DNA from: Hyphomicrobiaceae bacterium
GTDB taxonomy: Bacteria > Pseudomonadota > Alphaproteobacteria > Rhizobiales > Hyphomicrobiaceae
Length of the DNA stretch: 62,010 bases
Direction of reading: 5' to 3'
Assembly: GCA_031401535.1 (NCBI GenBank)
Contig: JANNRP010000387.1
Coordinates: forward strand, 1 to 62,010
Shown here: positions 1-62,010 of the stretch, in pieces
Layout of the letters: every line of letters starts with the position of its first letter
Numbering within the stretch: the stretch's first letter is position 1
Program-made: the position numbers and the translations under genes
Notes under the pieces: generated by a model
The model's database searches: none
What the model saw: only the letters and a program-made list of their open reading frames with translations
Told to the model about the DNA's origin: nothing

Positions 1-2
1 CG

Positions 3-695
3 CTCGAAGAGCAGCGACGCTTACCCGACGTCGCCGCGCTCAACTTCGAGGAGCGGCTCGGTCTCCTCGTCGACCGTGAAGCCCTCAGCCGCAACAATAA
101 GAGGCTCGGCAGTCGGCTGAAGTTCGCTGGCCTCAGGCAAGCAGCCGTTATCGAAGACGTTGATATGAAAGCAGCGCGTCAGCTCGACAAGCCGCTGTTC
201 GCCAAGCTCGCCGCTGGCGACTGGATCGATCAGCGGCAGAACCTGATCATCATCGGGGAAACAGGCCTCGGGAAAAGTTGGCTCGCGTGCGCGCTTGGGC
301 ACAAAGCATGCCGCGATGACCGCGCCGTTCTCTATCAACGCGTACCGCGCATGTTCGATGCCTTGGCACTGGCGCGCGGCGATGGCCGCCATGCCCGGCT
401 GCTGAAGGTCATGAGCCGTGTCGAGCTGTTGATCCTGGACGACTGGGGCCTCGCCAGCTTAACGCAAGACCAAGGCCGCGACATGCTTGAGATTGTCGAT
501 GATCGGCACGGTCGGGGCAGCACCATCATCACCAGCCAGCTGGCGGTTGAGCACTGGCATGACGCCATCGCCAACCCGACCATTGCCGACGCGATTCTGG
601 ACCGGCTGGTGCACAATGCGCACCGGCTCAATCTGAAGGGAGAAAGTATCCGAAAAACAACCGCCAACAGATCACCGAACCATCTCGGGACTTGA
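3..695 (+). CDS. istB: IS21-family helper ATPase IstB (5' end possibly outside window)
   Basis: Frame 3 is open from nt 3 (LEEQRRLPDVAALNFEERLGLLVDRE...). Walker A GETGLGKS, Walker B LLILDDWG and the IITSQ motif give a typical IstB layout. Confidence 0.9.
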   Translation, partial: LEEQRRLPDVAALNFEERLGLLVDREALSRNNKRLGSRLKFAGLRQAAVIEDVDMKAARQLDKPLFAKLAAGDWIDQRQNLIIIGETGLGKSWLACALGHKACRDDRAVLYQRVPRMFDALALARGDGRHARLLKVMSRVELLILDDWGLASLTQDQGRDMLEIVDDRHGRGSTIITSQLAVEHWHDAIANPTIADAILDRLVHNAHRLNLKGESIRKTTANRSPNHLGT

Positions 696-742
696 CGAAA
701 AGACTCTAGCCTGAGACCCCTACAACCGTCGACGGGAACAGG

Positions 743-770
743 TGTCCGCAATCACCGTAATGCTGTCCGC
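743..770 (+). repeat. Direct TGTCCGC repeats at the IS21 terminus
   Basis: TGTCCGC occurs at 743-749 and 764-770, just before the junction with the disrupted host gene. IS21-type ends carry multiple short terminal repeats. Confidence 0.4.
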
Positions 771-772
771 CT

Positions 773-1036
773 TGGCGTTTCGCGGCCCGCGGTGCCCGTC
801 GATACAGGTGCGCGAAGGACCCAGCCATCGGCGTCGTAAACCGTGACTTGCTGCGTCTTGATCGACACGATCGCCATGATCGGCTCGCCGGCCTCGCGCG
901 GAGCCGTCATCTCGACCGGGGCGGTCGAGCGCTGCGGTTTCGCACTCGCGTCGGCGCTCAGTGCCGCCAGCGCCGCAACGGCGGCAATCGTTCCGAAGGC
1001 TGGATGTCTCGAACGTCGAAGGGTTGATTGCGTCAT
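773..1036 (-). pseudogene. L,D-transpeptidase (YkuD family), N-terminal fragment truncated by the IS21 insertion
   Basis: It has a signal peptide plus the start of the YkuD domain (IVSIKTQQVTVYDADGWVLRAPVSTGTAGRETP). The frame then reads into IS sequence (RRTALR*), and the catalytic His/Cys part is absent. Confidence 0.75.
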
Positions 1037-1398
1037 CGTTGAGAACTTTCCTGCCGCGGCCTAGCTAGATGCCAGTCCATGCCCGCTTCGAGCAAGCGGC
1101 AAATCGCTTTACATGCAGATCACCGCTGACTTCATTCTCCTTGCTGCACCGCCAGTTCCTCCGCTGACGCCGCGAGAAGGAATTCACAGGTTAATGTTGG
1201 GATTGGGAGCGGCAAGCTGACGCGAATTGGTCCGCTTCGGTCGTCGTCGAAACGGCAGCTTCTGGTCATTTGCGTTATGGTTCAACGGGTTGACCTACGC
1301 GATGCAGAGTAAGCCGACACCGGTGAACCGAAGATTCTCAGCGTCGACCGCGGCGGAAGCTCGTCCGCTGTCCCTCCGATAGCTGCGCCGGGTTCGGC

Positions 1399-2040
1399 AT
1401 GCCAGCCGATCTGACGAAGCCCAAGCTCAAAGTTGTGAGCAATGGCCGTGGCTCAGATGACCAGCCATCGGCCGCTGGTTATTCTGTGCGGATGACTCAG
1501 GCAGCAAGTCCTTCCCCCGCAATTGGCTCCACTATCTCGGTTGTTCATCTGGCATCAGCAATCAGGTCTGCGGCCAAGATGGGGCTCCAAGAGAAGGAAG
1601 GCGTCTGCGACAGGGTTTTCGCTACGCAACCCAACCTTCTGGGTTCGGTTTTGGCCGTGCGATCGTTCGGGGTCGACATGGCGACGATTGAGGTCCTACT
1701 TGATATTCTCATCGTGCTTCAGTTGGCCGTCGAGGAGAGCGGCCAAGTCCTTGCCACGGTGACAGAGGCAGATCAGGAGCGCGAGTTGCGGCGGTTCAAG
1801 GCCTCGGTTCAGTTCGCCGAGGGCCTATCAGGCGATGTATTCGCTCAATTGTTCAAGCAGACCACGGCATACAAACTGGAGCCCTTTCTTCTTGCGCACG
1901 TCTTCGATGTGCTCAAGCGCAGCGGTATCGCAGACTTCCGGGATGAAGCATCCAAGTATTCCTTTCTGGCGGCGATGAATCTCGTCAACTGCGTTGCGAC
2001 CGCAACGCGCATCGGCGTGGGCGCACGCCAATCAAGGTGA
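1399..2040 (+). CDS. Hypothetical protein
   Basis: 213-aa ORF with coding-like composition and no overlapping better ORF. No motif recognised. Confidence 0.45.
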   Translation: MPADLTKPKLKVVSNGRGSDDQPSAAGYSVRMTQAASPSPAIGSTISVVHLASAIRSAAKMGLQEKEGVCDRVFATQPNLLGSVLAVRSFGVDMATIEVLLDILIVLQLAVEESGQVLATVTEADQERELRRFKASVQFAEGLSGDVFAQLFKQTTAYKLEPFLLAHVFDVLKRSGIADFRDEASKYSFLAAMNLVNCVATATRIGVGARQSR

Positions 2041-2151
2041 GACTGAGCGAAGCAAAGGAAGCCGACCTCAGGCAAAGATCGGCACCTGTGTGTGGTCGTG
2101 ATACCTCGATCAACGGCCACGGAATCACGGTCCTGAGACAAGCGCCCTTCC

Positions 2152-3558
2152 TCATTCTGCGAGCAACGACCAGAATGCCGGCTTGCGGGCGTGCTCGCGC
2201 TTGAGCCGCGTCATGAACTCGGCGTGGCTCTCGTGACGCCCATAATCCTTAAGGTCGGACTGCTGACTCTCGATCTCCCGCACATGCCGCACTGCATGGC
2301 GGTAACGCGTGGATCGTGCCTTCTGCAGCGCGAAATCGATCAGGCGGCGGCGAAGCAGAACCGCGGCCAACGGGTGCCTGCCTTCCAATGCGGATGCAGC
2401 CGGGTCGAGCAGCTCGTAGAGATCGCCGTCGATCTCCTCGATGCGGGCATCGACAACGCGAGCCGCGCGGTCGAGCGCCGGCCAGTTGATCAGGAAGGCG
2501 AGCGCGGCATGTACGTTGCCGTGGTGCTCCACTTGGGCGAGGGCGGCACGCTCCGCCTCGACGTCGTCGAAATCGCCGAGCTGCCGAATGTAGGTTTTGA
2601 GATGCGGCGCGCTCAGATGCCGCTCGAACAATTCGAACCGCAGTGCCTGCGCATCGTCCTTGCGACTGAGCGCATCGAGCACGCCGATCCGGACATCGCT
2701 CCATTCGAGCGCCTTGAATTGGCGGTTCCGCTCGTTGGGCGCACCCTGGTCGAGATGGAACAGTGCCTCTTCCGGCCGGCCGGCGCGCAGGAGACGTTGG
2801 GCGATTTCGGTCGCAGAGGCCGGATTGGTGAGGTCGAAGCCCACGTAGGTGTCGATGAATGCATCGACATCGCTCTCGCAGTCGGCAATGTCGCGCAGCG
2901 CCAGCAGCAGGCCGCTCAGCGAGTAGTCGAAATGACCGGGCCGGACGGCGGCCCGCTTCTCCGAAACGAGATGCGCCCGACGGCGCTCCTCGAGTAACTG
3001 GCGCAGGGCGTTCCGCCCTTCGCAACCTAGCGCATCGCTTAGCGCGAGCACGATCCCATCATAGATGCCGTAGCCGTTGTCGATGATCCGCTGCAGAACC
3101 ATCGGCGCAATGTCGCCCGGCTTGATCTTAGCGCGCTTCAGGAGCGGCCCCAGATCCTGGCATGCAGACCGAAACAGTCCACCGACGCGGCCGCTGCTGT
3201 CGTCGAGACGCTCCAAGACGGAGGCATGAAGTTCGATGAGCTGCCAAAGCAGCTCGGCGGCGAGCTTGGGATTCCCGGCGCCGATGGTCTCGACGATCGC
3301 CCACCTCAGGCGCTCGAGCTCAGCCGCCAGCTCTCTCGCCTTCTCCGACGACACGAAGGCCCCGGAGCGTCCGATCTGTGCGAGCCGCTTGCGGATCTGA
3401 TGGCCGACCTCGGTGGACCCGGTCTCGGCGGCGAGCGCCATCTGAATGGCCTGCTTGAGCCGACGGTCTCGCCCCGCTTCCGCGATCAGGATCTCGGCGA
3501 GCCGCTTCGCGCCGAGCTTTGAGAGACTTTCAACGGTGAGCTTCGATCTTGCCGCCAT
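2152..3558 (-). CDS. Hypothetical helical protein (conserved-hypothetical type)
   Basis: Long ORF. The preferred start is MAARSKL at 3558, preceded by GGAG. The Leu/Ala/Arg-rich sequence looks all-helical, and no catalytic motif was recognised. Confidence 0.6.
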   Translation of the reverse strand: MAARSKLTVESLSKLGAKRLAEILIAEAGRDRRLKQAIQMALAAETGSTEVGHQIRKRLAQIGRSGAFVSSEKARELAAELERLRWAIVETIGAGNPKLAAELLWQLIELHASVLERLDDSSGRVGGLFRSACQDLGPLLKRAKIKPGDIAPMVLQRIIDNGYGIYDGIVLALSDALGCEGRNALRQLLEERRRAHLVSEKRAAVRPGHFDYSLSGLLLALRDIADCESDVDAFIDTYVGFDLTNPASATEIAQRLLRAGRPEEALFHLDQGAPNERNRQFKALEWSDVRIGVLDALSRKDDAQALRFELFERHLSAPHLKTYIRQLGDFDDVEAERAALAQVEHHGNVHAALAFLINWPALDRAARVVDARIEEIDGDLYELLDPAASALEGRHPLAAVLLRRRLIDFALQKARSTRYRHAVRHVREIESQQSDLKDYGRHESHAEFMTRLKREHARKPAFWSLLAE

Positions 3559-4002
3559 ACTGCCAGCTCCGTCACGTCGGTCCCCGCACCATGCCTCCGG
3601 CAGAGCGTCGATGTTGTCTTGCGAACAAAGTTTTCCACAGATGTAGGCCCGTTGTCGAAGTGCAGAGAAAGCGGCCATTCGCCGTCATTCGTTATCGACG
3701 GGGTATGCAGCAGTGAGGCACGACGGCTCAACCCCGATGATCAGACGTGCGTGGATCGAATGCCGAAACACCCTATGCCCGAATCCAACTGTATCGGCGG
3801 ACCAAACGATCAGCGATTTTTGTCCCCTCTCCGGGTGCATTCAAACCGTGCTGCTTCCGCAAACCCAAAGCCCCGGGCAAGATCTACGCACGCCACTGCC
3901 AAAAACATCGCTGTGGAAGTTGATGGAGTGTCAACGGCCTCAAGGGTGCGCGCATCCTGTGACCGAGCGATGCCGTGTCCTTGGTCCGAAGTTCGGGCTT
4001 TC

Positions 4003-5031
4003 TCAGGATACTGCGAGTTCAGCCATTCCTTCCGCGAACTCGACCTCCGGCTGCCAGCCGAGTTCAGTCTTCAGGCGGCTCGAATCCGCTGTGATGTGGC
4101 GCACATCCCCGAGGCGATAGCCGCCTGTAACAATGGGTGTTGGTCCGCGGAGTGTCGTTGCGAGCGCTGCCGCCATTTCGCCAACGGTGCGGGGCGTCCC
4201 TGAACCGACATTGAACGCTCGGACACCGCGGATGTGGCGCTCGCAGGCCAGAACCGTCGCCGCCGCGATGTCGCGGACGTGGATGAAGTCCCGACGCTGA
4301 CCGCCGTCCTCAAAAACCTTCGGTGCCTCCCCGCGGCGCAGCGCCGACGTGAAGATGGCGGCAACGCCGGCGTAAGGCGTATCGCGCGGCATGCCGGGGC
4401 CGTATACATTATGGTAGCGCAAGGCCGCCACCGAGCCGCCGGTCACGCGGGCCCAGTTGCTGGCATAGTATTCCTGCGCCATCTTGCTGCTCGCGTAGGC
4501 ATTGCGCGGATCGTGCGGCGCGTCTTCTTGCACAAGCATCGGCTTCAGCGCCTGTCCGCAGATCGGGCACGGTGGTTCAAATTGACCTGATGCCAGAGCG
4601 CTTTCTGTCCGCGGGCCGGGCATGACTGCCCCATGCTCGGCGCAAAGGCCGAAGCCCTCGCCATAGACGACCATGGAACTCGCGAGTGTCAGCCGCTGAA
4701 CCTTGGCCCGCGCCATCGCGGCGAGAAGCACCGCTGTTCCCGCATCATTGGACGACGCGTAATCTGGCAAGTCATCGACATTGACGCCGAGACCGACTTT
4801 TGCCGCCAGATGCACCACGGCTTCCACATCGCACAGCGCGCGGCCGACGGCCTCGCCATCACGGACATCACCGGCTTGGAACTCGACATCTGGTGGCGGC
4901 GTCCATTGGGTCTTGGCGTGCACATCAGGCCGAAGGGAATCTAGAACGCGGACCTCGTGTCCGCGCGCCAGCAGCTGGTGCAAGACATGCTGACCGATGA
5001 AACCCGCGCCGCCCGTCAACAGGATTCTCAT
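4003..5031 (-). CDS. NAD-dependent epimerase/dehydratase (extended SDR)
   Basis: Starts MRILLTGGAGFIGQH (Rossmann GxxGxxG) and has a YASSK catalytic Tyr/Lys. Its ATG at 5031 overlaps the upstream GT2 stop (ATGA). Confidence 0.9.
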   Translation of the reverse strand: MRILLTGGAGFIGQHVLHQLLARGHEVRVLDSLRPDVHAKTQWTPPPDVEFQAGDVRDGEAVGRALCDVEAVVHLAAKVGLGVNVDDLPDYASSNDAGTAVLLAAMARAKVQRLTLASSMVVYGEGFGLCAEHGAVMPGPRTESALASGQFEPPCPICGQALKPMLVQEDAPHDPRNAYASSKMAQEYYASNWARVTGGSVAALRYHNVYGPGMPRDTPYAGVAAIFTSALRRGEAPKVFEDGGQRRDFIHVRDIAAATVLACERHIRGVRAFNVGSGTPRTVGEMAAALATTLRGPTPIVTGGYRLGDVRHITADSSRLKTELGWQPEVEFAEGMAELAVS

Positions 5032-5777
5032 GGCGTCGTCCGATCCGTGGTTATTGGGTTTGTGGGTGCTCGCAGCGTGTAGCTGAGCCGGACAAACGTC
5101 GTCGTGATTTTCCAAGCGGCTTTCAAGCCGGCAACCACGTCGCCTGAAACCTTCGATACGCCACCCCGGCGGCAGCGATGGTCGACGGGAATCTCGACAA
5201 TGCGCAATCCATTGGCGGCGGTGCGCATCTGCATTTCGAGGTTCCAGCCGAACGTCTGCTCTTTCATCCCGAGAGCGCGGAGCTGGGCAATGCGCATGGC
5301 CCTAAAGGGCGACATGTCGGTAAACCTCACGCCATAGCGCATGCGCATCAGCACGCCAGCAAGCCAGCCCGCAACGATTTGCTGGGGCGTCATGCTGCCG
5401 ACCTCGCGGGTGCCGCGCAGGCGAGAGCCCATAGTGAAATCAGCTTCGTCGCGGGCGACGGGGCCGATCACAGCCGACAAAAAGCGCGGGACATCGCTGC
5501 CATCGCCATCCAGAAAACAGACCACGTCGAAATCCGGCGGCACGGCGGCAAAGCCTGCAGCGCAGGCGCGGCCGTAGCCCGGCTGGGGTTCGCTAATGAC
5601 GTTTGCGCCAGCCACGGCTGCCACGCGTGCAGTGTCATCAGTGGAACCATTATCCACGACAATGACTAGGTCGACTCCTTCGGCCAACACTTCGCATACC
5701 ACCCCAGCAATTGGAATGGCCTCGTTGAGGCAGGGAATAACAACCGCCACACGGGAATTTATCGGACCCAACCGCAT
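5028..5777 (-). CDS. Family 2 glycosyltransferase (polyprenol-phosphate sugar synthase-like)
   Basis: VAVVIPCLNEA...VVDNGSTDDT...FLDGDGSD are GT-A fold DxD-type motifs. Confidence 0.85.
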   Translation of the reverse strand: MRLGPINSRVAVVIPCLNEAIPIAGVVCEVLAEGVDLVIVVDNGSTDDTARVAAVAGANVISEPQPGYGRACAAGFAAVPPDFDVVCFLDGDGSDVPRFLSAVIGPVARDEADFTMGSRLRGTREVGSMTPQQIVAGWLAGVLMRMRYGVRFTDMSPFRAMRIAQLRALGMKEQTFGWNLEMQMRTAANGLRIVEIPVDHRCRRGGVSKVSGDVVAGLKAAWKITTTFVRLSYTLRAPTNPITTDRTTP

Positions 5778-5800
5778 TTAGTTCGCATCCTGTTGGAGGC

Positions 5801-6517
5801 TCAAAGGCGGACCGCTGTGCTTGACGCGGCGCCGTGCCGCGCCAGAAACGCGCGTGTCGCGGGGGCGGGTGCACCAGGGATTTGTGAAATCGTTATCGCG
5901 GCTCCAGACAATTCATCCTCCAGCATTTTCAGCGAAGCAGCATCGTCGACATCATACCAGCCGGGCACGTTAACCACGGGAAGGCCAATCTCTCTCGCTC
6001 GGACGACGGTCAAGTCATATACTGCGTTCGTACTCCATGGAATCTCGGCAAACAGCCGCGCGTGGGGCTTGGACAAGCCAATCAGGGTGTACCCCCCATC
6101 ATACGCAGGGCTGAGCACCACACAGTCGCCAGTCCGCACCGCCGCGACTGCGTCGTGCAGAATCGACAACGGTAGCGTCGGACTGTCCGAATTGATCAGG
6201 ATCGCGCCCTCATGGCCTTTCGCCAGCAGATCGGTGATCCCCTGCAAAAGCCGCTCGCCTAATGAGCCGTCCGACTGCAAGGTCAAATCGAAGCCGTCGG
6301 GTAGCAGGGATCGCAATCGTGCCTCGGAGCCGAGCGGCGTATAGACGGCGTATCCGACCGCATCGTCCGGCGTCAGCGCGTTGATCGTCTGTGCTAAATC
6401 CGAGATGAAGCAGGCCGAGATCTCGGCACACTCTTCGGCGCGAAGTGGCGGACTCAACCGGGTCTTGGATTGCCCCGGTGCCGGTGTCTTGCACATGATC
6501 GCAACGGCGATGCTCAA
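5801..6517 (-). CDS. DUF2064 / CofC-like nucleotidyl- or glycosyl-transferase (TIGR04282-like)
   Basis: VAIMCKTPAPGQSKTRLSPPL N-terminus, INSDSPTLP and YDGGYTLIG motifs are typical of DUF2064. Confidence 0.8.
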   Translation of the reverse strand: MSIAVAIMCKTPAPGQSKTRLSPPLRAEECAEISACFISDLAQTINALTPDDAVGYAVYTPLGSEARLRSLLPDGFDLTLQSDGSLGERLLQGITDLLAKGHEGAILINSDSPTLPLSILHDAVAAVRTGDCVVLSPAYDGGYTLIGLSKPHARLFAEIPWSTNAVYDLTVVRAREIGLPVVNVPGWYDVDDAASLKMLEDELSGAAITISQIPGAPAPATRAFLARHGAASSTAVRL

Positions 6518-6729
6518 GCAGTCCTCCCCAGGTCCATTCCCTCCAGGCTACGTAGCATGCTCCCTGCGGGGGTGGTGCGTGCCCGGCAAAGGCCCTTCCA
6601 TCATTTCTCTGTGACTAGACATACTGCAAATGTGCTTTCATGGTGAGTTGTTCGGCGCGTGGCAGGCGAACGCGGTATGGCCTGAAGAATGGAGCACGGC
6701 TCGGGGAAGTCCGTGTGCGCGGGGCAAAC

Positions 6730-8103
6730 ATGTTGGACAGAATGCGTGAGATCGCACGGGGATTGGGTCCTTTACACGCTCGGTGTCGAGCAAAGCAGCC
6801 GCAAGTGACGCTAGCCTTGGTGGCCTTGCTGCTTGTGCTCGCCGCTGCGGTTGCTCCAGCACTGCATAGGTCTGTCGGGGGCATGGCCTGGCTGGGGTTG
6901 ATCTTCGTCTGGGCCGGCCTCGCGTACGTGGCCGTCCGCATCGCGGCAACGATCCCAGCACGTGCAGCGCTGGCGATCGTGCTCGGTGGGGCAGCGCTGA
7001 TGCGCTTGCCCCTGCTGATCGAACCGCCCTATTTGTCATCCGACATGTACCGCTATGTCTGGGATGGTCGCGTTCAGGGCAACGGCATCAATCCCTATTT
7101 GCATGTGCCAGCGGCACCTGCGCTCGCACATCTGCGCGACACCGCTATTTATCCAAATATCAATCGCGCCGATTATGCGCCAACGATCTATCCGCCGGCA
7201 GCGCAGATGCTGTTCTGGTTGATCACGCGTTTTGGCGACAGCGTGCTCGCCATGAAGCTCGGCTTTCTCGCCTTTGAAGCTCTCGCGATGGCGGCGCTCA
7301 TCGGCATCCTCCGCCAGCTGTCCTTGCCGCCAACACACGTGGTCGCTTTTGCGTGGCATCCACTGACTGTATGGGAAATCGCGGGCAATGCCCACGTCGA
7401 TGCGGTCCTGGTCAGTCTGATGTTGGTCAGCCTGCTTGTCGCGCTGCGCGATCAGACCTTGGCGGCCGGAGCAATCGCGAGCGTCGCGGTGTTTCTCAAA
7501 CCAACAGCCTTGCTGTTGATGCCGGTGTTGTGGCGGCCCTGGAACTGGAAATTGCCGCTCCTGCTCGTCGTGATCGGTGGCGCGCTGTACGCGCCATATC
7601 TTGGCGCGGGCCAAAAGGTTTTCGGGTTTCTGAGTGGCTACGTCGCCGAGGAGGAACTGGGCTCCGGCGGTGGTTTTCGCTATTTGAAGCTTTTGGAAAG
7701 TGTCACGGGAACGATCCCGCATGGTGGAACGCTTTATCTCGTTGCGGCCGCGTTGATCCTTGCAGGGCTCGCGCTGCGCATCGGTTTCCGTGCTGACCGA
7801 TCCCCCGCCGCGACAGTCCGGGTGACCGCGCTGCTGCTCATCGCGTTTCTCGTTCTGCTGACACCGCACTATCCCTGGTATTATCTCGCCATCGCGCCGT
7901 TGCTCGCGTTGCAGCCGCGTATGCTGACACCATGGGTTCTCGTGACCGGTGGCTTTCTTCTCTATGATGTGATCGCGGGTGACCGCATGGCACCGTTTGC
8001 AGTGCGCGATGGGGCCTTACACCTGACCGCATCGGCAGCGCTGACTTATGATTATTGGAATGCACGAAGGCTTGAGCGTGCGCCATCGAAGGCCAATTCA
8101 TGA
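6730..8103 (+). CDS. Polytopic membrane glycosyltransferase-like protein (DUF2029 / GT87-like)
   Basis: Many TM helices. A conserved periplasmic-loop motif SSDMYRYVWDGRVQGNGINPY is present. The start is uncertain (ORF opens at 6640; ATG at 6730 preferred). Confidence 0.7.
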   Translation: MLDRMREIARGLGPLHARCRAKQPQVTLALVALLLVLAAAVAPALHRSVGGMAWLGLIFVWAGLAYVAVRIAATIPARAALAIVLGGAALMRLPLLIEPPYLSSDMYRYVWDGRVQGNGINPYLHVPAAPALAHLRDTAIYPNINRADYAPTIYPPAAQMLFWLITRFGDSVLAMKLGFLAFEALAMAALIGILRQLSLPPTHVVAFAWHPLTVWEIAGNAHVDAVLVSLMLVSLLVALRDQTLAAGAIASVAVFLKPTALLLMPVLWRPWNWKLPLLLVVIGGALYAPYLGAGQKVFGFLSGYVAEEELGSGGGFRYLKLLESVTGTIPHGGTLYLVAAALILAGLALRIGFRADRSPAATVRVTALLLIAFLVLLTPHYPWYYLAIAPLLALQPRMLTPWVLVTGGFLLYDVIAGDRMAPFAVRDGALHLTASAALTYDYWNARRLERAPSKANS

Positions 8104-8975
8104 CCACCCCGACACACAGCGACGCCAGAAAGACTGCGTACGTCCTCGCTGGCGGCGGCAGTCTTGGCGCGGTGCAGGTTGGCATGCTCAAAGCTCTTGC
8201 GGCACATGGAATGCGGCCTGACTTCGTCGTCGGAGCCAGCGCCGGTGCGATCAATGGCGCATATGTTGCGGCTCGACCGGACCTTATTGGTATCCAGGAA
8301 CTTGAGCGGCTGTGGACGACGACCAAGCGCGGCGACATTTTTCCACTCAGCTTCCGCACGTTGGCACGCGTGGTTATTCAACGCGATTTCCTGTTGGAAA
8401 CCGGCGCGCTAGAATCATTGATCGAACGCAACTTGCCGTATCGCCGACTGGAAGACGCGCCAATTCCGATTCACATCGTGACGACAGATTTTCTGAGCGG
8501 CGAAATGGTTGTGCTCTCCGTCGGCCCCGCCGCAAAAGCCATTGTCGCATCTTGCTCGATTCCGGCGGCGTTCCCGGCCGTCGCGATTGGCAAGCGCCAT
8601 CTCGTCGATGGCGGCCTTGTCAGTAATACGCCGATCAAACTCGCCCGCGATCTCGGCGCCACGCGTTTGATCATCTTACCGACTGGCCATGCCTGCGCGC
8701 TGCGTCTGCCGCCACGCGGCGCCATCTCAAGTGCGTTGCACGGGTTGACGCTGCTGGTCGCTGGCCAGATCGTGAAGGAACTCGAAACGCTCGATGCCGG
8801 CTGCGACTTTCATGTGGTGCCGTCGTTGTGCCCGCTGGGCTCATCAGCTTATGATTTCACGCATTCAAGCGCACTGATCGACCGCGCGGAACAGCAGACG
8901 CGGGATTGGTTGAACACCGGCGGCCTGGACCGTTGCGACATCCCCGATGCGCTGCGGCCGCACAGTCACCATTGA
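8100..8975 (+). CDS. Patatin-like phospholipase
   Basis: GGGSLGA oxyanion loop, GASAG (GxSxG) nucleophile and DGG catalytic Asp. The start overlaps the upstream stop (ATGA). Confidence 0.9.
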   Translation: MTTPTHSDARKTAYVLAGGGSLGAVQVGMLKALAAHGMRPDFVVGASAGAINGAYVAARPDLIGIQELERLWTTTKRGDIFPLSFRTLARVVIQRDFLLETGALESLIERNLPYRRLEDAPIPIHIVTTDFLSGEMVVLSVGPAAKAIVASCSIPAAFPAVAIGKRHLVDGGLVSNTPIKLARDLGATRLIILPTGHACALRLPPRGAISSALHGLTLLVAGQIVKELETLDAGCDFHVVPSLCPLGSSAYDFTHSSALIDRAEQQTRDWLNTGGLDRCDIPDALRPHSHH

Positions 8976-8997
8976 GGGCATCGTCAGCCGCTAAAAC

Positions 8998-9546
8998 TCA
9001 ATTCGCACGTTCAAGCCGGATGTCGACTTCGCGCTCGACATATGTCCATTGTGGTGACGCCCGAAGATGCGCGAGAAGTTCGTCAAAAAATCCGGAGTGC
9101 TCGGGCGCGTATTCGAACCACGTCAAGAAATCGAACGGCTCGCCAAGATCGCGACTGTGATACAGCTGGCGCGCGACGGCGGGGAGATATTCCAGGCCCG
9201 TTTGCGTATGGTGCGATTGCTCCTCGAGGATCGCGCGGCACTGGTCCTGCGCAAGTTTCCACCATGCCGCGCTTTTCTTGATCGGAATGAGGGCCGCCCG
9301 CTGGGCCTGCGCCCGCCCGAGCGCCTCCTGCCGTGACCGAAGTTTCGTCACTTCGCCGCGCGTCGCGTAGCGCAGAATGCTGGTCACGCCCTGCAAGACC
9401 CAGGCGGCCAGTGATCGCACCGCCGCGCCCGCTGGAAGAATTTCTAGGCCCGCAGCCGCCACCAGGGCTTGGCCACTAAGGGCCTGTGCCGACAGAATGC
9501 GCCATGTGCCCGTCTGAGCGGCAACAAATACATACCGATGATGCAT
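8998..9546 (-). CDS. cld: Chlorite dismutase family protein, short lineage-II (Nitrobacter-type) form
   Basis: AALIPIKKSAAWW...SHH...LPAVARQLYHSRDLGEPFDFLTWFEYAPEH...WTYVEREVDIRL. This closely resembles the dimeric Cld of Nitrobacter as I recall it, and the proximal His and distal Arg appear retained. Confidence 0.8.
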   Translation of the reverse strand: MHHRYVFVAAQTGTWRILSAQALSGQALVAAAGLEILPAGAAVRSLAAWVLQGVTSILRYATRGEVTKLRSRQEALGRAQAQRAALIPIKKSAAWWKLAQDQCRAILEEQSHHTQTGLEYLPAVARQLYHSRDLGEPFDFLTWFEYAPEHSGFFDELLAHLRASPQWTYVEREVDIRLERAN

Positions 9547-9628
9547 ATGGTTACTCCCGCAGCCTGTGGAACCCATTTGAGCGCACGCGCTGCAAATTTC
9601 GCGCCGACAGGCCGCAGAAGTGCCGACT

Positions 9629-10288
9629 TCAGGACAACCGTCGATACCAACCGGCGATCAACCCATTGCCCTTGAACGGACCCCAGGGCCGCCGCGTCAG
9701 CAGAGCGTCAAGACCAAGGCTCTTGCCGGCGCTGTTGATCAGGAAAAAGCCCTGCACGAAGACGAGGAAGATGTAGAGCCACGGCCACTCGCCTGGATGC
9801 CTGTAGAGTCCAAGCCAGAGGTGCAGCGTAAACAACATGCCGACGGCTGCCATCGGCCGGACGCAGAAGCCGAGGATGAAGGCGATGGCGAGTGACAGCT
9901 CGGTCAGATAGACGATCGGGTTGATGACCGCGAGGGCGGGAATGTAGATGTTGGTTGCGATCCAACTATGGGCGCTGAAGGCTGCGTGCTCGGCCAATTG
10001 GCGCGTCCAGCCGTCAAGACCGCCCGAGATCGGCAGCGGCAATTTCCAAAGCGATCCCTGGAACCACATCGAACCGATGCCGAGGCGCATGATCCAGGTG
10101 CCGACGTGTTCGGACGTGCGTTGCGACGGATCTTCAGACCAGTTCTTCCAGGCGATGTAGGCGCTGCCAAACAGCAGAGCCAGAAAGCCAAGCGTCAGCA
10201 CCCATGCGAAAAACGGGCCGGCATTGTTGTGATCGCCGGTCTTGCCGAGCAGAAACAGCCACGTGTCATAGAACGGATTGGTTTTCAT
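9629..10288 (-). CDS. DoxX/DoxD-like membrane protein
   Basis: 219 aa with 4-5 TM helices and a DoxX-like pattern. Its start overlaps the end of the SelD-fusion ORF by 23 nt. Confidence 0.6.
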   Translation of the reverse strand: MKTNPFYDTWLFLLGKTGDHNNAGPFFAWVLTLGFLALLFGSAYIAWKNWSEDPSQRTSEHVGTWIMRLGIGSMWFQGSLWKLPLPISGGLDGWTRQLAEHAAFSAHSWIATNIYIPALAVINPIVYLTELSLAIAFILGFCVRPMAAVGMLFTLHLWLGLYRHPGEWPWLYIFLVFVQGFFLINSAGKSLGLDALLTRRPWGPFKGNGLIAGWYRRLS

Positions 10289-12647
10289 GCGAGTTCTCCC
10301 CCAAGCCGCGGTGCGGCTGTTGCATGGTCTGGTTGGCTGCGAGGCGGCGTGACGTGTGGTCCGTTGAGGGCGGCGCGGGTGCCGTCAGATCAATGGTGAT
10401 GGCCTCAAGAGCGTCGGACCGTGGCTGCACGGTGCCGATGATGGCAGTTGCCAGATAGCCCGCAGCGCGCAGAGCTGCGACGCATGCCTGAGCACGCATG
10501 GCTGGTACGGACGCAAGCAAGCCGCCTGCGGTTTGCGGATCGAACAAGGCGGCATAGAGCGGGTGCCTGCCTGCTTCATCGATGTTGCTGATGGCACGGC
10601 GCAGGCGAACATTCTGTGGCTGCAATGATGAGAAGATACCCATGGCCAGGGTTTCGGGGACGCCATCGAGCAGCGGCACGGACTGGAGTTGCAATGTGGC
10701 GTCCACGTTCGATGCGCGCACCATTTCCACGAGATGTCCGAGCAAACCAAAGCCGGTGACATCCGTCGATGCCGTTGCGCCGTGCGCTGTCAGAATACCC
10801 GCGCCGATGCGGTTCGACGTCGTCATGTGCGCAATCGCACCCATCACCCAGCGGGCCTTGGCTTTGCCGCGCATGTCGGCGGCCAGCAGCGTGCCAGTGC
10901 CGAGCGGCTTGGTCAGGATCAGAACCTGGCCGGGTACGAGCCCACCCTTACGCAAGACTGTTTCGCGCGCGATCAATCCGTTGACGGCAAAGCCGAGAGA
11001 TAGTTCCGCGCCTTCGCTGGTGTGGCCGCCGACCAGCGCACAGCCGGCCTCGTGCAACATCTCGTTGGCGCCGGACATCATGGCGGTCAGATCGGCCTCC
11101 ACCTTGGCCTCGATCCCATACGGCACGGTGGCAATGGCGAGCGCGGTCTGCGGCTCGGCGCCCATGGCGAAAATATCGCCGAGTGCGTGGTTCACGGCAA
11201 TTTTGCCGAACAGATAAGGGTCGTCGATGATGGCGCGGAAGTAGTCGACGGAATGCACGGCAAGTTTCGGTCCACCGACATCAACCACGGCCGCATCATC
11301 GGGTGCGTCCAGACCGAGCACGACGTCGTCGCGTGGGAAGGGCTCGATGGAGCCGAGTGCGCGGCTTAAAACCGTTGCGCCGACCTTGGCGCCGCAGCCA
11401 CCACAGCGCATGGCCATGGTGGAGATTTCCTTCATTGCGGCGGCATCGGCGACGTGAACATGAGGACCAGCAGCTGCCGTCGCCATCTCCGGCAGGGCAT
11501 TGAACTTCTGCAAGAAACGGCGGTCGATCCAGTCCTTTAAGCGCCATACCCAGGCCCCCGAAAATGTGATGCCGTTGCGTGTGCCGATGGCGTTTTCGTC
11601 GCCGGTCGAGATTAGGTACAGGGCATTCTTCTGCGGCCGGTGCAGGCGCAGCGGTTCGCTTCTGAGCAGATGCCGGATGTTGGTCGCGAGCGTTGGGCCG
11701 CTGCGCACGGCATAGACGCCGGACTTTGGCAGACTGTAACCATCGAGTGAGGCCACGTCGCCGGCCGCGAACACGTTCGGATGCGACACGCTTTGCAGCG
11801 TGCGGCCGACACGGATGAAACCGGTGTCGTCCAGGGCCAGTCCTGTTTCGCGCAGCCAAGGCGCGGCCTCAGCGCGTGTGGTCCAGAAAATCTCGTGGAG
11901 CGCAACACGCTCGGCCCCGTTCAGAATAGCAATCCCGGCTTCGACGGCAGTGACTTTGCTGTTGACATGGATGGTGATGTTGCGGTTAAGCAAGACCTCG
12001 GTAAAGCGCTGCCGCGTGCAGGCAGGCAACGCGGGCAAAACCTCGGCCGACGGCGTGACAATGACAAATGACAATCCGCTGGTATCTTGACCCGCGGCGC
12101 GCACGTCGCGGACAAGCCGATGCTGCAGCGCCAGTAGCAATTCGACCCCGCCCGGGCCTGCCCCGATCACACCGATCCGTGCCTTGCCTTTGGCTGCCAG
12201 CACGCGCGTGCGCGCCGCTTCGAACCGCGCCAGAAAGCCGTCCACGGGCTTGACCGGAACGGCGTGCTCCGCAACGCCCGGGACCTGCTGCATGCCCGGC
12301 GTCGCGCCGATGTTGATTGAAAGGACATCGAACGGTACCGGCGGCCGGTTGTCGCACAGGACGCGCCGACCAGTGAGGTCGAGGCCGGTGGCCGTGCTTT
12401 GATAGAGGCGCGCGTTGGCAAAGCGTGTCAGCGGACCCGTATCGATGTGGGCGTCATCGGCGCTGTAGTGACCGGCGATCATGCCCGGCAGCATACCGGA
12501 ATAGGGCGTGTGCACCTCTCTTGTGATCAGCGTCAACCGGACGCCCGGCTCAGGGTTCATGCCGAACATGCGCAGCACGCTGACGTGGGCATGACCGGCA
12601 CCGATCAGAACCACGTCTTTCACAATTGGAATGTCTGGCGACTTCAT
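10266..12647 (-). CDS. selD: Bifunctional FAD/NAD(P)-dependent pyridine nucleotide-disulfide oxidoreductase / selenide, water dikinase (SelD)
   Basis: The N-terminal ~390 aa carry two Rossmann motifs (VVLIGAGHAH, VIGAGPGGVE). The C-terminal part is full SelD with a Cys/Lys loop RCGGCGAKV and AIR-synthase-like domains. The ATG overlaps the permease stop. Confidence 0.9.
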   Translation of the reverse strand: MKSPDIPIVKDVVLIGAGHAHVSVLRMFGMNPEPGVRLTLITREVHTPYSGMLPGMIAGHYSADDAHIDTGPLTRFANARLYQSTATGLDLTGRRVLCDNRPPVPFDVLSINIGATPGMQQVPGVAEHAVPVKPVDGFLARFEAARTRVLAAKGKARIGVIGAGPGGVELLLALQHRLVRDVRAAGQDTSGLSFVIVTPSAEVLPALPACTRQRFTEVLLNRNITIHVNSKVTAVEAGIAILNGAERVALHEIFWTTRAEAAPWLRETGLALDDTGFIRVGRTLQSVSHPNVFAAGDVASLDGYSLPKSGVYAVRSGPTLATNIRHLLRSEPLRLHRPQKNALYLISTGDENAIGTRNGITFSGAWVWRLKDWIDRRFLQKFNALPEMATAAAGPHVHVADAAAMKEISTMAMRCGGCGAKVGATVLSRALGSIEPFPRDDVVLGLDAPDDAAVVDVGGPKLAVHSVDYFRAIIDDPYLFGKIAVNHALGDIFAMGAEPQTALAIATVPYGIEAKVEADLTAMMSGANEMLHEAGCALVGGHTSEGAELSLGFAVNGLIARETVLRKGGLVPGQVLILTKPLGTGTLLAADMRGKAKARWVMGAIAHMTTSNRIGAGILTAHGATASTDVTGFGLLGHLVEMVRASNVDATLQLQSVPLLDGVPETLAMGIFSSLQPQNVRLRRAISNIDEAGRHPLYAALFDPQTAGGLLASVPAMRAQACVAALRAAGYLATAIIGTVQPRSDALEAITIDLTAPAPPSTDHTSRRLAANQTMQQPHRGLGENSHENQSVL

Positions 12648-14179
12648 CTTGGAATACCTGCCGGCCTGAGTGTTTGTGCGCCAGCGGCTTCGGCAAGTCG
12701 CGTCGGCAGAGTCGATATTTTGAGAGACGCACGAACGAAACGCGACACAGCATCAATGATTGCGGATAGCACGACCGTGGCTGCAATGAGCACGACGGCC
12801 ACATCGTAGCGCAATTCCGAGATGGCCCCATCGATATGAAACCCAAGTGTACCGACGCCAAGTACACCAAAGATCGCACTCTCGCGCACGATGATTTCCC
12901 AGCGATAGAGCAGGTATGCCAGGAACTGCCCGTACATGCGTGGAACCACTTCGAAGGCATAAAGGTTGATGCCCGCAGGCGCATCACGGCGTTGTTCCAA
13001 CTGGTCGGCATGACGGCCCATGAGATAGCCGATGATGCCACCGTTGTGCACGGCGAGCGCGATGATGGCTGGCAACATTGACGGCCCAAGCACCTGCAGC
13101 AGCACGTAGGCCAGCATGTATTCCGGCGTCGAGCGTATAATGACCAGCATAACGCGCCCAGCCGTCTGACCGCCGAGCCCAAGGAACGTGCGCGAAATCG
13201 CTGGGAAAACCACGAGCGCCATGATGCCAGCCGCGACCAGCGCGATCTGCGACAGCACCAGTGTCTGCCACGTGCCGGGCAGGATTTTGGTCGTCAGGAT
13301 CAGCCAAAACCATTTGCCAAGGGCCGCCCAAGTCGCGAGGTCGAGCAAAGCACCGTTGCGCAGTGGAAACGGCACGATGTCGTGGCCAACGAAGCGGATG
13401 AGGTTTGTGAGTGCCGACCCGCCGCCAATCGTTTCGGGCAGGAGCAACAGACTCGCGACCAGCAGCAGTGGAACAGTCGCCGGGCGTGCCCAGATGCGGC
13501 GCGTGCCGATCAGAAGATAAAAGACGCCGAGCAAAGCGGCTGCCTGTGCATAACGACCCTGTTTGAAATAGCTCTCAAGGTGAAAGCCGATCGTCGGCAG
13601 GCCGATGAAGCCGAGGATGAGTGTCGAGCGCATCCCGCATTCGAGGCGATAGAGCGTGTAGGTCTTGAAGCGTTCCAGGACTTCGGGCAGGCGCGCGAAC
13701 GCGAAGGCTGACACGGCGGACGTGCCAAACGGCAGTACACGTTCGGCGGCGAGATCCGCTTCTTCGAGCATCTCGGCGTAGACCTTGGCGAAGATGCCGG
13801 CATAGGGGACGGCAATCGCGAGCACGCCGGTCACCGGCCCGAGACCGAACACCTGGATCAGCAGCAAAGCCCAGAACAGTTCGTGGATTGAGCGGATGAC
13901 AACTGAAAACCGGCGCACGGCGGCACTGCGCGGGTAGAGGATCGCCAGACCAAAACCAGCGGCAGATCCAAGACCGACGCCGACCACGGCGAAGGCAACG
14001 GTCCAGATGACACTCCAAAGTTCAATCGCTCTGATGTCCGGCGTCAAAATTCCCCAGCTGAGGCGTTTGAGATCTGCCCATGGATTAAGAGCGGTGACAG
14101 CGATATCAGCCACCAGCAGGCAGACGATGGCGGCGGCCAGTAACAGCGCGCTGACGCTCGCATACGTGAGGCGCATCAT
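12644..14179 (-). CDS. ABC transporter permease, fused double PhnE-type
   Basis: 511 aa, two tandem PhnE-like six-helix modules. It has ATGA-type overlaps with both neighbours. Confidence 0.8.
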   Translation of the reverse strand: MMRLTYASVSALLLAAAIVCLLVADIAVTALNPWADLKRLSWGILTPDIRAIELWSVIWTVAFAVVGVGLGSAAGFGLAILYPRSAAVRRFSVVIRSIHELFWALLLIQVFGLGPVTGVLAIAVPYAGIFAKVYAEMLEEADLAAERVLPFGTSAVSAFAFARLPEVLERFKTYTLYRLECGMRSTLILGFIGLPTIGFHLESYFKQGRYAQAAALLGVFYLLIGTRRIWARPATVPLLLVASLLLLPETIGGGSALTNLIRFVGHDIVPFPLRNGALLDLATWAALGKWFWLILTTKILPGTWQTLVLSQIALVAAGIMALVVFPAISRTFLGLGGQTAGRVMLVIIRSTPEYMLAYVLLQVLGPSMLPAIIALAVHNGGIIGYLMGRHADQLEQRRDAPAGINLYAFEVVPRMYGQFLAYLLYRWEIIVRESAIFGVLGVGTLGFHIDGAISELRYDVAVVLIAATVVLSAIIDAVSRFVRASLKISTLPTRLAEAAGAQTLRPAGIPR

Positions 14180-14868
14180 GGAACGGCACCGCCGAAGTGC
14201 CCGATCAGGTCGCGCGCATTCAAGGCTGAGCTGCGCTCGTCGATGATCTTGCGGCCAGCCTCAAGAACGATAATGCGGTCCGCATGCTCAAAGGCAAGAC
14301 CGACGTCGTGCAAGGCCAAGACCAGCGTGCCAAAACGGAGGCGCAACAGGCGTAATATGTCGCCGCCTTGGACACTGTCGAGTGCCGAAACCGGCTCATC
14401 GCCGATTAAAATCGGCCGACCGTTGTAAAGCGCACGCGCCACCGAGACACGCTGTTGCTGTCCGCCGGAGAGAGCGCCCGCCTGCTCGCGCAGTTTCTCG
14501 GCCAAACCAACGTCGGTGAGGACGGACGACACCTGCGCCAGCTCATCGTCGCGCGGCCACACGAGATTGCGCAGATTATAGGCCGTTGAATGGCGATCCA
14601 GACGCCCCATGTAAACGTTATGAAACACGGACAGCGGTTTCACCAATGCTGCGGCTTGCGGCACGAGGGCAACGTGCCTCGGCACCTGATCATAGAGGAG
14701 GCCAAGCAACGTCGATTTGCCTGCACCGCTGCGGCCCATGATAGCCACGCACTCGCCAGCCTCAACCGACACCGATACATCATGCAGTACCGGCCGGCCT
14801 TGATAGCCGGCCGATGCATTCTCAACCGCGAGGGCTATGTCCCCGACCATACGCGCGCCCCCGCCCAA
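14176..14868 (-). CDS. ABC transporter ATP-binding protein (PhnC-like)
   Basis: Walker A GRSGAGKST, signature LSGGQQQR, Walker B ILIGDEP. Confidence 0.9.
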   Translation of the reverse strand: MGGGARMVGDIALAVENASAGYQGRPVLHDVSVSVEAGECVAIMGRSGAGKSTLLGLLYDQVPRHVALVPQAAALVKPLSVFHNVYMGRLDRHSTAYNLRNLVWPRDDELAQVSSVLTDVGLAEKLREQAGALSGGQQQRVSVARALYNGRPILIGDEPVSALDSVQGGDILRLLRLRFGTLVLALHDVGLAFEHADRIIVLEAGRKIIDERSSALNARDLIGHFGGAVP

Positions 14869-14890
14869 TGCTGCTCCGCAAAGCGGGAGC

Positions 14891-15763
14891 TCAGTTGATT
14901 AGCCCGATGGATTTGCCGACATCCTCGATGGCCTTGTAGTCGCTGTTCTTGGCGGGGATAAACTTGGAGCGGTCGAAGATTGCCAGCATCTTGGGATCAT
15001 CAATGCCGAGGATCACAGCTTGCAATTTGTCCTTGAAGCCAGCACCGAAGGTCTTGTCGAGATCACCACGCGCCACCCAATGATAGTCGGGGAAATCCGG
15101 CGTCTCCCAGATCGGGTGCACCATCTTTGTATCGACCTTGCCGGCCTTCACTTCCTGGTCCCACACGACGTAACTCAACACGCCGACCTGATAGGCACCG
15201 GACTGGACGAGTTGGATCGTTTTGCTGTGGTCACCCGAATACCCAACGCGCGAGAAGAAGGCTTCAGGTCCTTTACCCGTGGCTTGCCGGAGGAAGTGTT
15301 CTGGGAAAAGGCGGCCGGACGTCGAGGAGCGCGAGCCGAACGTGAAGGTCTTGCCTTCCATGGCTTTGGGGAAGTCTTTGCTCGGCATAATGCCAGCCGA
15401 CACATTGGCGATGAAGTAACTCTTGAAGGCGGGATCTTCGGCGCCTTGGGCAATGGCGTCGGAACCCGGAACTGACAAGCGCGCCTGCACGCCGGTCAGG
15501 CCGCCGAACCAGGCAAATTGCACTTGGTTGTTGGTGAACGCCGTCACGGCAGCTGGATAGCTCTTCACCGGCAGATATTTGACGGAGACACCGAGCTTGG
15601 CCTCGAAGTATTTGGCATAGATCGAGAACCGCTCCACCAGGCGGGTTTCATCCTCGTCGGGGATGGCCGTAAAAACGAGGGTCTGCGTCTGGGCATGCGC
15701 CAGACCGAGAGGTGTGGCAGCGGCCAGCGCCGCCAAAGAAGCTGTTACAGTGCGTCTATTCAT
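14891..15763 (-). CDS. PhnD-type periplasmic binding protein (phosphonate/phosphite/putative selenate class)
   Basis: Signal peptide MNRRTVTASLAALAAATPLGLAHA. PhnD-like motifs FTAIPDED, FAWFGG, GSRSSTSG. Confidence 0.8.
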   Translation of the reverse strand: MNRRTVTASLAALAAATPLGLAHAQTQTLVFTAIPDEDETRLVERFSIYAKYFEAKLGVSVKYLPVKSYPAAVTAFTNNQVQFAWFGGLTGVQARLSVPGSDAIAQGAEDPAFKSYFIANVSAGIMPSKDFPKAMEGKTFTFGSRSSTSGRLFPEHFLRQATGKGPEAFFSRVGYSGDHSKTIQLVQSGAYQVGVLSYVVWDQEVKAGKVDTKMVHPIWETPDFPDYHWVARGDLDKTFGAGFKDKLQAVILGIDDPKMLAIFDRSKFIPAKNSDYKAIEDVGKSIGLIN

Positions 15764-15894
15764 GTGAGTCCCCAAAGGTAGATCATAACGCGACACACTT
15801 GCCATAGCAGCAGATCAGTCCAGGACACTTCTCACGATTGGCCCGATGTCTATCACAGTTCAGTCAGGAAGCGCCGGGACCGCCGGTCCCAATG

Positions 15895-16779
15895 CTAATC
15901 GACACGCACTGTGCCGACGAACGCAATGCCCTCAAAGCCGACAGCACCGGTTCCCTGTTTCTCCTCAACTGCGGCCACGAAGCGGTCGATCACCGAGGTG
16001 GCGCGATCTCCGACCGCGTCGATTTGCGCCGCCATCCCCGGCGCAAACCGGAGCCGCTCGCCGAGCCACCGTGCTGAGGGAGCCCGCAGCGTCGCACGGT
16101 GCGGCTCGATCTCAACGGTGCTGAACCCGGCCGCGCGGAATAGGGCCTCGAAATCCGCGCGTTCGCGATAGCGCAATTGCGCCGGTAAGGTTGAAGCAGC
16201 GGCGCTCGGTTGGACGGCTTGGATTGCGGCCCTGAGCTGCGCGGCAAGCTCGTAGTGCTGCGGCTCGGTCCATGTGACAACGGCAACCCGTCCCCCGGGG
16301 CGCACTACGCGCCGCATTTCCGCAAGACCCCGCACAGCATCGGGAAACAGTATGACGCCGAAGATCGACACTGCCGCGTCGAATGTGGCCGCCGGATAAT
16401 CGAGCGCTTGCCCGTCCATCACGCTTGCCGTGATCGGCAAAGACTCGGCTTCTGCACGCATCGCGATGCGCGCGACCATGGCACCTGAGGCATCAATGGC
16501 CGAGACTTTGCAGCCGCGTCTGGCCAGTTCCAGAGCCGCGCCGCCACTGCCTGCGCCGACATCAAGGACTCGCAGGCCCGGTGTGATGGTCATGGCTGCA
16601 ATAACGTTGTTGGCAAAGGCAAGACTGAATGGCTCGAACACGGTTTCATACACCGAAACGTGATCGTTCCAGGCCTCGGGACGCTGATCGGGTTGGGCAG
16701 CTAGCGGTATCATTGGCGCGTGTCCGTCATTATAAGTCGTCTGGTCACTACCTGACCACCCCACCACAGCATCGTCCAA
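15895..16779 (-). CDS. Class I SAM-dependent methyltransferase
   Basis: Motif I VLDVGAGSGGAALELA, followed by an acidic residue after beta-2 (SAIDAS). The start is uncertain (16779 or 16713). Confidence 0.8.
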   Translation of the reverse strand: MDDAVVGWSGSDQTTYNDGHAPMIPLAAQPDQRPEAWNDHVSVYETVFEPFSLAFANNVIAAMTITPGLRVLDVGAGSGGAALELARRGCKVSAIDASGAMVARIAMRAEAESLPITASVMDGQALDYPAATFDAAVSIFGVILFPDAVRGLAEMRRVVRPGGRVAVVTWTEPQHYELAAQLRAAIQAVQPSAAASTLPAQLRYRERADFEALFRAAGFSTVEIEPHRATLRAPSARWLGERLRFAPGMAAQIDAVGDRATSVIDRFVAAVEEKQGTGAVGFEGIAFVGTVRVD

Positions 16780-16802
16780 TCACAGCTTCATGAGAGCAGC
16801 CA

Positions 16803-17852
16803 ATGAGCCTATTCGCCGTGCAGGCGCAGCCGACCGAGCAACCGGCGCCGACGCAGTTCGCCATCGGCCTCGGTTTGACCAACGAATGCAATCTCAGCTG
16901 CGCGTTCTGCTACCGCGATCCGGATCGCGTCGATCGGCTGTCCATCGAGCAAGTTCGCTCAGTGATGCAGCGGATGCCGGTACGCTCGGTGAACCTGGGC
17001 ACGGGCGAAAATGGTCTGCATCCGGAATTCAAGGCTATGATCGACTATCTCAAGTCGCAACCGATCAAGTTGACCATGACGTCCAATGGCTATTCGGTCG
17101 CCGCTGTCAGTGACGCCGACCTTGCATTCTTCAAAGACATCGAACTTTCCCTCGACTATCCGACCAAGGCCGAACAGGACCAGCAGCGCGGGGATGGCAA
17201 TTGGGATTTGCTGCACGAACAGGCCGCCCGTTGCCAGCGACTTGGTGTGCCCGTGACCTTCATCGCAGTCATGATGCAGACCAATTTTGATCGGCTGGCC
17301 GAGATCGCGACCATTGCCAAGCAGTACGACGCGCCTCTCCGCATCAACGTCTATCAGGCTGTCCGCACCGACAAGTTCGCATTAACCTATGACCAATACT
17401 GGAACGCCTTCGAGGCTTTGTTCGCCAGGACCGACGTGATCGCCGTCGGTGAGCCCCTGGTGCGCGCCATGGCCGGAATGCCGCCACGCACGGGCGGATG
17501 CGGTGTCGCGACAGTCCGTGTAACGCCGCGTGCCACCGTCCAGCCCTGCGTCTACTGGCCAGGCAAAGGCGAGCCGCTTGATGTGCTTCTAGATGTCGGC
17601 CCGGACGTGGTCGGCAGCGCGCCCTTCATTGCCGCACGATCAGTGCCGAGCGCCTGTGAAACCTGTGCGCACGTCGCCGCCTGCCGCGGTGGCTGCGCCG
17701 GCCGGCGGCGGTTGATGGGCGCCCTGGACAAACCCGATCCCTATTGCCCGATCGTGCGCGGCGACACACGCAAGCTCGCGGTCCAAATGGCGCCTGCGCG
17801 CGAAATGCCGAAGTTGGAAAGCGCCTGCACAACGATCGTGATGGCGCGGTGA
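16803..17852 (+). CDS. Radical SAM enzyme with C-terminal SPASM/twitch-like Cys cluster
   Basis: CNLSCAFCY (CxxxCxxC) near the N-terminus. The C-terminal segment CETCAHVAACRGGCAGRR...YCP is typical of SPASM domains. Confidence 0.8.
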   Translation: MSLFAVQAQPTEQPAPTQFAIGLGLTNECNLSCAFCYRDPDRVDRLSIEQVRSVMQRMPVRSVNLGTGENGLHPEFKAMIDYLKSQPIKLTMTSNGYSVAAVSDADLAFFKDIELSLDYPTKAEQDQQRGDGNWDLLHEQAARCQRLGVPVTFIAVMMQTNFDRLAEIATIAKQYDAPLRINVYQAVRTDKFALTYDQYWNAFEALFARTDVIAVGEPLVRAMAGMPPRTGGCGVATVRVTPRATVQPCVYWPGKGEPLDVLLDVGPDVVGSAPFIAARSVPSACETCAHVAACRGGCAGRRRLMGALDKPDPYCPIVRGDTRKLAVQMAPAREMPKLESACTTIVMAR

Positions 17853-17870
17853 GCCGACGGGTCAGCGATG

Positions 17871-18683
17871 TCACGCCAGTGCTGGAGAGACCTGATAGTC
17901 CTCAGTGTGCACCAATACAGAGTGCGGCGTGACAAAGATGATGCCGTAGGCGGCGGGCTCCTCGACTGACAGCGAGGCGTCCTCGCTATCAAAGGTCATC
18001 GGCTGCTGATGGACTGGACTCTTATAGACCGAGAATGGGATGCCCTGGATCGAACCACTGATAGTCCGATGGATATGGCCTGCCACGATGTGGCGAACGT
18101 TGCCGCGCCGCAGGACGATGTCGAAGAACGCGGCCTCATCCTTCAACCGGATGGTACCCATGCCGCGAAAGCCGACCGCATGCGGGGGATGATGCATGAA
18201 GATGATCGCCTGCCGCCGCGCCGGCAGATCGAGCGCGGCATCGAGCCACGCCAGCCGATGACGGCACAGCGCACTGTGGTGGATCTCGCCGTGGTCGTAG
18301 GGTGGGCCGTGAAGCGTATCGAGATAGATCAGCCGCAGCGGGCCATGATCGAGGCAGCGTTGAACAAAACCATTCGCGTCCGTCGGTGTCTCGGGAAAGG
18401 CGGCCCGGAAGGCGTCGCGGCGATCGTGATTGCCGAGCAAAAACGAGATCGGAATGGTCACGCCGACCAAGCGCGTTCGCAGCTGGTCATAGGCTGCGCG
18501 GTCGCCGTGGTGCGTCAGGTCTCCGGTGATGATCAGGTGGTCGGCGTCGGCATGGCGGTGGCGGATGTGCACGAGCGCTGCGGCAAGACGTTCCTGAGGA
18601 TCCAGGCCAAGGATGGTCTCACCGGCCGGTGTCACGTGGAGGTCCGTGAGGATGATCAACTTGAGACGCTCTGTGCCGGGCAT
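17871..18683 (-). CDS. Metallophosphoesterase, GpdQ/CpdA-like phosphodiesterase
   Basis: Motifs DLH, GDLTHHG, GNHD, MHHPP, GHIH in canonical order. The ATG at 18683 is preceded by GAGGA. Confidence 0.85.
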   Translation of the reverse strand: MPGTERLKLIILTDLHVTPAGETILGLDPQERLAAALVHIRHRHADADHLIITGDLTHHGDRAAYDQLRTRLVGVTIPISFLLGNHDRRDAFRAAFPETPTDANGFVQRCLDHGPLRLIYLDTLHGPPYDHGEIHHSALCRHRLAWLDAALDLPARRQAIIFMHHPPHAVGFRGMGTIRLKDEAAFFDIVLRRGNVRHIVAGHIHRTISGSIQGIPFSVYKSPVHQQPMTFDSEDASLSVEEPAAYGIIFVTPHSVLVHTEDYQVSPALA

Positions 18684-18748
18684 GGTATCCTCGCTTTTCT
18701 GGAAACAGGTCGAGACGCGACGCGCATGAAACACAGGACCGTGGATCG

Positions 18749-19411
18749 ATGATCGTGCAAAAATCGCTGTCGGCGGACATTCTGTTGTTCGACATGGACG
18801 GAACGTTGCTCGATGCGACGGCGGTCATCGCGCGCATCTGGACGACATGGTCTGCGCGCCATGGCGTCGACGCATCACACCTGCTCGAGGCGTCCCGCGG
18901 CCAGCGTGTGTCCGAGACAGTCCGCACGTTTGCGCCGCCTGGCATAGATCTCCAGGCCGAGGAGCTATGGCTGTCGCGGCAGGCTCATGTGGAGACACTG
19001 GAGCCCGCGGCGCTGCCAGGGGCCGTCGCGTTTCTGGCCGCGCTACCACGGGATCGCTGGGCGGTTGTGACCTCGGCTGAACGAAGCCTGGCGGTCAAAT
19101 GGCTGACTGGCGCCGGCCTCCCTCTGCCGCTCGTTCTCATCGCGGCGGCCGACGTGACGACGGGCAAACCGCACCCTGCAGGCTATCGTCTTGCGGCGGA
19201 ACGGCTTGGTTGCGACACCAGCCGGGCCATCGTCTTCGAGGATGCGCCTGCCGGAATAGAAGCCGCTCGCGCGGCCGGCGCAGGGGTCGTGGGTGTCGCC
19301 AACCGGGCCATTGCCGCCTGCCCGGACCTCGCACTCTGGGTGACGGATTTCCTGACGCTCAGCGTCGACGTCGACGAGACGCAACGCATCACGCTTTACT
19401 CACGGGCCTGA
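18749..19411 (+). CDS. HAD-IA family phosphatase
   Basis: FDMDGTLLD (DxDGT), VTSA (motif II), K...FEDAPAG (motifs III/IV). Confidence 0.85.
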   Translation: MIVQKSLSADILLFDMDGTLLDATAVIARIWTTWSARHGVDASHLLEASRGQRVSETVRTFAPPGIDLQAEELWLSRQAHVETLEPAALPGAVAFLAALPRDRWAVVTSAERSLAVKWLTGAGLPLPLVLIAAADVTTGKPHPAGYRLAAERLGCDTSRAIVFEDAPAGIEAARAAGAGVVGVANRAIAACPDLALWVTDFLTLSVDVDETQRITLYSRA

Positions 19412-19465
19412 GGCAGCAACCGCTGGCGCATCAGCAGCGATGGCCTTCAAACAGCAATCCGGACC

Positions 19466-20260
19466 ATGACCAAAACACCTCCGATCCTCAAGAACAAGCA
19501 CTACGATGAGGCCTCGACGTTCGTGCCTGAGAACCTCCTTCGCGAGGCGCGCCGCCAGAAGGGATTGACAACGACAGCGGTGCCGAAGGTCTGCGTCCTT
19601 GATCCGGATGGCGACATCATCCGGCATATGCAGAGAGCCGGGCGCGTCACACGGGATCCGGATTGGGCATGCTACCATACCGAGTTGTATCGCATGACCC
19701 ACGACGGCATTCGGCTCGGCATTGTGCCGTGCGCCGTCGGGGCCTCGTTCGCCGTTCTGGTTGCCGAGCAACTGCTTGCCTCGGGCTGCCAGTTGCTCGT
19801 CAGCGTGACATCGTCGGGTCAGCTCATCGCGTTGCGACCGCCGCCTTACTTTATTCTGATCGAACGATCCCTGCGAGACGAGGGTACAAGCTATCACTAT
19901 CTCCCACCCTCCGAATACAGCTCTGCCGATCCAAAACTCATCGCTGTCTTGGCGAACGCATTTGCCGGCTTGAGCGTTGTCGTGGAGCGCGGCGACACTT
20001 GGACGACCGACGCGCCGTTCCGCGAGACCGCAGCCGCAATTGCCGCCATGAAGGCAAAAGGGCTGCTCGCGGTCGAGATGGAGGCTGCCGCCCTTTATGC
20101 CTTCGCGGCCGCACGCAAAAAGCCCGTTATCTGCTTCGCGCACGTCACCAACCAGATGGCGCGGATTGAAGGTGACTTCGAGAAAGGTGAGGCCGACGGT
20201 TCGATTGATGCTCTATCGGTTGTGACGGCGGCGGCGAAAGCGTGGGTGAATTTACACTGA
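19466..20260 (+). CDS. Nucleoside phosphorylase (PNP/UDP family 1)
   Basis: Phosphorylase-family core with VEMEAAALY near the C-terminus. Length and layout match family-1 nucleoside phosphorylases. Confidence 0.7.
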   Translation: MTKTPPILKNKHYDEASTFVPENLLREARRQKGLTTTAVPKVCVLDPDGDIIRHMQRAGRVTRDPDWACYHTELYRMTHDGIRLGIVPCAVGASFAVLVAEQLLASGCQLLVSVTSSGQLIALRPPPYFILIERSLRDEGTSYHYLPPSEYSSADPKLIAVLANAFAGLSVVVERGDTWTTDAPFRETAAAIAAMKAKGLLAVEMEAAALYAFAAARKKPVICFAHVTNQMARIEGDFEKGEADGSIDALSVVTAAAKAWVNLH

Positions 20261-20492
20261 CTGCTCGGGCTCTGGACTTGCGAACGTGTGGCGCCAGTTG
20301 AAGGCTGTATTTGCGTACGACGATCAGGCGATGTTTCCCGCAACGCCCAGACGCACACGTGCTTGACGCTATACTCCGGCAACCGGACGTGGTTGATCGC
20401 GAGCACGTTGTCGGCGACCTTGCTCAATCGACTTCCGGTGCTCTGTATGAGACTGTGCGAAAACGGCGCCGAAAATCAACCAAAAACTCCGC

Positions 20493-21566
20493 TCACGTCA
20501 CAACTGCAACCATCCGCCAATCTGCCCCGTTTCGCGCCTCAAACGCACCCAATGGCCTCCTGGAAGCTGTCCTAAGGCCTACAAACAATGATAAAAAGGC
20601 CACGATGGCCTTCAGCAGGTCCTTCACACCGACGATCGAGAGCACGCGTTTGATGTTGTAGGCGAGCACATGCAACGCCATCTCGGTCGCGACGTGCTTC
20701 AGCGTTTTCATCTTGAAGTGTGTGGCGCCCATCCAGGCCTTCAGTGTGCCGAAGGGGTGCTCCACGGTCTCGCGCCGCACCTGCATCTGACCGGGCTTTT
20801 CGTCGAGCCGTGCTTGCATGCGGTCAAGAACGTCTTCGCGTTCCCACCGCTTGATGCGACGCTCCTTGCCGGTCGTGCAATCGCGCTTCAACGGACACGT
20901 CGCGCAGACGTTGGTCCAGTAGCTCCGCATTTGCTGACCTTTCTCTTCGGTCGTCATGCGGTACGTCAGATGATTGCTGGCTGGGCAAACGTAGTGATCC
21001 TTGGCCGGATCATAGGTGAAGTCGCGCTTGTCGAAGCGGCCTTCTGCTTTCGCGTTAGATGTCGCCACCTTCGGCACATTGGCCGTAATGCCGACGTCCT
21101 CGCACGCTGCAATTTCCAGATTGTTGAAGTAGCCTTTGTCGGCGATAACCTCGACGGTCTTGGCGCCGAATGCGTCCCTCGCATCCTTCGCCATGGACGA
21201 CAGCTGACCTCTGTCGATGCCGACATTCGTCACCTTGTGCGTGACGATCAAATGGTTCTTCGTGTCGACCGCACTCTGCACGTTATAGCCGACGGTGTAA
21301 GCGCTACTATGGCTCTGCGATGTCATCGCGCGTGCGTCGGGATCTGTCAGTGAAATCTGGTTCTCGCCGGATGCTTCCAGCTTCGCCTCCAACGCGGCCA
21401 ACGTTTGAAGCTTCTCCTTGTAACCTTCGATGCGATCCTTGATCGCCGCAATCTGCTTTTCAGGCACAGGCACGCCGCCAGCCTCCACCTGCCGATCTGC
21501 ACGATCGAGTTCGGCCAGATAACGATCGACGACATTCAGTGAAAATAAAAAATACTGTGAAATCAA
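20493..21566 (-). pseudogene. IS1182-family (IS5-like) DDE transposase, 5'-truncated remnant
   Basis: It retains the coiled-coil linker, DDE domain and C-terminal HPFGTLKAWMGATHFKMKTLKHV...AYNIKR signature. It lacks the N-terminal DNA-binding region of roughly 150-200 aa. The upstream end abuts an AT-rich junction. Confidence 0.75.
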
Positions 21567-21577
21567 TGAATTAAGGT

Positions 21578-21627
21578 TGGTGGAGCCGAGGGGGATCGAA
21601 CCCCTGACCTCTGCAGTGCGATTGCAG
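21578..21627 (-). other. tRNA-Ala(CGC) 3' fragment (anticodon arm to CCA); probable att-site/recombination scar
   Basis: The reverse complement reads CTGCA-ATCGCAC-TGCAG AGGTC AGGGG-TTCGATC-CCCCT CGGCTCC A CCA. The acceptor 3' strand implies G3:U70. No matching 5' half or D-arm lies upstream. Confidence 0.7.
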
Positions 21628-21811
21628 ACGCCGCATTACATCGGCCGCGTCGAATTGAACTGGACTTCCAAAGGGAAGCACGCATTGCTGTGGTTGTCGC
21701 CAGCGACGTGCTGATCGCGGCTGAATGGCATGGCTCGCCTCGCAGATTGCGGGGCTTCGGGTGGTGCGGGCGTCAATTCTGACGCTTCGCGCCATATGGA
21801 GCCCATACCCA

Positions 21812-22159
21812 ATGCCAACCGAAGCCAACGAGACCCTGTCTCTACCGAAGCGCCGTCAGAAGGCGCTGAAATCCACCGCGAAGCAGAGCGCATTCGCTGA
21901 AAGGCAGCGCACCAGCACGATTGCCTCACCACTGCCAAGTGCCGCACGTCGCACCAAGCAGGCCGACGTGATCGCACTTCTCAATCGGCCCGATGGCGCA
22001 ACCATTTCCGACCTGTGCGATGCCACCGGCTGGCAGCAACATAGTGTGCGCGGCTTCCTAGCGGGAACCGTCAAGAAGAAGCTCAGATTGACGCTGACTT
22101 CCTCGAAGGGGGATGGGCCCCACCGCCGCTATCGCGTCGTGGCCCGACGCGGCCGATGA
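21812..22159 (+). CDS. DUF3489 domain protein
   Basis: KQADVIALLNRPDGATISDLCDATGWQQHSVRGFLAGTVKKKLRL...RRYRV is the DUF3489 signature. The start is uncertain (21725 or 21812). Confidence 0.7.
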   Translation: MPTEANETLSLPKRRQKALKSTAKQSAFAERQRTSTIASPLPSAARRTKQADVIALLNRPDGATISDLCDATGWQQHSVRGFLAGTVKKKLRLTLTSSKGDGPHRRYRVVARRGR

Positions 22160-22160
22160 C

Positions 22161-22607
22161 ATGAGCGGATCAGACTTCGACCTCGCGGCCGAGGTCGAAC
22201 GGCTCGAGAGCCTGAGCCACATCGACTTGCGCGAGGCCTGGCGGCGTCTTTATCAGACGCCGCCACCTCAACGCCTCAGCCGCGAAATTCTGCTGTGAGG
22301 CATCACCTATAAACTGCAGGAGCGCACCTTCGGCGGTCTCTCGAGATCGTGCCTTCGCCGCCTCCAACGTGGCGGCGAGAAAGCTTCTCAGGGCAGGGAC
22401 CGCTCCCCCGGCGTCGTGCCGAAGCCCGGCACACAATTGGTACGCGAATGGCATGGCGTGACACACACGGTGATCATCCTCGCCGATGGTGTCGAGTGGA
22501 GGGGACGCCGTTACAAGTCCCTCTCGGTCGTCGCCTGCGAGATTACCGGCGCGCATTGGTCAGGACCAGGATTCTTCGGCCTGAGAGCAGGAGCATCGAG
22601 TGGCTAG
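22161..22607 (+). pseudogene. DUF2924 domain protein interrupted by one in-frame TGA (22296-22298)
   Basis: ORFs 22113-22298 and 22416-22607 share one frame. Read-through gives ...REILL*GITYKLQERTFGGL...PKPGTQLVREWHGVTHTV...ITGAHWSGPGFFGL, a continuous DUF2924 sequence. Confidence 0.75.
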
Positions 22608-22790
22608 CCACGCTCGGCTCGACGTCGTGCGCAGGACCTTCGCCGACCTTACCGGCGCACTGGAGGACGCGGCGGTGCTCACCGCGGAGGGCCAGGCCAG
22701 TCGCGTTGATGAGCACCGGCAGCGTGACGGTCTTCTTGCAGCGGTCAGCCTCATAGTTGTGCGTTTGCATCGGCTGATGAGGCGGCTCGA

Positions 22791-24473
22791 ATGAATCGGG
22801 TCGCCTGTGCCATCTATACACGCAAGTCGTCGGAGGAGGGGCTCGAGCAAGCATTCAATTCGCTCGATGCTCAGCGGGAAGCGTGTGAGGCCTACATCAC
22901 GAGCCAGAAGCACGCGGGCTGGGTGCCCGTGCGCGATCTCTACGACGACGGCGGCCTCTCCGGCGGCACGCTCGAGCGTCCCGCCCTCAAGCGGCTGCTC
23001 GCTGACATCGAGGCCGGCAAGGTGCGCATTGTCGTCGTCTACAAAGTCGACCGCCTGACACGCTCGCTCGCCGACTTTGCTAAGATCGTCGAGGTATTCG
23101 ATGCCCACGGTGCCTCGTTCGTCTCGGTGACGCAGCAGTTCAACACGACAACGTCCATGGGCCGGTTGACCCTCAAAATGCTGCTCTCGTTCGCCCAATT
23201 CGAGCGGGAGGTCACCGGCGAACGCATCCGCGACAAGATTGCCGCATCGAAGGCCAAAGGACTTTGGATGGGTGGCGTCGTTCCTCTCGGCTACGATGTC
23301 AGGGACCGAAAGCTCGTCGTCAACGAGGTCGAAGCCGGGACCGTACGCACAATATTTCGGCGCTACGCCGAGCTGGGATCGGTCCGGCTGCTTGCGCACG
23401 AGATCGTCCGGTTGGGAATTGCCGGCAAACGTCGCGCCGCGGCCGCCGGTGCCGCTATCTCCCGCGGCGCTCTCTACCAACTACTGCAGAACCGAATCTA
23501 CCGCGGCCAGATCGCCTTTAAGGGCAAGATCTATCCGGGCCAGCACGATGCCATCATCGACGCCGAACTTTGGCAGATCGTGCAGCAGAAGCTTGCTGCC
23601 AACCGGCAGGCCCGCACCCTATCCGTTGGCGCCGAGGCTCCGAGCCTACTCTGCGGGCTCATTTTCGATGCCGACGGAAACCGAATGACCCCGACGCATG
23701 CCAACAAGCAGGGACGGCGGTACCGCTATTACATCTCGGCCAGCCTAATCAATTGCGACGAAAGCGGACCGAATGCGATGCGCGTTCCTGCGAGCGACGT
23801 AGAGGCCGTCGTGCTCGATCAGCTGCGCTCATTCCTCTCCGAGTCGAAAGCCGTCGCCGACGCACTGCTCCCCTTCGGGCCGACCGCCGGACAACTCGAT
23901 CGAGCATTGAGCCGCGCAGCGGAGTTCGCGGTACGATGGCAGTCGATCCCACCTGATGAAATGCGTGCGCTGGCCCATAGGATGGTCGCTCGCGTGGTTC
24001 TGAAGCCAGATCGCATCACCATCGAGATTGGCACGCTCGGTCTCGGCGACACGCTCGGCGTCAGTATTGCTCCGGCAGATACGCCGCAGCAAACCGTTGT
24101 GCTGTCAGTCGCGGCCGCACTGCGCCGGCCCGGTAAGGGGAGGCGGCTCGTTATCAGCGAGGGCAACCGCATGGAGATCAATCCGCATTTGGTCCAACTG
24201 CTGCAAGAAGCCTTCGCCACTAAGGATCTCCTGCTCGCCGATACCGATGAGAGCATGAACGCCATCACGGACCGCCTCGGCAAGAGCAAGGGGCACATGA
24301 CCGTGCTGCTGCGACTTTCCTATTTGGCGCCGTCGATCGTCAATGACATTCTCGCCGGACGTGCCCCCACCGACCTTGGCCCGCATCGTCTGAGGCGGCT
24401 GTCGAAGGACCTGCCGCTCGACTGGGCCGGCCAACGCCGATTGTTGCGCCTCGATGGCGCCGACGGCGCTTGA
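22791..24473 (+). CDS. Large serine recombinase (resolvase/invertase N-domain plus recombinase domain)
   Basis: CAIYTRKSSEEGLEQAFNSLDAQREACEAYI holds the catalytic Ser. VVYKVDRLTRS and FAQFERE motifs are present, with a long C-terminal extension. Confidence 0.9.
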   Translation: MNRVACAIYTRKSSEEGLEQAFNSLDAQREACEAYITSQKHAGWVPVRDLYDDGGLSGGTLERPALKRLLADIEAGKVRIVVVYKVDRLTRSLADFAKIVEVFDAHGASFVSVTQQFNTTTSMGRLTLKMLLSFAQFEREVTGERIRDKIAASKAKGLWMGGVVPLGYDVRDRKLVVNEVEAGTVRTIFRRYAELGSVRLLAHEIVRLGIAGKRRAAAAGAAISRGALYQLLQNRIYRGQIAFKGKIYPGQHDAIIDAELWQIVQQKLAANRQARTLSVGAEAPSLLCGLIFDADGNRMTPTHANKQGRRYRYYISASLINCDESGPNAMRVPASDVEAVVLDQLRSFLSESKAVADALLPFGPTAGQLDRALSRAAEFAVRWQSIPPDEMRALAHRMVARVVLKPDRITIEIGTLGLGDTLGVSIAPADTPQQTVVLSVAAALRRPGKGRRLVISEGNRMEINPHLVQLLQEAFATKDLLLADTDESMNAITDRLGKSKGHMTVLLRLSYLAPSIVNDILAGRAPTDLGPHRLRRLSKDLPLDWAGQRRLLRLDGADGA

Positions 24474-24670
24474 ACCTTTCCGCCAGATCGCCAACCGCCT
24501 GTGCCGAAAGTGGCGTTCCGAGACGCTGGGCCAGGAAACGCGCACGACGGACGCGAATCGCGTCTCTGGCTAGGCTCAGGCCGATGCAGATCCCGCTAAC
24601 CTCCGGAAAGGCCGGACGAATTCCAAGGTGCAACAGATATGATATTTTCTAGCCAATTTAAAAGGTTGTA

Positions 24671-24755
24671 TGGTGGACAGGGCTGGATTCGAACCAGCGT
24701 AGGCGAAGCCAGCGGATTTACAGTCCGCCCCCTTTAGCCACTCGGGCACCTGTCC
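24671..24755 (-). tRNA. tRNA-Tyr (GUA)
   Basis: The reverse complement is GGACAGGTGCCCGAGTGGCTAAAGGGGGCGGACTGTAAATCCGC...GGTTCGAATCCAGCCCTGTCCACCA. It is 85 nt, with a long variable arm, anticodon loop CTGTAAA and encoded CCA. Confidence 0.95.
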
Positions 24756-24922
24756 ATCGCCGCGAGGTGCAGCTTACGTCGTCGCGCCGAAGGGTACAGC
24801 GCGATGAACACGGGCGGTTATCGTAAGCACGGCGTCGGATGTCAATTGGAAAAGCCGTCGCCGCGGGGTATGGCAACACATCCCAACACCGCCGCTCTCG
24901 GCGTCAACCAAGCGAAACCACC

Positions 24923-25768
24923 ATGTCCAAGTACGATTTCGGCTCCCGGCGTCACTCTGGCGGGCGTAACCGCGATGCCCACGATGGTGATCGGCCAGCC
25001 GCCGACGACGGTCCCACACTGATTTTCGGGATCCACGCAGCCGAGGCAGCCCTGCTCAACCCCGCCCGTGTTATTGCCCGTGCGCTGGTCACCGACAATG
25101 GCGAGAACCGCCTCAAAGACGCTTTCGCCGTGCGCGTCGACCGGGCCGATACCATGCGCGTCGAGCGCGTGATGCCGCGTGATCTCGACCGGCGGCTCGG
25201 TGTCGACACCGTTCACCAAGGCGTTCTGCTGGAGACCGAGCCGCTGCCGGAGCCGACGCTCGAAGGCTTTGCCGATGCAACAGGTCAGCCCGGCCCGCTA
25301 ATCGTGCTGGATCAGGTGACCGATCCACATAATGTCGGTGCGATTCTCAGGTCTGCGGCCGTGTTCGGCGCCCAGGGGTTGATCATGACACGGCGCAACA
25401 GCCCGCCACTCGGAGGAGCGCTTGCCAAGACCGCGTCCGGTGCGCTGGAGCACGTGCCGGTGCTTCTGGTTCCGAACCTTGCCCGGGCGCTCGCTGAATT
25501 GGGCGAGCTAGCCTTCTGGCGCGTCGGGCTCGATGGTGAGGGCGACAGGATCGTCGAAGCTGAGCCGTTCACGGGTCGTGTCGCGATCGTGTTGGGCGCG
25601 GAAGGCAAGGGCTTACGGCAACTCACACGCGAACACTGCGACGTGCTGTGCCGCATCTCGACTGACGGCGCTATTGCAAGCCTGAACGTGTCGAACGCCG
25701 CTGCCGTGACGCTGCATCTGGCCGCCATGCGGCGCCGGGTTGCCAGCCAGAAGGTTAGCGGTCAATAG
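24923..25768 (+). CDS. rlmB: TrmH/SpoU-family RNA 2'-O-methyltransferase (RlmB-like)
   Basis: SpoU substrate-binding N-domain (IFGIHAAEAAL). SpoU motifs DQVTDPHNVGAILRSA, VLGAEGKGLR, SLNVSNAAAV. Confidence 0.85.
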   Translation: MSKYDFGSRRHSGGRNRDAHDGDRPAADDGPTLIFGIHAAEAALLNPARVIARALVTDNGENRLKDAFAVRVDRADTMRVERVMPRDLDRRLGVDTVHQGVLLETEPLPEPTLEGFADATGQPGPLIVLDQVTDPHNVGAILRSAAVFGAQGLIMTRRNSPPLGGALAKTASGALEHVPVLLVPNLARALAELGELAFWRVGLDGEGDRIVEAEPFTGRVAIVLGAEGKGLRQLTREHCDVLCRISTDGAIASLNVSNAAAVTLHLAAMRRRVASQKVSGQ

Positions 25769-25782
25769 CGTGTTACTGAAAT

Positions 25783-25812
25783 GAAAAAGGGCGGCACCAA
25801 AGCGATGCCACC
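25783..25812 (-). terminator. Rho-independent terminator of the Cys-rich small protein gene
   Basis: On the minus strand, GGGTGGCA-loop-TGCCGCCC is followed by TTTTT. It lies 35-65 nt past the stop at 25847. Confidence 0.6.
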
Positions 25813-25846
25813 CCTCTCAATCCAGCTACGCTGACCAACTAGCAAT

Positions 25847-26161
25847 TTAGTTGCAGACGGTGCGGCTTGGCTCGCACACCTGTACGCCGCGACGGCAAAC
25901 TTCCTCACCGTACCGGTTAATGAAGCAACGGCCTTCACGCCAGTGGCAACCGCCACCAACCTTGTAGCAACCGCTGCGGTAATAGGTGCGGCCCGATGCA
26001 TTGGCGCTCGCGGCGCCGATGGCCAGTGCACCTAATACGCCAAGGCCGACAATAGCAGCCGTGCGGCCGCCACGGGCTTCGGCTGACTGCGACATGGATG
26101 TCATGCCGAGGCCGAGCGCCATTGTCAGTGCCAGTGCGGAAGTAGCGATCTTCTTGAACAT
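25847..26161 (-). CDS. Small secreted Cys-rich protein (six Cys in the C-terminal 40 aa)
   Basis: Sec signal peptide MFKKIATSALALTMALGLGMTSMSQSAEA, RBS GGGGAGA, and the terminator downstream. Confidence 0.7.
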   Translation of the reverse strand: MFKKIATSALALTMALGLGMTSMSQSAEARGGRTAAIVGLGVLGALAIGAASANASGRTYYRSGCYKVGGGCHWREGRCFINRYGEEVCRRGVQVCEPSRTVCN

Positions 26162-26354
26162 GGGTCTGTCTCCCCTTTCGAGCGATGTGGCAGGATGGTG
26201 TAGTAAGCGCGCCAAAATAATTTGGCACACCCGGCTAGTGACATGGGAACCCCTGCTCCCTGTGAGCAGATAAACTCAAGCCATATGAATGTGGCATGAA
26301 CGCGGTAAAACCACCAACACCCAGGATGCTAACGCGTCGGTGGAGCAACGACAA

Positions 26355-26768
26355 TCACCAAAGCCAAATATCGTGACTGTAAACGCTACGCGGCGCATGG
26401 TGACCATGATGAGACCGTGGTACGGCATGGCGGTCCGTGGTGTAGCCCCAGGCCGGGTAGTACTTCGGCAATTGGTAATGCGGCTGGGGGCGATGACGCA
26501 TTTCATGTGCCGGCCGCCAATAGCCCGAGTTGTAGGCCGGATAATAACCGCGATGTCCCGGTCGATACAGATAGGGATCAGTCGTGCCGTGCACGCGATA
26601 AACGTGATGGTAGCGCGGGTAATAAACGTGGTGGTTGATCACCCGCTCATGGCCATAACCAGCGGGTGGATAAGACCTGTGCAGGTCGGTCGCTTCGGCA
26701 CGCCCGAGGCTTGCGAGGCCAGCTGAGACGATGACGGTCAATGCCGTTGCCAGATTCTTCCAACGCAT
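26355..26768 (-). CDS. Secreted His/Tyr/Pro/Arg-rich low-complexity protein
   Basis: Signal peptide MRWKNLATALTVIVSAGLASLGRAEA and RBS AGGAG. The mature part is rich in HH, YY and YP repeats. Confidence 0.65.
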   Translation of the reverse strand: MRWKNLATALTVIVSAGLASLGRAEATDLHRSYPPAGYGHERVINHHVYYPRYHHVYRVHGTTDPYLYRPGHRGYYPAYNSGYWRPAHEMRHRPQPHYQLPKYYPAWGYTTDRHAVPRSHHGHHAPRSVYSHDIWLW

Positions 26769-26978
26769 AAGAGACTCCTGAAACGCAAAACAAAGACAGG
26801 GACGGAAGCTCAAGTTTTCTTAACTCTAATTCACACCGGATTGGCTAACAAAGGTTTAATGCGAGGGCAAAAAAATTGCAGCGCACCGGGACCAATCTCG
26901 CCATATCGGCGTAGTCCTTAATCGAATACTCACCCTCTTCGGCACAAAGTCACCGTTGCATTCCGCCAGAGTCATCAG

Positions 26979-29072
26979 GTGGACAAAAGGGTGTCGGTTG
27001 TGTCGCGTGAACCGAATAATACTGGGTCTGCCACCGTCGACGAGTCGACGGAGCGGATGAACGCGGCCATTCTCCGGCTTCAGCAGCTACTGGATAACCC
27101 TGGGCCCGGTATCAAGGTTAGTCGTGTTGGCCAGCCCCCCTTGCAATCCATCGCCGACCCGCTGGAGCCAATGGCGCCGCTTGCAGCGACCGCCCTCCCA
27201 CCAGTGGCAACCGCGTCGCCTTCTGCTGCCAGTTCTACCAGCTTTGCCGCCCGCTTACGCAGCCTTGTCAGCGGCGACGTCAAGCCACCGTCGGCTGTCA
27301 CAGCGCCTGCAGCCAAGCTCGACATGTTGCCGGGCGAAAGCGAAATCCGCTCGGCCATCCGAGCGAGCAAGCGAGCATTCAAGGCGACTGGGCTCTACAG
27401 CCTCGTGATCAACATGCTGATGCTGGCTGGCCCGCTATTTATGCTCCAGGTCTACGACCGCGTCATGACCTCGGGCAGCATGCCGACTCTGGTGGCGCTG
27501 GCGCTCATGACCGCCGGCCTCTATGGCATCATTGGCGTGCTCGAACTGGTACGCAATCGCATCATCGTGCGCATCGGCGTCGAGGTTGACAGCCGCCTCG
27601 GCGACCGCATCTTTCAGGCCTCGCTACGGCGCAGTCTGCTCGGACCTGGATCATCACTGCAAGCACTGCGAGAACTCGATAGCCTCCGCCAGTTCCTTGC
27701 CGGCCCAGGCCCACTCACGTTCTTCGATGCACCATGGACGCCAATCTATCTGCTCGTCATTTGTTTGACCCACTGGACGCTCGGCATTGCCGCCATTCTG
27801 AGTTCGGTGCTGCTGATCATCATCGCATGGCTGAGCGAAAGCACCAGCCGCATGCCGCTGCAGAATGCCGGGAAGGCCGCCGCACGCAGCTTGGAACTGG
27901 CCGAGACCGGTCAGCGCAATGCTGAAGCGATCACCGCCATGGGTATGCTGAGCGCCTATCGTAGCCGCTGGCAGCAGGTCAACGGCGAGGCCCTGGCTTG
28001 GCAGATCGTCGCGTCCGACAGGCTCGGCACATTGTCATCGCTATCAAAAACAATGCGTCTGCTACTGCAGTCTTTGATGCTGGCAATCGGTGCCGCGCTG
28101 GCGATCAAAGGCGAGATTTCCGCTGGCTCGATTGTCGCGGCAACAATTATTTTCGGCCGTGCGCTGGCTCCCGTCGAACAGGCGATCGGCCATTGGCGCT
28201 CGTTCGTCAAGGCGCGCGAAAGCTATGCCAAGCTCGACGAATTGTTACGGCGCGAACCCGAGCCGCCGGTCAAGACCGCATTGCCGCCACCCAAAGGCCA
28301 CTTGGAGGTGACGGGTCTCCGGGTTGCTGCTCCCGATACGCGCACATTGATCCTGTCGAACTTAAACTTCGAAGTCACGCCCGGTCAGATGCTGGCAGTG
28401 ATCGGACCATCGGCATCGGGCAAATCGACGTTGGCGCGAACCCTGGTCGGTATCTGGCCACCGTTCGGAGGATCGATCAAACTCGACGGTGCCCGGCTCG
28501 ACCAATGGAACCAGGAAGATCTTGGCCAATACCTTGGCTACTTGCCGCAGGACGTCGAACTGTTTGCCGGCACCGTCAAGGAGAACATCTCCCGCTTCCG
28601 CGCCGATGCCGCAGATAGCAACGTGATCGAGGCCGCCCGCATGGCGCACGCACACGACATGATCCTGGCGCTGCCGCATGGCTACGATACCCAGCTCGGC
28701 AACTACGGCACGTATCTGTCGGCCGGCCAACGCCAACGCATCGGTCTTGCCCGCGCCCTTTATGGCGACCCAGCGCTCGTGGTGCTCGATGAGCCCAACT
28801 CCAATCTTGATCGCCTCGGTGACGAGGCCTTGGCGTCCGCGATCGACGGTATGCGCTTGCGCGGGCAAGCGGTTGTACTAGTGTCACATCGCGTTCAGGC
28901 GATCGGCAAGGCAGACACGCTGCTCTATCTCGACCGCGGCGTGCAGCGGGCCTTTGGGCCGCGCAACGAAGTCATGAAGATGTTCCAAGGCCAAAGCGTC
29001 GGCGGCTCGCCGCAGCCCAGACCTGACGTCGCGGCTGGCAGACCCTCGCTCGCAACAGCCATCGGCGCCTGA
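26979..29072 (+). CDS. Type I secretion system permease/ATPase (PrtD/PrsD family) with an Ala/Pro/Ser-rich N-terminal extension
   Basis: Six-TM ABC exporter domain. Walker A GPSASGKST, signature LSAGQRQR, Walker B LVVLDEP. The start is uncertain (GTG 26979 or ATG 27058). Confidence 0.9.
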   Translation: MDKRVSVVSREPNNTGSATVDESTERMNAAILRLQQLLDNPGPGIKVSRVGQPPLQSIADPLEPMAPLAATALPPVATASPSAASSTSFAARLRSLVSGDVKPPSAVTAPAAKLDMLPGESEIRSAIRASKRAFKATGLYSLVINMLMLAGPLFMLQVYDRVMTSGSMPTLVALALMTAGLYGIIGVLELVRNRIIVRIGVEVDSRLGDRIFQASLRRSLLGPGSSLQALRELDSLRQFLAGPGPLTFFDAPWTPIYLLVICLTHWTLGIAAILSSVLLIIIAWLSESTSRMPLQNAGKAAARSLELAETGQRNAEAITAMGMLSAYRSRWQQVNGEALAWQIVASDRLGTLSSLSKTMRLLLQSLMLAIGAALAIKGEISAGSIVAATIIFGRALAPVEQAIGHWRSFVKARESYAKLDELLRREPEPPVKTALPPPKGHLEVTGLRVAAPDTRTLILSNLNFEVTPGQMLAVIGPSASGKSTLARTLVGIWPPFGGSIKLDGARLDQWNQEDLGQYLGYLPQDVELFAGTVKENISRFRADAADSNVIEAARMAHAHDMILALPHGYDTQLGNYGTYLSAGQRQRIGLARALYGDPALVVLDEPNSNLDRLGDEALASAIDGMRLRGQAVVLVSHRVQAIGKADTLLYLDRGVQRAFGPRNEVMKMFQGQSVGGSPQPRPDVAAGRPSLATAIGA

Positions 29073-29102
29073 TCGCCAATTCTGAAAGATCGAGACCCGC
29101 CC

Positions 29103-30446
29103 TTGTCGAAGTCCCTCACATTACCCCAGTCGCTCAGCTCAGCGGTCGCCAGTCCGGCGAACTGGCACTCAACGGATCCGTGGATCCGCACAGGCAACCG
29201 TGCCGTGTTCGGGTTGCTCGGCGGCCTTGTGCTGTTTACGTCGCTTGTATCGATCAATGGCGCTGTAGTGGCGACCGGCACCGTCACGGTTGAAAGCAAC
29301 TACAAGAGCGTGCAGCACCTCGATGGTGGCATCGTCTCGAAAATTCTCGTGCGCAACGGCGATCGGGTTGGGCAAGGTGACGTCCTGATCCGGCTCGACG
29401 ATACCGCCGCCAAGGCAGCGCTGACCGTGGTCCAAGGCCGCGTCAACGAGCAACTGGTGCAGCAGGCCCGTCTCGAGGCCGAACGTGACCGGCAGTCCAA
29501 GTTGCAGTTGCCAAAGCGCGTGCTAGCACTTGCCAACGAACCCGGCCTCGCTAAAATCATCACGACACAGCTATCGCTGTTCGAAGCACGCCGCAGCGCC
29601 CATGACGGCGAGTTATCGGTGCTGCGCCAGCGGCTCGGCCAACTCAAGTCCGACATCGGCGGCGTCGAGGCACAGTTTACCGCCCGCCAGCGGGAGTTCG
29701 ACCTGACCACGCAAGAACTTGCCAACGTCAAACCGCTGTTCGAGAAGGGGTTCGCCAATCAGCAGCGCTATGGTGGTTTGCAGCGTGATTCCGCCCGCCT
29801 CGAAGGCGAGGTCGGCCGCCTGACCAGCGATCTGCAGCGCGGCAAGGGCGCGATCGCAGAGGCCGAGTTGAAGGTACTGCAAAGCGAGAAGGATTATACG
29901 CAGAGCGTCGTCGACGAGTTGAAAAAAGTGCAGGCGACGCTCGCCGAGCAGGAAGAAAACCAAACGACACTAGCCGACAAGCTTGCGCGCACCGAAATCC
30001 GCAGCCCCCGTAGCGGCCGCGTGCACGCGCTTAATGCCCATACCGAGGGTGGCGTCATCCAGCCGGCGAATACAATTCTGCAGATCATCCCCGAGGGCGA
30101 GAAACTCATCGTTGAAGCGCAATTGCCACCGCAGGATATCGACAAGGTTCGTCGGGATATGACCGCGAGCGTCCGGTTCCCCGCGTTCGACGCCAAATCG
30201 ACACCACGCCTCGACGGCCGCGTGCTTAGCACCAGCGCCGCGCAACTAACTGACAATCAGGGCAAGACTTACTTCACGGCTCAAGTCGAGATATCTGTCC
30301 AGGAATTGAAGAAGCTCGGCCGCGGCCACGAACTCAAACCTGGCATGCCAGCCGAGGTCTACATCGAGACCGGCTCGCGCTCGATCCTTAGCTACTTCCT
30401 CAAACCGCTCGGCGACCTCACGACACGTGCATTCCGGGAGAGCTGA
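29103..30446 (+). CDS. HlyD-family type I secretion periplasmic adaptor
   Basis: N-terminal TM anchor, long coiled-coil region and a C-terminal barrel. It sits immediately downstream of the T1SS ABC gene. Confidence 0.9.
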   Translation: MSKSLTLPQSLSSAVASPANWHSTDPWIRTGNRAVFGLLGGLVLFTSLVSINGAVVATGTVTVESNYKSVQHLDGGIVSKILVRNGDRVGQGDVLIRLDDTAAKAALTVVQGRVNEQLVQQARLEAERDRQSKLQLPKRVLALANEPGLAKIITTQLSLFEARRSAHDGELSVLRQRLGQLKSDIGGVEAQFTARQREFDLTTQELANVKPLFEKGFANQQRYGGLQRDSARLEGEVGRLTSDLQRGKGAIAEAELKVLQSEKDYTQSVVDELKKVQATLAEQEENQTTLADKLARTEIRSPRSGRVHALNAHTEGGVIQPANTILQIIPEGEKLIVEAQLPPQDIDKVRRDMTASVRFPAFDAKSTPRLDGRVLSTSAAQLTDNQGKTYFTAQVEISVQELKKLGRGHELKPGMPAEVYIETGSRSILSYFLKPLGDLTTRAFRES

Positions 30447-30462
30447 ACGGCGCAGCCGTCAA

Positions 30463-32058
30463 CTAATGTGCGTTGCGGTATGCCGCCGGTGAAACGACCG
30501 TCAAACCCATGATGTAGATATCGAGCCACAGCGACCAGTTATCGATGTAGTACAAATCGTACTCGACCCGCGCCTGCATCTTGGCATCGGTATCGGTTTC
30601 ACCACGGAAGCCGTGCACCTGGGCCCAACCGGTGATGCCGGGCTTCACATTGAGCCGACGCGGATACCTGCCAATACGCTTTTCGAACAACCGATCATGT
30701 GCCACGGCGTGCGGGCGCGGACCAACAAGCGACATTTCTCCACGCAACACGTTGATCAACTGCGGTAGCTCATCAAGATTGTAGCGCCGCAAGTACTGTC
30801 CGACCCTGGTCACGCGCGGGTCATTGTGCTGCGCCTGACTGATGTTAGCGCCATCGTCCATGACGGACATGCTGCGGAACTTGTAGATAAGAAATTCGCG
30901 CTGATTAAAGCCAAGGCGTCGTTGCCGGAAGAATACCGGACCGGGACTATCGAGTTTGATCAGTATCGCAATGGCGGTAAACGCAATCCAAAGTCCCAAC
31001 AGCGCGCAGCCAGCCACCACAAAATCAAACGAACGTTTAGCCAGTGTTTGCAACGGGCCAAGGGGCGCTTCGGTCAAGGCAAGAGCCGCCACCGGCCCAA
31101 TCCGACCAATGCTGATCCCGTTGAAGCGCTCCGCGAGCCGACCGGCATCCAAATGTATAGACACGGGCAACATGGAGAACGCAGCGACACAGTGATCGAC
31201 GAATGCAACATTGTTCAAGTCAGTCAGCAAAACGATGCAATCAATCTCATGGGCCCGTGCGCTGACCGCTGCCCTGTCCAAAATATCGCTAAGTAACGGT
31301 TCGGTACTTGCACCGACTGCCGCAATGACCGAGGCCGGAATTGCGACGACAGAGGCCACCTCAGCCGTGGACTGATTGGCAGTTGCTGCCAGAGTGAACC
31401 GCTGAATTTCCTCGGGCAATCCGATCAACATCAAACGGCGCCGTGAAATTCGACCACCGGCAAGCGCAGAGCCGACCATCCGGCGCAAACCGATCTCCAA
31501 TACCGGCATCGCGCCCACGCCGCTCGCATAAAACAACAGCAACCAACCACGCGAGAACGTTGCGGTCGTTTTGGTCAGGAACGCGACAATAGCAAGTGCG
31601 ACGAAGGCGTAACTCCAGGTCATAATGAGACGTGTAATGGGTGGCCGATTGTCGAGAAAGCGATCAACGCGGAATTCACCGCGGAACGCGAACGGCAGTA
31701 AATAGAGGAAGGCAACGAGTGCACCGATGGCGACGAACCGCCGAACCAGCCAGACGTTCTCCGTTCCAAAATTTTCATAGACCACGGCGTGATAGACGAC
31801 ACCGGATGATACCGATAGCGACACAATAACCAGTGCGATCAACGCTCCAGCAGCAAGTGGAAAGCCAATGGGCCCCAGTACCCAGCGTTGAGTGCGGCGC
31901 ACGCCATGATCGCCACTTGCGGACTGTTCCGGCGCTACGCCATGTCCGACAATCCGTTGCACGCCACTCACAACATTCACCCTGACTAGCTCGATAAACT
32001 CGACAGCGACTTTTCTGCCGGTGCAGACCTGATGCCAACTCGTTCCTGGCTCGCTCAC
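30463..32058 (-). CDS. Polyprenyl-phosphate hexose-1-phosphate transferase (WbaP/ExoY-type initiating sugar transferase)
   Basis: N-terminal TM helices. The C-terminal bacterial sugar transferase domain reads PVFFRQRRLGFNQREFLIYKFRSM...DELPQLINVLRGEMSLVGPRP. Confidence 0.9.
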   Translation of the reverse strand: MSEPGTSWHQVCTGRKVAVEFIELVRVNVVSGVQRIVGHGVAPEQSASGDHGVRRTQRWVLGPIGFPLAAGALIALVIVSLSVSSGVVYHAVVYENFGTENVWLVRRFVAIGALVAFLYLLPFAFRGEFRVDRFLDNRPPITRLIMTWSYAFVALAIVAFLTKTTATFSRGWLLLFYASGVGAMPVLEIGLRRMVGSALAGGRISRRRLMLIGLPEEIQRFTLAATANQSTAEVASVVAIPASVIAAVGASTEPLLSDILDRAAVSARAHEIDCIVLLTDLNNVAFVDHCVAAFSMLPVSIHLDAGRLAERFNGISIGRIGPVAALALTEAPLGPLQTLAKRSFDFVVAGCALLGLWIAFTAIAILIKLDSPGPVFFRQRRLGFNQREFLIYKFRSMSVMDDGANISQAQHNDPRVTRVGQYLRRYNLDELPQLINVLRGEMSLVGPRPHAVAHDRLFEKRIGRYPRRLNVKPGITGWAQVHGFRGETDTDAKMQARVEYDLYYIDNWSLWLDIYIMGLTVVSPAAYRNAH

Positions 32059-32210
32059 AACCCGGCACGATTCTGGCAGATACCCTCAGCACGCAACACG
32101 CCGGGCGCCGATCTCAAGACTAAGCCGACACTTATGACTTAGCCGAACGTCACTGCGCCCTATTGGAAAAGGTTGCGAAGTCGTTAAAATAACCATGCTC
32201 GTTTAGCAAC

Positions 32211-33071
32211 GTGCAAAAACTGTCGTCAGGTCCAAACGTTATGCATCAGAGTTCGCGTTGCGTGTCACAAAACCGGCATAGAGCACAGCCCCTCGACACC
32301 GAACGTCTGGCTTCTATCGACGGTTGGTCCATCACTGTACCGACGCTCGAGGCGGCTGTAGCTGCGATCGCGATGCAAGCCCAAGAAGGCCGCAGCTTCA
32401 CAGCGTTCACCCTCAATCTCGATCATCTGGTGAAACTGCGCCGCGACGCACAATTTCGTGATGCGTACCACACCGCATCCCTGGTGACGGCTGATGGAGC
32501 GCCCATCGTCTGGTTGTCCCGTCTCCAGGGCGCTGAGGTATCACGCGCTACCGGCGCTGATCTCGTCGTTCCGCTGATGGCAGAGGCCGCTCGCCGCCGC
32601 TTGCCCGTATACATGTTTGGAACAACCGGCGCAGTGCTGGCCAAAGTCGGCCAGCAATTGGTCGAGCGTACCAACGGCGCGCTCGATATCGTCGGCACTG
32701 ATGCCCCCGCCCATGGCTTCGATCCAATCGGCCCTGAGGCCGATGCGGCGATACAGCGCATCGCGGCATCCGGTGCACGGATTGCGCTCATTGCTCTAGG
32801 CGCGCCGAAGCAGGAGATTTTTGCTGCCCGCGCCCAAGCTCAGGGTGTGCAGTGCGGTTTTGTATGCATCGGCGCTGCTCTCGACTTCCTTGTCGGCGCT
32901 CAAATGCGTGCGCCCCGCATCATGCAGACCACCGGCACTGAATGGCTTTGGCGATTAGCGACCAATCCGCGGCGACTGGCAGCCAGATATGCTCGCTGCG
33001 CCATGGTGCTCGCCGATCTGGCGGTCGTCAAACCACTGCGGCACAGACTGGCCAGCGCTGATCCAACGTAG
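32211..33071 (+). CDS. WecB/TagA/CpsF-family (GT26) glycosyltransferase
   Basis: LVTADGAPIVW, GADLV, GAPKQE and LQTTGTEWLWRL motifs. The start is uncertain (GTG 32211 or ATG 32241). Confidence 0.85.
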   Translation: MQKLSSGPNVMHQSSRCVSQNRHRAQPLDTERLASIDGWSITVPTLEAAVAAIAMQAQEGRSFTAFTLNLDHLVKLRRDAQFRDAYHTASLVTADGAPIVWLSRLQGAEVSRATGADLVVPLMAEAARRRLPVYMFGTTGAVLAKVGQQLVERTNGALDIVGTDAPAHGFDPIGPEADAAIQRIAASGARIALIALGAPKQEIFAARAQAQGVQCGFVCIGAALDFLVGAQMRAPRIMQTTGTEWLWRLATNPRRLAARYARCAMVLADLAVVKPLRHRLASADPT

Positions 33072-33188
33072 ACCAAAGCTAGATAGTGACCTCCCGGTAA
33101 CGACTGCTCTCGTATTAACTTGCGCGCAACATCAAGTCAGACCACCACAACGCCGGGCTTGTATCCGCTGGGTCCAGTCCGTTAACGA

Positions 33189-33566
33189 ATGCGAGCACCC
33201 GTGACCCGCTATATTCCTCTGATATTGTTTACCGTGCTCACCAATGCAGCGGCCCAGATCATGCTCAAGAAGGGCATGTTGAGCCTAGGACCGGTCACAC
33301 TCGACGCTGGCCTGATCACGACGGTGTTCCGCATCGTGCTCAATCCATGGGTGTTTTTGGGACTCGTAACCTTCGTCATCAGCATGGCCTCTCACCTTGT
33401 GGTATTGAGCCGTGTCGATCTCTCGTTCGCCTATCCGTTCCTCAGCCTCGCCTATGTCGTCGTCGCAATTTACGCCTACTACGTCTTCAAAGAGGACGTG
33501 AACAGCTTGCGCATTGCTGGCATCGGTTTGATCTGCCTCGGCGCCATCCTCATTTCCCGATCCTGA
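33189..33566 (+). CDS. Small four-helix EamA/SMR-like membrane protein (ArnE/ArnF-like)
   Basis: 125 aa with four predicted TM helices. It leads a tightly spaced operon with the epimerase and aminotransferase. Confidence 0.65.
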   Translation: MRAPVTRYIPLILFTVLTNAAAQIMLKKGMLSLGPVTLDAGLITTVFRIVLNPWVFLGLVTFVISMASHLVVLSRVDLSFAYPFLSLAYVVVAIYAYYVFKEDVNSLRIAGIGLICLGAILISRS

Positions 33567-33583
33567 ACCAGTAGAGAACAGCG

Positions 33584-34594
33584 ATGCGTCATATCATCAT
33601 CGGCGGCGATGGCTTCGTCGGACACATATTGGCAGCCGACCTGCACAAGGCCGGTGAGCAGGTGGTGGTGGCCGACATCACCAAAAGCGATCACGAGGTC
33701 TACACCCACATCCCTTTTATCCATCTAGATGTGACCAACCCCTTATCGTTTGCAGCCCTGCCACTTAACCCCGACGACATGGTCTACAATCTGTCTGCGA
33801 AGATGTTGTCGCCGATCATGCCGAAGGCCAAGCGCTACGACTTCTTCTATCCCGTGAACTATTACGGCACGAAGCATATCCTGGAGTGGATGGAGGCAGC
33901 GAGCGCCCGCCGCCTCGTGCACTATACGACCGACATGGTCTACGGTCATTCGAAGGTGACACCGCAAACAGAGGATCACCCAACCACCCCGCTAGGCCAC
34001 TACGGCCAGAGCAAGCTCGATACTGAGGCATTGGCGGACGACTATCGCGCCAAAGGCTTCAGTATAACGATCTTCCGACCGCGACTGATCATTGGCCCGG
34101 GCCGTCTCGGCATATTGTCGAAACTTTTCAAGTTGATTGATGCCAACTTGCCAGTGCCGATGATCGGCTCTGGCCGCAACCCCTACCAGTTTGTCTCAGT
34201 GTTCGATTGTGCATCAGCAGCCGAGCTCGCCTGGCGGGCGGGCGTGCCGAACGAGGCCTATAATCTCGGCTCAGATAATCCGCCGCCCGTGCGCACACTA
34301 CTTGGGCGTCTCATCAAGGAGGCGGGCAGTCGCTCCATTCTGGTGCCAACACCGGGATTTTTGGTGAAGATGGCGCTCAACGCACTCGACGCTGTCAACA
34401 TGCCGTTAATGGACCCCGAGCAATATCTGATCGCCGACGAGGAATGCCTACTCGACTGCTCGAAAGCAAAACGTGAGATCGGCTGGCAACCTCAGTTCCG
34501 CGATGATGACATGCTGATCGCCGCCTATCAGGAATATCGCGCTGGCCGCACCAGTGAAGCACGACCACATGGCGGCAAGGCCCAACCCGTCTGA
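33584..34594 (+). CDS. NAD-dependent epimerase/dehydratase family protein
   Basis: IIIGGDGFVGH Rossmann motif and YGQSK catalytic Tyr/Lys. Confidence 0.85.
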   Translation: MRHIIIGGDGFVGHILAADLHKAGEQVVVADITKSDHEVYTHIPFIHLDVTNPLSFAALPLNPDDMVYNLSAKMLSPIMPKAKRYDFFYPVNYYGTKHILEWMEAASARRLVHYTTDMVYGHSKVTPQTEDHPTTPLGHYGQSKLDTEALADDYRAKGFSITIFRPRLIIGPGRLGILSKLFKLIDANLPVPMIGSGRNPYQFVSVFDCASAAELAWRAGVPNEAYNLGSDNPPPVRTLLGRLIKEAGSRSILVPTPGFLVKMALNALDAVNMPLMDPEQYLIADEECLLDCSKAKREIGWQPQFRDDDMLIAAYQEYRAGRTSEARPHGGKAQPV

Positions 34595-34609
34595 ACAAAG
34601 AGCACGTCC

Positions 34610-36088
34610 ATGAACACGCAGCCTATGATCGCCGTCCCCCTGGATGCTCCAGCACCTGAGACGTCGGTGCCGTTGAAGCGCAATCGTTTGCCCAAGCCCG
34701 ACCTGATCGGCGCCGAACAAGCAAAGGATCTGTCGCAGGATCGAATTACCGATCTCTTCTCGGCGCATTTGAACCCTGGTCAACTGCACTTCATGAAGCT
34801 GCTCGGTTTTCACAAGGTCATCATCGACCGTGCCGAAGGCATGCACTACATCACGCGCGACGGTCGCCGCATCCTCGACTTCTTCGGTGGCTTCGGATCG
34901 CTCGCCTTCGGCCACAACCATCCGCGCATCATCGCCACGCGCAAGAAATTCCAGGACGAGAACCGCCACGAAATTGCGATGGCGTTCCTGTCGCAGTACG
35001 CATCGGCGCTGGCGCACAACTTGGCCAAGGTGTCGCCCGGCGATCTCGACATGGTGTTCCTCGGCTCATCCGGTTCGGAAGCCATGGAAGCCGCACTGAA
35101 GGTTTGCGAGCAGGCACAAGGTCCGGAGCGATCAAAAGTGCTCTATGCCGAAAACTCGTTCCACGGCAAAACCAAAGGAACGCTCGCCATCACTGATGGG
35201 CCGCTGTATCGCGCAGGCTTCGAGTTGTCGAAGCATAATGTCAAGGTGCCGTTCGGCGATATCGATGCGATCCGCCGCGCGTTGGAATCAGACAAGAGCA
35301 TAGGTATCGTCTGTCTCGAAACGATCCAGGGCGGCGGCGGCATTAACACCGCTCCCGTATCATTCTGGCAGGACCTGCGGGCGTTGTGCGACAAGCATAA
35401 GGTGTTGTGGATCGCTGACGAAGTGCAATGCGGGCTCGGTCGTTCGGGACGCTTTTATGCATTCGAGCACGCCGGCGTCGTGCCTGATGTCACCGCACTG
35501 GCCAAATCGCTCGGCGGCGGCAAGTGCGCCATGGCGGCAATGATCGCCAGGCGCGAGGTTTACATGAAGGCCTACGGCACGCCGAAGACGGCGCTGATCC
35601 ATGGCCCGGCAACCTTCGGCGGCATCGGCGAGGGTTGCATTACGTCGATCGAAGCGCTGAACATCCTGTACGATGAGGGCTTGATCGACAATGCCGCTGA
35701 GCAGGGCGATTATCTGATCGCCCGCCTCAAGGCGCTGCAGGCGAAGTACCCCAAGCTTATCAAAGATGTGCGCGGTCAAGGCTTGATGGTGGGCCTGGAG
35801 TTTCAGGATTTCTCGGCAACGTTGCCGTTCATGCTCAAGCAGGCCGTGTCGGTACTGGACGACAAGTTGAAGGGCTCGCTCTCCGGATTCATCGGCTCAA
35901 TCCTGCTGCGCGATTATAACGTACTGGTAGCGTTTACGGAGTATAATCGTAATGTGATCCGACTCGAGCCCCCGCTGATTTGCAGCGCTATCGACGTCGA
36001 TACTTTCGTCACAGCGATGGACGACCTTCTGTCGCGTGGCATCGTCCGCATCGTGACGGACTTCCTTACGAACTACGCCAAGAAGTAA
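34610..36088 (+). CDS. Class III (omega-type) PLP-dependent aminotransferase
   Basis: GSGSEAMEAALK, DEVQCGLGRSG and LAKSLGGG (PLP-Lys) motifs, with an N-terminal extension of ~60 aa. Confidence 0.85.
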   Translation: MNTQPMIAVPLDAPAPETSVPLKRNRLPKPDLIGAEQAKDLSQDRITDLFSAHLNPGQLHFMKLLGFHKVIIDRAEGMHYITRDGRRILDFFGGFGSLAFGHNHPRIIATRKKFQDENRHEIAMAFLSQYASALAHNLAKVSPGDLDMVFLGSSGSEAMEAALKVCEQAQGPERSKVLYAENSFHGKTKGTLAITDGPLYRAGFELSKHNVKVPFGDIDAIRRALESDKSIGIVCLETIQGGGGINTAPVSFWQDLRALCDKHKVLWIADEVQCGLGRSGRFYAFEHAGVVPDVTALAKSLGGGKCAMAAMIARREVYMKAYGTPKTALIHGPATFGGIGEGCITSIEALNILYDEGLIDNAAEQGDYLIARLKALQAKYPKLIKDVRGQGLMVGLEFQDFSATLPFMLKQAVSVLDDKLKGSLSGFIGSILLRDYNVLVAFTEYNRNVIRLEPPLICSAIDVDTFVTAMDDLLSRGIVRIVTDFLTNYAKK

Positions 36089-36113
36089 CCCCCACCATCA
36101 ACAGTGGCGGGGG
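36089..36113. terminator. GC-rich hairpin between convergent genes (possible bidirectional terminator)
   Basis: CCCCCACC-loop-GGTGGCGGGGG lies directly after the aminotransferase stop. There is no clean U-tract. Confidence 0.35.
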
Positions 36114-36181
36114 CACGAGGTGGATAAAAACCAAGCGATGCGAGGACCGAGTTTGGCACGCATCGTTCGATTAAATCGATC

Positions 36182-37168
36182 TCAATTGGCTCGACGCGTG
36201 AGCGAGATCGCGTAAGCCGGTTGGCGCGGCAGGAACATCGGATCGTCCTTTGGCCCGGCAATTCCGTCGGCGAGATTGGTCGGATCGAAGATACCAGCGT
36301 CGCAACGCTCGTTTTTTTCAACCGCCGTGATGGTGATCGTTCCCAACTTCACCGTCCGGCGCTTATCTTCATCCTGCCACATCATCGTGGGATAGCTGGT
36401 GGGATCACCCGCCTCGCCGAGCATGGCTATCACATCGAAGCCGGACGGCATCTTTTTCTCAACACGCTCGCTCAACTCCGCCACGAGAAATTCAGCAGGC
36501 TTGGCCTTGGCCTCGTCATCGGTAAGCCCGACCTCGCCAGCAGTCGGCATCAGTTTGAATTTGACCAATTGAGCATTGCCCGCCGCATTCGTCAGCGTGT
36601 AGGCGTGGATGCCCCAGTAGCTGACGCCGACATAGCTGGCAGGAACGGGTTTGCTGGCGAGCCACTGCCCCTGTTTGGTCGTCTCCGGATTGGCTGCTGC
36701 AAACGCCTTGATCTTCTCGGGGTCCATCTTGCCGTCTGCACCCGGAAACCGGGCTTCCAGAAAACCAAACATTTGGGCCGGCGTTTTGGCAAAGTTGACG
36801 GGTGCCGACACCATGACAAACTCCGTCGACCGCCGTCCATCGGGATCGAGTTTGAACGCGAAGCCGCGCACAGCAGCCTTGGCCGCATCTGAGATTTTGG
36901 GGTTTCCGCCTCCCATCGAAAAGCGGCCGAGGACCGGCACCGCCTTCTCAAAATTTACCGACTTTGTGAATTGCTTGGCTTCAGCCGACGGCATGAATGT
37001 GCCTGCCACGCATTGCCCCTTGGCGCCGCTAGCGCGGGCTTTATGCTTTCCTAAAACAGTACCTAGTGCATCGACAATCTTTTCCGGCTCGGCAGCCGGT
37101 GCTGTGGTGGTCCACGTCATAACGGCCACCGCAGTCGCAACAATGGTGGAGGTTGTAGCTGAGCGCAT
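36182..37168 (-). CDS. Catalase-related peroxidase (SrpA-like), secreted
   Basis: Signal peptide, then the catalase-core fragment KGQCVAGTF...PVLGRFS...RGFAFKL. The ATG at 37168 is preceded by GGAGA. Confidence 0.8.
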   Translation of the reverse strand: MRSATTSTIVATAVAVMTWTTTAPAAEPEKIVDALGTVLGKHKARASGAKGQCVAGTFMPSAEAKQFTKSVNFEKAVPVLGRFSMGGGNPKISDAAKAAVRGFAFKLDPDGRRSTEFVMVSAPVNFAKTPAQMFGFLEARFPGADGKMDPEKIKAFAAANPETTKQGQWLASKPVPASYVGVSYWGIHAYTLTNAAGNAQLVKFKLMPTAGEVGLTDDEAKAKPAEFLVAELSERVEKKMPSGFDVIAMLGEAGDPTSYPTMMWQDEDKRRTVKLGTITITAVEKNERCDAGIFDPTNLADGIAGPKDDPMFLPRQPAYAISLTRRAN

Positions 37169-37478
37169 CTGGATCTCCGAGTTGGGGCGCAACGTACCCC
37201 AATGAATATTTCCGGATGCTGCGCCGTGCGCGATTCACAATCGTTCAAATCCAGTTGAAATGATCGTGTGGTTGGCCGCCACCCATGTCGTTGACGGCGG
37301 CCTTACCCGTGCGGCCGTGACGATGTCTGTCAACTGCCTGAAAATCCCAGTCACCGAACGCTATCGCAGCGGCATATATTGCGGTGGCCGCCACCGGCAA
37401 GCCACCGCAGACACGTCAATTCGGTCGAGGACAGGTGCTAAAAATCCTTCGCGCCCCGGCTCTGTCAAGCCTAAGCGA

Positions 37479-37616
37479 TCATTTCTTTTTCTTCGGATTG
37501 TTGATGCCACCCAGCATACCCTTGCCGGGTGCGGCCGACGCCGCAACGGCGGCAGGCTGCTTGCTCGCCTTTGGCTTCTTGACTTCGCGATTGCTGCGCT
37601 TTTGCTCTTTAGCCAT
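37479..37616 (-). CDS. Small (45 aa) lysine-rich basic protein, not in the ORF track
   Basis: It reads MAKEQKRSNREVKKPKASKQPAAVAASAAPGKGMLGGINNPKKKK*. A GGAGAGAA RBS lies 7 nt upstream of the ATG at 37616. Confidence 0.55.
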   Translation of the reverse strand: MAKEQKRSNREVKKPKASKQPAAVAASAAPGKGMLGGINNPKKKK

Positions 37617-37841
37617 GGTGCTTTTCTCTCCTGAAATCGATCAACGTAGTCGGTCGCAATCCAAGCCAGGCGACAACGCGGTACGACGGCAAATAGCTAT
37701 CGCCCGAAAATCGCAAAACACAAGCTGCTTGGAATCACCCGTACTGGATAACTTCCGATATAGTTGGAACGATCCGCAGGATTAGTCGTTTCTGTATTTC
37801 TGTTCGCTGTGGACGCCCGTTGCCAAACCTGGAAACCGTCA

Positions 37842-38705
37842 GTGCTCCTTCTCACTGTTCGACATACCACAACCTATTTTTATCGTGAACCGGTCAGCCT
37901 GGGGCCACACCGTCTGATGCTGCGCCCACGCGAAAGTCGTGATCTGCGTCTGGTTTGGACCAATGTGACTGTCACACCGGCCGCCAAGGTTACCTGGGCG
38001 CACGATGTCTACGGTAACACCATCGCCACCGCAACGTTCCCAGTACTCGCCGACACGCTGGTGATTGACAGCATCTCAAAACTGGAACTGGATGCTACTG
38101 AATGGCCGGTGTTCGATATTGCAGCCACGGCCATCCGGTACCCGTTCCGATACACGGACGACGACTGGGTCGACCTTTGTGCGTTGACCCGTCCGCAATA
38201 TCCCGACACCGCTGGCCGTGTGCAGGCATGGGCTCGTGCCTTCGTTCGCTCGTCCCCAACCGACACCTTGGCGTTGCTCAAGGACTTGAGCTTGGGCGTT
38301 GCCTCGGCGGTTACTTATGTGAGCCGTGAGGACGAAGGCACCCAGTCACCGATTCAAACGCTCGATCGCGGCTACGGGTCGTGTCGAGATTTTGCCGTGC
38401 TGTTTATCGAGGCGGCACGCTGTCTGGGATTCGGCGCCCGGATCGTATCCGGCTATCTCTACAATCCCGATCAGTACCTGACCGGCTCCGCCGCCGCTGG
38501 AACAACACATGCCTGGGCCGAGATCTTCGTGCCGGGTGCTGGGTGGATCACGTTCGATCCGACCAACCGGTGCGTTGGCGGCTTCAATCTGATCCCCGTT
38601 GCCGTTGCCCGTGACATCCGTCAGGCGATGCCGGTCATCGGCAGTTTCGTCGGCGGCAGCCATGCGTTCGAGCGGATGTCGGTTGAAGTTACGGTGACGG
38701 CATAG
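37842..38705 (+). CDS. Transglutaminase-like cysteine protease family protein
   Basis: An N-terminal Bact_transglu_N-like part starts [13 protein letters not shown]. The Cys-His-Asp triad motifs are GSCRDFA, HAWAEIF and FDPTN. A GTG start at 37842 is inferred. Confidence 0.85.
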
Positions 38706-38751
38706 ATAACGACATCGAGTGCCCCAACTTCGGACTAACCCTACATATGCG

Positions 38752-38790
38752 CCGGGCCGATCTGCTCGACTATTGAGCAGACCAGCCCGG
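38752..38790. terminator. Long imperfect hairpin between convergent genes
   Basis: CCGGGC..CTGCTC-loop-GAGCAG..GCCCGG, in the 114-bp gap between the transglutaminase and TRAP-SBP stops. Confidence 0.4.
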
Positions 38791-38819
38791 TAACGATTTC
38801 GACGTTTCTACGTCGTCCG

Positions 38820-39956
<1,137 letters not shown>

Positions 39957-40001
39957 TTAGACGACAGCAGAGAATTGCACGTTGAGACGAAAATGGGATG
40001 C

Positions 40002-40604
40002 CTAATCGTTATCCGAGGCACCGGCGCCGGCGCCCGAAATGCGGGATTGCGTGCTTGCCGACACATATGTTCGAGCCGCCAAAGCATTGATACGCACCCA
40101 CACATCGGAAACGAGCCTACAACCATCGTGGCGCAACGGCCAGTGCGTGACATTGGGCGCAGGTGCGGCATCCGATCGTGCAATCCGCAGTCCGGCACCG
40201 GCTGACAATCGAGCCAGGTGCGACAGCGCTTCAGGTGATCCATGCAAGCCGCCCTGTGCGAACCAAATCTGGTGGTGGTTATATTCCACGGTGATCACAC
40301 CAGCGTCATGCGCCAGCCGCGCCAGGAAGGGCAACAACAGCACCGGCGATCGCACGGCATCGAGCCTAACCGAACCCGGAACGCCGCCATGATCCGAGAT
40401 CAAGGCACCCATCGCAATGGGACAGCCAGATGCCCGATTGGGAGGCGCATCCAATAGCGCGAGGAGCGCGCAGCCAAAATCGATACCACGACCGGCAAGC
40501 CAGCGCGCGGCGATCGCGGCTTCCTCAGCCAGCCCCCAACTCATGCCAACCCCACGCGCCGCCTTGAAGACCGTTCCTTCGATTTCGTTGAGCGACAGAA
40601 TCAT
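40002..40604 (-). CDS. DUF3726-like protein
   Basis: 200 aa, starting MILSLNEIEGTVFKAARGVGMSWGLAEEAA, which resembles DUF3726. Its ATG overlaps the upstream stop (ATGA). Confidence 0.6.
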   Translation of the reverse strand: MILSLNEIEGTVFKAARGVGMSWGLAEEAAIAARWLAGRGIDFGCALLALLDAPPNRASGCPIAMGALISDHGGVPGSVRLDAVRSPVLLLPFLARLAHDAGVITVEYNHHQIWFAQGGLHGSPEALSHLARLSAGAGLRIARSDAAPAPNVTHWPLRHDGCRLVSDVWVRINALAARTYVSASTQSRISGAGAGASDND

Positions 40605-42301
40605 GCGGGGGAGAGGCCGGAGGTAGCCCAGATCCAGCCATCATCGCCGTTCAGCAACTCATCGGGGAATGGTGCGCCCTGGCACAGCGTGATGCGCAGC
40701 CACTTGTCGGAACGCGGGTCGAACCGCGTGACGCCGAAGAACGACAGCTTGCACCGCAGCAGGTCGATCGGCCGCATCGTCGATGATATCAGATTGTCGC
40801 GCACCTCGCCGTAGGGATGGTGCAAGGCTGCCTGCACGCGCCGCACGACATGGCGATGCTCCGGATGGCGCAGCAGGAACGCCGCCAGCAGCTCATCGGA
40901 AGGTTCGCGCTCCAGTGCCACATAGAGCGAACCTATATCGCGCGCGATGGCCAGCGGCTGCTCCAGATCGCTACCGGCCTCCTCCCAGCGCTCGCCAAGA
41001 CGCGGCTCGAGCTTTTCCTCCGACACATACCAAAAGCGCGCTTGCGCCTCTTTGATATCAAAATCTATTGCCAGCGCCCAATGGTAGCCGTCCGCCAGTG
41101 CCGCTCTTAATTGCCCACACGACTGTCGGCCGGCGATGCGAAAGACAGCGCTCTCATCCACGTCCATAGTGTCTGCGAGATCGTCGATCAGCGCGCCGTG
41201 TGGCTCGAGAAGCAAGGAGACCAGCAGTTCTTGCGCCTCGAGCGACAACCGGCTTTCCGCCCAGCGATAAAGCCGATCCCACGGCATCGGCTGATCCAGC
41301 GCGCCCGATTCCACGTGTGCCCGCAGCTCGGCGAGGTCGGTGGCCAGCACAGGCAACCGCGCGGCCTGCACGGCATCATCCGTCGTCCAGTGAGCGAGCC
41401 CGGCAGCGGCAGCCGCCAATGTATCGGCAAACACCTTGCGGGTTTTGCCAGCAGCAGTTTCAATAGTGCGAACCCGTGCGAGGGCAGTCTCCCGTGCGTT
41501 GATCCAGCGGTCGATCAGTGCTGGATGCTTGATCAGAAACGGCGCCATGCCGAGCCCGGTGGCATTGCCGACGCCGATGCGCCGCCGCACCGGCGGGTCC
41601 ACCACAACGGCGCGGTCGCCGCCTGACAGATGCGCCATATGCTCGACGAGATCGACCGTGAACGCGCGAATCAACCAGACGGTCAGCATTTCGGCGCGGA
41701 AGGGCCCTTTCATTTCTGGTCGGTTGGCATAGACATCACGATCGGCGATCCCGAACTTACCGTTGCCATAGACCGCCGTGGTCCGCATCAGATAGCCGAC
41801 AGTTTCGATCTTGGTCGGTTCAGGCTGGCGGCCCTGACTGAGGCATGCCACGATTTCATCAAACAGCCGCACGCTCCGGTTGGCGCGTGCCAATACCAGA
41901 TCAGACGACAGATAACGACCCGCCTCCTGGCGCGGCACGTTTGCCCGTAGCCGCTCAATCTCGATCGCATCAGGAATGCCGTCATAAAGTGCAAACGTCG
42001 CATCCCATGCCTCCGCGATGACGCGGTCGGTGCGCTGCTCGGCGGGAAGGTCGTGGCCAAAACAGACAAGGGTGTAGGCATGCTGCGGGCCATGGGCAAT
42101 GTAAAGCCCGGTGCCGACACCTTTGGCATCGAAGTTGAACAACGGTCGATCGATGCGCCAGCCCTCGTGCGACAACCGCCGCACCATCGCACGCACGAAG
42201 CTCAATCGCGTTTGGTGAAACGCGCCCATGCGGTCGAGCCGCATCACCTGATCCGGTGATCTGAGCCCCCTTCCCTCGACGCCATCGCACACTGCTCGCA
42301 T
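40601..42301 (-). CDS. Large conserved hypothetical protein (566 aa), no recognisable domain
   Basis: Uninterrupted ORF. An AAGGAG RBS overlaps the stop of the upstream methyltransferase gene. It is translationally coupled to the DUF3726 gene. Confidence 0.7.
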   Translation of the reverse strand: MRAVCDGVEGRGLRSPDQVMRLDRMGAFHQTRLSFVRAMVRRLSHEGWRIDRPLFNFDAKGVGTGLYIAHGPQHAYTLVCFGHDLPAEQRTDRVIAEAWDATFALYDGIPDAIEIERLRANVPRQEAGRYLSSDLVLARANRSVRLFDEIVACLSQGRQPEPTKIETVGYLMRTTAVYGNGKFGIADRDVYANRPEMKGPFRAEMLTVWLIRAFTVDLVEHMAHLSGGDRAVVVDPPVRRRIGVGNATGLGMAPFLIKHPALIDRWINARETALARVRTIETAAGKTRKVFADTLAAAAAGLAHWTTDDAVQAARLPVLATDLAELRAHVESGALDQPMPWDRLYRWAESRLSLEAQELLVSLLLEPHGALIDDLADTMDVDESAVFRIAGRQSCGQLRAALADGYHWALAIDFDIKEAQARFWYVSEEKLEPRLGERWEEAGSDLEQPLAIARDIGSLYVALEREPSDELLAAFLLRHPEHRHVVRRVQAALHHPYGEVRDNLISSTMRPIDLLRCKLSFFGVTRFDPRSDKWLRITLCQGAPFPDELLNGDDGWIWATSGLSPA

Positions 42302-42310
42302 TGCCGGTGC

Positions 42311-43420
42311 CTACTCCTTCACGCAGATCAGATGAACGTGGATGTAGTCCATGCCGTGGCCCGAGGGGTTTGCGGCGACCATCCGCTGATAACGTCCGTA
42401 GAACTCGTCGAGAATGGCTTGACGTTCGGCCAAGGGTCGCGACGGCGACAATCCGCTGGCAAACGTCGGCTCGCTCCAGGAGCGCAGCGTCGGGATGTAT
42501 TCGATTGCGAAGCGCTCGGCGTCCTGGTGCGTTTCATAGGAGCGCGCAAACGGGCAGACGAGATGGCGCTGCTCAACGTGCTCGAGCCGCAAACCGGCGC
42601 GGTAAACGGGCCCCGACTGGTCGTGCAGCGGTGCCGTGAACTGCTCAGTCGTACGATAGACCTGCGGAAAATTCGTGTTCTGGTATTCGGCAGCCGTGAT
42701 GCGGCCCTCGCTGGCGAGCCCCTTCCACAGAGCGTCGAAGGTGTCAAACATCGACACGCCCCCGGTGCTACCAAGGTAGCGGCCCTGGTCGTCGATACCG
42801 AAATTGAGCAGGCACAAGCGTCCGCCGCGCTTCAGCTCACGGGCGCGATAGTGCAGCATCCGCTCCCATTCGATGGCGCCGGTCTGATCATAGGCGCGGC
42901 GTTCCTCGCCGACGGCACCGACCATGTGGACGTGATTGGAGATATTGACCGGCACCTTGGAGATATAATGCGACGCCGTTGCCGAGAATGCCAGATCGAC
43001 AGTGGCGGGCGCGAAGATCGCCTGATGGAACGACGTGCCCGACGCAAACGGGTAGACCTCCGCTATCTCGCCGTAATAGCTCTTGATATCAGTCTGCCCG
43101 TGGATCATCCGGAACAACTGGCTGAAGTCATTGCGCGGTAAATCAGTATAGACGATTTCGATCGGTCGGGTGGAGAGCTTTGCCCGCATGTGTCCCAGCA
43201 CCCGGCGCCACATCTCGACCGAGGTGCCACCATCCGCACAGCCCATGTCGGAAACGCGGATCGGATACGGATCATCGGCCTTTAGATCCATGCGGTCGAT
43301 GGCGCCGGTCAATAGCGGGGCCGCCGCGATCATCACATCGCGCGCACCAGTCGTCGCCTTCGAATAGTAGCCATCCCCCTTCATCGCCATGAAGCCGGCA
43401 GTCTCTGCTTTCAACGTCAT
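42311..43420 (-). CDS. SABATH-like (Methyltransf_7) SAM-dependent carboxyl methyltransferase
   Basis: N-terminal MKGDGYYSKATTGARDVM parallels the plant M-x-GG-x-G-xxSY-xxNS motif. DMGCADGGTS serves as the SAM motif. RBS GGGGAGA. Confidence 0.7.
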   Translation of the reverse strand: MTLKAETAGFMAMKGDGYYSKATTGARDVMIAAAPLLTGAIDRMDLKADDPYPIRVSDMGCADGGTSVEMWRRVLGHMRAKLSTRPIEIVYTDLPRNDFSQLFRMIHGQTDIKSYYGEIAEVYPFASGTSFHQAIFAPATVDLAFSATASHYISKVPVNISNHVHMVGAVGEERRAYDQTGAIEWERMLHYRARELKRGGRLCLLNFGIDDQGRYLGSTGGVSMFDTFDALWKGLASEGRITAAEYQNTNFPQVYRTTEQFTAPLHDQSGPVYRAGLRLEHVEQRHLVCPFARSYETHQDAERFAIEYIPTLRSWSEPTFASGLSPSRPLAERQAILDEFYGRYQRMVAANPSGHGMDYIHVHLICVKE

Positions 43421-43454
43421 TGCGCGTCAGTCTCCCCTTGCACTAGCCAGCCGA

Positions 43455-44465
43455 CTATCCCTGCAGCCGCATCACAATTTCGTGGATGCCTGCATCGACG
43501 GCGACGCCGTTCGCATCCGATTTGAGGCGCCGCCCCTGCCGACCGCTACCGGGTAGATGCGCGCCAGCCTCAGCCGTCATGGCATCAACGAGCATCTCCA
43601 AGCGCTCGGAAAACAGTCCGCCGGACGAGGCGTCAGGATCGATCGCGATAAAGAACTGCCCGGTTTTCGGCGGGCCGCCCGCATTGCCACCGAACGGGCT
43701 TGCCTTCGCCCCGATCGTTGCACCGGCTAGGCATGCCGCCATCAACTCGACAAGCAGCGCCGTGCCAACCCCCTTATAACCGCCAGCCGGCACCATCGTA
43801 CCCTTGAGGCCGATGACAGGATCGGTCGTTGGCGTTCCGTCGGGATCGAGCGCCCAACCGAGCGGGATCGCTTCGCCCTTGCGGGCCGCTTTCATCACTT
43901 CGCTCTTGGCAACCGTGCTGGCGCTCTGGTCGATCGAGATGGCGGCACCGCCCCGACCGTCTGGAACGCTGATCGACCAGGGGTTGGTGCCGAGCACCGC
44001 CTTCTTGGCGCCCGACGGGGCGATCGAGGCCGGGGCATTGGTGAACCCCAGACCAACCAAGCCTTCGCAGGCCAGCCGCTCGGTGTGATAACCGAGCACA
44101 CCACAGTTATAGGAATTGCGGATGCTCATAGCAGCGATGCCCTGGGTGCGCGCCAGTGGCATCAGGGCGGCAAACCCTCGATCGATGGCGTAATGGGCAA
44201 ATCCCGATCCGGCATCGACCGTGACAAGTGCCGACTTCGGCTTGGCGACCTTGGGTTCGGCCGATCCGATCACGCGGCCATGGGTGAGGTGATCGCAATA
44301 GGTGCCCAGATATGCGAGACCATGCGAGGCCAGTCCGTCACGCTCAGCGCTGGCGATAGCTCGCGCAAGGCTTGCGGCGCTCTCCCGCCTGCATCCGGCC
44401 CGCTCGAGTGCCGTGCGAGCAAGATGCTCGATTTCGGCAACTTTGAGCACCACTGGTTCAGCCAT
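43455..44465 (-). CDS. Ldh_2 family (malate/L-lactate/sulfolactate dehydrogenase type 2) oxidoreductase
   Basis: Family pattern HGLAYLGTY...NPWSI..P...AISIDQSAS...KG.GTALLVE. The ATG at 44465 is preceded by AAGGAGAA. Confidence 0.8.
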   Translation of the reverse strand: MAEPVVLKVAEIEHLARTALERAGCRRESAASLARAIASAERDGLASHGLAYLGTYCDHLTHGRVIGSAEPKVAKPKSALVTVDAGSGFAHYAIDRGFAALMPLARTQGIAAMSIRNSYNCGVLGYHTERLACEGLVGLGFTNAPASIAPSGAKKAVLGTNPWSISVPDGRGGAAISIDQSASTVAKSEVMKAARKGEAIPLGWALDPDGTPTTDPVIGLKGTMVPAGGYKGVGTALLVELMAACLAGATIGAKASPFGGNAGGPPKTGQFFIAIDPDASSGGLFSERLEMLVDAMTAEAGAHLPGSGRQGRRLKSDANGVAVDAGIHEIVMRLQG

Positions 44466-44479
44466 CGGTCCGTTCTCCT

Positions 44480-45454
44480 TCAAACGCCGACGGCGAATGC
44501 GTCGCCGTAAAAGCGACGCCAATTACCGCCCATCACCTTATCTGCATCGGTGACACTGAAGCCCGCTTCGATCAGTGCCGCACGGATATGCGGCCAGTCC
44601 CGGTTGTCGCGAAACCAATGCGGCTGCGGCGGGAAGCCTTCGCCAGCTTTGGCACCGGCACCGGCTTGTGTTGTCTTGGTCCAACGTCCATCGCGCATCC
44701 AAAACACGACGCTATCGGGTTGATCCTGACACAGGTCCGAACCGATTCCGATATGATCGACGCCGATCTCGTCGGCAAGTCGTGCCGCCATTTCGGCAAA
44801 ACTCGTGACCGCGCATGCCGAACCGTCCTTCAAATGATGCGGATAGAGCGACAACCCCAACATGCCACCGCTGTCGGCCAACGCCTTCAGCACCGCATCC
44901 GATTTGTTGCGCACGGCTGGTCGCCACCAATGGGGGTTGGCGTGTGTGATCGCGATCGGCCGTTGCGAAGCTGCTATCGCCTCCAAAGTCGAGCGCTCGC
45001 CCGAGTGGGACATATCGATCAGGAAACCCAATCGGTTCATCTCGGCGATGACTTCTCGACCCATGCGCGTTATGCCGCCGTCGACCGGCTCATAGCACCC
45101 TGCCCCCAGCAGCGACTGGTTGTTGTAGGTCAGTTGCATGACGCGGACGCCAAGCTGATGCAAGATCTGCAGCAGCCCGATATCGTCCTCGATCGGTGAA
45201 CAGTTCTGCAGGGCAAAAAACACCGCCGTACGCCCCGATTGGGCCGCGGTATCGATGTCGCCTGCCGACCTGCCGGGGACGATCAGATCGCCATGCCGCT
45301 CGAACCGGCGGTTCCAGTCGACCAGATGTTCGACAGTTTCGCGGAAGTCCTCGTGGTAGGCGATGGTGACCGTGATGGCTGAAACGCGCCCCTCGACCAA
45401 CTGACGTAAAATTAGTTCCGACCAGTTGCAGTACTGGCAGGCATCAACGATCAA
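44480..45454 (-). CDS. Peptidase M19 (renal/membrane dipeptidase family)
   Basis: IVDACQYCNW, IDMSHSGERS, ITHANP and IGIGSD metal-ligand-region motifs. The start is uncertain (TTG 45454 inferred; ORF opens at 45547). Confidence 0.8.
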   Translation of the reverse strand: MIVDACQYCNWSELILRQLVEGRVSAITVTIAYHEDFRETVEHLVDWNRRFERHGDLIVPGRSAGDIDTAAQSGRTAVFFALQNCSPIEDDIGLLQILHQLGVRVMQLTYNNQSLLGAGCYEPVDGGITRMGREVIAEMNRLGFLIDMSHSGERSTLEAIAASQRPIAITHANPHWWRPAVRNKSDAVLKALADSGGMLGLSLYPHHLKDGSACAVTSFAEMAARLADEIGVDHIGIGSDLCQDQPDSVVFWMRDGRWTKTTQAGAGAKAGEGFPPQPHWFRDNRDWPHIRAALIEAGFSVTDADKVMGGNWRRFYGDAFAVGV

Positions 45455-45663
45455 CGAGCGGGACTGACTTGCAGGCGACACGCGGCGGCACCTTTGAAGT
45501 TGGCAAAGCGGTACAAATCCGCCTGAGTGCAACCCTGCCCGCGCCAAACGTCAAGTGAGATTTGGGCGCAACAGGTATCTGCCGTCGCCAGACCATCCCG
45601 CCGACGCTGTCGCATCGAGTCGCAAAACTTATGGCCTATGAAAACGCTGCAACAAAATCGGCA

Positions 45664-46021
45664 TGGTGCGGACGGCGGGACTTGAACCCGCATGACCTTA
45701 CGGCCAACGGATTTTCGCACCACTTCGACTTTCGCCGCCGTGCACTTCGTAACGAAGGCACGTTCGTGGTCCGGACTATCCCTTCGCCGTGCGGCAAGGT
45801 TCCCCTCACCATTTAGGCGCCGCCCGTCTAGTCTCTACACCTTCCCGCGTGCAGCCTTGACGGCCAACGCAGGCTTGGCTCGGGATTAGCACGCCCTTGA
45901 TCACTCAAGGGCCATCAGCCTTCCCCGACTTTGAGCGGTTCTGCACCGGCGATTTCCCACCGGGCACTCAAATTCCGTCTCGATTTAAGTCCGTTGCGTC
46001 TACCGATTTCGCCACGTCCGC
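45664..46021 (-). tRNA. tRNA-Leu (UAA) gene interrupted by a group I intron
   Basis: The 5' exon (45987-46021, reverse complement) is GCGGACGTGGCGAAATCGGTAGACGCAACGGACTT. The 3' exon (45664-45715) is AAAATCCGTTGGCCGTAAGGTCATGCGGGTTCAAGTCCCGCCGTCCGCACCA. Joined, they form an 87-nt class II cloverleaf with loop CTTAAAA. Confidence 0.93.
45716..45986 (-). ncRNA. Group I (IC3-like) intron in the tRNA-Leu anticodon loop, no ORF
   Basis: Inserted between U34 and A35. It follows an exon U and ends in G. Core blocks AAUCCCGAGCCAAGCC and GGGAAGGUGUAGAGACUAGACGG match the cyanobacterial tRNA-Leu and Azoarcus introns as I recall them. Confidence 0.9.
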
Positions 46022-46150
46022 AAACCATGCCGATTGCCCTCATAGCGGCTTCGCGGCCTGCATACCAGCTTTCAGTAGAAAGCGCTGACAAGTCGCCGCG
46101 CATTAGCTAGAACGCTTCGCAACAGTCATTGTGGCTATGGGAGACGCGTT

Positions 46151-47035
46151 ATGGCGAACGTTGCTTGGATCGGCTTGGGCGTAATGGGCTACCCGATGGC
46201 GGGGCATCTGGCGAAAAAGGGCGGTCATACCCTCACCGTTTACAACCGCAATGCTTCCAAGGCCGACGCCTGGGTCACGGAATACGGCGGCGGCAAAACC
46301 GCAGCGACACCTGCCGCTGCTGCTGCCGGTGCGGACTTCGTATTCTCATGTGTCGGCAACGACCGGGATCTGCGCGCGATCACGCTGGGCAAGGACGGCG
46401 CATTCGCGGGCATGAAGAAGGGCGCGATCTTCATCGACAATACCACCGCCTCCGCCGACGTCGCCCGCGAATTGGACGCAGCCGCCACCGCTGGCGGTTT
46501 CGGCTTCCTCGATGCGCCCGTCTCCGGCGGCCAGGCCGGTGCGGTCAATGGCGTGCTGACGGTGATGGTCGGAGGCAAGAAGGACGTATTCGAACGCGCG
46601 CAGCCAGTTATTGCCAACTTCGCCCGTATGGTGACGCTGATCGGACCGGCGGGCGCCGGGCAGTTGACCAAGATGGTGAACCAGATCTGCATCGCGGGCC
46701 TCGTGCAGGGCTTGGCCGAAGGCATCCACTTTGCCCAGAAGGCCGGTCTCGACGTGCCGGCCGTGATGGAAACGATCGCGAAGGGTGCAGCCGGCTCCTG
46801 GCAAATGGAAAATCGTTGGAAGACAATGGAGGCAAACAAGTTCGACTTCGGCTTCGCCGTCGACTGGATGCGCAAGGACCTGTCGATATGTCTCGATGAA
46901 TCGCGCCGCAACGGCGCGAGCCTGCCGGTGGCAGCCCTCGTCGACCAGTTTTATTCCGAGGTGCAGAAAATGGGTGGCGCCCGTTGGGATACGTCAAGCC
47001 TGATTGCGCGTCTCAACAACGCCGACAAGAAGTGA
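46151..47035 (+). CDS. NAD(P)-dependent oxidoreductase, 3-hydroxyisobutyrate/6-phosphogluconate dehydrogenase-like
   Basis: VAWIGLGVMGYPMAGHL Rossmann motif, DAPVSGG, and a catalytic Lys region. Confidence 0.85.
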   Translation: MANVAWIGLGVMGYPMAGHLAKKGGHTLTVYNRNASKADAWVTEYGGGKTAATPAAAAAGADFVFSCVGNDRDLRAITLGKDGAFAGMKKGAIFIDNTTASADVARELDAAATAGGFGFLDAPVSGGQAGAVNGVLTVMVGGKKDVFERAQPVIANFARMVTLIGPAGAGQLTKMVNQICIAGLVQGLAEGIHFAQKAGLDVPAVMETIAKGAAGSWQMENRWKTMEANKFDFGFAVDWMRKDLSICLDESRRNGASLPVAALVDQFYSEVQKMGGARWDTSSLIARLNNADKK

Positions 47036-47043
47036 GCTGACCG

Positions 47044-47499
47044 TTGAGCAAGAATCCGTCCCCGCGCGACGTCATTACCTTCATGGCGGAGCGCAACGCT
47101 GTCTTCCGTCACCTCCAGATCGAGGTGCTCGAAGCCGTACGTGGCCGCTCGCGTTTTGCCATGGTCGTGCGGCCTGAATTGACTAACACGTTCGATACGT
47201 TGCACGGCGGCATGATCTTCGCGCTGGCCGACATGACGTTCGGCTTCACCTGCAATTCAGCTAACGAACGGGCAGTGACTGGTGGCGCGTCGATCGAAAT
47301 GCTGGCCTCGCCACGGGTCGGCGATCGGGTCATCTCGGAAGCGATTGAGGTATATCGCGAAGGGCGCAACTGCCTGCTGGACGTGAAACTCTGGATCGAG
47401 CGTGGTCACGGCACGCCACCGACCGTCGTCGCCCACGTCCGTGGCCGGATGCGGTTGATCGGCGGCAAGGTCGTGGAACCTGAGGTGATCGAGGTATGA
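47044..47499 (+). CDS. PaaI-family hotdog thioesterase
   Basis: The HGGMIFALAD motif. TTG start per the ORF track. Confidence 0.75.
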   Translation: MSKNPSPRDVITFMAERNAVFRHLQIEVLEAVRGRSRFAMVVRPELTNTFDTLHGGMIFALADMTFGFTCNSANERAVTGGASIEMLASPRVGDRVISEAIEVYREGRNCLLDVKLWIERGHGTPPTVVAHVRGRMRLIGGKVVEPEVIEV

Positions 47500-47879
47500 G
47501 CGATGCCATGACTAAGTTGATCGGCACTTGGCGGCTGGTGGCCACGGAGGTTTCGCCGGATGCCAAGCCGCCTATTGCCAAACCCTACGGACCATTGCCG
47601 CAAGGGGTTGTCAGCTTCGGTTTAGATGGTCGCATGCACGCCGCTCTATGCGACGGCCGTCCCGAGAATCATAGCGGTGCCGCCCGCGAATATAATTCCT
47701 ACATCGGTGCCTTTACATTCGATGGCGACCGGCTGGTGACGCGAGTTGATGGCTCGTCGAACCCAGCGTGGGTTGGCGGCGACCAGCATCGCCGCGTGCG
47801 CTTTGATGGCGACCGCATGACCCTGCTCAACGGCGATCGCATCCTGCACTGGGAGCGGGTTGGCAGGCCCGCATCATGA
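47496..47879 (+). CDS. Lipocalin-like domain protein
   Basis: The LIGTWRLV start motif is typical of the bacterial lipocalin-like domain. It has ATGA overlaps with both neighbours. Confidence 0.6.
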   Translation: MSDAMTKLIGTWRLVATEVSPDAKPPIAKPYGPLPQGVVSFGLDGRMHAALCDGRPENHSGAAREYNSYIGAFTFDGDRLVTRVDGSSNPAWVGGDQHRRVRFDGDRMTLLNGDRILHWERVGRPAS

Positions 47880-48820
47880 CCGCGGAACTGACTTTCAAGA
47901 AGACCATGGAGTTCGAATACGGCGTGCCAGCCGAACTGGTGCCGGGCGTGCATCGCATTGTCGCCAACAACCCCAGCATGATGACGTTCAAGGGCACCAA
48001 TACCTATCTCGTCGGCAGCACCGAGCTGGCATTGATCGATCCGGGTCCAGATCTGCCCGAACATATCGAGGCCATTCGATCCGCGATCGGGGGCCGCCGG
48101 GTCAGTCACATACTCATCACGCATACCCACCGCGATCACACCGACGCACTGCCTAAAGTGCTGGCAATGACGGGTGCCAAAACCTGTGGCTATGGTCGCT
48201 CAGCGATCAACCCGGGGTCCGTGCGCACCAGCCCGTCAGGATCGGAGTTCGTCGATCAGGATTTCCGACCCGATATCGTCCTGCGTCACGGCGATCGGGT
48301 CGCCGGTCCAGACTGGGCGCTCGATGCTGTATTCACGCCCGGCCATGCACCCGATCACCTGTGCTTCGCACTCGACAAACACGGCGCACTGTTTGCCGGT
48401 GACCATGTGATGGCCTGGAATACAACGGTGGTGGCGCCACCCGAGGGCAACATGGCCGACTATATGGCGTCACTGCAGACCTTGCTGGCGCGCGCCGATC
48501 AAGACACAGTCTATTTGCCAGGCCACGGCGGACGCATCGAAACGCCAGCGCGGGTCGTCAAAGCCTTTGTCGTCCATCGCACATGGCGGGAGCAGGCAAT
48601 CCTCGGTGCCATCCGCCAGGGCACAGATACCGTGCGCGCCATCGTCAGCCGCGTGTACCAGGATCTCGACGCGCGTCTCGTGACGGCAGCCTCTCTTTCT
48701 GTCCAGGCGCACGTGGAGCATCTGATGTCGCGCGGTTTGGTCCACTGCGCGGGCCCGTTGACGTTTGACCAACTCCTGTCTGCCGCTTCGGAACCGCAGC
48801 CTTCCCCCCCTTCGCCCTGA
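47876..48820 (+). CDS. MBL-fold metallo-hydrolase with C-terminal winged-helix-like tail
   Basis: HTHRDH (HxHxDH), a downstream GH..DH, and the GDH ligand. Confidence 0.85.
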   Translation: MTAELTFKKTMEFEYGVPAELVPGVHRIVANNPSMMTFKGTNTYLVGSTELALIDPGPDLPEHIEAIRSAIGGRRVSHILITHTHRDHTDALPKVLAMTGAKTCGYGRSAINPGSVRTSPSGSEFVDQDFRPDIVLRHGDRVAGPDWALDAVFTPGHAPDHLCFALDKHGALFAGDHVMAWNTTVVAPPEGNMADYMASLQTLLARADQDTVYLPGHGGRIETPARVVKAFVVHRTWREQAILGAIRQGTDTVRAIVSRVYQDLDARLVTAASLSVQAHVEHLMSRGLVHCAGPLTFDQLLSAASEPQPSPPSP

Positions 48821-49631
48821 GCCGGCTCAAGCGTTCGGCGCGGGTCGATGAAACCGAGGCTTCGACTTGGGCCTGCACCTCTTTGAGGATACGGCGGACC
48901 CGCAATGCATTGCGCCCGAGGTCATGGCTGCCATAACGAGAGGCAGACCGCACGTCGACGCGTGACTGGCTGCCGTCGCCGTCGATCCGGATCACCACAT
49001 CGTCGTAGAAGCCAATAACCAGGGTGCGGTCGACGAATTCGATCCATCCCGGTTGTCCAAACCGTCCTTTCGGTGGCTCCTCGGCAATAAGTTTGAATTT
49101 CATGGTCTTCGAGCGCAACGCCGCCAGTACCAGTTCATAGGCCTCCTCCGCAGATCGATCGAGTACAAACGTTCGCAGATCGGGATAAGCCTTGGTCTGG
49201 GCAGCGCTGAACGCAGCCGTCTGATAAACCGCGCCATTGGCGCCGATACCGCGCTCCTTCGCGAGGTTCACGAAACGCGGCGGCGCCTGCAGGTCCGTTG
49301 TTATGTCGTTGATGCGGGGAAAGGCCTGTACGGCAGGTAGATAAGCGAGCGGCCAACCGATAATACCGAGTGCGACCAAAATGCCGAACCCGGTTGCGAC
49401 GCCGCCAGGCGACCCATGCCGCCAAATGGTTGCGATCGACGCTACGCCAACCAGCAGGGCGATGCCGGCACCCGCAAGGCCAACCTTGAACAGGTTGAGC
49501 GCAATTGGCGTCGCCATGCCGAACAACCGGTGCGCCACGACCCCGGTGACGATCAATGCGCCACTGAACAGCGCGGCGTTCACCGTCCATCGGCTCAGGG
49601 CTTGCATGTCGCGAGGGATGACAGCGGGCAT
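48645..49631 (-). CDS. DUF1499 domain membrane protein with a basic disordered tail
   Basis: Three N-terminal TM helices. The DUF1499 core reads PRINDITTD...AYPDL...GFYDDVVIRI...SASRYGSHDLGRNA. Confidence 0.7.
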   Translation of the reverse strand: MPAVIPRDMQALSRWTVNAALFSGALIVTGVVAHRLFGMATPIALNLFKVGLAGAGIALLVGVASIATIWRHGSPGGVATGFGILVALGIIGWPLAYLPAVQAFPRINDITTDLQAPPRFVNLAKERGIGANGAVYQTAAFSAAQTKAYPDLRTFVLDRSAEEAYELVLAALRSKTMKFKLIAEEPPKGRFGQPGWIEFVDRTLVIGFYDDVVIRIDGDGSQSRVDVRSASRYGSHDLGRNALRVRRILKEVQAQVEASVSSTRAERLSRLRAKGGKAAVPKRQTGVGQTSTGPRSGPNRATSDAPRAPGQKERLPSRDARRDPGTRG

Positions 49632-50046
49632 GGTTCAGCAGGCTTTGGTTAACGTCACGATTGCGCGGCATAGCATGTTCGTTGGCCTAAGGCACGCGAG
49701 CATCAAAACGATGCATCTGGTGACAGGTCCGATGGTACAGCCCGAATGAGCCGCGGACACGAGTTCGCGTGCCCAATAAAGTACCTCCTTGGCGAAAAAG
49801 GGGTGCGGCTTGCGGCTACCCCTCACATAGCAACTGACGGTGGAAGAGCAAAACTGATCACCTAGCGACCAATTCGGTGAATTGAGAGGTTGCGCATACT
49901 CTAATTCTATCACCGCACTGGGTCGCCGACGCCCATCACAACGCTTTGATTGCAGCCGCCGACCGAGATGCGCTATCACTGCCTAGTTCGCTACATCCGA
50001 ACTATCGCATGTGGTTCTCCGCCATCCCAACCCGAAAGGCTCTCCC

Positions 50047-50724
50047 ATGCTAAAATTCTATTTCAACGGCTCGCCCAATCCGACAAAAGTGGCCCTGTTT
50101 CTTGAGGAAGCTGGCTTGCCGTTCGAGCCAATGCCGGTCGACACGCGCAAGGGTGAACAGTTCACCCCCGCATTCATGGCGATAAATCCTAACGCAAAAG
50201 TGCCGGTGATCATTGATGGCGACGTCACGGTCTTTGATAGCAACGCGATCCTGCTGTATCTCGCCGAAAAGACCGGCAAGTTCCTTCCCGCCAACACGCC
50301 AGTGAACCGTGGTGAACTGCTGTCCTGGCTGATGTTCGTCGCCTCTGGCCTTGGACCATTTTCAGGTCAGGCCGTCCACTTCAAACACTTTGCGCCAGAG
50401 AAGGTGCCGTACGCCGACAAGCGCTATCAATTCGAGGCCCGGCGCCACTTTGGCATCATAGAAGATCGCTTGAAATCGCACACGTACATGGTCGGCAACA
50501 CGTATACAATCATCGACATGGAAGTTTGGGGCTGGGCACGGATGATCCCATTCATTCTTGGCGAAGCAGCTTGGTCGGAGTATCCGAGCATCAAGCGTCT
50601 TGTCGATGAGATCAGTGCACGTCCGGCAGCTGCCAAGGCGATGGCACTCAAGGATAAGTTCACTTTCAAGGCAGAGATGGACGACGAGGCTCGCCGTAAC
50701 ATGTTCAAACACATCGCGGCATAA
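50047..50724 (+). CDS. Glutathione S-transferase
   Basis: N-terminal thioredoxin-like part (SPNPTKVALFLEE, KVPVI, FDSNAILLYL) and a helical C-domain. Confidence 0.85.
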   Translation: MLKFYFNGSPNPTKVALFLEEAGLPFEPMPVDTRKGEQFTPAFMAINPNAKVPVIIDGDVTVFDSNAILLYLAEKTGKFLPANTPVNRGELLSWLMFVASGLGPFSGQAVHFKHFAPEKVPYADKRYQFEARRHFGIIEDRLKSHTYMVGNTYTIIDMEVWGWARMIPFILGEAAWSEYPSIKRLVDEISARPAAAKAMALKDKFTFKAEMDDEARRNMFKHIAA

Positions 50725-50742
50725 AAAGGCCCGCGCTTTGCC

Positions 50743-51768
50743 TCAGGCGACCCGGGCCGATTTTCCGGTGCGGGCCGTCTCGAGCAACGCATCAATCAGA
50801 CGATGGACACGCAGGCCATCAGCGCCCGAGATACGCGGTTGCCGCCGCTCTTCGATCGCATCGAGGAAATCGACCCAGGCACTGCGGTGCCAATCGTGCG
50901 GGAAGGCCATCGGATCTGCACCCGTGCCGCCCGCCGACCCATCCGGCTCAATACGTTCAGCAGATCCATCGTGACATTGCACAAGCAGCGAACTGCCGGT
51001 GAACACTGCCGTGCCTTTCACACCGATCATTTCGATGCGTTCGGAGAAGCCAGGATAGGCTGTTGTTGTCGCATCAATCACGCCGAGCGCACCGTTGTTA
51101 AAGCACACAGCGGCGGCAACCATATCCTCAGTCTCCATCCGATGCACCGGCGACGTCATGGCATAGCCCCGCACCTCAGCGATGGGACCAGCCAAGCTAA
51201 GCATCAGGTCGAGCGTGTGAATGCCCTGCGTCAACAGCACTCCGCCGCCATCACGCGCGATGGTGCCTCGCCCTGGTTGATCGTAGTAAGACTGCGGGCG
51301 CCAGACCCGGATCGTGGTCGAGCAATTGATAATCTTGCCAAGTCGTCCCGAAGCCAGGATCGCAGCCAATCGTTCGGCTGCGGGGCGAAAACGATGCTGC
51401 AGAGTGACGGCAAGGATCACACCCGCCCGCTCGCAGATGGACACCAATTCCTCGGCTCGTGCTGTCGTCAATTCCAGTGGCTTTTCGAGCAGTATATGCT
51501 TTCCGGCCGCCGCTGCGCGCTGCACCAGTTCGAGATGCGTATTAGGCGGCGTCAGGATGGCCACCGCGTTGATCAGTCGGTCCTTGAAGATCCGATCCAG
51601 ATCGTCGGACTTGGGAAACGCATACTGTCCGGCGAACGCATCGCGGCGCTCAGCACTCGGGCTGAATGCTGCGGCGACCGAAACACGGTCCGTCAAATCC
51701 AGCAGGCTCTTCGCATGCGGAGCGACTGCCATGCCAAGTCCGATCAAAGCTATATTATGCCGTGCCAT
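50743..51768 (-). CDS. Gfo/Idh/MocA family oxidoreductase
   Basis: N-terminal Rossmann IALIGLGMA and the EKP motif (LLEKPL). Confidence 0.85.
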   Translation of the reverse strand: MARHNIALIGLGMAVAPHAKSLLDLTDRVSVAAAFSPSAERRDAFAGQYAFPKSDDLDRIFKDRLINAVAILTPPNTHLELVQRAAAAGKHILLEKPLELTTARAEELVSICERAGVILAVTLQHRFRPAAERLAAILASGRLGKIINCSTTIRVWRPQSYYDQPGRGTIARDGGGVLLTQGIHTLDLMLSLAGPIAEVRGYAMTSPVHRMETEDMVAAAVCFNNGALGVIDATTTAYPGFSERIEMIGVKGTAVFTGSSLLVQCHDGSAERIEPDGSAGGTGADPMAFPHDWHRSAWVDFLDAIEERRQPRISGADGLRVHRLIDALLETARTGKSARVA

Positions 51769-51833
51769 ATCAACATCTCCCCACCGCGCGTTAATAACTC
51801 AAGCTAACAGGAACGCACACACTTTGACAGATC

Positions 51834-52124
51834 CTATGGTCCTGGCCGCCTGACCGATTTTGGCAATGGTCGATCACCATAGTCAATGACGGACCGGTTG
51901 ATGACGCGTCCCGTGGCATCGACGACCAGCCGCAGGCGACGGTTCTTGTAGAAGAAGGTCAGGCGATGGAGGCCGACATCTACATCTGTCCCTGTCTCGC
52001 ACAGACTCGTAAGGTCTCCCGCGCGCATCAGTCCTTGTACAGACACTACTTCGACGCCGAGACCGCTGCCGATGATTGACGCGTCGACCACCACGGTGCC
52101 GTCCTCAAATGCGATTGTTGTCAT
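51834..52124 (-). CDS. Small hypothetical protein
   Basis: 96-aa ORF. A GAGGAA RBS lies before the ATG at 52124. No motif recognised. Confidence 0.5.
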   Translation of the reverse strand: MTTIAFEDGTVVVDASIIGSGLGVEVVSVQGLMRAGDLTSLCETGTDVDVGLHRLTFFYKNRRLRLVVDATGRVINRSVIDYGDRPLPKSVRRPGP

Positions 52125-52397
52125 CGGAACCATTTCCTCAATTCTGAGCCGCAATCTCATGAAATCAAACAGCTAACAGATTTGATGGCCGCCCTATTTT
52201 CGACACATGCTCGAATAGTTTGTCGTCCACACGAGACCGGGCTGGGGTTTGAGCCTGAAACGATGGGAGTTGCGTGGACCCTGCCACGCTCCCTTGCCGT
52301 GCGGCGCACCCGAGGCGTGCCGTCATCATTCATCATCACTGACCACGCTGTTTCGACGGCGGTGGCCAGTTGAGCCTTATACAATCTGGAGTTAATA

Positions 52398-52970
52398 ATG
52401 ACACAGCGAACCATTACCGCATGGATGATGACAGCGTTGCTTGCATCGGCCTTGTTCATCACGAGCGACGCCGAGGCACGAACGAGCAATTCGTCGAGTG
52501 GGCGATCACACAGCAGTTCGGAACATCGCGGCTCCGGCTCATCGCGCTCCTGCCTGACATCATCAGCCCGCGCCCTGCTCAACCGGATCGAGTCCAAATT
52601 CGGCGCCATGCAAATCGTTTCGACATGCCGCCCGGGTGCAACGATTGCCGGCTCGGGCCGAGTGTCGCGTCACGCCAGCGGCAACGCCATCGACTTCAGC
52701 GCCGGGCATCGGAAGGGCGCCGTCATCAGCTGGCTCAAGCAGAACCACCACAACGGTGGCACGATGACCTATGCCGGCATGGACCACATTCATGTCGATA
52801 TCGGCCAGCACTTCGTCTCGCTGTCGGGAGGCAGCCGTTCGGCTAGCAACTCGGCCAGCCGCTCACGTTCTTCACGGGAAGCGCGTGACTGGAACTCGGG
52901 TCGCATGGCGCTTGGAGCAAAACGAGGCGAGACGCTCCAAGTCATTCCTATACCCAGCGATCAACGGTAG
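52398..52970 (+). CDS. Secreted peptidase M15A-like (YcbK/DUF882-type) zinc metallopeptidase
   Basis: Signal peptide. Zinc motifs SRHASGNAID (Hx6D) and HIHVD. Confidence 0.7.
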   Translation: MTQRTITAWMMTALLASALFITSDAEARTSNSSSGRSHSSSEHRGSGSSRSCLTSSARALLNRIESKFGAMQIVSTCRPGATIAGSGRVSRHASGNAIDFSAGHRKGAVISWLKQNHHNGGTMTYAGMDHIHVDIGQHFVSLSGGSRSASNSASRSRSSREARDWNSGRMALGAKRGETLQVIPIPSDQR

Positions 52971-52992
52971 ACTGGGCTGATCTTTGCCGCTG

Positions 52993-53487
52993 TCAGCCGG
53001 CCTCCGCAAAGCGCCGCGCCGCTGAATTCTGGAGGCCGGTCGGCTGATAGGTCTCGTAGATGGCAGGTAAGTGCCCTCTATCTAGTGCGCGCTGCGTCGG
53101 CTCGTTGCTGATCTCGAATGCGTCAAAACCGCAGCGTAGCATAAGAGGGATCTGGTCAAGCAACACCTCACCAACAGCGCGCAATTCACCGCGAAAACCA
53201 AACTGTTCACGCAGGCAGCGCGCCTTGGAATAGCTGCGCCCGTCGCTGAACTTCGGAAAGGCCAGCGCAATCACGGTGAGACGCCCGAGATCGTCGGTTG
53301 CAGCATCGAGTGTTTCGCCCGCGTCGACCTTGACGCCCAACGGAACACCAAGGCTCACAAGCAGCGCTTGCTCCGCACGCCACCGCTTCAACGAAACGAT
53401 GGCGTAGCCATTGACCGGCAGCGGATCAGCGTCCGTAACGTGCGCCCATGCATCGGTCGCGAAGACATTGTTTTTGAAGAAGCGCAT
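52993..53487 (-). CDS. DUF934 protein (sulfite-reduction associated)
   Basis: Conserved position immediately downstream of cysI. It has the FPKFSDGRSYS motif. Confidence 0.75.
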   Translation of the reverse strand: MRFFKNNVFATDAWAHVTDADPLPVNGYAIVSLKRWRAEQALLVSLGVPLGVKVDAGETLDAATDDLGRLTVIALAFPKFSDGRSYSKARCLREQFGFRGELRAVGEVLLDQIPLMLRCGFDAFEISNEPTQRALDRGHLPAIYETYQPTGLQNSAARRFAEAG

Positions 53488-53490
53488 GAT

Positions 53491-55191
53491 TCAAGCCTCT
53501 GTCGCTTCGTGAGATACTTTTGCAGCGGACGGTCCGTAGAGCGCGTGCTTGAACGGCTCCTTACCCAGACGACGGTAGGCGCTGAGAAAATCTTCGGATC
53601 GGTCATGGCGCTTTGACAAATAGGTCTCGACAATCGTCTCGATGGCGCCCGGCAACTCCTCCGCCGGGAAACTAGGCCCGACGATATCGCCGACCTCGGC
53701 ATCGTCCTTTGGGCTTCCACCGAGCGTGATCTGATAATGCTCGGTGCCTTTTTTGTCGACGCCAAGAATTCCGATGTTGCCGGCGTGATGATGTCCGCAG
53801 GCATTGATGCAACCCGAGATATTAAGTCGCAACGGCCCGATCTCTTCGGCACGCACCGGATCGGCGAACCGCAGAGCGATGGCCTGGGCGATCGGGATCG
53901 AACGTGCATTGGCCAGGTTGCAATAGTCGAGGCCGGGACAGGCAATAATGTCGGTGATGAGTTCAGTGTTGCCTGTCGCAAGCCCTGCTGCCACCAAGCC
54001 GTCGTAAACGTCGCTCACATCCTTCAAAGCGACATTTGGCAACACCAAATTCTGCGAATAGGTAACACGGATCTCGTCATTGCCGAAGGTTTCTGCCAGA
54101 TCGGCGACGGCGTTCATCTGAGCTGAATTCGCGTCCCCGGGAATCTTGCCTGGCTCCTTCAAGGAGATGTTGACGATGACGTGACCGCTGACACGGTGCG
54201 GCAGCACGTTGTGGCGCAGCCAGCGCGCGAAGGCTGAGTCACGCACACGGCGCGCTTCAACAGCCTGATTCTTTAACGCCGCTGGCTTCAGCGGCAGCGG
54301 AGCGAAGTATGCGGCGATCCGGTCACGCTCAGCTTGCGGCAGATCTACGGTCTGCCGGTTCATGCGCTCCCATTCAGCGTCGACTTCCTTACGGAAGCCG
54401 TCAATTCCAAGCGCGTTGATCAGGATCTTGATACGCGCCTTGTAAATGTTGTCACGACGGCCAGCCAGATTATAGACACGCAGGATCGCCTCGAGATAGG
54501 ACAGCAGATGTTCCTTCTCGAGGAAGCCGTTGATTAGTTGCGCGACATAGGGTGTGCGCCCCTGACCACCGCCGACATAGATCGCGAAACCAGTCTTGCC
54601 CTTGTTGGCGTCGCTGCCCCTCACGATGCGAATACCGATGTCGTGAAATAGGATCGCCGCCCGGTCGACGGCGGCCCCCGTTATCGCGATCTTGAACTTG
54701 CGCGGCAGGAACGTGAACTCAGGATGGATCGTCGACCACTGACGCATGACCTCGGCCCAGATGCGCGGGTCCTCGATCTCGTCAGGCGCGACACCGGCGT
54801 AAGGGTCGGCGGTAACGTTGCGGATGCAGTTGCCACTGGTTTGAATCGCGTGCATCTCAACGTCAGCGAGTGCGCTCAGAATATCCGGCGTCTCGACCAG
54901 CTTGATCCAATTATACTGGATGTTCTGGCGCGTCGTGAAGTGGCCAAAACCGCGATCCCACTTTTGCGCGATGGTAGCCAGCTGCCGCATCTGCAGAGAC
55001 GATAACACTCCGTAGGGAATGGCGACGCGCAGCATATAGGCGTGTAGTTGCAGATAGAGCCCGTTCTGCAGTCGCAGCGGTTTGAACTCATCCTCGGTCA
55101 GGTCACCGCCAAGGCGGCGCGTTACCTGATCACGGAACTGACTGGTGCGGCCATTGACGAAGGCCGTGTCGAATTCATCATACCGATACAT
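53491..55191 (-). CDS. cysI: Assimilatory sulfite reductase hemoprotein (nitrite/sulfite reductase family)
   Basis: Siroheme/4Fe-4S Cys motifs CPGLDYCNLA and SGCINACGHHH. Duplicated NIR_SIR ferredoxin-like halves. The ATG at 55191 is preferred. Confidence 0.9.
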   Translation of the reverse strand: MYRYDEFDTAFVNGRTSQFRDQVTRRLGGDLTEDEFKPLRLQNGLYLQLHAYMLRVAIPYGVLSSLQMRQLATIAQKWDRGFGHFTTRQNIQYNWIKLVETPDILSALADVEMHAIQTSGNCIRNVTADPYAGVAPDEIEDPRIWAEVMRQWSTIHPEFTFLPRKFKIAITGAAVDRAAILFHDIGIRIVRGSDANKGKTGFAIYVGGGQGRTPYVAQLINGFLEKEHLLSYLEAILRVYNLAGRRDNIYKARIKILINALGIDGFRKEVDAEWERMNRQTVDLPQAERDRIAAYFAPLPLKPAALKNQAVEARRVRDSAFARWLRHNVLPHRVSGHVIVNISLKEPGKIPGDANSAQMNAVADLAETFGNDEIRVTYSQNLVLPNVALKDVSDVYDGLVAAGLATGNTELITDIIACPGLDYCNLANARSIPIAQAIALRFADPVRAEEIGPLRLNISGCINACGHHHAGNIGILGVDKKGTEHYQITLGGSPKDDAEVGDIVGPSFPAEELPGAIETIVETYLSKRHDRSEDFLSAYRRLGKEPFKHALYGPSAAKVSHEATEA

Positions 55192-55210
55192 GGGCTGATC
55201 TCCGGGTCTC

Positions 55211-55477
55211 TTAAACGGTCGGGCCGTGCTGGGCGCGAATTTTTTCCCGCACTGATGTCGCCACTGGCCGACCATCGTAGATGGTGACGGCGAATGCATA
55301 GACAGCGGTAACCTCCCGGTCAGCGACCGCCTGGTTGGCGATGGCTTCCAGAACGCTCAGTTGTGCTTTGTCGTCGGCAACGCGGGCATCGCGCAGATCC
55401 CGCACCCAGCGTTCGTTTGAACCAAGATAGACCACATCACCGCTAGCGAGCAGGTTCGCTGTAACAACATTAGGCAT
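55211..55477 (-). CDS. DUF2849 protein
   Basis: 88 aa, in the conserved position between cysG and cysI in alphaproteobacteria. Confidence 0.7.
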   Translation of the reverse strand: MPNVVTANLLASGDVVYLGSNERWVRDLRDARVADDKAQLSVLEAIANQAVADREVTAVYAFAVTIYDGRPVATSVREKIRAQHGPTV

Positions 55478-56903
55478 AAGCCACCTCGGCGATTTGAACG
55501 TCTGCAGCAATCCGTTCGATGACGCCTGCTGGCGTCAGCCCCGCTACCTCGCCACATAACAGCAGTGTCGGCCCCTCGAGCGCCAACCGCTCGGGGCTCG
55601 CTGCAAGGACGTCGAGTGTTGTCGAGACCCGGCGCTCAGTGGCCATCGAGGCCTTACTAACCGCAATCACCGGCGTCGCTGGCGACCACCCGGCATCAAG
55701 GAGCGTGGTCGCCAGAATGCCAGCCGTCGCAACGCCCATGTAAACAGCCAGCGTGTTGCGGCCCTTCGCCAGCGCCGCAAAATCCACTTGATCGAAGTCG
55801 GCGGCCCCGTCGCCTGCGGCATGACCGGACACGAAGGTTACTGACCGCGAGATATCGCGATGCGTCAAAGGGATTTGTAGCGAAGCAGCTGCCGCCGTTG
55901 CAGCGGTGATGCCGGGAATGACGTCGACCGCGATGCCAGATGCCCGCAGCGTATCGATCTCCTCGCCGCCACGTCCGAACACGAACGGATCGCCGCCTTT
56001 GAGCCGCACGACAGTCTTGCCCTCCCGCGCGAAGGCAACAATCAGCGCGTTGATCTCGGCTTGGGTCTTGGAGTGCCGACCTTTGGCCTTGCCGACGCAG
56101 ATGATCTGCGCCTCACGTCGGGCGTGTTCGAGCACACCCTCACCACTGAGATAATCGTGTAAAATCACATCGGCAGATTTTAGAGCGCGCACAGCCTTCA
56201 TGGTCAGCAACTCAGGGTCACCCGGACCGGCACCAACGAGCAGCACGCGGCCAGCTTTTTGAACATCGGTTGGCTGGCCCGCCAACGTCGCTTCGATCAG
56301 GCGACGGCCTTCAACGTCGTCGCCGTCGAGAATTGCCGCGGCCGGGCGACCACCAAATACATCGTCCCAAAAGGCACGGCGCGCTGCACCCGGCGGCAAC
56401 GTCTCCGCTATTACAGGGCGGTAGCTGCGAGCGATATCGGCTAGCTGACCCAGCCGTGGGTGGAGGTCCTGTTCCAGTTGCGCGCGCAGACGCGTTGCCA
56501 GCACCGGCGCCGCTCCTTCGGTGCCAATCGCAACCGTCACCGTGCCTCGATCAACGATCGCGGCCAGTGAGAACGTACACAGCTCTGGCCGGTCAGGCAC
56601 GTTCACGGGCACGCCCAAGGCACGAGCAAGCCCAGAGATGCGCGCGTCTTCGTTGATGTCGAGCGTAGCTGCAATGACCAGAGGGCGGCCGCGCAAGTGC
56701 CGGATGTCGAGGCTGAGGGGGATCTGCTCGATGCCGCCACCTGCGGCGAGCGTCGCCATACCGGCCGAAAGCGTGTCGGCTGCGACCGTGACGCGCGACG
56801 CCCGCTTCAGCAGCAACCGCGCCTTTATTGCCGCGAGCTCGCCACCACCTACGACAAGAGGCGGCACCGCTCCAAACTCAAGGAAGATTGGAAAACTGCT
56901 CAT
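55470..56903 (-). CDS. cysG: Siroheme synthase (precorrin-2 dehydrogenase/ferrochelatase plus uroporphyrinogen-III C-methyltransferase)
   Basis: An N-terminal Rossmann domain, then the SUMT domain with VGAGPGDPELLT and RLKGGDPFVFGRGGEE. Confidence 0.92.
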   Translation of the reverse strand: MSSFPIFLEFGAVPPLVVGGGELAAIKARLLLKRASRVTVAADTLSAGMATLAAGGGIEQIPLSLDIRHLRGRPLVIAATLDINEDARISGLARALGVPVNVPDRPELCTFSLAAIVDRGTVTVAIGTEGAAPVLATRLRAQLEQDLHPRLGQLADIARSYRPVIAETLPPGAARRAFWDDVFGGRPAAAILDGDDVEGRRLIEATLAGQPTDVQKAGRVLLVGAGPGDPELLTMKAVRALKSADVILHDYLSGEGVLEHARREAQIICVGKAKGRHSKTQAEINALIVAFAREGKTVVRLKGGDPFVFGRGGEEIDTLRASGIAVDVIPGITAATAAAASLQIPLTHRDISRSVTFVSGHAAGDGAADFDQVDFAALAKGRNTLAVYMGVATAGILATTLLDAGWSPATPVIAVSKASMATERRVSTTLDVLAASPERLALEGPTLLLCGEVAGLTPAGVIERIAADVQIAEVAYA

Positions 56904-56909
56904 CTGACC

Positions 56910-57341
56910 TTACCCTGCTACCCATGATCCCTGCGATGCCAAGCTATCGGCCTGAACTTCCAGTTCCAGCCCGTCGAGATCCGACGTCATCACGAGTTGG
57001 CACGCCAGCCGCGAGCCGTCATCGGCACCGGCAATGTCGTCAAGCTTGGCCAACTCTTCGTCGGACGGCTCGGGCAAACGGTCACGCCAGCGATCGGCAA
57101 TGCGAACATGGCAGGTGGCGCAGACGCCGGCACCGCCGCATTCGGCTTTGATGGGCAGTCCGTAAGCGCGAATCAACTCCATGATGCGGAAGCCAGCTGC
57201 GGCCTCCGGCTTGAAGTGCGATCCGTCGGCAAGCCGCACATTGAGGGTCAGGAACGGCTCGTCTGCATCGGCCGATGCCTGCTCTGGCACGACAACGTCA
57301 GTGCGACTTTCGTAGGTCCGATCAAAGGTGTCTCTCAGCAT
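56910..57341 (-). CDS. 2Fe-2S ferredoxin
   Basis: The Cys pattern is ECGGAGVCATCH...ACQ. It is the first gene of the cys operon. Confidence 0.8.
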   Translation of the reverse strand: MLRDTFDRTYESRTDVVVPEQASADADEPFLTLNVRLADGSHFKPEAAAGFRIMELIRAYGLPIKAECGGAGVCATCHVRIADRWRDRLPEPSDEELAKLDDIAGADDGSRLACQLVMTSDLDGLELEVQADSLASQGSWVAG

Positions 57342-57374
57342 GGTTGGAACTCCATTGTCTGGAGAAGACCATAC

Positions 57375-57430
57375 AGAATTTTTATTCTATTTATAGCTGT
57401 TAATTATGATAAACACAGAAATTTGTTTCT
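57375..57430. promoter_or_regulatory. Two related palindromes in an AT-rich divergent promoter region
   Basis: AGAAT-TTTT-ATTCT (57375-57388) and AGAAA-TTTG-TTTCT (57417-57430). Their centres are 42 bp apart, in the only strongly AT-rich stretch of this region. Confidence 0.35.
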
Positions 57431-57605
57431 ATTTAATTGAAATGGAGGAATTTTCTAGCTGCGGCCTCGCCGATGAGGATTAATCACTACAAAGCGACGC
57501 GCCCAAGCGTCGTTGGTTGCGTCTTGCTCGCCAGCAGCCACTTGATCCCCGTTTGATGATCGAGCCTCTTGCATCGACAGCGCACACCTGTGGTATCCTT
57601 CGGAT

Positions 57606-58286
57606 ATGCCTGATCTCACCCGCTCGATAGCCTCAAAATTCTCAACTGCGCGCCTGCGCGAACTTGCCAGTCGGCATCTGCACACCAATCCGTCGGACGA
57701 TATTTTCGATCCGCGCAGCGGCCAGACCTGGGCGCCAAGTGACTTCGACCTCAATCCCGACATGGTCGCCGACTTTGCCGTAATGGAACCGGCGAGACCG
57801 GCCGCAGTATTGATTCCCATCGTCGCACGTGACGAGCTTATGGTTCTGTTCACGCAGCGCACCACCAATCTTTCCACGCACGCGGGACAGATTGCATTCC
57901 CAGGTGGGCGCGTTGATCCGGAGGATGCATCAATTACTGACGCGGCGCTGCGCGAAGCCGAGGAGGAAATCGGACTAGACCGCCGGTTCGTCGAACCGCT
58001 CGGCTTTATCGACAGCTACCGCACCGGCACCGGCTTCCGAATCTCGCCCGTGGTCGCCATCGTTGCGCCCGGCTTCACCTTGACCCTCAATCCTGCCGAA
58101 GTATCCGACGTCTTCGAGGTACCCCTGCAATTCCTGATGGATCAAAACAACCATCAACGCCACGAGCGTGAATGGCGCGGGCGGCGACGCTCGTTCTATG
58201 CGATGCCCTATGGCGAGCGTTATATCTGGGGTGCAACTGCCGGCATGCTTAAAAACATGCATGCGCGGCTCTACGATCAGACCTGA
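57606..58286 (+). CDS. NUDIX hydrolase, CoA pyrophosphatase-like
   Basis: Nudix box GGRVDPEDASITDAALREAEEEIGL and an upstream LTQR-like motif (LFTQRT). Confidence 0.85.
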   Translation: MPDLTRSIASKFSTARLRELASRHLHTNPSDDIFDPRSGQTWAPSDFDLNPDMVADFAVMEPARPAAVLIPIVARDELMVLFTQRTTNLSTHAGQIAFPGGRVDPEDASITDAALREAEEEIGLDRRFVEPLGFIDSYRTGTGFRISPVVAIVAPGFTLTLNPAEVSDVFEVPLQFLMDQNNHQRHEREWRGRRRSFYAMPYGERYIWGATAGMLKNMHARLYDQT

Positions 58287-58319
58287 ACCCGGCATCGAGA
58301 CTTGTTTGAAAAGCGCCCC

Positions 58320-58586
58320 ATGATCCGCATTATCATTGAAAACCTGCTGCTGTTCCTCGCGCCGACGCTGATCTACCTCACTTACACGTACATAAGGCGG
58401 CAGGGCACCGGCTCGACCCAACCGCTATTCGACGATGCGCCGATCCTGTTGCTCTCATCGGCCGGTGCGCTGCTTGTCGTCATCGTTTTGATATTCTTCG
58501 GCACCACATCAGGAAATAATACCGGGAAGGCCTATGAGCCTGCGATCTATAAAGATGGCGTGATCCAACCAGGCCGAATCAAATAG
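58320..58586 (+). CDS. Small two-helix membrane protein
   Basis: Starts MIRIIIENLLLFLAPTLIYL, with a second TM helix. It is tightly packed between nudix and cca. Confidence 0.55.
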   Translation: MIRIIIENLLLFLAPTLIYLTYTYIRRQGTGSTQPLFDDAPILLLSSAGALLVVIVLIFFGTTSGNNTGKAYEPAIYKDGVIQPGRIK

Positions 58587-58589
58587 CCA

Positions 58590-59882
58590 ATGTCGACACG
58601 TCCTGCTAACGACGCCTTCTCTGCCGCTGAGGGACGGCCGCGTCTTATCAACACAACTTGGCTGGAAGCGACCTCAACGCAGACTGTGCTGCTTGCGCTT
58701 AGTATGCGCGGCAACAAAGCACGGGTCGTTGGCGGCGCGGTGCGCAACGCCGCCATGGGACGCGCTGTGCGCGATATCGACATCGCGACAGATGCAACGC
58801 CGGAGGAGGTGATGGCGTTGGCGGCAACGGCTGGCCTCAAGACTGCTCCAACCGGATTAGCCCATGGCACCGTGACGGTGTTTGCAAGCGGCGTACCATT
58901 CGAAGTGACCACGCTGCGCCACGATGTGGAAACCGATGGTCGCCATGCCACAGTTGCATTTACAGATGATTGGACGGCAGACGCCAGCCGCCGCGACTTC
59001 ACCATCAACGCGCTTTATTGCGACGCTGACGGGACCGTCTTCGACCCCCTCGACGGCTTTCCCGACCTGATCGCCAGCAGGGTACGTTTTGTCGGTGATG
59101 CGCGATGCCGCATTGCCGAAGATTATTTGCGCATCCTGCGGTTCTTTCGCTTCTCGGCGGAATATGCAGCGGGTGCGTTGGATGCCGAAGGCCTTGCCAG
59201 TTGCGTTGCTGGCCGATCCGGATTGCAACAACTTTCAGCAGAACGTATTCGCGCCGAATTGATGAAGCTGCTGGTGGCGCCTGGTGCCGTGCGCGTGGTC
59301 AGCACCATGTATGATAACGGACTGTTGCAGCAAGTGCTCGGCGTCGCGCCGCAAGTGGCCTTGTTCGAACGATTGGTGACGATCGAAGCGGCATTGAATA
59401 CGCCTCCTGATCCCGCCTTACGACTGGGCGCATTGACCGTCGCCGTGACTGAGGACGCCAGCCGCGTCGCTGAACGCCTGAGGCTATCCAACCGTGAACG
59501 CGATCTGATTGCAGCAAGCATCTGGCGCGATGTTGCCCAACTGCGATCAATCGATGACGCTGAAGCTCGTCGCCAACTTTACGCGCGCGGTAACGCGGGA
59601 TTGCGCAACGCGCTCGTGATGGCATGGGCGGCATCCGGCGATGCAACGGACCATCCACGATGGCATCAGCTACTTGAAATTAGCGGCCATGTGCCACCGC
59701 AGTTGCCAGTCACAGGCAAAGACGTCATTGCACGCGGTGCGGTGCCAGGCCCACGAATCGGAGACATATTGCGAGAACTGGAACACTGGTGGATCGCGAA
59801 CGGGTTCACTGACGACCGCCAACTCATCGACCAGAAACTGACCGAAACCATACGCCTAATTACAGTGCCTCCCGCTATTTAG
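58590..59882 (+). CDS. cca: CCA-adding tRNA nucleotidyltransferase (poly(A) polymerase family)
   Basis: GGAVRN...DIDIAT head-domain motifs, and RRDFTINA. Confidence 0.9.
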   Translation: MSTRPANDAFSAAEGRPRLINTTWLEATSTQTVLLALSMRGNKARVVGGAVRNAAMGRAVRDIDIATDATPEEVMALAATAGLKTAPTGLAHGTVTVFASGVPFEVTTLRHDVETDGRHATVAFTDDWTADASRRDFTINALYCDADGTVFDPLDGFPDLIASRVRFVGDARCRIAEDYLRILRFFRFSAEYAAGALDAEGLASCVAGRSGLQQLSAERIRAELMKLLVAPGAVRVVSTMYDNGLLQQVLGVAPQVALFERLVTIEAALNTPPDPALRLGALTVAVTEDASRVAERLRLSNRERDLIAASIWRDVAQLRSIDDAEARRQLYARGNAGLRNALVMAWAASGDATDHPRWHQLLEISGHVPPQLPVTGKDVIARGAVPGPRIGDILRELEHWWIANGFTDDRQLIDQKLTETIRLITVPPAI

Positions 59883-59928
59883 GCAGAAGATCAAGGAGCA
59901 GAAACATCGCCGATCACCTGATGTAACG

Positions 59929-61227
59929 TTAAGCCTTACCTGTCAGCCGCACTTCGACCGAGCGGCGATGCGCCTCCAGGCCTTCGGCGCGCGCCAGCGT
60001 CATGGCGTGAGGACCGAGGCTCGCCAATGAGGCCGCGGTCAGCTTCAGGATCGACGTACGCTTCATGAAGTCGAGGGTACCGAGGCCGGACGAGAAACGG
60101 GCACTGCGCGCCGTCGGCAGCACATGGTTCGACCCCGATACATAGTCGCCGATCACCTCCGGCGTGTGACGTCCAAGGAAAATTGCACCGGCGTTGCGGA
60201 TGCGGTTGCTTAATCCTTCCGGATCGGCAGTCGCGATTTCAAGATGCTCGGCGGCAATCCGGTCGGCAAGCGCCGGGGCCTCGTCAAAAGAACGCAGCAC
60301 GATGACCGCGCCGAACACGTTCCAACTTTCACCGGCAATGTTGCCACGTGGCAGCACGCTGAGCTGGCGGGCCACGGCCGCCTCGACGGCAGTGGCGAAT
60401 GCAACATCATCCGTCATCAAAATGGCTTGCGCAGCCGTGTCATGCTCAGCCTGGGCCAGTAGATCAGCCGCAATCCATTCGGGATTGTTGTCGGCATCCG
60501 CGATCACCAGAACTTCCGACGGTCCAGCGATGGAATCGATACCGACCGTGCCGAACACCTGGCGCTTGGCTGCGGCCACGTAGGCATTGCCAGGACCGAC
60601 AATCTTTACAACGGGTGCGATCGTGGCCGTACCATACGACAATGCCGCGATCGCTTGCGCGCCGCCGATCCGGTAGATCTCCTCGACACCTGCAATGCGA
60701 GCGGCAGCCAGCACCAGCGGATTGAGTTCGCCATGGGGCGACGGCACCACCATGACGATACGCGGGACGCCTGCGACCTGGGCCGGCACCGCATTCATCA
60801 GCACGGAGCTTGGATAGGAAGCGAGGCCACCTGGAACATAGAGCCCGACCGATTCGACCGCAGTCCAGCGGCTACCGAGCTCGGCACCGAGCACATCGAT
60901 GTAATAGTCGTCTGACGGACGCTGACGCCGATGGTGGGCCTCGATACGGTCGCGGGCGAAGGTTAGCGAAGTGAGTGTTTCGGCCGAGCAACTGGCAAAC
61001 GCCGCATCGATCTCGGCGGAGCTGATGCGCAATGTTGCTGGGCTCAGCGTGAGATGATCGAATTTCGTCGTATAGTCGATCAGCGCGGCATCGCCCCGCG
61101 CCCGCACGTCAGCGATGATGGCCCGCACGGTGGCGTCCACGTCGGCCGACGCCTCGCGCTTGGCGCCGAGGAAGGTTCGAAACCGCTGCTCGAAATCCGC
61201 ATCAGCCGTCGCAAGCCGTTCCGCCAT
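59929..61227 (-). CDS. hisD: Histidinol dehydrogenase
   Basis: Full-length HisD pattern (GLYVPGG, IAGPSE, AQAEHD, GDY..G.NHVLPT). Confidence 0.95.
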   Translation of the reverse strand: MAERLATADADFEQRFRTFLGAKREASADVDATVRAIIADVRARGDAALIDYTTKFDHLTLSPATLRISSAEIDAAFASCSAETLTSLTFARDRIEAHHRRQRPSDDYYIDVLGAELGSRWTAVESVGLYVPGGLASYPSSVLMNAVPAQVAGVPRIVMVVPSPHGELNPLVLAAARIAGVEEIYRIGGAQAIAALSYGTATIAPVVKIVGPGNAYVAAAKRQVFGTVGIDSIAGPSEVLVIADADNNPEWIAADLLAQAEHDTAAQAILMTDDVAFATAVEAAVARQLSVLPRGNIAGESWNVFGAVIVLRSFDEAPALADRIAAEHLEIATADPEGLSNRIRNAGAIFLGRHTPEVIGDYVSGSNHVLPTARSARFSSGLGTLDFMKRTSILKLTAASLASLGPHAMTLARAEGLEAHRRSVEVRLTGKA

Positions 61228-61253
61228 GTCACGATCCTTGGTTCGTAAATCGA

Positions 61254-61715
61254 TCAGACCTTGGTCTCGGGATGCCGAGGCTTGCCCTTGGCAGACCAGG
61301 CTGCACCCAGGTCTTTCAGCTCACCTTCGATGCACTCGACATCGAGCCTCACTGCGGCATCGCCCGCAAATACGAGCGTAATACGCCCGGCCGGCGCGCC
61401 GGTCTCTTCGAACTGCAATGCCAGCAGGGATAGCGTGCGACGCTTATCCTTGAGGTCGAGGCCCGATATCTTGGCAGCCGTTACGCGTTCGAAACGGAGC
61501 GCCGTGCGATGGCGATAGAAGACGCTCTCGGCTGCCTTTTCAGGATCTTTTCCGGCCGCCGACCAGTCAAACCGATTAGCCAGCAACGCGAACCGGCACT
61601 CGCCTGCCAGATACGCCATATCGCCAACCTGGCACACGGCATCCTGCATGTGGGCAGACAGCACGCCCAGGTCTTCGGCATCGAGGGCCAGCAGCTTCAA
61701 AGGGTCAACCACCAT
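61254..61715 (-). CDS. DUF2948 protein
   Basis: 153 aa, starting LKLLALDAEDLGVLSAH. It holds the conserved position upstream of hisD in alphaproteobacteria. Confidence 0.7.
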   Translation of the reverse strand: MVVDPLKLLALDAEDLGVLSAHMQDAVCQVGDMAYLAGECRFALLANRFDWSAAGKDPEKAAESVFYRHRTALRFERVTAAKISGLDLKDKRRTLSLLALQFEETGAPAGRITLVFAGDAAVRLDVECIEGELKDLGAAWSAKGKPRHPETKV

Positions 61716-61814
61716 TGCGCATCCTCAGAGAAAATGTGCGCCAGACATAATATTACGGGGCAAGCAGCGCAATGCGCCACTTGCCCCGTATATCGACGAC
61801 GTCAATACGACGCC

Positions 61815-62009
61815 TCAGTAGCTCTTGCGACCATCGCGACGGTCGCCTGAGCGATTGGCGTCTGAGCGACCGGCGCTTGCGGGCCGAGCAGCGGACCGAT
61901 CACGATTTTCCGGTCGACGGTTTTCTCCGGTGCGCGCACGGTTGGCCTCTGGCTTGGCGCCATCGCGGCTCGCATCACGGCCACCGTCGCGGAAAGGCTT
62001 ACGCTGATC
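61815..62009 (-). CDS. C-terminal Arg/Asp/Gly-rich tail of an unidentified protein (partial; continues right of the window)
   Basis: The frame is open from the window edge to TGA at 61815-61817. It reads DQRKPFRDGGRDASRDG...RSGDRRDGRKSY*. It is not in the ORF track because no start codon lies in the window. Confidence 0.4.
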   Translation of the reverse strand, partial: DQRKPFRDGGRDASRDGAKPEANRARTGENRRPENRDRSAARPASAGRSDANRSGDRRDGRKSY

Positions 62010-62010
62010 G

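Follow-up and report, generated by a model that had tools for sequence, protein, structure and literature searches.

Many selenoneine clusters hold a SelD fused to an N-terminal flavoprotein beside SenB, often together with the transporter described here, and the selenoneine paper notes that a 'putative selenate transporter' adjoins many sen clusters. As the initial annotation had stated, that name rests on context, TIGR04553 being a context-based hypothetical-equivalog model. Binding proteins of this kind have been crystallised from cyanobacteria. PhnD1 of Synechococcus (7S6G) and of Prochlorococcus (5LQ5) binds phosphite tighter than phosphate or methylphosphonate (PMC10284923), with Kd values micromolar to sub-micromolar for phosphite and in the tens of micromolar for the other two ligands (PMC10284923, PMC5700983).

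The locus described here carries the same cassette in 62,010 nt of Hyphomicrobiaceae DNA (the window), with no SenA or SenB in these 62 kb, the part of the genome to which all absence results refer. It was compared with 80 genomic loci carrying fused SelD, with neighbours counted within 10 kb; individual loci are given L numbers.

Table 1. Genes of the import and activation operon, of the surrounding cluster and of its flanks
Feature	Coordinates	Strand	Basis
NAD-dependent sugar epimerase/dehydratase, by the GT2 gene	4003-5115	-	Pfam Epimerase, GDP_Man_Dehyd
GT2 glycosyltransferase like polyprenyl-phosphate sugar synthases, glyco-module	5028-5777	-	Pfam Glycos_transf_2
DUF2064/TIGR04282 nucleotide-diphospho-sugar-transferase-fold protein, glyco-module	5801-6517	-	TIGR04282, Pfam DUF2064
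GT-C fold membrane glycosyltransferase (GT87/MptA_B-like), glyco-module	6640-8103	+	Pfam GT87
Cld-like, clade-2 chlorite dismutase homologue	8998-9576	-	3qpi/5k8z and Pfam
DoxX-like polytopic membrane protein, 219 aa	9629-10288	-	Pfam DoxX, sub-threshold
NDH-2-like flavoprotein::Cys-type SelD fusion, 793 aa	10266-12647	-	TIGR03169 and TIGR00476
Fused double PhnE-type permease, 511 aa	12644-14179	-	PhnE profile in two stretches
ABC transporter ATPase, PhnC-like	14176-14868	-	Pfam ABC_tran
Periplasmic substrate-binding protein	14891-15805	-	TIGR04553, 'putative selenate' family
Class I SAM methyltransferase, encoded first in the operon	15895-16779	-	Pfam Methyltransf_25/11, Ubie_methyltran, TehB
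rSAM1, Radical-SAM/SPASM enzyme, divergent from the operon	16803-17852	+	Pfam Radical_SAM
PNP_UDP_1-family nucleoside phosphorylase/nucleosidase	19466-20260	+	Pfam PNP_UDP_1

An overlapping operon with a flavoprotein–SelD fusion

The six minus-strand ORFs from the Cld-like gene to the binding protein lie where the initial annotation had placed them, and their codon-position GC (GC3 0.67-0.79, GC2 0.44-0.49) supports all six as genes. The ATPase stop and permease start share an ATGA at 14179-14176, as do the permease stop and fusion start at 12647-12644, both read directly from the DNA. The fusion stop, TGA at 10268-10266, falls 23 nt within the DoxX-like ORF, and an overlap of 20-23 nt recurs in the relatives L082, L169 and L170. 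ORFs, overlaps and SelD motif each agree with the earlier description, and its proposal that import, flavoprotein and SelD are hard-wired together is borne out by a single overlapping operon whose arrangement is kept in many genomes. Profile searches concur, with the TIGR04553, TIGR03169 and SelD models all exceeding their curated cut-offs.

The fusion is composed of an NDH-2-like flavoprotein (residues ~10-385) and a SelD domain (residues ~411-750). It scores 450 bits against TIGR03169, the 'N-terminal to SelD' oxidoreductase (cut-off 310), 297 bits against TIGR00476, SelD (cut-off 125), and 443 against TIGR04369 ('not SelD'), under that model's cut-off of 700. The RCGGCGAKV motif occupies residues 414-422. 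C418 and K421 align with positions 17 and 20 of E. coli SelD (3u0o), the nearest solved structure to the C-domain (165 bits), and C415, C418 and K421 are invariant among 17 homologues. There is thus strong support for the SelD domain converting selenide and ATP to selenophosphate. The nearest solved structures to the N-domain are NDH-2 YjlD (9pxk, 69 bits), NDH-2 4nwz and FSP1. C98 is its only invariant cysteine, and the domain lacks a redox-active cysteine pair, which sets it apart from classical disulfide reductases. Of the disulfide oxidoreductase::SelD fusion first described, the fusion and the Cys-type SelD therefore stand, while the oxidoreductase is of NDH-2-like rather than disulfide-reductase type. 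This flavoprotein may pass reduced selenium to the active-site cysteine of SelD, using NAD(P)H or the quinone pool.

The DoxX-like gene and its 23-nt overlap are real, but membership of the DoxX family is sub-threshold (Pfam DoxX 20.1 against a gathering threshold of 23.6, reproducible in three family members; DoxD 15.9), making the protein a remote relative. Its AF2 model (pLDDT 84) has NACHO/TMEM35A as best PDB fold match (probability 0.92, E-value 1.5). The gene has 1,266 homologues and lies downstream of SelD in 29 of 80 metagenomic loci; family members are also seen in unrelated contexts. It is part of the host radical-SAM/methyltransferase cluster discussed below, not of the cassette, and its product may anchor the flavoprotein or connect it with quinone. 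Homology of the Cld-like ORF to clade-2 (short, Nitrobacter-type) chlorite dismutases is clear (3qpi, 211 bits; 5k8z, 198 bits; Pfam Chlor_dismutase 31.8 against 25). The gene noted earlier as a same-strand neighbour is genuine, but it is no conserved companion of the operon: the near-identical contig L001 has it, and none of the 80 related loci does.

The transporter and its ligand

The binding protein, whose likely start, M15, precedes a signal peptide containing RR, scores 355 bits against TIGR04553 (cut-off 250). The PhnE profile matches the permease at 192 bits, under its cut-off of 217, in two stretches, hence its reading as a double permease. The PhnC profile matches the ATPase at 144 bits, under a cut-off of 266. 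The binding protein is 47.5% identical to Synechococcus PhnD1 and 41.6% identical to Prochlorococcus PhnD1, which by score are themselves members of the TIGR04553 family (337 and 301, respectively). Motifs with the pocket residues named in PMC10284923 are conserved both in the window's binding protein and in those of sen clusters. The pocket of the family is small and tyrosine-capped, and fits three trigonally arranged oxygens.

These features suit a phosphite or phosphate importer without a specific selenium role, its linkage to selD being historical, but we consider this very improbable. Picocyanobacteria with PhnD1 are unable to use phosphite for growth, and phosphate starvation does not induce phnD1 (PMC10284923). 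Phosphite dehydrogenase and C-P lyase are both absent from the window, and the permease gene overlaps the selD fusion through stop and start codons. A binding-protein homologue lies near the fused SelD in 39 of the 80 loci, ~25 of them with at least 50% identity, and across these ~25-39 loci the transporter accompanies selD in sen-type and rSAM-type contexts, with fused and unfused SelD. Import of a small selenium oxyanion by the binding protein and its PhnC/PhnE-type ABC transporter is strongly supported. Because the crystallised family members prefer phosphite and the pocket is trigonal, selenite is a plausible real ligand, and probably likelier than selenate. The initial annotation had set specificity for phosphite or phosphonate against a role in selenium uptake; that concern proved half right, as the crystallised relatives do bind phosphite best, which points to selenite over selenate.

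Genes of the host cluster

Within the cluster, rSAM1 is the best-conserved gene, and it adjoins the methyltransferase in every context examined. It has more than 7,400 homologues, the top 120 all at least 74% identical, and carries a CxxxCxxC motif and seven more invariant cysteines, including CX2CX5CX3C. No NCBIfam cut-off was reached, the best match being the mycofactocin maturase (85 against 265). The methyltransferase, likely starting at the ATG at 16713 (272 aa; orthologues 269-272 aa), likewise has no NCBIfam model above cut-off.

The glyco-module consists of three genes. The GT-C protein exceeds the Pfam GT87 threshold (26.5 against 25), and has a precomputed match to MptA_B_family; L002, L003, L006, L008, L009, L082, L166 and L167 carry orthologues in their syntenic clusters. 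The DUF2064 and GT2 genes are also kept in syntenic clusters. The nearest solved structure to the DUF2064 protein (Pfam DUF2064 87.5 bits) is 3cgx; the best NCBIfam matches of the GT2 protein, AglJ (110 bits) and PpgS (54 bits), are both sub-cut-off. The epimerase gene is an uncertain member of the cluster, found in L001 and, at the thresholds used, in none of the 80 related loci. The PNP-type gene (PNP_UDP_1, 86.6 bits; nearest solved structures PNP and MTA phosphorylase, 32-35 bits) is a frequent, not constant, neighbour, with orthologues of 58-65% identity in L002, L003, L006, L008, L085, L112 and L137.

This composition raises the question of whether the cluster detoxifies selenium, tellurium or arsenic. 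The TehB/UbiE-like methyltransferase would methylate reduced selenium for volatilisation or export, and rSAM1 would introduce one more modification, in the manner of arsenic methylation and arsenosugar formation. The methyltransferase scores 28.6 bits against Pfam TehB (gathering threshold 20.4), the DUF2064 protein passes TIGR04282, the 'arsenosugar biosynthesis glycosyltransferase' model (152.6 against 134), and methyltransferase, radical-SAM, DUF2064 and GT2 are together the gene types that NCBI calls arsenosugar biosynthesis. However, rSAM1 fails the ArsS model (30 against 300) and the GT2 protein fails TIGR04283 (36.6 against 182), so the arsenosugar analogy is one of cluster composition only. 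The window lacks ars or resistance genes, and co-transcription of a high-affinity-type ABC importer and an ATP-using SelD with the methyltransferase speaks for acquisition, not removal. Detoxification is accordingly an improbable function.

The cassette as a probable insertion into the host cluster

The initial annotation had named the neighbouring methyltransferase and radical-SAM genes as candidate consumers, a proposal that lack of their conservation with the fusion would have weakened; neighbourhood comparison shows the opposite. The order rSAM / methyltransferase-binding protein-ATPase-permease-fusion-DoxX-like is found in five genomic loci, in L082, L169 and L170, and in ~10 metagenomic loci. 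In the window's lineage it sits between the methyltransferase and DoxX-like genes, which directly adjoin each other in L116, L125 and L167, where it is absent, indicating an insertion into a methyltransferase/DoxX-like operon. L170 and L171 lack the flanking glyco-module, whose gene order is rearranged in the window and L082.

L171 has transporter genes that share 69-75% identity with those of the window, but in the same slot an unfused SelD of 35% identity; L085 has a further unfused SelD linked to the module. In the SelD tree both branch as distant outgroups of the fused clade, which shows that the operon keeps a SelD of either kind, and the use of one slot by two unrelated SelD types argues for a functional link. 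In L116, L125, L167 and L166, the last with planctomycete-like gene content, the host cluster has no selD within 10 kb, so its chemistry has no obvious need for an adjacent SelD.

The fate of selenophosphate

NCBIfam scans (62 of 63 called ORFs, plus 5028-5777) found no SelA, SelB, SelU, SenA, SenB, YqeB or YqeC in the 62 kb, ARAGORN found no tRNA-Sec and tblastn found no match to SenA, SenB or EgtD, upholding the earlier statement that the window encodes no recognisable selenophosphate consumer. No cluster protein resembles a known selenophosphate-using enzyme. Among the 80 loci, by comparison, the fused SelD neighbours SenB in 50, SenA in 28 and EgtD in 16; given the adjacency of senB, most members of the fused SelD family are the SenC proteins of selenoneine clusters. 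The cassette itself is thus already known, with strong support, as the SenC/transporter unit that most related genomes have in their selenoneine clusters.

This kinship makes it possible, though we think it the less probable course, that selenophosphate goes to a canonical consumer elsewhere in the genome: SenA/SenB (selenoneine), SelU (2-selenouridine) or the Sec machinery. The radical-SAM, methyltransferase and DoxX-like proteins would then be accessory on the same selenium pool, for instance in Se-methylation, or their genes an unrelated envelope-glycan insertion site. The window covers 62 kb of the genome, and SelU, SelA or SenA/SenB may lie elsewhere in it. A sen-type sub-clade (L004, L005, L007 and L040) is nested within the window's SelD clade, and a complete SenA/SenB set adjoins parts of the module in L085, L004 and L040, so the module could serve selenoneine metabolism in an accessory role instead of being a consumer in its own right; the occurrence of the host cluster without adjacent selD fits as well. 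Against a distant canonical consumer, the inserted-cassette loci L002, L003, L006, L008, L009, L082 and L169-L171 have no SenA/SenB within 10 kb, as the window has none in 62 kb, and the non-orthologous SelD swap in L171 is hard to reconcile with an incidental position.

We favor, with a probability of about one half, a selenium import and activation cassette inserted in a radical-SAM/methyltransferase host cluster that consumes selenophosphate locally. The cassette would have gone in between the methyltransferase and DoxX-like genes of a widespread cluster, which would comprise a divergently transcribed SPASM radical-SAM gene and, in most cases, the DUF2064/GT2/GT-C glyco-module, often with a PNP-type phosphorylase nearby. 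We infer, with moderate confidence, that the host cluster rather than SenA/SenB is the local consumer. Formation of the first selenium-carbon bond might fall to the radical-SAM and methyltransferase enzymes as a pair, or to the DUF2064 protein with an NDP-sugar as substrate, a proposed SenB-like chemistry on a fold other than that of SenB; the product would, at a similar level of confidence, be an organoselenium sugar or a glycoconjugate of the envelope, in methylated form. What is unusual is the setting of the cassette inside a radical-SAM/methyltransferase/glycosyltransferase cluster rather than beside selenoneine genes, and the host cluster may make a new selenium compound.

Operon structure and the SelD fusion

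The initial annotation described an importer, a flavoprotein::SelD fusion and a DoxX-like gene as one coupled operon. All six of its minus-strand ORFs were found where it had placed them, and each shows the codon-position pattern of a real gene (GC3 0.67-0.79 and GC2 0.44-0.49, in a window of about 61% GC). Reading the junctions directly bore out the translational coupling. An ATGA at 14179-14176 overlaps the ATPase stop with the permease start, a second ATGA at 12647-12644 overlaps the permease stop with the fusion start, and the fusion stop TGA (10268-10266) lies inside the downstream DoxX-like ORF, which starts at 10288, giving the 23-nt overlap. An overlap of 20-23 nt between these last two genes recurs in three related loci, L082, L169 and L170. 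Promoter and terminator scans returned about what is expected from shuffled sequence; a single promoter-like site (16758-16729) precedes the probable start of the methyltransferase. An alignment of the intergenic region between the methyltransferase and radical-SAM genes from 17 loci contained no conserved motif. An 11.4-kb Logan contig was the one other place where the fusion protein was matched exactly.

Features of the window, and of neighbours in related loci, with profile scores and cut-offs in bits
Feature	Coordinates	Strand	Family model	Score	Cut-off
508-aa protein	2152-3678	-	DUF6880, full length	477	
GT2 glycosyltransferase	5028-5777	-			
DUF2064 protein	5801-6517	-	TIGR04282 'arsenosugar biosynthesis glycosyltransferase'	152.6	134
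GT-C glycosyltransferase	6640-8103	+			
Cld-like ORF	8998-9576	-			
DoxX-like protein, 219 aa	9629-10288	-			
Fusion, whole (793 aa)	10266-12647	-	TIGR04369 oxidoreductase/SelD-related fusion, 'not SelD'	443.1	700
Fusion, N-terminal domain		-	TIGR03169 'N-terminal to SelD'	449.8	310
Fusion, C-terminal domain		-	TIGR00476 SelD (whole-protein profile search)	296.7	125
Permease		-	PhnE, in two stretches	192	217
ATPase		-	PhnC	144	266
Binding protein	14891-15805	-	TIGR04553 'putative selenate ABC transporter substrate-binding protein'	355.3	250
Methyltransferase	15895-16779	-			
Radical-SAM protein	16803-17852	+	mycofactocin maturase (best curated score)	85	265
Cyclic nucleotide phosphodiesterase	17871-18734	-	rhizobial SpdA-type, 2',3'-cyclic	387.9	400
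Nucleoside phosphorylase	19466-20260	+			
Mobile-element genes	165-695; 20493-21566; 22791-24473; 24671-24755				
Reductase, CysG and ferredoxin genes	53491-57341	-			
SenB neighbour (related loci)			TIGR04348	400	300
SenA neighbour (related loci)			NF041186	514	420
EgtD neighbour (related loci)			TIGR03438	368	291

Both the AIRS (74.6 bits) and AIRS_C (56.3 bits) domains are present in the fusion. E. coli SelD (3u0o) matches fusion residues 414-742 with 165 bits, and the SelD motif RCGGCGAKV, already recognized in the initial annotation, occupies residues 414-422. Through the offset of this alignment, C418 and K421 of the fusion correspond to Cys17 and Lys20 of E. coli SelD, and both are invariant in 17 homologues. 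By family score and catalytic Cys/Lys, the C-terminal domain is assigned as the selenophosphate synthetase SelD.

The N-terminal part contains two dinucleotide-binding folds in Pfam (Pyr_redox_2, residues 10-317, and Pyr_redox, residues 157-237). Its closest solved structures are NDH-2 enzymes (YjlD, 9pxk, 69 bits; 4nwz) and FSP1, the sole invariant cysteine of the domain is C98, and a CxxxxC pair is absent from it. Because of these features, the domain appears to be an NAD(P)H/quinone flavoenzyme of the NDH-2 type, rather than a classical disulfide reductase. It may reduce selenite, Se(0) or a selenotrisulfide, feeding SelD, and the DoxX-like protein might couple it to the membrane or to quinone. 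On family evidence, the operon is predicted with near certainty to import a selenium oxyanion and make selenophosphate, and would reduce the ion in between.

The 219-aa DoxX-like protein had no match at default thresholds. With relaxed thresholds it scored 20.1 bits against DoxX (PF07681), for which the gathering threshold is 23.6, and 15.9 bits against DoxD; two other members of its family scored 19.8 and 18.6 bits against DoxX. An AlphaFold model from 20 sequences (pLDDT 84) has NACHO/TMEM35A as its best PDB fold match (probability 0.92, TM 0.67 on the target, E 1.5), a protein classed in the DoxX family. Given these sub-threshold matches and the fold match, the label DoxX-like is reasonable but unproven. 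DoxX and DoxD (PF07681, PF04173) are subunits of the TQO thiosulfate:quinone oxidoreductase of Acidianus, and DoxX-SseA-SodA of M. tuberculosis is a thiol-homeostasis complex. Like DoxX and DoxD, the window protein is a small, polytopic membrane protein encoded beside a chalcogen-handling flavoprotein. Unlike them, it falls below the Pfam gathering threshold, its family has no conserved cysteine, and no partner sulfurtransferase is encoded nearby. We rejected the idea that the family is exclusive to selenium loci, as its members also lie beside genes for P-type ATPase, MFS, Na/H exchanger and DUF1326 proteins.

Binding protein and its probable ligand

TIGR04553, the family of the binding protein, is a 'hypothetical equivalog' model. 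The closest solved relative of the window protein is PhnD1 of Synechococcus MITS9220 (7S6G; 246 bits, 47.5% identity), followed by PhnD1 of Prochlorococcus MIT9301 (5LQ5; 214 bits, 41.6% identity). The sequences of both, rebuilt from printed alignments, themselves score above the TIGR04553 cut-off of 250 (337 bits for 7S6G and 301 bits for 5LQ5), and they are therefore 'putative selenate' family members by NCBI's own criterion.

PhnD1 binds phosphite tightest, with phosphate and methylphosphonate weaker, and its pocket requires three oxygens in trigonal arrangement beneath a capping tyrosine (PMC10284923, PMC5700983). PhnD1 strains do not grow on phosphite, phosphate starvation does not induce phnD1, and the authors called the phosphite affinity fortuitous (PMC10284923, PMC5700983). 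The papers on the two structures treat this preference as puzzling. Selenium is absent from the main texts of both (PMC10284923, PMC5700983), so that selenium ligands were apparently not considered there. The pocket residues named in PMC10284923 lie in the motifs IPD, GGLTG, SSTSG, SGxH and DY-HW, which are kept in the window binding protein and in those of selenoneine (sen) clusters. For proteins scoring in TIGR04553, the measured ligands that we found are phosphite, phosphate and methylphosphonate only. Selenite is also a trigonal three-oxygen anion of similar size. Because the conserved motifs point to a PhnD1-type pocket for an anion of this shape, selenite would be a likelier ligand than selenate.

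The window protein is 42-48% identical to the binding proteins of the picocyanobacterial PhnD1-C1-E1 systems, shares their NCBIfam family by score and has the same pocket motifs. Unlike the cyanobacterial genes, which lie beside tesA and were read as a phosphate/phosphite system (PMC10284923, PMC5700983), the window transporter is translationally coupled to selD. A phosphorus importer with no selenium role would suit the ligands measured in the family, and for a transporter coupled in this way it is a very improbable reading.

Relation to selenoneine clusters

Homologues of the fusion number more than 8,000 and are named SelD by their sources. A scan of one genome per species yielded 80 loci with a fusion 53-73% identical to that of the window, hosted by Alpha-, Beta- and Gammaproteobacteria, Binatia, Vicinamibacterales and Bradymonadaceae. 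The commonest neighbours were identified by clustering the flanking ORFs and scanning representatives. Within 10 kb of the fusion, tblastn located SenB at 50 of the 80 loci, SenA at 28 and EgtD at 16. Because these genes adjoin it, the fused SelD family is, to judge by its neighbours, predominantly the SenC of selenoneine clusters. In 39 of the 80 loci a homologue of the binding protein is near the fusion, with an identity to the window protein of 50% or more in about 25 of them.

The sen cluster consists of SenC (a SelD homologue), SenB (the TIGR04348 selenosugar synthase) and SenA, which is EgtB-like (Kayrouz et al. 2022; bioRxiv 10.1101/2022.04.13.486033). A 'putative selenate transporter' beside many sen clusters was reported in the same discovery paper (bioRxiv 10.1101/2022.04.13.486033). 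Since the fused SelD is mostly SenC and the transporter had been noted beside it, the import and activation cassette is an already known unit, and like the fusion and the family of the binding protein it is curated. The window shares with sen clusters this SenB-associated SelD family, the same TIGR04553/PhnC-like/double-PhnE transporter, and the presence of a dedicated selenium import and activation unit within a biosynthetic cluster. Unlike them, the window and its syntenic relatives have no SenB, SenA or EgtD, and the cassette is instead embedded in a radical-SAM/methyltransferase/DoxX-like/glycosyltransferase cluster, here called the host cluster. On the SelD tree, the window fusion falls in a clade that is sister to, and partly interleaved with, the sen-linked SelDs. 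The loci with the cassette in the host cluster form one alphaproteobacterial clade (neighbour-joining tree of SelD domains), inside which a sen-type sub-clade of four loci (L004, L005, L007 and L040) is nested.

Eight of the 80 loci encode, close to their sen clusters, a protein of about 718 aa (for example at 17944-20100 of L071). By eye, it appears to join a membrane domain of VTT/DedA type to a pyridine nucleotide-disulfide oxidoreductase. DedA proteins have been linked to selenite uptake.

Search for known selenophosphate consumers

Of 63 ORFs called, 62 were scanned against NCBIfam together with 5028-5777, and none of these matched SelA, SelB, SelU, SenA, SenB, YqeB or YqeC. An RNA-element search of the window (ARAGORN, Rfam) returned tRNA-Tyr only, and no tRNA-Sec. 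Several SenA, SenB and EgtD queries from related loci gave tblastn E values above 0.05 against the window. The DUF2064 gene was considered as a SenB and rejected: SenB is TIGR04348, of GT-B fold, and not TIGR04282/DUF2064, and the window is therefore without SenB. The earlier claim that no known selenophosphate consumer is encoded here thus holds within the 62 kb, by NCBIfam, ARAGORN, Rfam and tblastn.

Composition of the host cluster and its linkage to selD

Five genomic loci (L002, L003, L006, L008 and L009, from Hyphomicrobiaceae, Devosia, Hyphomicrobium and Xanthobacteraceae MAGs) share one gene order. A divergent radical-SAM gene precedes the methyltransferase, binding protein, ATPase, permease, fusion and DoxX-like genes. 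Next come GT2, another radical-SAM gene of SPASM type, a GT-C that is GT87/MptA_B-like, and DUF2064, often with a PNP-type nucleoside phosphorylase near. The window has the same host-cluster genes in rearranged order, without the second radical-SAM gene. The full set is also found on a 467-kb Hyphomicrobiaceae contig (L082), with the glyco-module of DUF2064, GT2 and GT-C upstream, and at L169, where flavoprotein and SelD are called as two genes. L170 has the radical-SAM gene, then methyltransferase, a degraded transporter, fusion and DoxX-like gene, with no glyco-module nearby. A metagenome scan seeded with the DoxX-like protein gave 80 loci, 29 of them with SelD directly upstream of the DoxX-like gene, and about ten of the longer contigs had the full radical-SAM/methyltransferase/cassette order. 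Every genomic locus in which we found the cluster belongs to a MAG. No cultured carrier turned up, and a plasmid search gave no match to the radical-SAM protein and matches to the fusion of at most 44% identity.

The radical-SAM protein has more than 7,400 homologues, the best 120 of which are all at least 74% identical, and contains the full SPASM cysteine set. It passes no curated family, and its AF2 model is poor (pLDDT 54).

Three comparative lines provide evidence that the linkage of cassette and host cluster is functional and not merely inherited. At L171 (4080-9899), the transporter genes have the same order as in the window, with 69-75% identity, and the slot of the fusion holds an unfused SelD that is only 35% identical to the window SelD domain. 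At L085, the radical-SAM gene and a run of methyltransferase, DoxX-like, nucleoside phosphorylase, binding protein, ATPase and permease genes are joined to another unfused SelD. In the neighbour-joining tree, both of these SelDs fall far outside the fused clade, as outgroups, so that SelDs of independent origin are kept with the radical-SAM/methyltransferase module. At these two loci, SelD evidently works without the flavoprotein domain. The third line is an insertion pattern: where the cassette is absent (L116, L125 and L167), the methyltransferase and DoxX-like genes are directly adjacent, and the cassette, four genes long, therefore behaves like an insertion into their operon. By the same adjacency, the DoxX-like gene is to be counted as part of the host cluster. 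The SelD of L171 looks like a non-orthologous displacement in place.

The module also occurs in other company. At L167 the host cluster, of seven genes, stands alone, and no selD lies within 10 kb. L166, a 2.7-Mb contig of planctomycete-like gene content, has a compact version with five genes, a methyltransferase gene and a radical-SAM-GT2-DUF2064-GT-C run (9090-13809), with no selD within 10 kb and no DoxX-like gene nearby. Its radical-SAM protein is 79% identical to that of the window, a very high conservation, apparently across phyla. At L085, L004 and L040, both SenA and SenB are present next to parts of the module. Such loci would fit a canonical selenophosphate consumer elsewhere in the genome, with the module accessory or unrelated to selenium; set beside the evidence for functional linkage, we regard this as the less probable reading, but the strongest of the alternatives.

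On L082, downstream of the DoxX-like gene (13236-21028), there is a run of sulfur/selenium-trafficking-type genes: EamA, a 459-aa Pyr_redox_2 protein, a methyltransferase, an Aminotran_5 protein of cysteine desulfurase/Sec-lyase type, DsrE, VTT+rhodanese and an ArsR-rhodanese regulator.

Flanking genes

The Cld-like ORF lies on the same strand directly downstream of the DoxX-like gene and is also present in the near-identical contig L001. It aligns with 3qpi at 211 bits (residues 16-191) and with 5k8z at 198 bits, and the alignment with 3qpi keeps the segment SHH...ARQLYH, which spans the haem-ligand His and distal Arg region. These alignments clearly make it a full-length homologue of the clade-2 chlorite dismutases, the short, dimeric Nitrobacter type. 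The Cld-like gene and a patatin gene were rejected as cluster members, each being found in 0 of the 80 related loci.

Mobile-element genes flank the selenium/glycosyltransferase region (about 4-20 kb), with an IS21 IstB helper fragment on one side and an IS1182-type transposase, a large serine recombinase and tRNA-Tyr on the other. The region may be a genomic island; its GC content is not distinctive. The SpdA-type phosphodiesterase gene sits between the radical-SAM gene and a HAD-phosphatase/nucleoside-phosphorylase pair; taken with the loci that match best, it indicates that the window comes from a member of the Hyphomicrobiales. The gene for the DUF6880 protein was not found in the related loci. 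A NirA-family sulfite/nitrite reductase, the sirohaem synthase CysG and a 2Fe-2S ferredoxin are encoded together 40 kb from the operon; NirA-type reductases could also reduce selenite.

Resemblance to arsenosugar biosynthesis and a proposed pathway

The NCBIfam arsenosugar biosynthesis set comprises ArsM, the radical-SAM protein ArsS (TIGR04167) and the glycosyltransferase-like proteins TIGR04282 and TIGR04283; arsenic is adenosylated by ArsS (Cheng et al. 2021, as cited in PMC12159101). In both that set and the host cluster, a SAM methyltransferase, a radical-SAM protein, DUF2064 and GT2 surround a metalloid-handling step. The DUF2064 protein of the window passes TIGR04282, and its L002 orthologue is borderline (133.8 against a cut-off of 134). 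The nearby PNP-type nucleosidase would also fit the arsenosugar logic, since it could remove adenine after adenosylation. Unlike the arsenosugar set, the window has a SPASM-type radical-SAM protein (30.3 for ArsS against 300) and a GT2 that scores 36.6 for TIGR04283 against 182. Orthology of the radical-SAM and GT2 genes to the ArsS/ArsM set was rejected on these scores, and the resemblance is therefore one of cluster composition only. The element-handling genes also differ, being SelD and a selenium-linked importer and not ars genes, and the window adds a GT-C membrane transferase and the DoxX-like protein. Detoxification by methylation, which the methyltransferase would suit, is unlikely.

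The best overall explanation, to which we give a probability of about 0.5, is that the cassette makes selenophosphate and the host cluster uses it for an organoselenium product. The host cluster would consume selenophosphate to form a methylated organoselenium sugar or envelope glycoconjugate. The pathway may begin with the radical-SAM/methyltransferase pair, the invariant core of the cluster, after which a PNP-type enzyme might strip the nucleobase, as with ArsS and HpnH/HpnG. HpnH/HpnG provides a precedent for nucleobase removal after a radical-SAM step. Alternatively, the first step could fall to DUF2064 with an NDP-sugar as substrate, a SenB-like reaction on a different fold. As a pair, GT2 and GT-C are similar to systems in which a sugar is loaded on polyprenyl phosphate and then transferred outside the membrane, a pairing known from the ArnC/ArnT and PpgS systems; the family scores here are all below cut-offs.

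Implications

Sec, selenouridine, the molybdenum-hydroxylase cofactor, selenoneine and ovoselenol are the only specific fates of selenophosphate in prokaryotes, five in all, that are given in the 2022 and 2026 reviews and in the papers on selenoneine and ovoselenol. In these sources, the curated libraries and term searches, we found no description of the cassette in a radical-SAM/methyltransferase/DoxX-like/glycosyltransferase cluster without SenA and SenB, nor of this embedding recurring with two unrelated SelD types. Because a selenium cassette is wired into genes without a known function, the cluster is a concrete, testable candidate for a further fate of selenophosphate. The host-cluster family is abundant in metagenomes, its radical-SAM protein having thousands of close homologues. 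Were selenoneine or selenouridine genes present elsewhere in the genome, the window would show an unusual placement of a known cassette, and no more.

More tentatively, the host cluster could be a third dedicated pathway to a selenium small molecule or envelope glycoconjugate, after selenoneine and ovoselenol, with a consumer unrelated to SelA, SelU or SenB; the likely product would then be a methylated selenosugar that polyprenyl phosphate carries to the cell surface. The cluster would also offer a handle on the ligand question of a structurally characterised transporter family. If a third pathway exists, a corollary is that TIGR04553/PhnD1 binding proteins would be physiological selenite receptors. 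This would explain why marine picocyanobacteria keep a phosphite-preferring PhnD1 that is useless to them for phosphorus.

Follow-up and report, generated by a model that had tools for sequence, protein, structure and literature searches.

A radical SAM enzyme gene cluster syntenic with selenium uptake and activation genes and possibly directed to a selenium-containing sugar

The segment at positions 15895-20260 of the window, by which we mean the whole stretch of 62,010 nt that was analysed (Hyphomicrobiaceae bacterium, GCA_031401535.1 JANNRP010000387.1:1-62010), may be the right-hand end of a conserved, selenium-linked biosynthetic cluster of ~16 kb (about 4003-20260). The best explanation of the whole, which we infer from the evidence below, combines this cluster with an adenosyl-selenide route to a selenosugar of the cell envelope, and we give that combination slightly less than an even chance. 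Because the methyltransferase, radical SAM enzyme and nucleoside phosphorylase of the segment are syntenic with genes for selenium uptake and activation and for sugar transfer, the product of the cluster is probably an undescribed selenium-containing sugar compound; we found no paper describing the cluster. The interpretation of an earlier sequence-only reading, in which five genes of the segment together with SelD formed a selenium pathway resembling arsenosugar synthesis, is partly supported.

All five ORFs of the segment were found, each with a significant family match (Table 1). The layout had been described as two divergent pairs, less than 90 bp and 65 bp apart, followed by the nucleoside phosphorylase (PNP), and this was borne out. 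The gap between the methyltransferase (MT) and the radical SAM enzyme (rSAM) is 89 bp when their starts are taken as ATG 16713 and ATG 16803, and the gap between the phosphodiesterase (PDE) and the HAD phosphatase (HAD) is 65 bp with the PDE start at ATG 18683; the internal ATGs at 16713 and 18683 are the probable true starts. A promoter-like site occupies 16758-16729 (-) within the MT/rSAM gap.

Table 1. Genes of the putative cluster and its lineage-specific neighbours in the window
Gene	Position	Strand	Family evidence and remarks
NAD-dependent sugar epimerase/dehydratase, GalE-like	4003-5115	-	Last gene of DUF2064-GT2-epimerase operon; Pfam Epimerase 7.4e-46
GT2 glycosyltransferase, polyprenyl-phosphate-sugar synthase type	5028-5777	-	Pfam Glycos_transf_2 5.4e-17
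DUF2064/TIGR04282-family, CofC-like transferase	5801-6517	-	TIGR04282 152.6 bits, cut-off 134; NCBI name 'arsenosugar biosynthesis glycosyltransferase'
GT87-like multi-pass membrane glycosyltransferase, GT-C type	6640-8103	+	Pfam GT87 26.5 bits, cut-off 25; weak MptA-like match
DoxX-like small membrane protein	9629-10288	-	Last conserved gene of SelD operon; Pfam DoxX 20.1 bits, below cut-off 23.6
NDH-2/SQR-like pyridine-nucleotide-disulfide oxidoreductase fused to SelD (selenide, water dikinase)	10266-12647	-	
PhnE-like duplicated ABC permease	12644-14179	-	TIGR01097 191.7 bits, two stretches
PhnC-like ABC ATPase	14176-14868	-	ABC_tran 1.9e-23; TIGR02315 143.9 bits
Periplasmic binding protein	14891-15805	-	TIGR04553 'putative selenate ABC transporter substrate-binding protein' 355.3 bits, cut-off 250
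MT	15895-16779	-	Class I SAM methyltransferase, UbiE/TehB-like
rSAM	16803-17852	+	Radical SAM, seven-Cys SPASM-type domain; cluster anchor
PDE	17871-18734	-	SpdA-like class III metallophosphodiesterase; lineage-specific neighbour, non-core
HAD	18749-19411	+	HAD-IA phosphatase, sugar-phosphatase-like; lineage-specific neighbour, non-core
PNP	19466-20260	+	Hexameric-type nucleoside phosphorylase, adenosine/MTA-phosphorylase-like; conserved member

The segment had been placed directly upstream of the SelD/ABC operon. It does adjoin that operon, but the MT is most likely the first gene of an MT-ABC-SelD-DoxX operon, since it lies on the same strand as the binding-protein gene and 89 bp upstream of it. 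The MT matches Methyltransf_25 (7.8e-20), Ubie_methyltran (2.2e-14) and TehB (1.1e-6); with only one Cys it lacks the ArsM cysteines and is therefore not ArsM-like, and its ArsM score is below cut-off. The SelD fusion protein reaches 449.8 bits for TIGR03169 (cut-off 310) and 296.7 bits for TIGR00476 SelD (cut-off 125), stays below the cut-off of TIGR04369 'not SelD', and retains the catalytic Cys and Lys of SelD (CGGCGAK). In Naegleria, SelD carries a fused methyltransferase domain (PMC4561486). The orthologue of the DoxX-like protein in Acidobacteriota scores 29.4 bits for DoxX and also matches DoxD, and where the MT is absent the DoxX-like gene directly adjoins the rSAM. SenA and SenB were not found in the window.

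The rSAM (349 aa; Radical_SAM match 2e-12) contains the motif CNLSCAFCY and a SPASM-type C-terminus with seven cysteines (C233, C249, C285-x2-C288-x5-C294-x3-C298 and C315). These seven are invariant in A1, C233 is nearly invariant in A2, and the C-terminal Cys342 is also invariant. As the sequence-only reading had held, the enzyme is not an ArsS: the ArsS model gives 30 bits against a cut-off of 300, and the likeness is confined to the generic rSAM core. Its SPASM-family matches are MftC, GeoRSP, DynA and PapB, with MftC the top NCBIfam match at 85 bits (cut-off 265). The Foldseek neighbours, namely viperin, SkfB, anSME and BlsE, with DesII and MoaA also among the top matches, reach TM-scores of only 0.5-0.6, the highest being those of anSME (0.59-0.61 over the full length). 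The HMM and Foldseek comparison, which had been suggested as a check, assigned the rSAM to no characterised family, and the protein defines an uncharacterised one. A precursor-peptide-sized gene beside the rSAM had been judged absent; none was found, there is no space for one, and an RRE domain is absent from the rSAM as well.

Relatives of the rSAM are encoded at 495 genome loci. For comparison we used 80 species-level genomes with a close homologue (65-92% identity), and families were clustered de novo over 81 loci, i.e., the 80 and the window. Among the 80, the MT occurs near the rSAM in 54, PhnC in 52, DoxX in 51, the binding protein in about 50, PhnE in 47 and SelD in 46; with the window counted, PhnC is found in 53, DoxX in 52, the binding protein in 50 and PhnE in 48. 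The clustering further yielded GT2 (33 of 81), GT87 (27), a second rSAM (22) and SenB (9), and the next commonest unrelated flanking family is present in 7 loci only. In 55 loci the MT and rSAM are transcribed divergently, with a median distance of 155 bp between their conserved cores, and in ~40 the MT is co-oriented with the importer and SelD; Acidobacteriota have a more distantly related class I MT, whose gene is on the same strand as the rSAM and overlaps its start. SelD is present in 47 of the 81 loci, in 35 as the fusion and in 12 as a canonical stand-alone gene placed elsewhere in the cluster; across these arrangements, it is kept near the rSAM through gene replacement and rearrangement. 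Moreover, an outgroup rSAM of 46% identity adjoins a true SelD scoring 400 bits. In 9 loci, both Methylobacterium isolates included, the rSAM has SenB and EgtB/SenA-like genes as neighbours. The proposed test of co-occurrence thus found the rSAM, MT and PNP syntenic with SelD and the importer in dozens of species and in several independent arrangements, and the cluster to which these three genes belong is conserved in many soil bacteria.

Among the 42 loci flanked by 8 kb or more on each side, selenium genes occur in 32, the sugar module in 22, and at least one of the two in 41; the MT lies within 10 kb in 29 and is absent in about 30%. An undescribed selenium small-molecule pathway, as proposed earlier, is a reasonable reading on the grounds of synteny with SelD and the importer, the lack of a characterised rSAM family, of a precursor and of an RRE, and the 46% outgroup beside SelD. 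However, 10 of the 42 loci, mainly from Acidobacteriota, retain the core genes with no selenium gene within 10 kb (loci of this kind include L009, L014, L025, L057, L064, L066, L076, L078 and L079), so the MT/rSAM/DoxX/sugar core is possibly not selenium-specific, or SelD lies elsewhere in those genomes. More distant relatives of the rSAM (32-35% identity) have neighbourhoods of a very different kind, containing nitrogenase-like proteins or several rSAMs.

A glycosylation module of epimerase, GT2, DUF2064 and GT87-like genes, which the sequence-only reading had missed, accompanies the rSAM, also in Acidobacteriota and with an outgroup rSAM of 50% identity, beside which a second rSAM and a TIGR04282 protein come next. 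Of the 81 loci, 18 encode the DUF2064 protein, which matches TIGR04282 in every case. The top NCBIfam matches of the GT2 are AglJ, PpgS and dolichyl-P hexose transferase, and TIGR04283 gives only 36.6 bits (cut-off 182). The epimerase scores 147 bits for the NCBIfam GalE model, below cut-off, and is not conserved in other loci, where a second SPASM rSAM usually lies beside the GT2 instead; this second rSAM, which many loci have, resembles tungsten-cofactor and metalloenzyme maturases.

The PNP (PNP_UDP_1 2.1e-24) is nearest in solved structure to the T. thermophilus PNP and the S. solfataricus MTAP, and matches the HpnG model weakly (26.9 bits, cut-off 187). It is found in 24 of the 80 loci (25 of 81 with the window) and in 13 of the 42 fully flanked ones, about 30%. 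There are at least four types of arrangement. In 7 loci the gene follows the rSAM stop codon by 11-49 bp, in 3 it is adjacent to the rSAM in convergent orientation, and in 5 it forms part of the SelD operon. In the window, it is displaced from the position immediately behind the rSAM that it normally takes.

According to the route that we propose, the ABC importer would bring in a selenium oxyanion, its reduction would fall to the NDH-like domain, perhaps together with DoxX and the quinone pool, and SelD would make selenophosphate. The MT and rSAM would then form a C-Se bond at C5' of the SAM-derived 5'-deoxyadenosyl group, with the 5'-deoxyadenosyl radical attacking a (methyl)selenide on an auxiliary Fe-S cluster or as a diselenide; the resulting 5'-(methyl)seleno-5'-deoxyadenosine would obey the logic of ArsM/ArsS and HpnH via a non-homologous rSAM. 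Phosphorolysis of the adenine by the PNP would yield 5-seleno-pentose-1-phosphate. The CofC-like DUF2064 protein would activate the sugar, the GT2 would load polyprenyl phosphate with the selenopentose, the epimerase (here) or the second rSAM (elsewhere) would adjust the configuration, and the GT87-like transferase would pass the sugar to an envelope glycan or lipid. If this is true, the end product is a selenium analogue of arsenosugars and of the mycobacterial methylthioxylose caps. The explanation is weakened by the loci lacking the MT, the PNP or any selenium gene, and also by the likeness of the rSAM to ArsS in the generic core only, the usual chemistry of SPASM enzymes (hydrogen abstraction from a peptide, protein or sugar), the low TM-scores of the best fold matches, the MT without ArsM cysteines and the other contexts of the distant relatives; furthermore, the PNP could serve only to clear the 5'-deoxyadenosine by-product.

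The analogy with arsenosugar synthesis is stronger than was known to the sequence-only reading, which had denied any homology between the two sets of enzymes. The denial is correct as far as the rSAM and MT are concerned but fails when the cluster is taken as a whole, since a true TIGR04282 protein, encoded 10 kb upstream, is itself syntenic with the rSAM. Both pathways have a methyltransferase and rSAM pair beside genes for uptake and activation of a metalloid or chalcogen, as well as an adenine-removing enzyme. ArsS adenosylates DMAs(III) to DDMAA (PMC13598754), and this 5'-deoxyadenosyl transfer is the chemistry proposed here for selenium. In contrast, the present rSAM is of the seven-Cys SPASM type with no ArsS Cys-rich or Sec-containing domain, the MT is not ArsM, the GT2 is not TIGR04283, and the neighbouring SelD and TIGR04553 genes imply selenium rather than arsenic. 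The arsinothricin cluster arsQML likewise contains a compact pair, ArsL (a non-canonical rSAM) and ArsM, that makes a carbon-metalloid bond from SAM; however, ArsL is a different type of rSAM that transfers a 3-amino-3-carboxypropyl group, and there is no sugar module or phosphorylase.

In the selenoneine cluster senABC, SenC is SelD, SenB a selenosugar synthase and SenA EgtB-like. SelD is again the selenium donor for a small molecule, and the same 'putative selenate transporter' recurs in some of the sen clusters, but the rSAM, MT, DoxX, PNP and DUF2064/GT2/GT87 genes are outside the sen pathway, and the sen preprint mentions neither a radical SAM enzyme nor a methyltransferase. Two other systems pair an adenosyl-adding rSAM with subsequent removal of adenine by a PNP_UDP_1-family enzyme: adenosylhopane synthase HpnH with its PNP-family partner HpnG, and, in the futalosine route, MqnE, which adds 5'-deoxyadenosyl, with its nucleosidase partner. 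Neither HpnH nor MqnE is among the matches listed for our rSAM; unlike HpnG, the PNP here is far below the HpnG cut-off, and the acceptor would be selenium, not carbon. By gene type, the GT2 and the GT87-like protein resemble the pair that caps mycobacterial lipoarabinomannan with methylthioxylose, in which MtxT (Rv0541c, a membrane transferase) transfers the sugar from a lipid-linked donor made by MtxS (Rv0539, GT2).

A rather unlikely alternative retains the selenium-sugar pathway and makes the rSAM a conventional hydrogen-abstracting enzyme acting on a sugar, nucleotide sugar or lipid-linked sugar, with the PNP only removing inhibitory 5'-deoxyadenosine. The rSAM might dehydrate or epimerise a sugar in the manner of viperin, BlsE or DesII, which with MoaA are top Foldseek matches acting on nucleotides or sugars; these fold matches are weak, however. 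Alternatively, selenium from an auxiliary cluster might be inserted into a C-H bond (BioB, LipA or MiaB type) and then methylated by the MT, and the seven-Cys motif with the invariant Cys342 does imply two auxiliary clusters. Synteny with SelD and the sugar module fits equally well, and the low frequency of the PNP is as expected of dispensable salvage. Nevertheless, dedicated nucleosidases and phosphorylases are rare beside ordinary rSAM genes and typical where the adenosyl group stays in the product, as with HpnH/HpnG and the futalosine route; the PNP is tightly coupled to the rSAM or the SelD operon in the 7 and 5 loci given above, and the NCBI annotation ties the TIGR04282 family to the adenosylating ArsS route.

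It is unlikely that the MT/rSAM/DoxX/sugar core makes a methylthioxylose-like sulfur sugar or a 5-deoxy sugar for the envelope and in Alphaproteobacteria merely stands beside a selenium island of importer, SelD and selenoneine genes. The 10 loci that keep the core with no nearby selenium gene agree with such a core, as do the nine with SenB and EgtB, where several selenium functions cluster, and the likeness to the sulfur-based MtxS/MtxT system. In M. tuberculosis, methylthioxylose is a sulfur sugar derived from ordinary methylthioadenosine; a 5'-substituted-adenosine phosphorylase, an epimerase and a DUF2064 protein are presumably also near that locus, and we know of no rSAM, MT, SelD or importer there. 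However, cells normally form methylthioadenosine as a by-product when SAM is used, e.g., in polyamine synthesis, and a sulfur route would therefore need neither rSAM nor MT. Furthermore, in the ~40 co-oriented loci the MT most likely shares a transcript with the selenate-type importer and SelD. SelD stays beside the rSAM whether it is fused, replaced by a stand-alone gene or rearranged, and is adjacent again at the 46% outgroup.

We regard as quite improbable that the rSAM is a maturase of the anSME or cofactor type that, instead of making a small molecule, acts on the selenium system itself by modifying one of its proteins or cofactors, e.g., SelD, the binding protein or the DoxX partner. The best TM-scores (anSME), the SPASM domain, which is typical of maturases, and the maturase-like second rSAM agree with this role, but there is no constant target, as the Acidobacteriota rSAM keeps the MT, DoxX and sugar module with neither importer nor SelD; the RRE domain and precursor ORF are both absent, and the coupling to the PNP and sugar module would be unexplained.

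Under the preferred adenosyl-selenide route, two of the five genes have no part. The PDE (Metallophos) scores 387.9 bits for NF050112 (cut-off 400), just short of equivalog level for SpdA, the 2',3'-cNMP phosphodiesterase of rhizobia, and the HAD matches Pfam Hydrolase (9.1e-22) and NF008610 (122.6 bits, cut-off 282). Homologues lie beside the rSAM in only 2 of the 80 loci for the PDE (L002 and L059) and in 1 for the HAD (L056), all from Hyphomicrobiaceae. Because the PNP directly follows the rSAM in other genomes, the PDE and HAD were apparently inserted locally and are not core members, and an IS element and a recombinase border the segment. The five genes had been taken as one set with SelD, and this holds for the MT, rSAM and PNP only. 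The mundane alternative, in which unrelated genes that by chance adjoin a selenium operon serve to scavenge organophosphates or cyclic nucleotides (PDE, HAD) and to salvage 5'-deoxyadenosine or nucleosides (PNP), fits the PDE and HAD on all these counts but is very improbable for the segment as a whole, and a chance neighbourhood is ruled out for the MT, rSAM and PNP by a synteny that is conserved and repeatedly rearranged in dozens of species, no unrelated flanking family being found in more than 7 loci.

The five genes between positions 15895 and 20260, which encode a class I methyltransferase (MT), a radical SAM enzyme (rSAM), a phosphodiesterase (PDE), a HAD phosphatase (HAD) and a nucleoside phosphorylase (PNP), were placed with an ORF list and with Pfam and NCBIfam scans, and they lie as a sequence-only reading of this DNA had described them. 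The divergent spacings of that reading, 89 bp between MT and rSAM and 65 bp between PDE and HAD, are obtained with internal ATG starts at 16713 and 18683. The MT-rSAM gap contains a minus-strand sequence resembling a promoter (16758-16729) whose position fits the MT start; it was the sole fitting position in a promoter and terminator scan whose counts were no higher than chance. MT contains a single Cys and scored 36 bits against the ArsM model NF008823 (cut-off 263), and it is therefore ruled out as an ArsM arsenite methyltransferase. PDE is clearly a class III metallophosphodiesterase as far as its sequence tells, and among solved structures PNP comes closest to those of an archaeal MTA phosphorylase and a PNP of the adenosine type.

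Features of the selenium-linked cluster and its surroundings in the window
Feature	Position	Strand	Evidence
DUF6880 protein, full length	2152-3678	minus	477 bits
NAD-dependent epimerase	4003-5115
GT2, polyprenyl-phosphate-sugar synthase type	5028-5777		TIGR04283 36.6 bits (cut-off 182); better matches AglJ, PpgS
DUF2064 protein	5801-6517		passes TIGR04282 "arsenosugar biosynthesis glycosyltransferase", 152.6 bits (cut-off 134)
GT87-like membrane glycosyltransferase	6640-8103		Pfam/NCBIfam
Patatin-like phospholipase	8100-8975	plus
Chlorite-dismutase/HemQ-family ORF	8998-9576	minus	Pfam 31.8 bits
Class I methyltransferase (MT)	15895-16779	minus	Methyltransf_25 7.8e-20; UbiE and TehB-type matches
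Radical SAM enzyme (rSAM)	16803-17852	plus	Radical_SAM 2e-12; CNLSCAFCY
Metallophosphodiesterase (PDE)	17871-18734	minus	SpdA 2',3'-cyclic-nucleotide phosphodiesterase model NF050112, full length, 387.9 bits (cut-off 400)
HAD-IA hydrolase (HAD)	18749-19411	plus	Hydrolase 9.1e-22
Family-1 nucleoside phosphorylase (PNP)	19466-20260	plus	PNP_UDP_1 2.1e-24
IS transposase	20493-21566
tmRNA-like fragment	21578-21648		28.7 bits (threshold 47)
Large serine recombinase	22791-24473
tRNA-Tyr	24671-24755
Transglutaminase-like protein	37764-38705

The rSAM family has thousands of metagenomic matches, the best 120 of which share 74-92% identity, and relatives occur in at least 495 loci of the one-genome-per-species GTDB set. 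Our synteny set consists of the best 80 of these at least 495 loci, with up to 10 kb of flank on each side. According to tblastn searches with the window proteins, the 80 loci contain homologues of MT (54), the PhnC-like ATPase (52), DoxX (51), the binding protein (50), the PhnE-like permease (47) and PNP (24), whereas PDE is found in 2 and HAD in 1. A second count clustered all ORFs of the 80 loci plus the window (81 loci) without reference to annotation; it returned these families again and added SelD (47), GT2 (33), GT87 (27), a second SPASM rSAM (22), DUF2064 (18), SenB (9) and an EgtB/SenA-like protein (9). The commonest unrelated family reached just 7 of the 81 loci; therefore, the gene set around rSAM represents more than the general synteny of close relatives. 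Where at least 8 kb was available on both sides (42 loci), selenium genes were present in 32, the sugar module in 22, and either of them in 41.

The five genes had been proposed as a single set, and this proposal stands in part: MT, rSAM and PNP are syntenic with SelD, whereas PDE and HAD are too rare to be accepted as pathway members. Homologues of PDE and HAD appear beside rSAM sporadically, in three other Hyphomicrobiaceae; in the window the two genes occupy the exact spot where PNP normally abuts rSAM, and they may have an accessory role. The position of PNP itself varies among four arrangements: 7 loci have its start 11-49 bp beyond the rSAM stop codon, in 3 it adjoins rSAM in convergent orientation, 5 loci of Acetobacteraceae have it between DoxX and SelD, and in others it stands beside DoxX. 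In the outgroup locus L089, an rSAM with 46% identity is convergent with SelD (400 bits) and lies between it and a phosphoesterase of the phospholipase-C/acid-phosphatase family (7473-11103), with FGE-sulfatase-domain proteins nearby; it is the second instance in which a phosphoesterase adjoins an rSAM of this kind.

The link to selenium comes from the five genes that lie 3' of MT on the same strand, which encode a binding protein, a PhnC-like ATPase, a PhnE-like permease, an NDH-like::SelD fusion and a DoxX-like membrane protein. Because of this arrangement, we consider MT to be more than a neighbour and most likely the first gene of an importer-SelD-DoxX operon. Over its full length, the binding protein scores above the cut-off of TIGR04553 (355.3 bits, cut-off 250), a model named "putative selenate ABC transporter substrate-binding protein"; we know of no experimental demonstration of the ligand of this family. 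The fusion protein matches the NDH-2/SQR-like flavoprotein model TIGR03169 (449.8 bits, cut-off 310) and, in its SelD half, TIGR00476 (296.7 bits, cut-off 125); it stays below the cut-off of TIGR04369, 'fusion, not SelD' (443 vs 700 bits), and retains the catalytic Cys and Lys (CGGCGAK). On these sequence grounds, the SelD half is a true SelD. The fusion type is already known (PMC4561486). SelD occurs in 47 of the 81 loci, in 35 as the fusion inside the operon and in 12 as a canonical stand-alone protein (GGGCGCK) elsewhere in the cluster, often directly 3' of rSAM. The persistence of SelD despite its replacement is a sign of functional coupling beyond inheritance, and so are the varied placement of PNP, the preservation of the core genes in Acidobacteriota and the agreement of the outgroups with 46% and 50% identity. 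A chlorite-dismutase/HemQ-family ORF at the tail of the operon in the window has a counterpart in none of the 80 related loci.

SelD is also a component of selenoneine (sen) clusters, and the window is rejected as one since SenA (EgtB-like) and SenB (TIGR04348) are absent; tblastn for SenB and EgtB across the whole 62 kb returned no homologue. Elsewhere, SenB (406 bits, cut-off 300) and an EgtB/SenA-like gene do occur beside rSAM in nine loci, L020 (13168-14238 and 5549-6880), L028, L031, L040, L046, L054, L060, L068 and L080, among them loci of Methylobacterium brachiatum and M. phyllosphaerae, so that two selenium pathways share one island there.

The sugar module (DUF2064, GT2 and GT87 genes, with a local epimerase) lies outside 15895-20260 but is syntenic with rSAM in many loci, and all 18 of the 18 DUF2064 homologues syntenic with rSAM match TIGR04282. 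The window GT2 scores below the cut-off of TIGR04283 and is rejected as the arsenosugar-associated GT2. The earlier statement that the enzymes are not homologues of the arsenosugar route therefore holds for rSAM and MT, which fail the ArsS and ArsM models, and not for the wider cluster, in which the TIGR04282 protein passes. The real unit extends leftward from 15895-20260, from about position 4003, and leaves out PDE and HAD. A second SPASM rSAM, usually between GT87 and GT2 (L007:957-2033 and 21 other loci), is not in the window; it resembles tungsten-cofactor/metalloenzyme maturases (148 bits, cut-off 380), and the window epimerase beside GT2 may be its non-orthologous replacement. The patatin-like phospholipase gene overlaps the GT87-like stop by 4 bp, an arrangement found elsewhere only in the closest relative, L001, and a DUF6880 gene lies to the left of the module.

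The core is preserved in Acidobacteriota, where the class I MT is more divergent and, encoded on the rSAM strand, overlaps the beginning of rSAM, with DoxX, GT2, DUF2064 and GT87 adjacent. Behind an outgroup rSAM of 50% identity come genes for the second SPASM rSAM and for a protein that matches TIGR04282 with 191 bits. The contexts of more distant relatives (32-42% identity) are mixed (unknown genes, nitrogenase-like proteins or more than one rSAM) and do not clarify the chemistry. At 32-35% identity they include an MT, an AhpD-like protein and nitrogenase-like proteins, or several rSAMs; our pathway inference is limited to this rSAM subfamily. Two rSAMs of 34-35% identity, in L083 (6268-15556) and L081 (2237-9814), are accompanied by a class I MT, an AhpD-like (CMD) protein and a NifH-like ATPase, to which L083 adds two nitrogenase-like Oxidored_nitro proteins and L081 a split transketolase/E1-like pair; this gene set is a different, likewise uncharacterised system.

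The rSAM protein has 349 residues, and its N-terminus starts at the radical SAM core. The SPASM-type C-terminus expected from the earlier reading was found: in addition to CX3CX2C (C29, C33, C36), the enzyme contains the seven-Cys motif (C...C / CX2CX5CX3C / C) as C233, C249, C285-x2-C288-x5-C294-x3-C298 and C315. This motif binds two auxiliary [4Fe-4S] clusters, and two such clusters are predicted for rSAM. All of these cysteines are invariant in an alignment of 30 close homologues, and in one of 19 homologues reaching 28% identity they are invariant except for the nearly invariant C36 and C233; the C-terminal Cys342 is invariant in both. The Pfam SPASM model gave no score on rSAM. Classified by HMM and by structure, as had been suggested, rSAM is a member of no curated family. 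It scored far below the cut-offs of ArsS, MftC, GeoRSP, NirJ, MoaA and viperin, with 85.1 bits for MftC (TIGR03962; cut-off 265) and 59 for GeoRSP (cut-off 400). The ArsS model (TIGR04167) gave 30.3 bits (cut-off 300) over residues 23-136, the rSAM core only, and the C-terminus carries the seven-Cys SPASM motif and not the Cys-rich/Sec-containing domain of ArsS. A PDB sequence search retrieved no close solved structure, the top match being SkfB (34 bits). An AlphaFold2 model (pLDDT 80.7, pTM 0.83) matched viperin, SkfB, anSME, BlsE, CteB, PqqE, MoaA and DesII in Foldseek at TM 0.5-0.6, and the modelled fold is of the generic SPASM rSAM type. Because these matches are only generic, no function can be transferred to rSAM.

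Comparison of the loci gives a defined gene set linked to a true SelD, a TIGR04553 importer, PNP and the TIGR04282/GT2/GT87 module, from which PDE and HAD are excluded. We believe that MT, rSAM and PNP probably act in a selenium-linked small-molecule or glycoconjugate pathway; the undescribed selenium pathway suggested earlier is thus retained for these three genes with their links and abandoned for PDE and HAD. In the pathway we propose, a selenium oxyanion would be imported, the flavoprotein domain would then reduce it, DoxX and quinones perhaps taking part, and SelD would convert the reduced selenium to selenophosphate. MT and rSAM would make 5'-(methyl)seleno-5'-deoxyadenosine, the 5'-deoxyadenosyl radical attacking selenium on an auxiliary cluster or in a diselenide, and PNP would release adenine to yield 5-seleno-pentose-1-phosphate. 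The CofC-like DUF2064 protein would activate this sugar, GT2 would load it on polyprenyl phosphate, the epimerase (in the window) or the second rSAM (in other loci) would change its configuration, and the GT87-like enzyme would transfer it outside the cytoplasm. The specific adenosylation step by rSAM is put forward tentatively; by analogy, rSAM might belong to the 5'-deoxyadenosyl-transferring class (ArsS, HpnH, MqnE), to which the PNP partner and the TIGR04282 module point.

Several precedents exist for the individual steps. In the HpnH/HpnG and futalosine routes, an adenosylating rSAM is paired with a PNP-family enzyme. MtxS, a GT2, makes the lipid-linked methylthioxylose donor from which MtxT transfers methylthioxylose. 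For methylthioxylose biosynthesis, Rv0535/Rv0536/Rv0540 of M. tuberculosis are presumably a further parallel. Moreover, ArsS adenosylates DMAs(III) to DDMAA (PMC13598754), and in Naegleria SelD is fused to a methyltransferase domain (PMC4561486). The window system is a member of none of the ArsS/ArsM, sen or RiPP families; its logic comes closest to that of the arsenosugar and methylthioxylose routes, transposed to selenium and using an rSAM that is not homologous.

One weakness of the adenosylation proposal is that hydrogen abstraction is the normal reaction of SPASM enzymes. A conventional rSAM would take hydrogen from, or put selenium into, a sugar or nucleotide, with PNP merely clearing 5'-deoxyadenosine; with PNP and the TIGR04282 module beside rSAM, we regard this as rather unlikely. 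In addition, of the fully flanked loci about 30% lack MT, about 70% lack PNP and ten are devoid of selenium genes within 10 kb, and SelD was not found within 10 kb in Acidobacteriota. The core could accordingly be one that is not selenium-specific, makes a sulfur or deoxy sugar and only adjoins a selenium island; set beside the retention of SelD in either form, this is distinctly improbable. Less probable still is a maturase of a protein or cofactor. Full-length alignments of rSAM, by NCBIfam to MftC, GeoRSP and PapB and by structure to anSME (TM 0.6), fit a SPASM enzyme and recall such maturases, but a RiPP/peptide maturase is rejected: rSAM has no RRE/PqqD-like or N-terminal peptide-recognition domain, and no small ORF is conserved beside it. 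The flanking gaps are short (a median of 155 bp separates the cores of MT and rSAM across 55 loci) and in most loci leave no room for a precursor-peptide gene. A RiPP role is therefore unlikely, in agreement with the earlier remark that no precursor-peptide ORF adjoins rSAM. The alternative that the genes are unrelated neighbours, raised earlier as the mundane one, applies to PDE and HAD; for the other three, MT, rSAM and PNP, it is rejected.

Few deliberate uses of selenium by cells are known, namely selenocysteine, selenouridine and the selenium-molybdenum cofactor, joined in 2022 by selenoneine and ovoselenol. In reviews, "orphan" SelD genes still appear with no purpose assigned and, with their associated ABC ATPases, are flagged as an unexplained selenium trait. 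The cluster offers many of these genes concrete partners in an uncharacterised rSAM, a methyltransferase, a phosphorylase and a lipid-linked sugar-transfer module. The adenosylation proposal leads to a possible, still doubtful, further trait that is widespread in soil Alphaproteobacteria and Acidobacteriota: radical 5'-deoxyadenosyl transfer to (methyl)selenide, with 5-seleno-pentose passed via polyprenyl phosphate onto envelope glycans or lipids, as the selenium equivalent of arsenosugars and methylthioxylose and the first case of a biological Se-C bond made by a radical route. If true, it would mean that Se-C bonds can also form by a radical mechanism and would place selenium in bacterial envelope glycoconjugates, with a bearing on soil selenium cycling and plant-associated methylotrophs. 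A literature search of incomplete coverage, which does not prove novelty, retrieved no description of the rSAM/MT family or of its link to SelD or the TIGR04282 module. Even if the mechanism is wrong, three results hold: a defined gene set, the finding that PDE and HAD fall outside it, and its connection with the "arsenosugar" family TIGR04282. Among the at least 495 species-representative loci with a relative are some from Bosea and Methylobacterium strains that can be cultured.

The stretch 20493-24755 adjoins PNP on the right and, with its transposase, recombinase and tRNA gene, is a mobile-element/island border. An Rfam scan of 3500-22000 detected no riboswitch or regulatory RNA, the sole match being the sub-threshold tmRNA-like fragment outside the cluster. 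Transglutaminase-like proteins flank rSAM in Acidobacteriota (L078:7731-8843 and L079:11063-12160); the window also encodes one, 20 kb off, which is probably a coincidence.

Follow-up and report, generated by a model that had tools for sequence, protein, structure and literature searches.

Within a 62,010-nucleotide stretch of a contig assigned to a Hyphomicrobiaceae bacterium (hereafter the window), we describe what is very probably one functional tRNA-Leu(UAA) gene, with a compact, ORF-less ribozyme of the IC3 type inserted into its anticodon loop between U34 and A35. The gene is of class II and lies on the minus strand, in two halves (46021-45987 and 45715-45664). Comparative evidence assigns the insert that separates them to the group I introns and, among these, to the Azoarcus-like IC3 kind.

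A split tRNA-Leu(UAA) gene

In its intron mode ARAGORN reports tRNA-Leu(taa) at c[45664,46021] and places an intron of 271 nt at 35/36. Once joined, the exons form a class II cloverleaf of 87 nt that has the anticodon UAA, a long variable arm and A73, and every arm of this tRNA is backed by covariation among 61 sequences (helices 1-3, 15 and 16). Over the 5' exon, identity to the uninterrupted tRNA-Leu(UAA) found at the same locus in four relatives (L132-135) is 100%, while the 3' exon is about 92% identical to uninterrupted orthologues. Despite the AAA that flanks both junctions, the U34/A35 boundary is fixed because of the U-G pair at the 5' splice site and the terminal intron G. A first-pass annotation, made from the letters alone, had already placed two tRNA-Leu halves 271 nt apart on the minus strand, with the insertion between U34 and A35, an exon U before the insert, a G at its end, and a P1 helix formed by GAGU and exon ACUU. 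All of this holds: the 5' exon ends in ...GGACUU, the insert in GUGCG, and P1 sets U34 opposite G and extends to 8 bp. The two core blocks that it quoted, AAUCCCGAGCCAAGCC and GGGAAGGUGUAGAGACUAGACGG, are both in the insert, and its reading of an ORF-less group I intron agrees with the Rfam match and the covariation given below and with stop-free stretches of 57 codons at most, which leave no room for a protein gene.

The same annotation proposed an alphaproteobacterial context, as we also find. HisD and the neighbouring reductase both have their best named matches in Hyphomicrobiaceae or Hyphomicrobium (78-84% identity), and the window DNA matches alphaproteobacterial replicons at about 73%. 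Its warning that gene callers would miss the tRNA or call spurious ORFs, five by its count, was right in its first part: default ARAGORN gave no hit at the locus, nor did Rfam at its gathering threshold, and it took intron mode and an E-value scan to detect the gene. The tRNA-Leu gene is overlapped by eight mechanical ORFs that reach 50 aa or more, rather than five. A real tRNA gene, possibly the sole reader of UUA, is in this way unseen by default finders, and spurious ORFs cover its locus. A promoter and terminator scan around the gene found neither a sigma-70-like promoter nor an intrinsic terminator, alphaproteobacterial promoters being poorly covered by such a scan. The features of the gene and of its intron are collected in table 1.

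Table 1. Coordinates of the split tRNA-Leu(UAA) gene and of the predicted intron elements in the window
Feature	Position	Strand	Description
5' exon	45987..46021	-	35 nt, end ...GGACUU; acceptor 5' strand, D arm, anticodon-stem 5' strand, C32 U33 U34; ARAGORN intron mode, joined-exon cloverleaf
Intron	45716..45986	-	271 nt, group I (IC3-like), start AAAUCG, end GUGCG
3' exon	45664..45715	-	52 nt, start AAAAUCC, CCA encoded; A35 A36, anticodon-stem 3' strand, long variable arm, T arm, acceptor 3' strand, A73, CCA
P1 hairpin	45966..45990	-	ACUU/AAAU (exon/intron) with internal guide AUUUGAGU; U34-G at 5' splice site (wobble G of the guide at 45969); L1 is CGAGACGGA
P10 strand	45970..45978	-	ACGGAAUUU; complementary at 8/9 positions to nt 1-9 of the 3' exon (45715-45707, AAAAUCCGU)
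P2 hairpin	45943..45965	-	GAAA tetraloop L2 (45956-45953); 7/9 pairs double-changed (helix 5); MFE fold agrees
P3 5' strand	45933..45938	-	CCGCUC; pairs with 45825-45820; C-G to U-A exchange, 20 vs 41 sequences (helix 6)
P3 3' strand	45820..45825	-	GGGCGG; P3/P7 arrangement is a pseudoknot (helix 6)
P4-P5-P5a domain	45880..45928	-	P4 UCGGGG/UCCCGA, P5 GC/GC, P5a CCCUUGA-GUGA-UCAAGGG
P6-P6a-P6b	45840..45878	-	CC AAG CCUGCG ... CGCGGG AAG G
P7 5' strand	45829..45835	-	G(A)GACUA, bulged A; presumed guanosine-binding helix; pairs with 45778-45773
P8 and P8a	45785..45819	-	P8 CGCC/GGCG, receptor-like internal loop, P8a GGUGAGG-GGAA-CCUUGCC
J8/7 and P7 3' strand	45773..45784	-	AAGGGA and UAGUCC; nearly invariant block GAAGGGAUAGUCC; pairing as helix 11
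P9 domain	45719..45770	-	Outer helix ACCAC/GUGGU; helices 13-14, MFE fold
P9a	45762-45739	-	Clade-specific hairpin
Hairpin in P9 domain		-	CGGC-GAAA-GUCG; tetraloop L9 (45733-45730)
omega-G	45716	-	Terminal intron G, directly before 3' splice site; G306 invariant 61/61

Group I identity and a putative splicing pathway

The full Rfam model Intron_gpI (RF00028) matches the insert over model positions 1-253 with 35.0 bits and E = 4.4e-7. The significant covariance match asked for in the first-pass annotation is there when judged by its E-value, but not when judged by the curated gathering cut-off of 50 bits. Since 15 of 18 loci with such tRNA introns likewise fall short of this cut-off, the RF00028 threshold is insensitive to the subgroup and carries no weight against membership; it also constitutes a systematic blind spot of annotation. 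Exon-to-exon BLAST aligned 59 genomic homologues, with E-values of 1e-36 to 5e-61 against homologous split genes.

The proposed secondary structure was examined by covariation over 78 pairs in 16 helices and 61 sequences. From P1 to P9, and including the P3/P7 pseudoknot, 97.7% of cells are paired; sliding the partners by 1-3 columns lowers this figure to 34-43%. No shuffle out of 500 attained the covariation score of 0.305 (0.119 in shuffled data); 34 pairs are altered on both sides, with double changes in P3, P5, P6a, P7 and P8. None of the 78 tested pairs is non-standard in the window, and at every invariant column the window residue matches those of the 60 other sequences. The minimum free energy (MFE) fold, at z = -3.9 against shuffles, yields P2, P5a, P8a and P9 without the P3-P4-P6-P7 core, and it is usual for thermodynamic folding alone to miss the core of group I introns.

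An artefact, either a chance resemblance or a chimeric assembly of two tRNA halves around unrelated DNA, has a negligible probability. The window is a metagenome-style contig, and nothing else speaks for such an origin; the same architecture recurs at no fewer than 76 independent genome loci and in syntenic relatives from other samples and assemblers. In combination, the BLAST homologues with the E-values given above, the covariation and these relatives rule it out.

With the insert taken as a genuine group I intron, its individual helices can be followed across the family. All 61 sequences have the U-G pair of P1 at the 5' splice site, and the intron-side pairs 36-52, 37-51 and 38-50 covary (helix 4). 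P4 (61/61) and P6 are invariant and, since neither varies, they are uninformative for or against the structure; P5 shows a C-G to G-C exchange (35 vs 26 sequences; helices 7-8) and P6a has double changes at two of three pairs (helices 9-10). In the P7 helix of the pseudoknot, six sequences replace A-U by G-C on both sides and none is unpaired (helix 11), and P8 shows an A-U to G-C exchange (31 vs 27 sequences; helix 12). The GAAA tetraloops of L2 and L9 are family-wide, their G, A3 and A4 being invariant and A2 at least 90% conserved. Read from the sequence, the candidate receptor motifs in P8 (CCUAAA.../...GCACGG in the window, family consensus CCUAA..(C/U)AUGG) and in P5 (GCUGAU.../...CGUGC in the window) depart from the canonical 11-nt receptor. 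The compact IC3 architecture is present, with P2, GNRA loops in L2 and L9 and no P5abc, and the intron lies within a bacterial tRNA gene, in its anticodon loop. The P10 strand is a copy of the 5' strand of the anticodon stem, and in relatives of the same clade (L123 and L128) GGAUUUU faces AAAAUCC in P10. A long P10 as a trait of the whole family was considered and ruled out, since on average 3.5 of the first 7 positions pair in the family and 2.4 in shuffled data; it belongs to the window clade only.

From this structure we infer that the intron is catalytic and is spliced in vivo, along the following route. Transcription from the minus strand would give a 358-nt precursor, within which the intron would fold into P1-P9. 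The guide AUUUGAGU would hold the end of the 5' exon, ACUU, and set U34 opposite G, and an exogenous guanosine bound in P7 would attack after U34. P10, the anticodon stem formed between the exons, or both, would then align the 3' exon, while the terminal G takes the place of the cofactor in P7. Finally, the free 3'-OH of U34 would attack after this G, joining the exons into the 87-nt tRNA.

An alternative scenario takes the intron for a decaying relic that splices poorly or not at all, the cell using another tRNA-Leu(UAA) or tRNA-Leu(CAA) instead. The host is known from one 62-kb contig, so that a second tRNA-Leu(UAA) could lie elsewhere; moreover, the Rfam score is below threshold, the receptor motifs are non-canonical, and insertions in L1, P5a, P6b and P9a lengthen the intron to 271 nt, against about 205-250 nt in most relatives. 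However, those peripheral insertions are clean hairpins with GNRA loops, unlike the products of decay, and the tested pairs and the invariant columns are all kept in the window. The close identity of both exons to uninterrupted orthologues, together with the retention of the intron across lineages in which flanking identity has dropped to about 77%, also tells against decay, which we judge very unlikely.

Presence and absence of the intron among relatives and across bacteria

The locus was compared with relatives in which the neighbouring reductase is 89-92% identical. Split and unsplit tRNA-Leu(UAA) genes share position and orientation among them: the intron is found in L123 (GCA_031429105.1; 274 nt) and L128-131 (289 nt), whereas L124/125 and L132-135 have an uninterrupted 88-nt gene. 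The intron is thus dispensable, sister lineages having the same gene in the same place without it. On the neighbouring protein the window, L123 and L128-131 cluster together. Their introns are about 21% different from that of the window and the flanking DNA about 23%, and this resemblance points to one event before the lineages split, followed by vertical descent. The intron is probably an old resident of this Hyphomicrobiaceae-like clade.

The alternative is a recent horizontal arrival, for example through a phage tRNA array, by reverse splicing or by recombination with a foreign tRNA-Leu locus, in place of an old resident lost by the sister lineages. Such an arrival would agree with the polymorphism of the locus among close relatives and with the existence of homologous introns on plasmids and in phage tRNA arrays. 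It would also agree with a rough intron tree in which hosts are mixed, Phenylobacterium and Bradyrhizobiaceae falling in several places and a gammaproteobacterium next to Hoeflea. A sporadic distribution was reportedly described for the tRNA-Arg(CCU) intron of alpha-purple bacteria by Paquin and colleagues in 1999, who are said to have proposed horizontal transmission. Nevertheless, the grouping of the three intron-bearing lineages and the matching divergences of intron and flanks argue in the opposite direction, and the closest intron outside the clade is, among the matches listed, just 74% identical. We consider recent arrival unlikely, the evidence being weak either way because it comes from one protein and a neighbour-joining tree. 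Whichever way it is read, the old-resident account included, presence and absence at one syntenic locus in close relatives offer a clean natural system for the study of intron gain and loss.

Beyond this clade, species genomes were scanned with a pattern for the Azoarcus-type core, so that the scan covers introns of that type rather than cyanobacterial ones. At least 120 core matches were obtained, none of those listed being cyanobacterial, and a comparison of the window with the 120 genome loci listed detected no synteny. Among the matches listed, 76 of 120 are tRNA-Leu(UAA) genes split at U34/A35, with hosts in the Alpha-, Beta- and Gammaproteobacteria, Acidobacteriota, Eremiobacterota, Bacteroidota, Chloroflexota and Binatia. 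Unannotated homologues reside on 1,271 resistance plasmids, and an unannotated homologous split tRNA-Leu(UAA) is present in 636 of 5,426 complete E. coli genomes; others occur in phage tRNA arrays, for example on the candidate phage contig IMGVR_UViG_3300047548_000621. The E. coli gene measures 299 bp and goes with the aac(3)-IId/tmrB segment. The signature GGUGUAGAGACUAGACGG is moreover found in introns of tRNA-Arg(CCU), tRNA(CAU) and tRNA-Arg(UCU). Outside cyanobacteria, group I introns in tRNA genes are therefore common, and in many bacteria, resistance plasmids and phages they have just gone without annotation. The claim that a tRNA-Leu(UAA) intron is rare outside cyanobacteria fails on these counts, with at least 76 split loci in several phyla, more than 1,200 plasmids and the phage arrays.

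Reviews up to 2024 place tRNA group I introns in cyanobacteria and in few or some alpha- and betaproteobacteria (PMC4033280; PMC11408192), and phage introns have to date all been in protein-coding genes, according to a further review (PMC3984707). Our literature search for non-cyanobacterial tRNA-Leu(UAA) introns, phage tRNA introns and an intron beside tmrB returned no relevant description, an absence that is no proof of novelty. In this context, we put forward tentatively, as a proposal with slightly less than an even chance, that the family is a pan-bacterial and still-mobile element nearly all missed by annotation, spread over at least eight bacterial groups, phage tRNA arrays and a resistance-gene segment in about 12% of complete E. 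coli, and that the window locus has been caught between gain and loss. If so, the narrative of an ancient cyanobacterial intron would need re-examination against the larger non-cyanobacterial diversity, and the candidate vectors would then include phages. Copies on phages and plasmids in any case bear on the old question of vertical versus horizontal history for the tRNA-Leu(UAA) intron, while the window intron alone is one more member of a known family.

Comparison with known tRNA introns

The tRNA-Ile intron of Azoarcus resembles the window intron in being small, ORF-less and placed in a tRNA anticodon loop, and in its P1-P9 layout without a P5abc extension and with a P3/P7/P8 pseudoknot. 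Both introns presumably carry the core blocks CCGAGCCAAGC and AAGGUGUAGAGACUAGACGG. The two also share GAAA tetraloops in L2 and L9, which in Azoarcus make tetraloop/receptor contacts; an L9/J5 contact is named for that intron (PMC4705646). They differ in the host tRNA, Ile(CAU) in Azoarcus and Leu(UAA) in the window; in the insertion site, after the anticodon and at 34/35, respectively; in the receptor motifs, non-canonical in the window; and in length, about 205 nt against 271 nt, the window intron being longer because of its extra P5a, P6b, P8a and P9a hairpins and a longer L1.

The tRNA-Arg(CCU) intron of Agrobacterium tumefaciens and Bartonella bacilliformis (BbgpI) likewise has alphaproteobacterial hosts, an unannotated tRNA gene and a sporadic distribution, and the same core signature is seen at loci L013, L030, L049, L082 and L098. 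In contrast, its host tRNA is another one, it is inserted after the anticodon CCU, and the exons are unrelated. A tRNA-Leu(UAA) intron was reportedly described in a subsurface gammaproteobacterium by Vepritskiy, Vitol and Nierzwicki-Bauer (J Bacteriol, 2002); its host belongs to another class.

The intron of cyanobacterial and plastid tRNA-Leu(UAA) genes shares with the window the gene, the U34/A35 site and the overall class of small tRNA intron. It differs in that the window host is an alphaproteobacterium and that P10 in the window clade is unusually long, at 8/9 pairs; anticodon-stem pairing between the exons is said to matter for splicing in Anabaena (Zaug and colleagues, 1993). A shared origin with this ancient intron would account for the identical insertion site and the same host gene, and the occurrence of the family in many phyla is compatible with great age. 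Yet the same signature recurs, as noted above, in introns of three other tRNA genes. This P7/J6-7 signature, GGUGUAGAGACUAGACGG, is presumably also that of the Azoarcus tRNA-Ile intron, whereas Anabaena has GGUGCAGAGACUCGACGG, which would make the P7 region of the window different from the cyanobacterial one. We consequently hold kinship with the cyanobacterial intron to be doubtful, and favor instead a member of the Azoarcus/Agrobacterium-type group that would have reached the U34/A35 site independently.

The split gene and its group I intron

In intron mode, ARAGORN reports tRNA-Leu c[45664,46021] (taa) i(36,271) in the window, and the joined exons yield an 87-nt class II tRNA-Leu(UAA) when submitted to the same program. 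Both results, with the coordinates tabulated below, agree with the first-pass annotation, which had placed two tRNA-Leu(UAA) halves 271 nt apart on the minus strand with an insert between U34 and A35. Runs of A after both junctions (AAA at the 5' one, AAAA at the 3' one) would formally allow the exon-intron boundaries to slide. U34|A35 is the only placement in which a U precedes the intron and a G ends it, and both of these bases are invariant in the family of homologues. The annotation's warning that gene callers miss the tRNA also holds: default ARAGORN and the Rfam curated thresholds leave the split gene unseen and find only a tRNA-Tyr in the window, while eight mechanical ORFs (>=50 aa) overlap the tRNA-Leu gene. 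The longest stop-free stretch within the intron is 57 codons, and thus the intron is too small for a homing endonuclease.

Coordinates of the features discussed (window, plasmid loci L001 and L002, and phage sequences)
Feature	Sequence	Position	Strand	Remarks
tRNA-Leu(UAA) 5' exon	window	46021-45987	minus	GCGGACGUGGCGAAAUCGGUAGACGCAACGGACUU
Intron	window	45986-45716	minus	271 nt
tRNA-Leu(UAA) 3' exon	window	45715-45664	minus	AAAAUCCGUUGGCCGUAAGGUCAUGCGGGUUCAAGUCCCGCCGUCCGCACCA
Reductase	window	46151-47035		adjoins tRNA-Leu
HisD	window	59929-61227	minus	
Large serine recombinase	window	22791-24473	plus	CcrB/XisF-like, E = 1e-37
tRNA-Tyr(GUA)	window	24671-24755	minus	
299-bp homologue	L001	5001-5299		pCTX-M3, NC_004464.2 61823-62121
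299-bp homologue	L002	5001-5300		
Phage example	L193	1078-1358		
Phage example	L182	6414-6711		
Phage example	L162	120-415		
Phage example	LR756511.1	409177-409322		

In a local Rfam scan, Intron_gpI matches 45996-45751 over its full length (model positions 1-253), with 35.0 bits and E = 4.4e-7. The covariance match is therefore upheld by its E value and fails by the curated cut-off of 50 bits, and so independent comparative evidence was sought. The core, AAGGTGTAGAGACTRGACGG, searched across bacteria and archaea with a single genome per species, matched at least 120 loci, and 59 of the 120 listed align with the window gene from the first through the last exon base. A structure read off the window sequence (tRNA arms, P1, P2, P3, P4, P5, P6/P6a, the P7 pseudoknot, P8, an outer P9 helix and the P9 hairpin) was then scored on a MAFFT alignment of 61 split tRNA-Leu(UAA) genes. 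Standard pairs fill 97.7% of 4,745 cells, versus 34-43% with the 3' partners slid by 1-3 columns, a comparison biased towards the unslid structure by taking it from one of the aligned sequences, that of the window, in which 78 of 78 pairs are standard. Double-sided changes, which are free of that bias, occur in 34 of the 78 pairs, and the covariation score (0.305 versus 0.119 in shuffles) was reached by none of 500 shuffles. For example, pairs alternate between C-G (20) and U-A (41) in P3, C-G (35) and G-C (26) in P5, A-U (31) and G-C (27) in P8, and A-U (55) and G-C (6) in P7, where none is unpaired. P4 and P6 are invariant and hence uninformative on structure. The splice-site U-G is present in 61/61 sequences and the terminal intron G is invariant, as are G, A3 and A4 of the GAAA tetraloops L2 and L9, with A2 at least 90% conserved. 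The window intron also folds better than shuffles (z = -3.9); its minimum free energy fold contains the P2, P5a, P8a and P9 hairpins, and the group I core is absent from it.

The comparative data bear out the P3-P9 folding around the core blocks, and we conclude that the insert is a structurally intact group I intron of compact, Azoarcus-like (IC3) layout; the feature had been correctly identified. The core blocks are presumably shared with the Azoarcus intron sequence itself. The tetraloop/receptor and pseudoknot architecture of that intron has been described (PMC4705646). The low Rfam score is not peculiar to the window. Among 18 loci with IC3 tRNA introns, only L059, L006 and L078 (50.9 bits) reach the gathering score, the remainder being L001, L076, L023, L081, L103, L010, L101, L005, L036, L012, L073, L123, L128, L013 and L030. 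The curated Intron_gpI threshold misses this subgroup systematically.

Predicted splicing pathway

Group I introns splice through attack by a guanosine held in P7, positioning of the 3' exon, entry of the terminal G into the G site and ligation. Here, transcription of the minus strand would yield a precursor (a search around the gene turned up no consensus promoter or terminator), ACUU|AAAU would pair with the guide AUUUGAGU to form P1, and free guanosine bound in P7 would attack 3' of U34. Once the 3' exon had been placed in position, the terminal G (45716) would move into the G site, U34 would attack after it and the exons would be joined. The 3' splice site may be aligned either by P10, an unusual option in the window, or by the exon-exon anticodon stem. 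Over the nine bases with which the 3' exon begins, the L1/guide segment ACGGAAUUU (45978-45970) shows complementarity at 8 of 9 positions, and thus copies the 5' strand of the anticodon stem; in close relatives GGAUUUU faces AAAAUCC. Across the family P10 averages just 3.5 of 7 pairs (2.4 in shuffles), and the long P10 is thus specific to the window clade. As for the anticodon stem, Zaug et al. in 1993 reportedly found it to be required for splicing in Anabaena. We infer that the window intron self-splices, the nearest experimental precedent found being the Bartonella tRNA-Arg(CCU) intron.

The syntenic locus in related bacteria

HisD and the reductase adjoining the tRNA gene share their best named matches, Hyphomicrobiaceae and Hyphomicrobium (78-84% identity; the closest HisD in the searched collections is only 84% identical), and the DNA matches (~73%) are alphaproteobacterial replicons, in support of the alphaproteobacterial context initially proposed. 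We scanned the contigs encoding reductase orthologues (82-92% identical; close group 88-92%). An intron-split tRNA-Leu(UAA) in the position and orientation of the window gene occurs in L123 (274-nt intron) and L128-131 (289-nt intron), an uninterrupted 88-nt gene lies at the syntenic spot in L124/125 and L132-135, and L126, L127 and L136-141 have no tRNA and a rearranged neighbourhood. The intron is thus polymorphic at one syntenic locus. Split or not, the tRNA-Leu genes of L123-L135 all lie upstream of the orthologous reductase (89-92% identical). The 5' half of the uninterrupted gene matches the window 5' exon at 100% (L132-135) or 97% (L124/125), and identity between the split genes and the window gene is 79%, similar to that of the flanking DNA (~77%). 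In a reductase tree, weak in being built from one protein by neighbour joining, three intron-bearing lineages cluster apart from two intron-less ones. The pattern is most simply explained by one gain or one loss that preceded the divergence of these lineages, with vertical descent thereafter.

Elsewhere in the window, the serine recombinase gene lies ~200 bp from tRNA-Tyr, the only other tRNA, and possibly sits at the boundary of an integrated element.

Homologues in genomes, plasmids and phages

The first-pass annotation had considered such introns rare outside cyanobacteria. This does not stand: by ARAGORN calls and end-to-end alignments, at least 76 tRNA-Leu(UAA) genes split at 34/35 were found among the 120 core loci listed, both counts being lower bounds, and none of these 120 is cyanobacterial. 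Hosts include Alphaproteobacteria (Paracoccus, Rhodobacter, Phenylobacterium, Brevundimonas, Sphingomonas, Hoeflea, Bradyrhizobium, Methylocella, Devosiaceae, Acetobacteraceae), Betaproteobacteria (Burkholderia, Paraburkholderia), Gammaproteobacteria (Halioglobus, Carnimonas, Microbulbifer), Acidobacteriota, Eremiobacterota/Vulcanimicrobiota, Bacteroidota, Chloroflexota and Binatia. Within the same set, the core also splits Arg(CCU) at no fewer than eight loci, (CAU) at seven or more, Arg(UCU) at three or more, Thr and others, some ARAGORN identities being unreliable (20 genes with full-length Leu(UAA) alignments received another call). One listed match is actinobacterial (L088, Tsukamurella, a putative Asn(gtt) call), and a single locus, L014, has two matches, on opposite strands and 0.5 kb from each other, only one of them with a tRNA call. 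A rough intron tree agrees partially with taxonomy and displays clear host mixing. A gammaproteobacterial tRNA-Leu(UAA) intron was reportedly published in 2002. Reviews place tRNA group I introns in cyanobacteria and a few or some alpha- and betaproteobacteria (PMC4033280; PMC11408192).

An unannotated homologue of 299 bp that shares 70% identity with the window gene is carried by 1,271 PLSDB plasmids (Escherichia, Klebsiella, Salmonella, Acinetobacter and others), where it adjoins aac(3)-IId and a tmrB-like ATPase. This homologue is a tRNA-Leu(UAA) split by a homologous intron of ~212 nt, mis-called tRNA-Stop(tta) by ARAGORN. The same sequence occurs in 636 of 5,426 complete E. coli genomes, nearly always at >=99% identity and in 82 places chromosomally; no annotated feature covers these copies. 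Its nearest genomic relatives among the loci listed are alphaproteobacterial (L005, L036 and L096, ~89%; L024, 84%), which suggests a source for the captured aac(3)-II segment. The match continues upstream of the tRNA in both L024 and L036.

The core search of IMG/VR gave at least 120 matches, of which 44 among the 120 listed are called tRNA-Leu(UAA) with introns of 196-237 nt. These phage genes are split at U34/A35 by compact introns of the window-intron family. At least 37 IMG/VR loci, three of them checked by eye, hold a long-intron split tRNA, usually Leu(UAA), within arrays of 4-32 tRNA genes. According to a 2014 review, the phage introns then known were all in protein-coding genes (PMC3984707).

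No prior description of such an intron in the window's lineage was found in the literature, and the wider pattern of a large, unannotated and partly mobile family with plasmid and phage copies may be under-described. The window feature is real and its intron belongs to a known kind, the long P10 and the extra peripheral hairpins being its only special traits.
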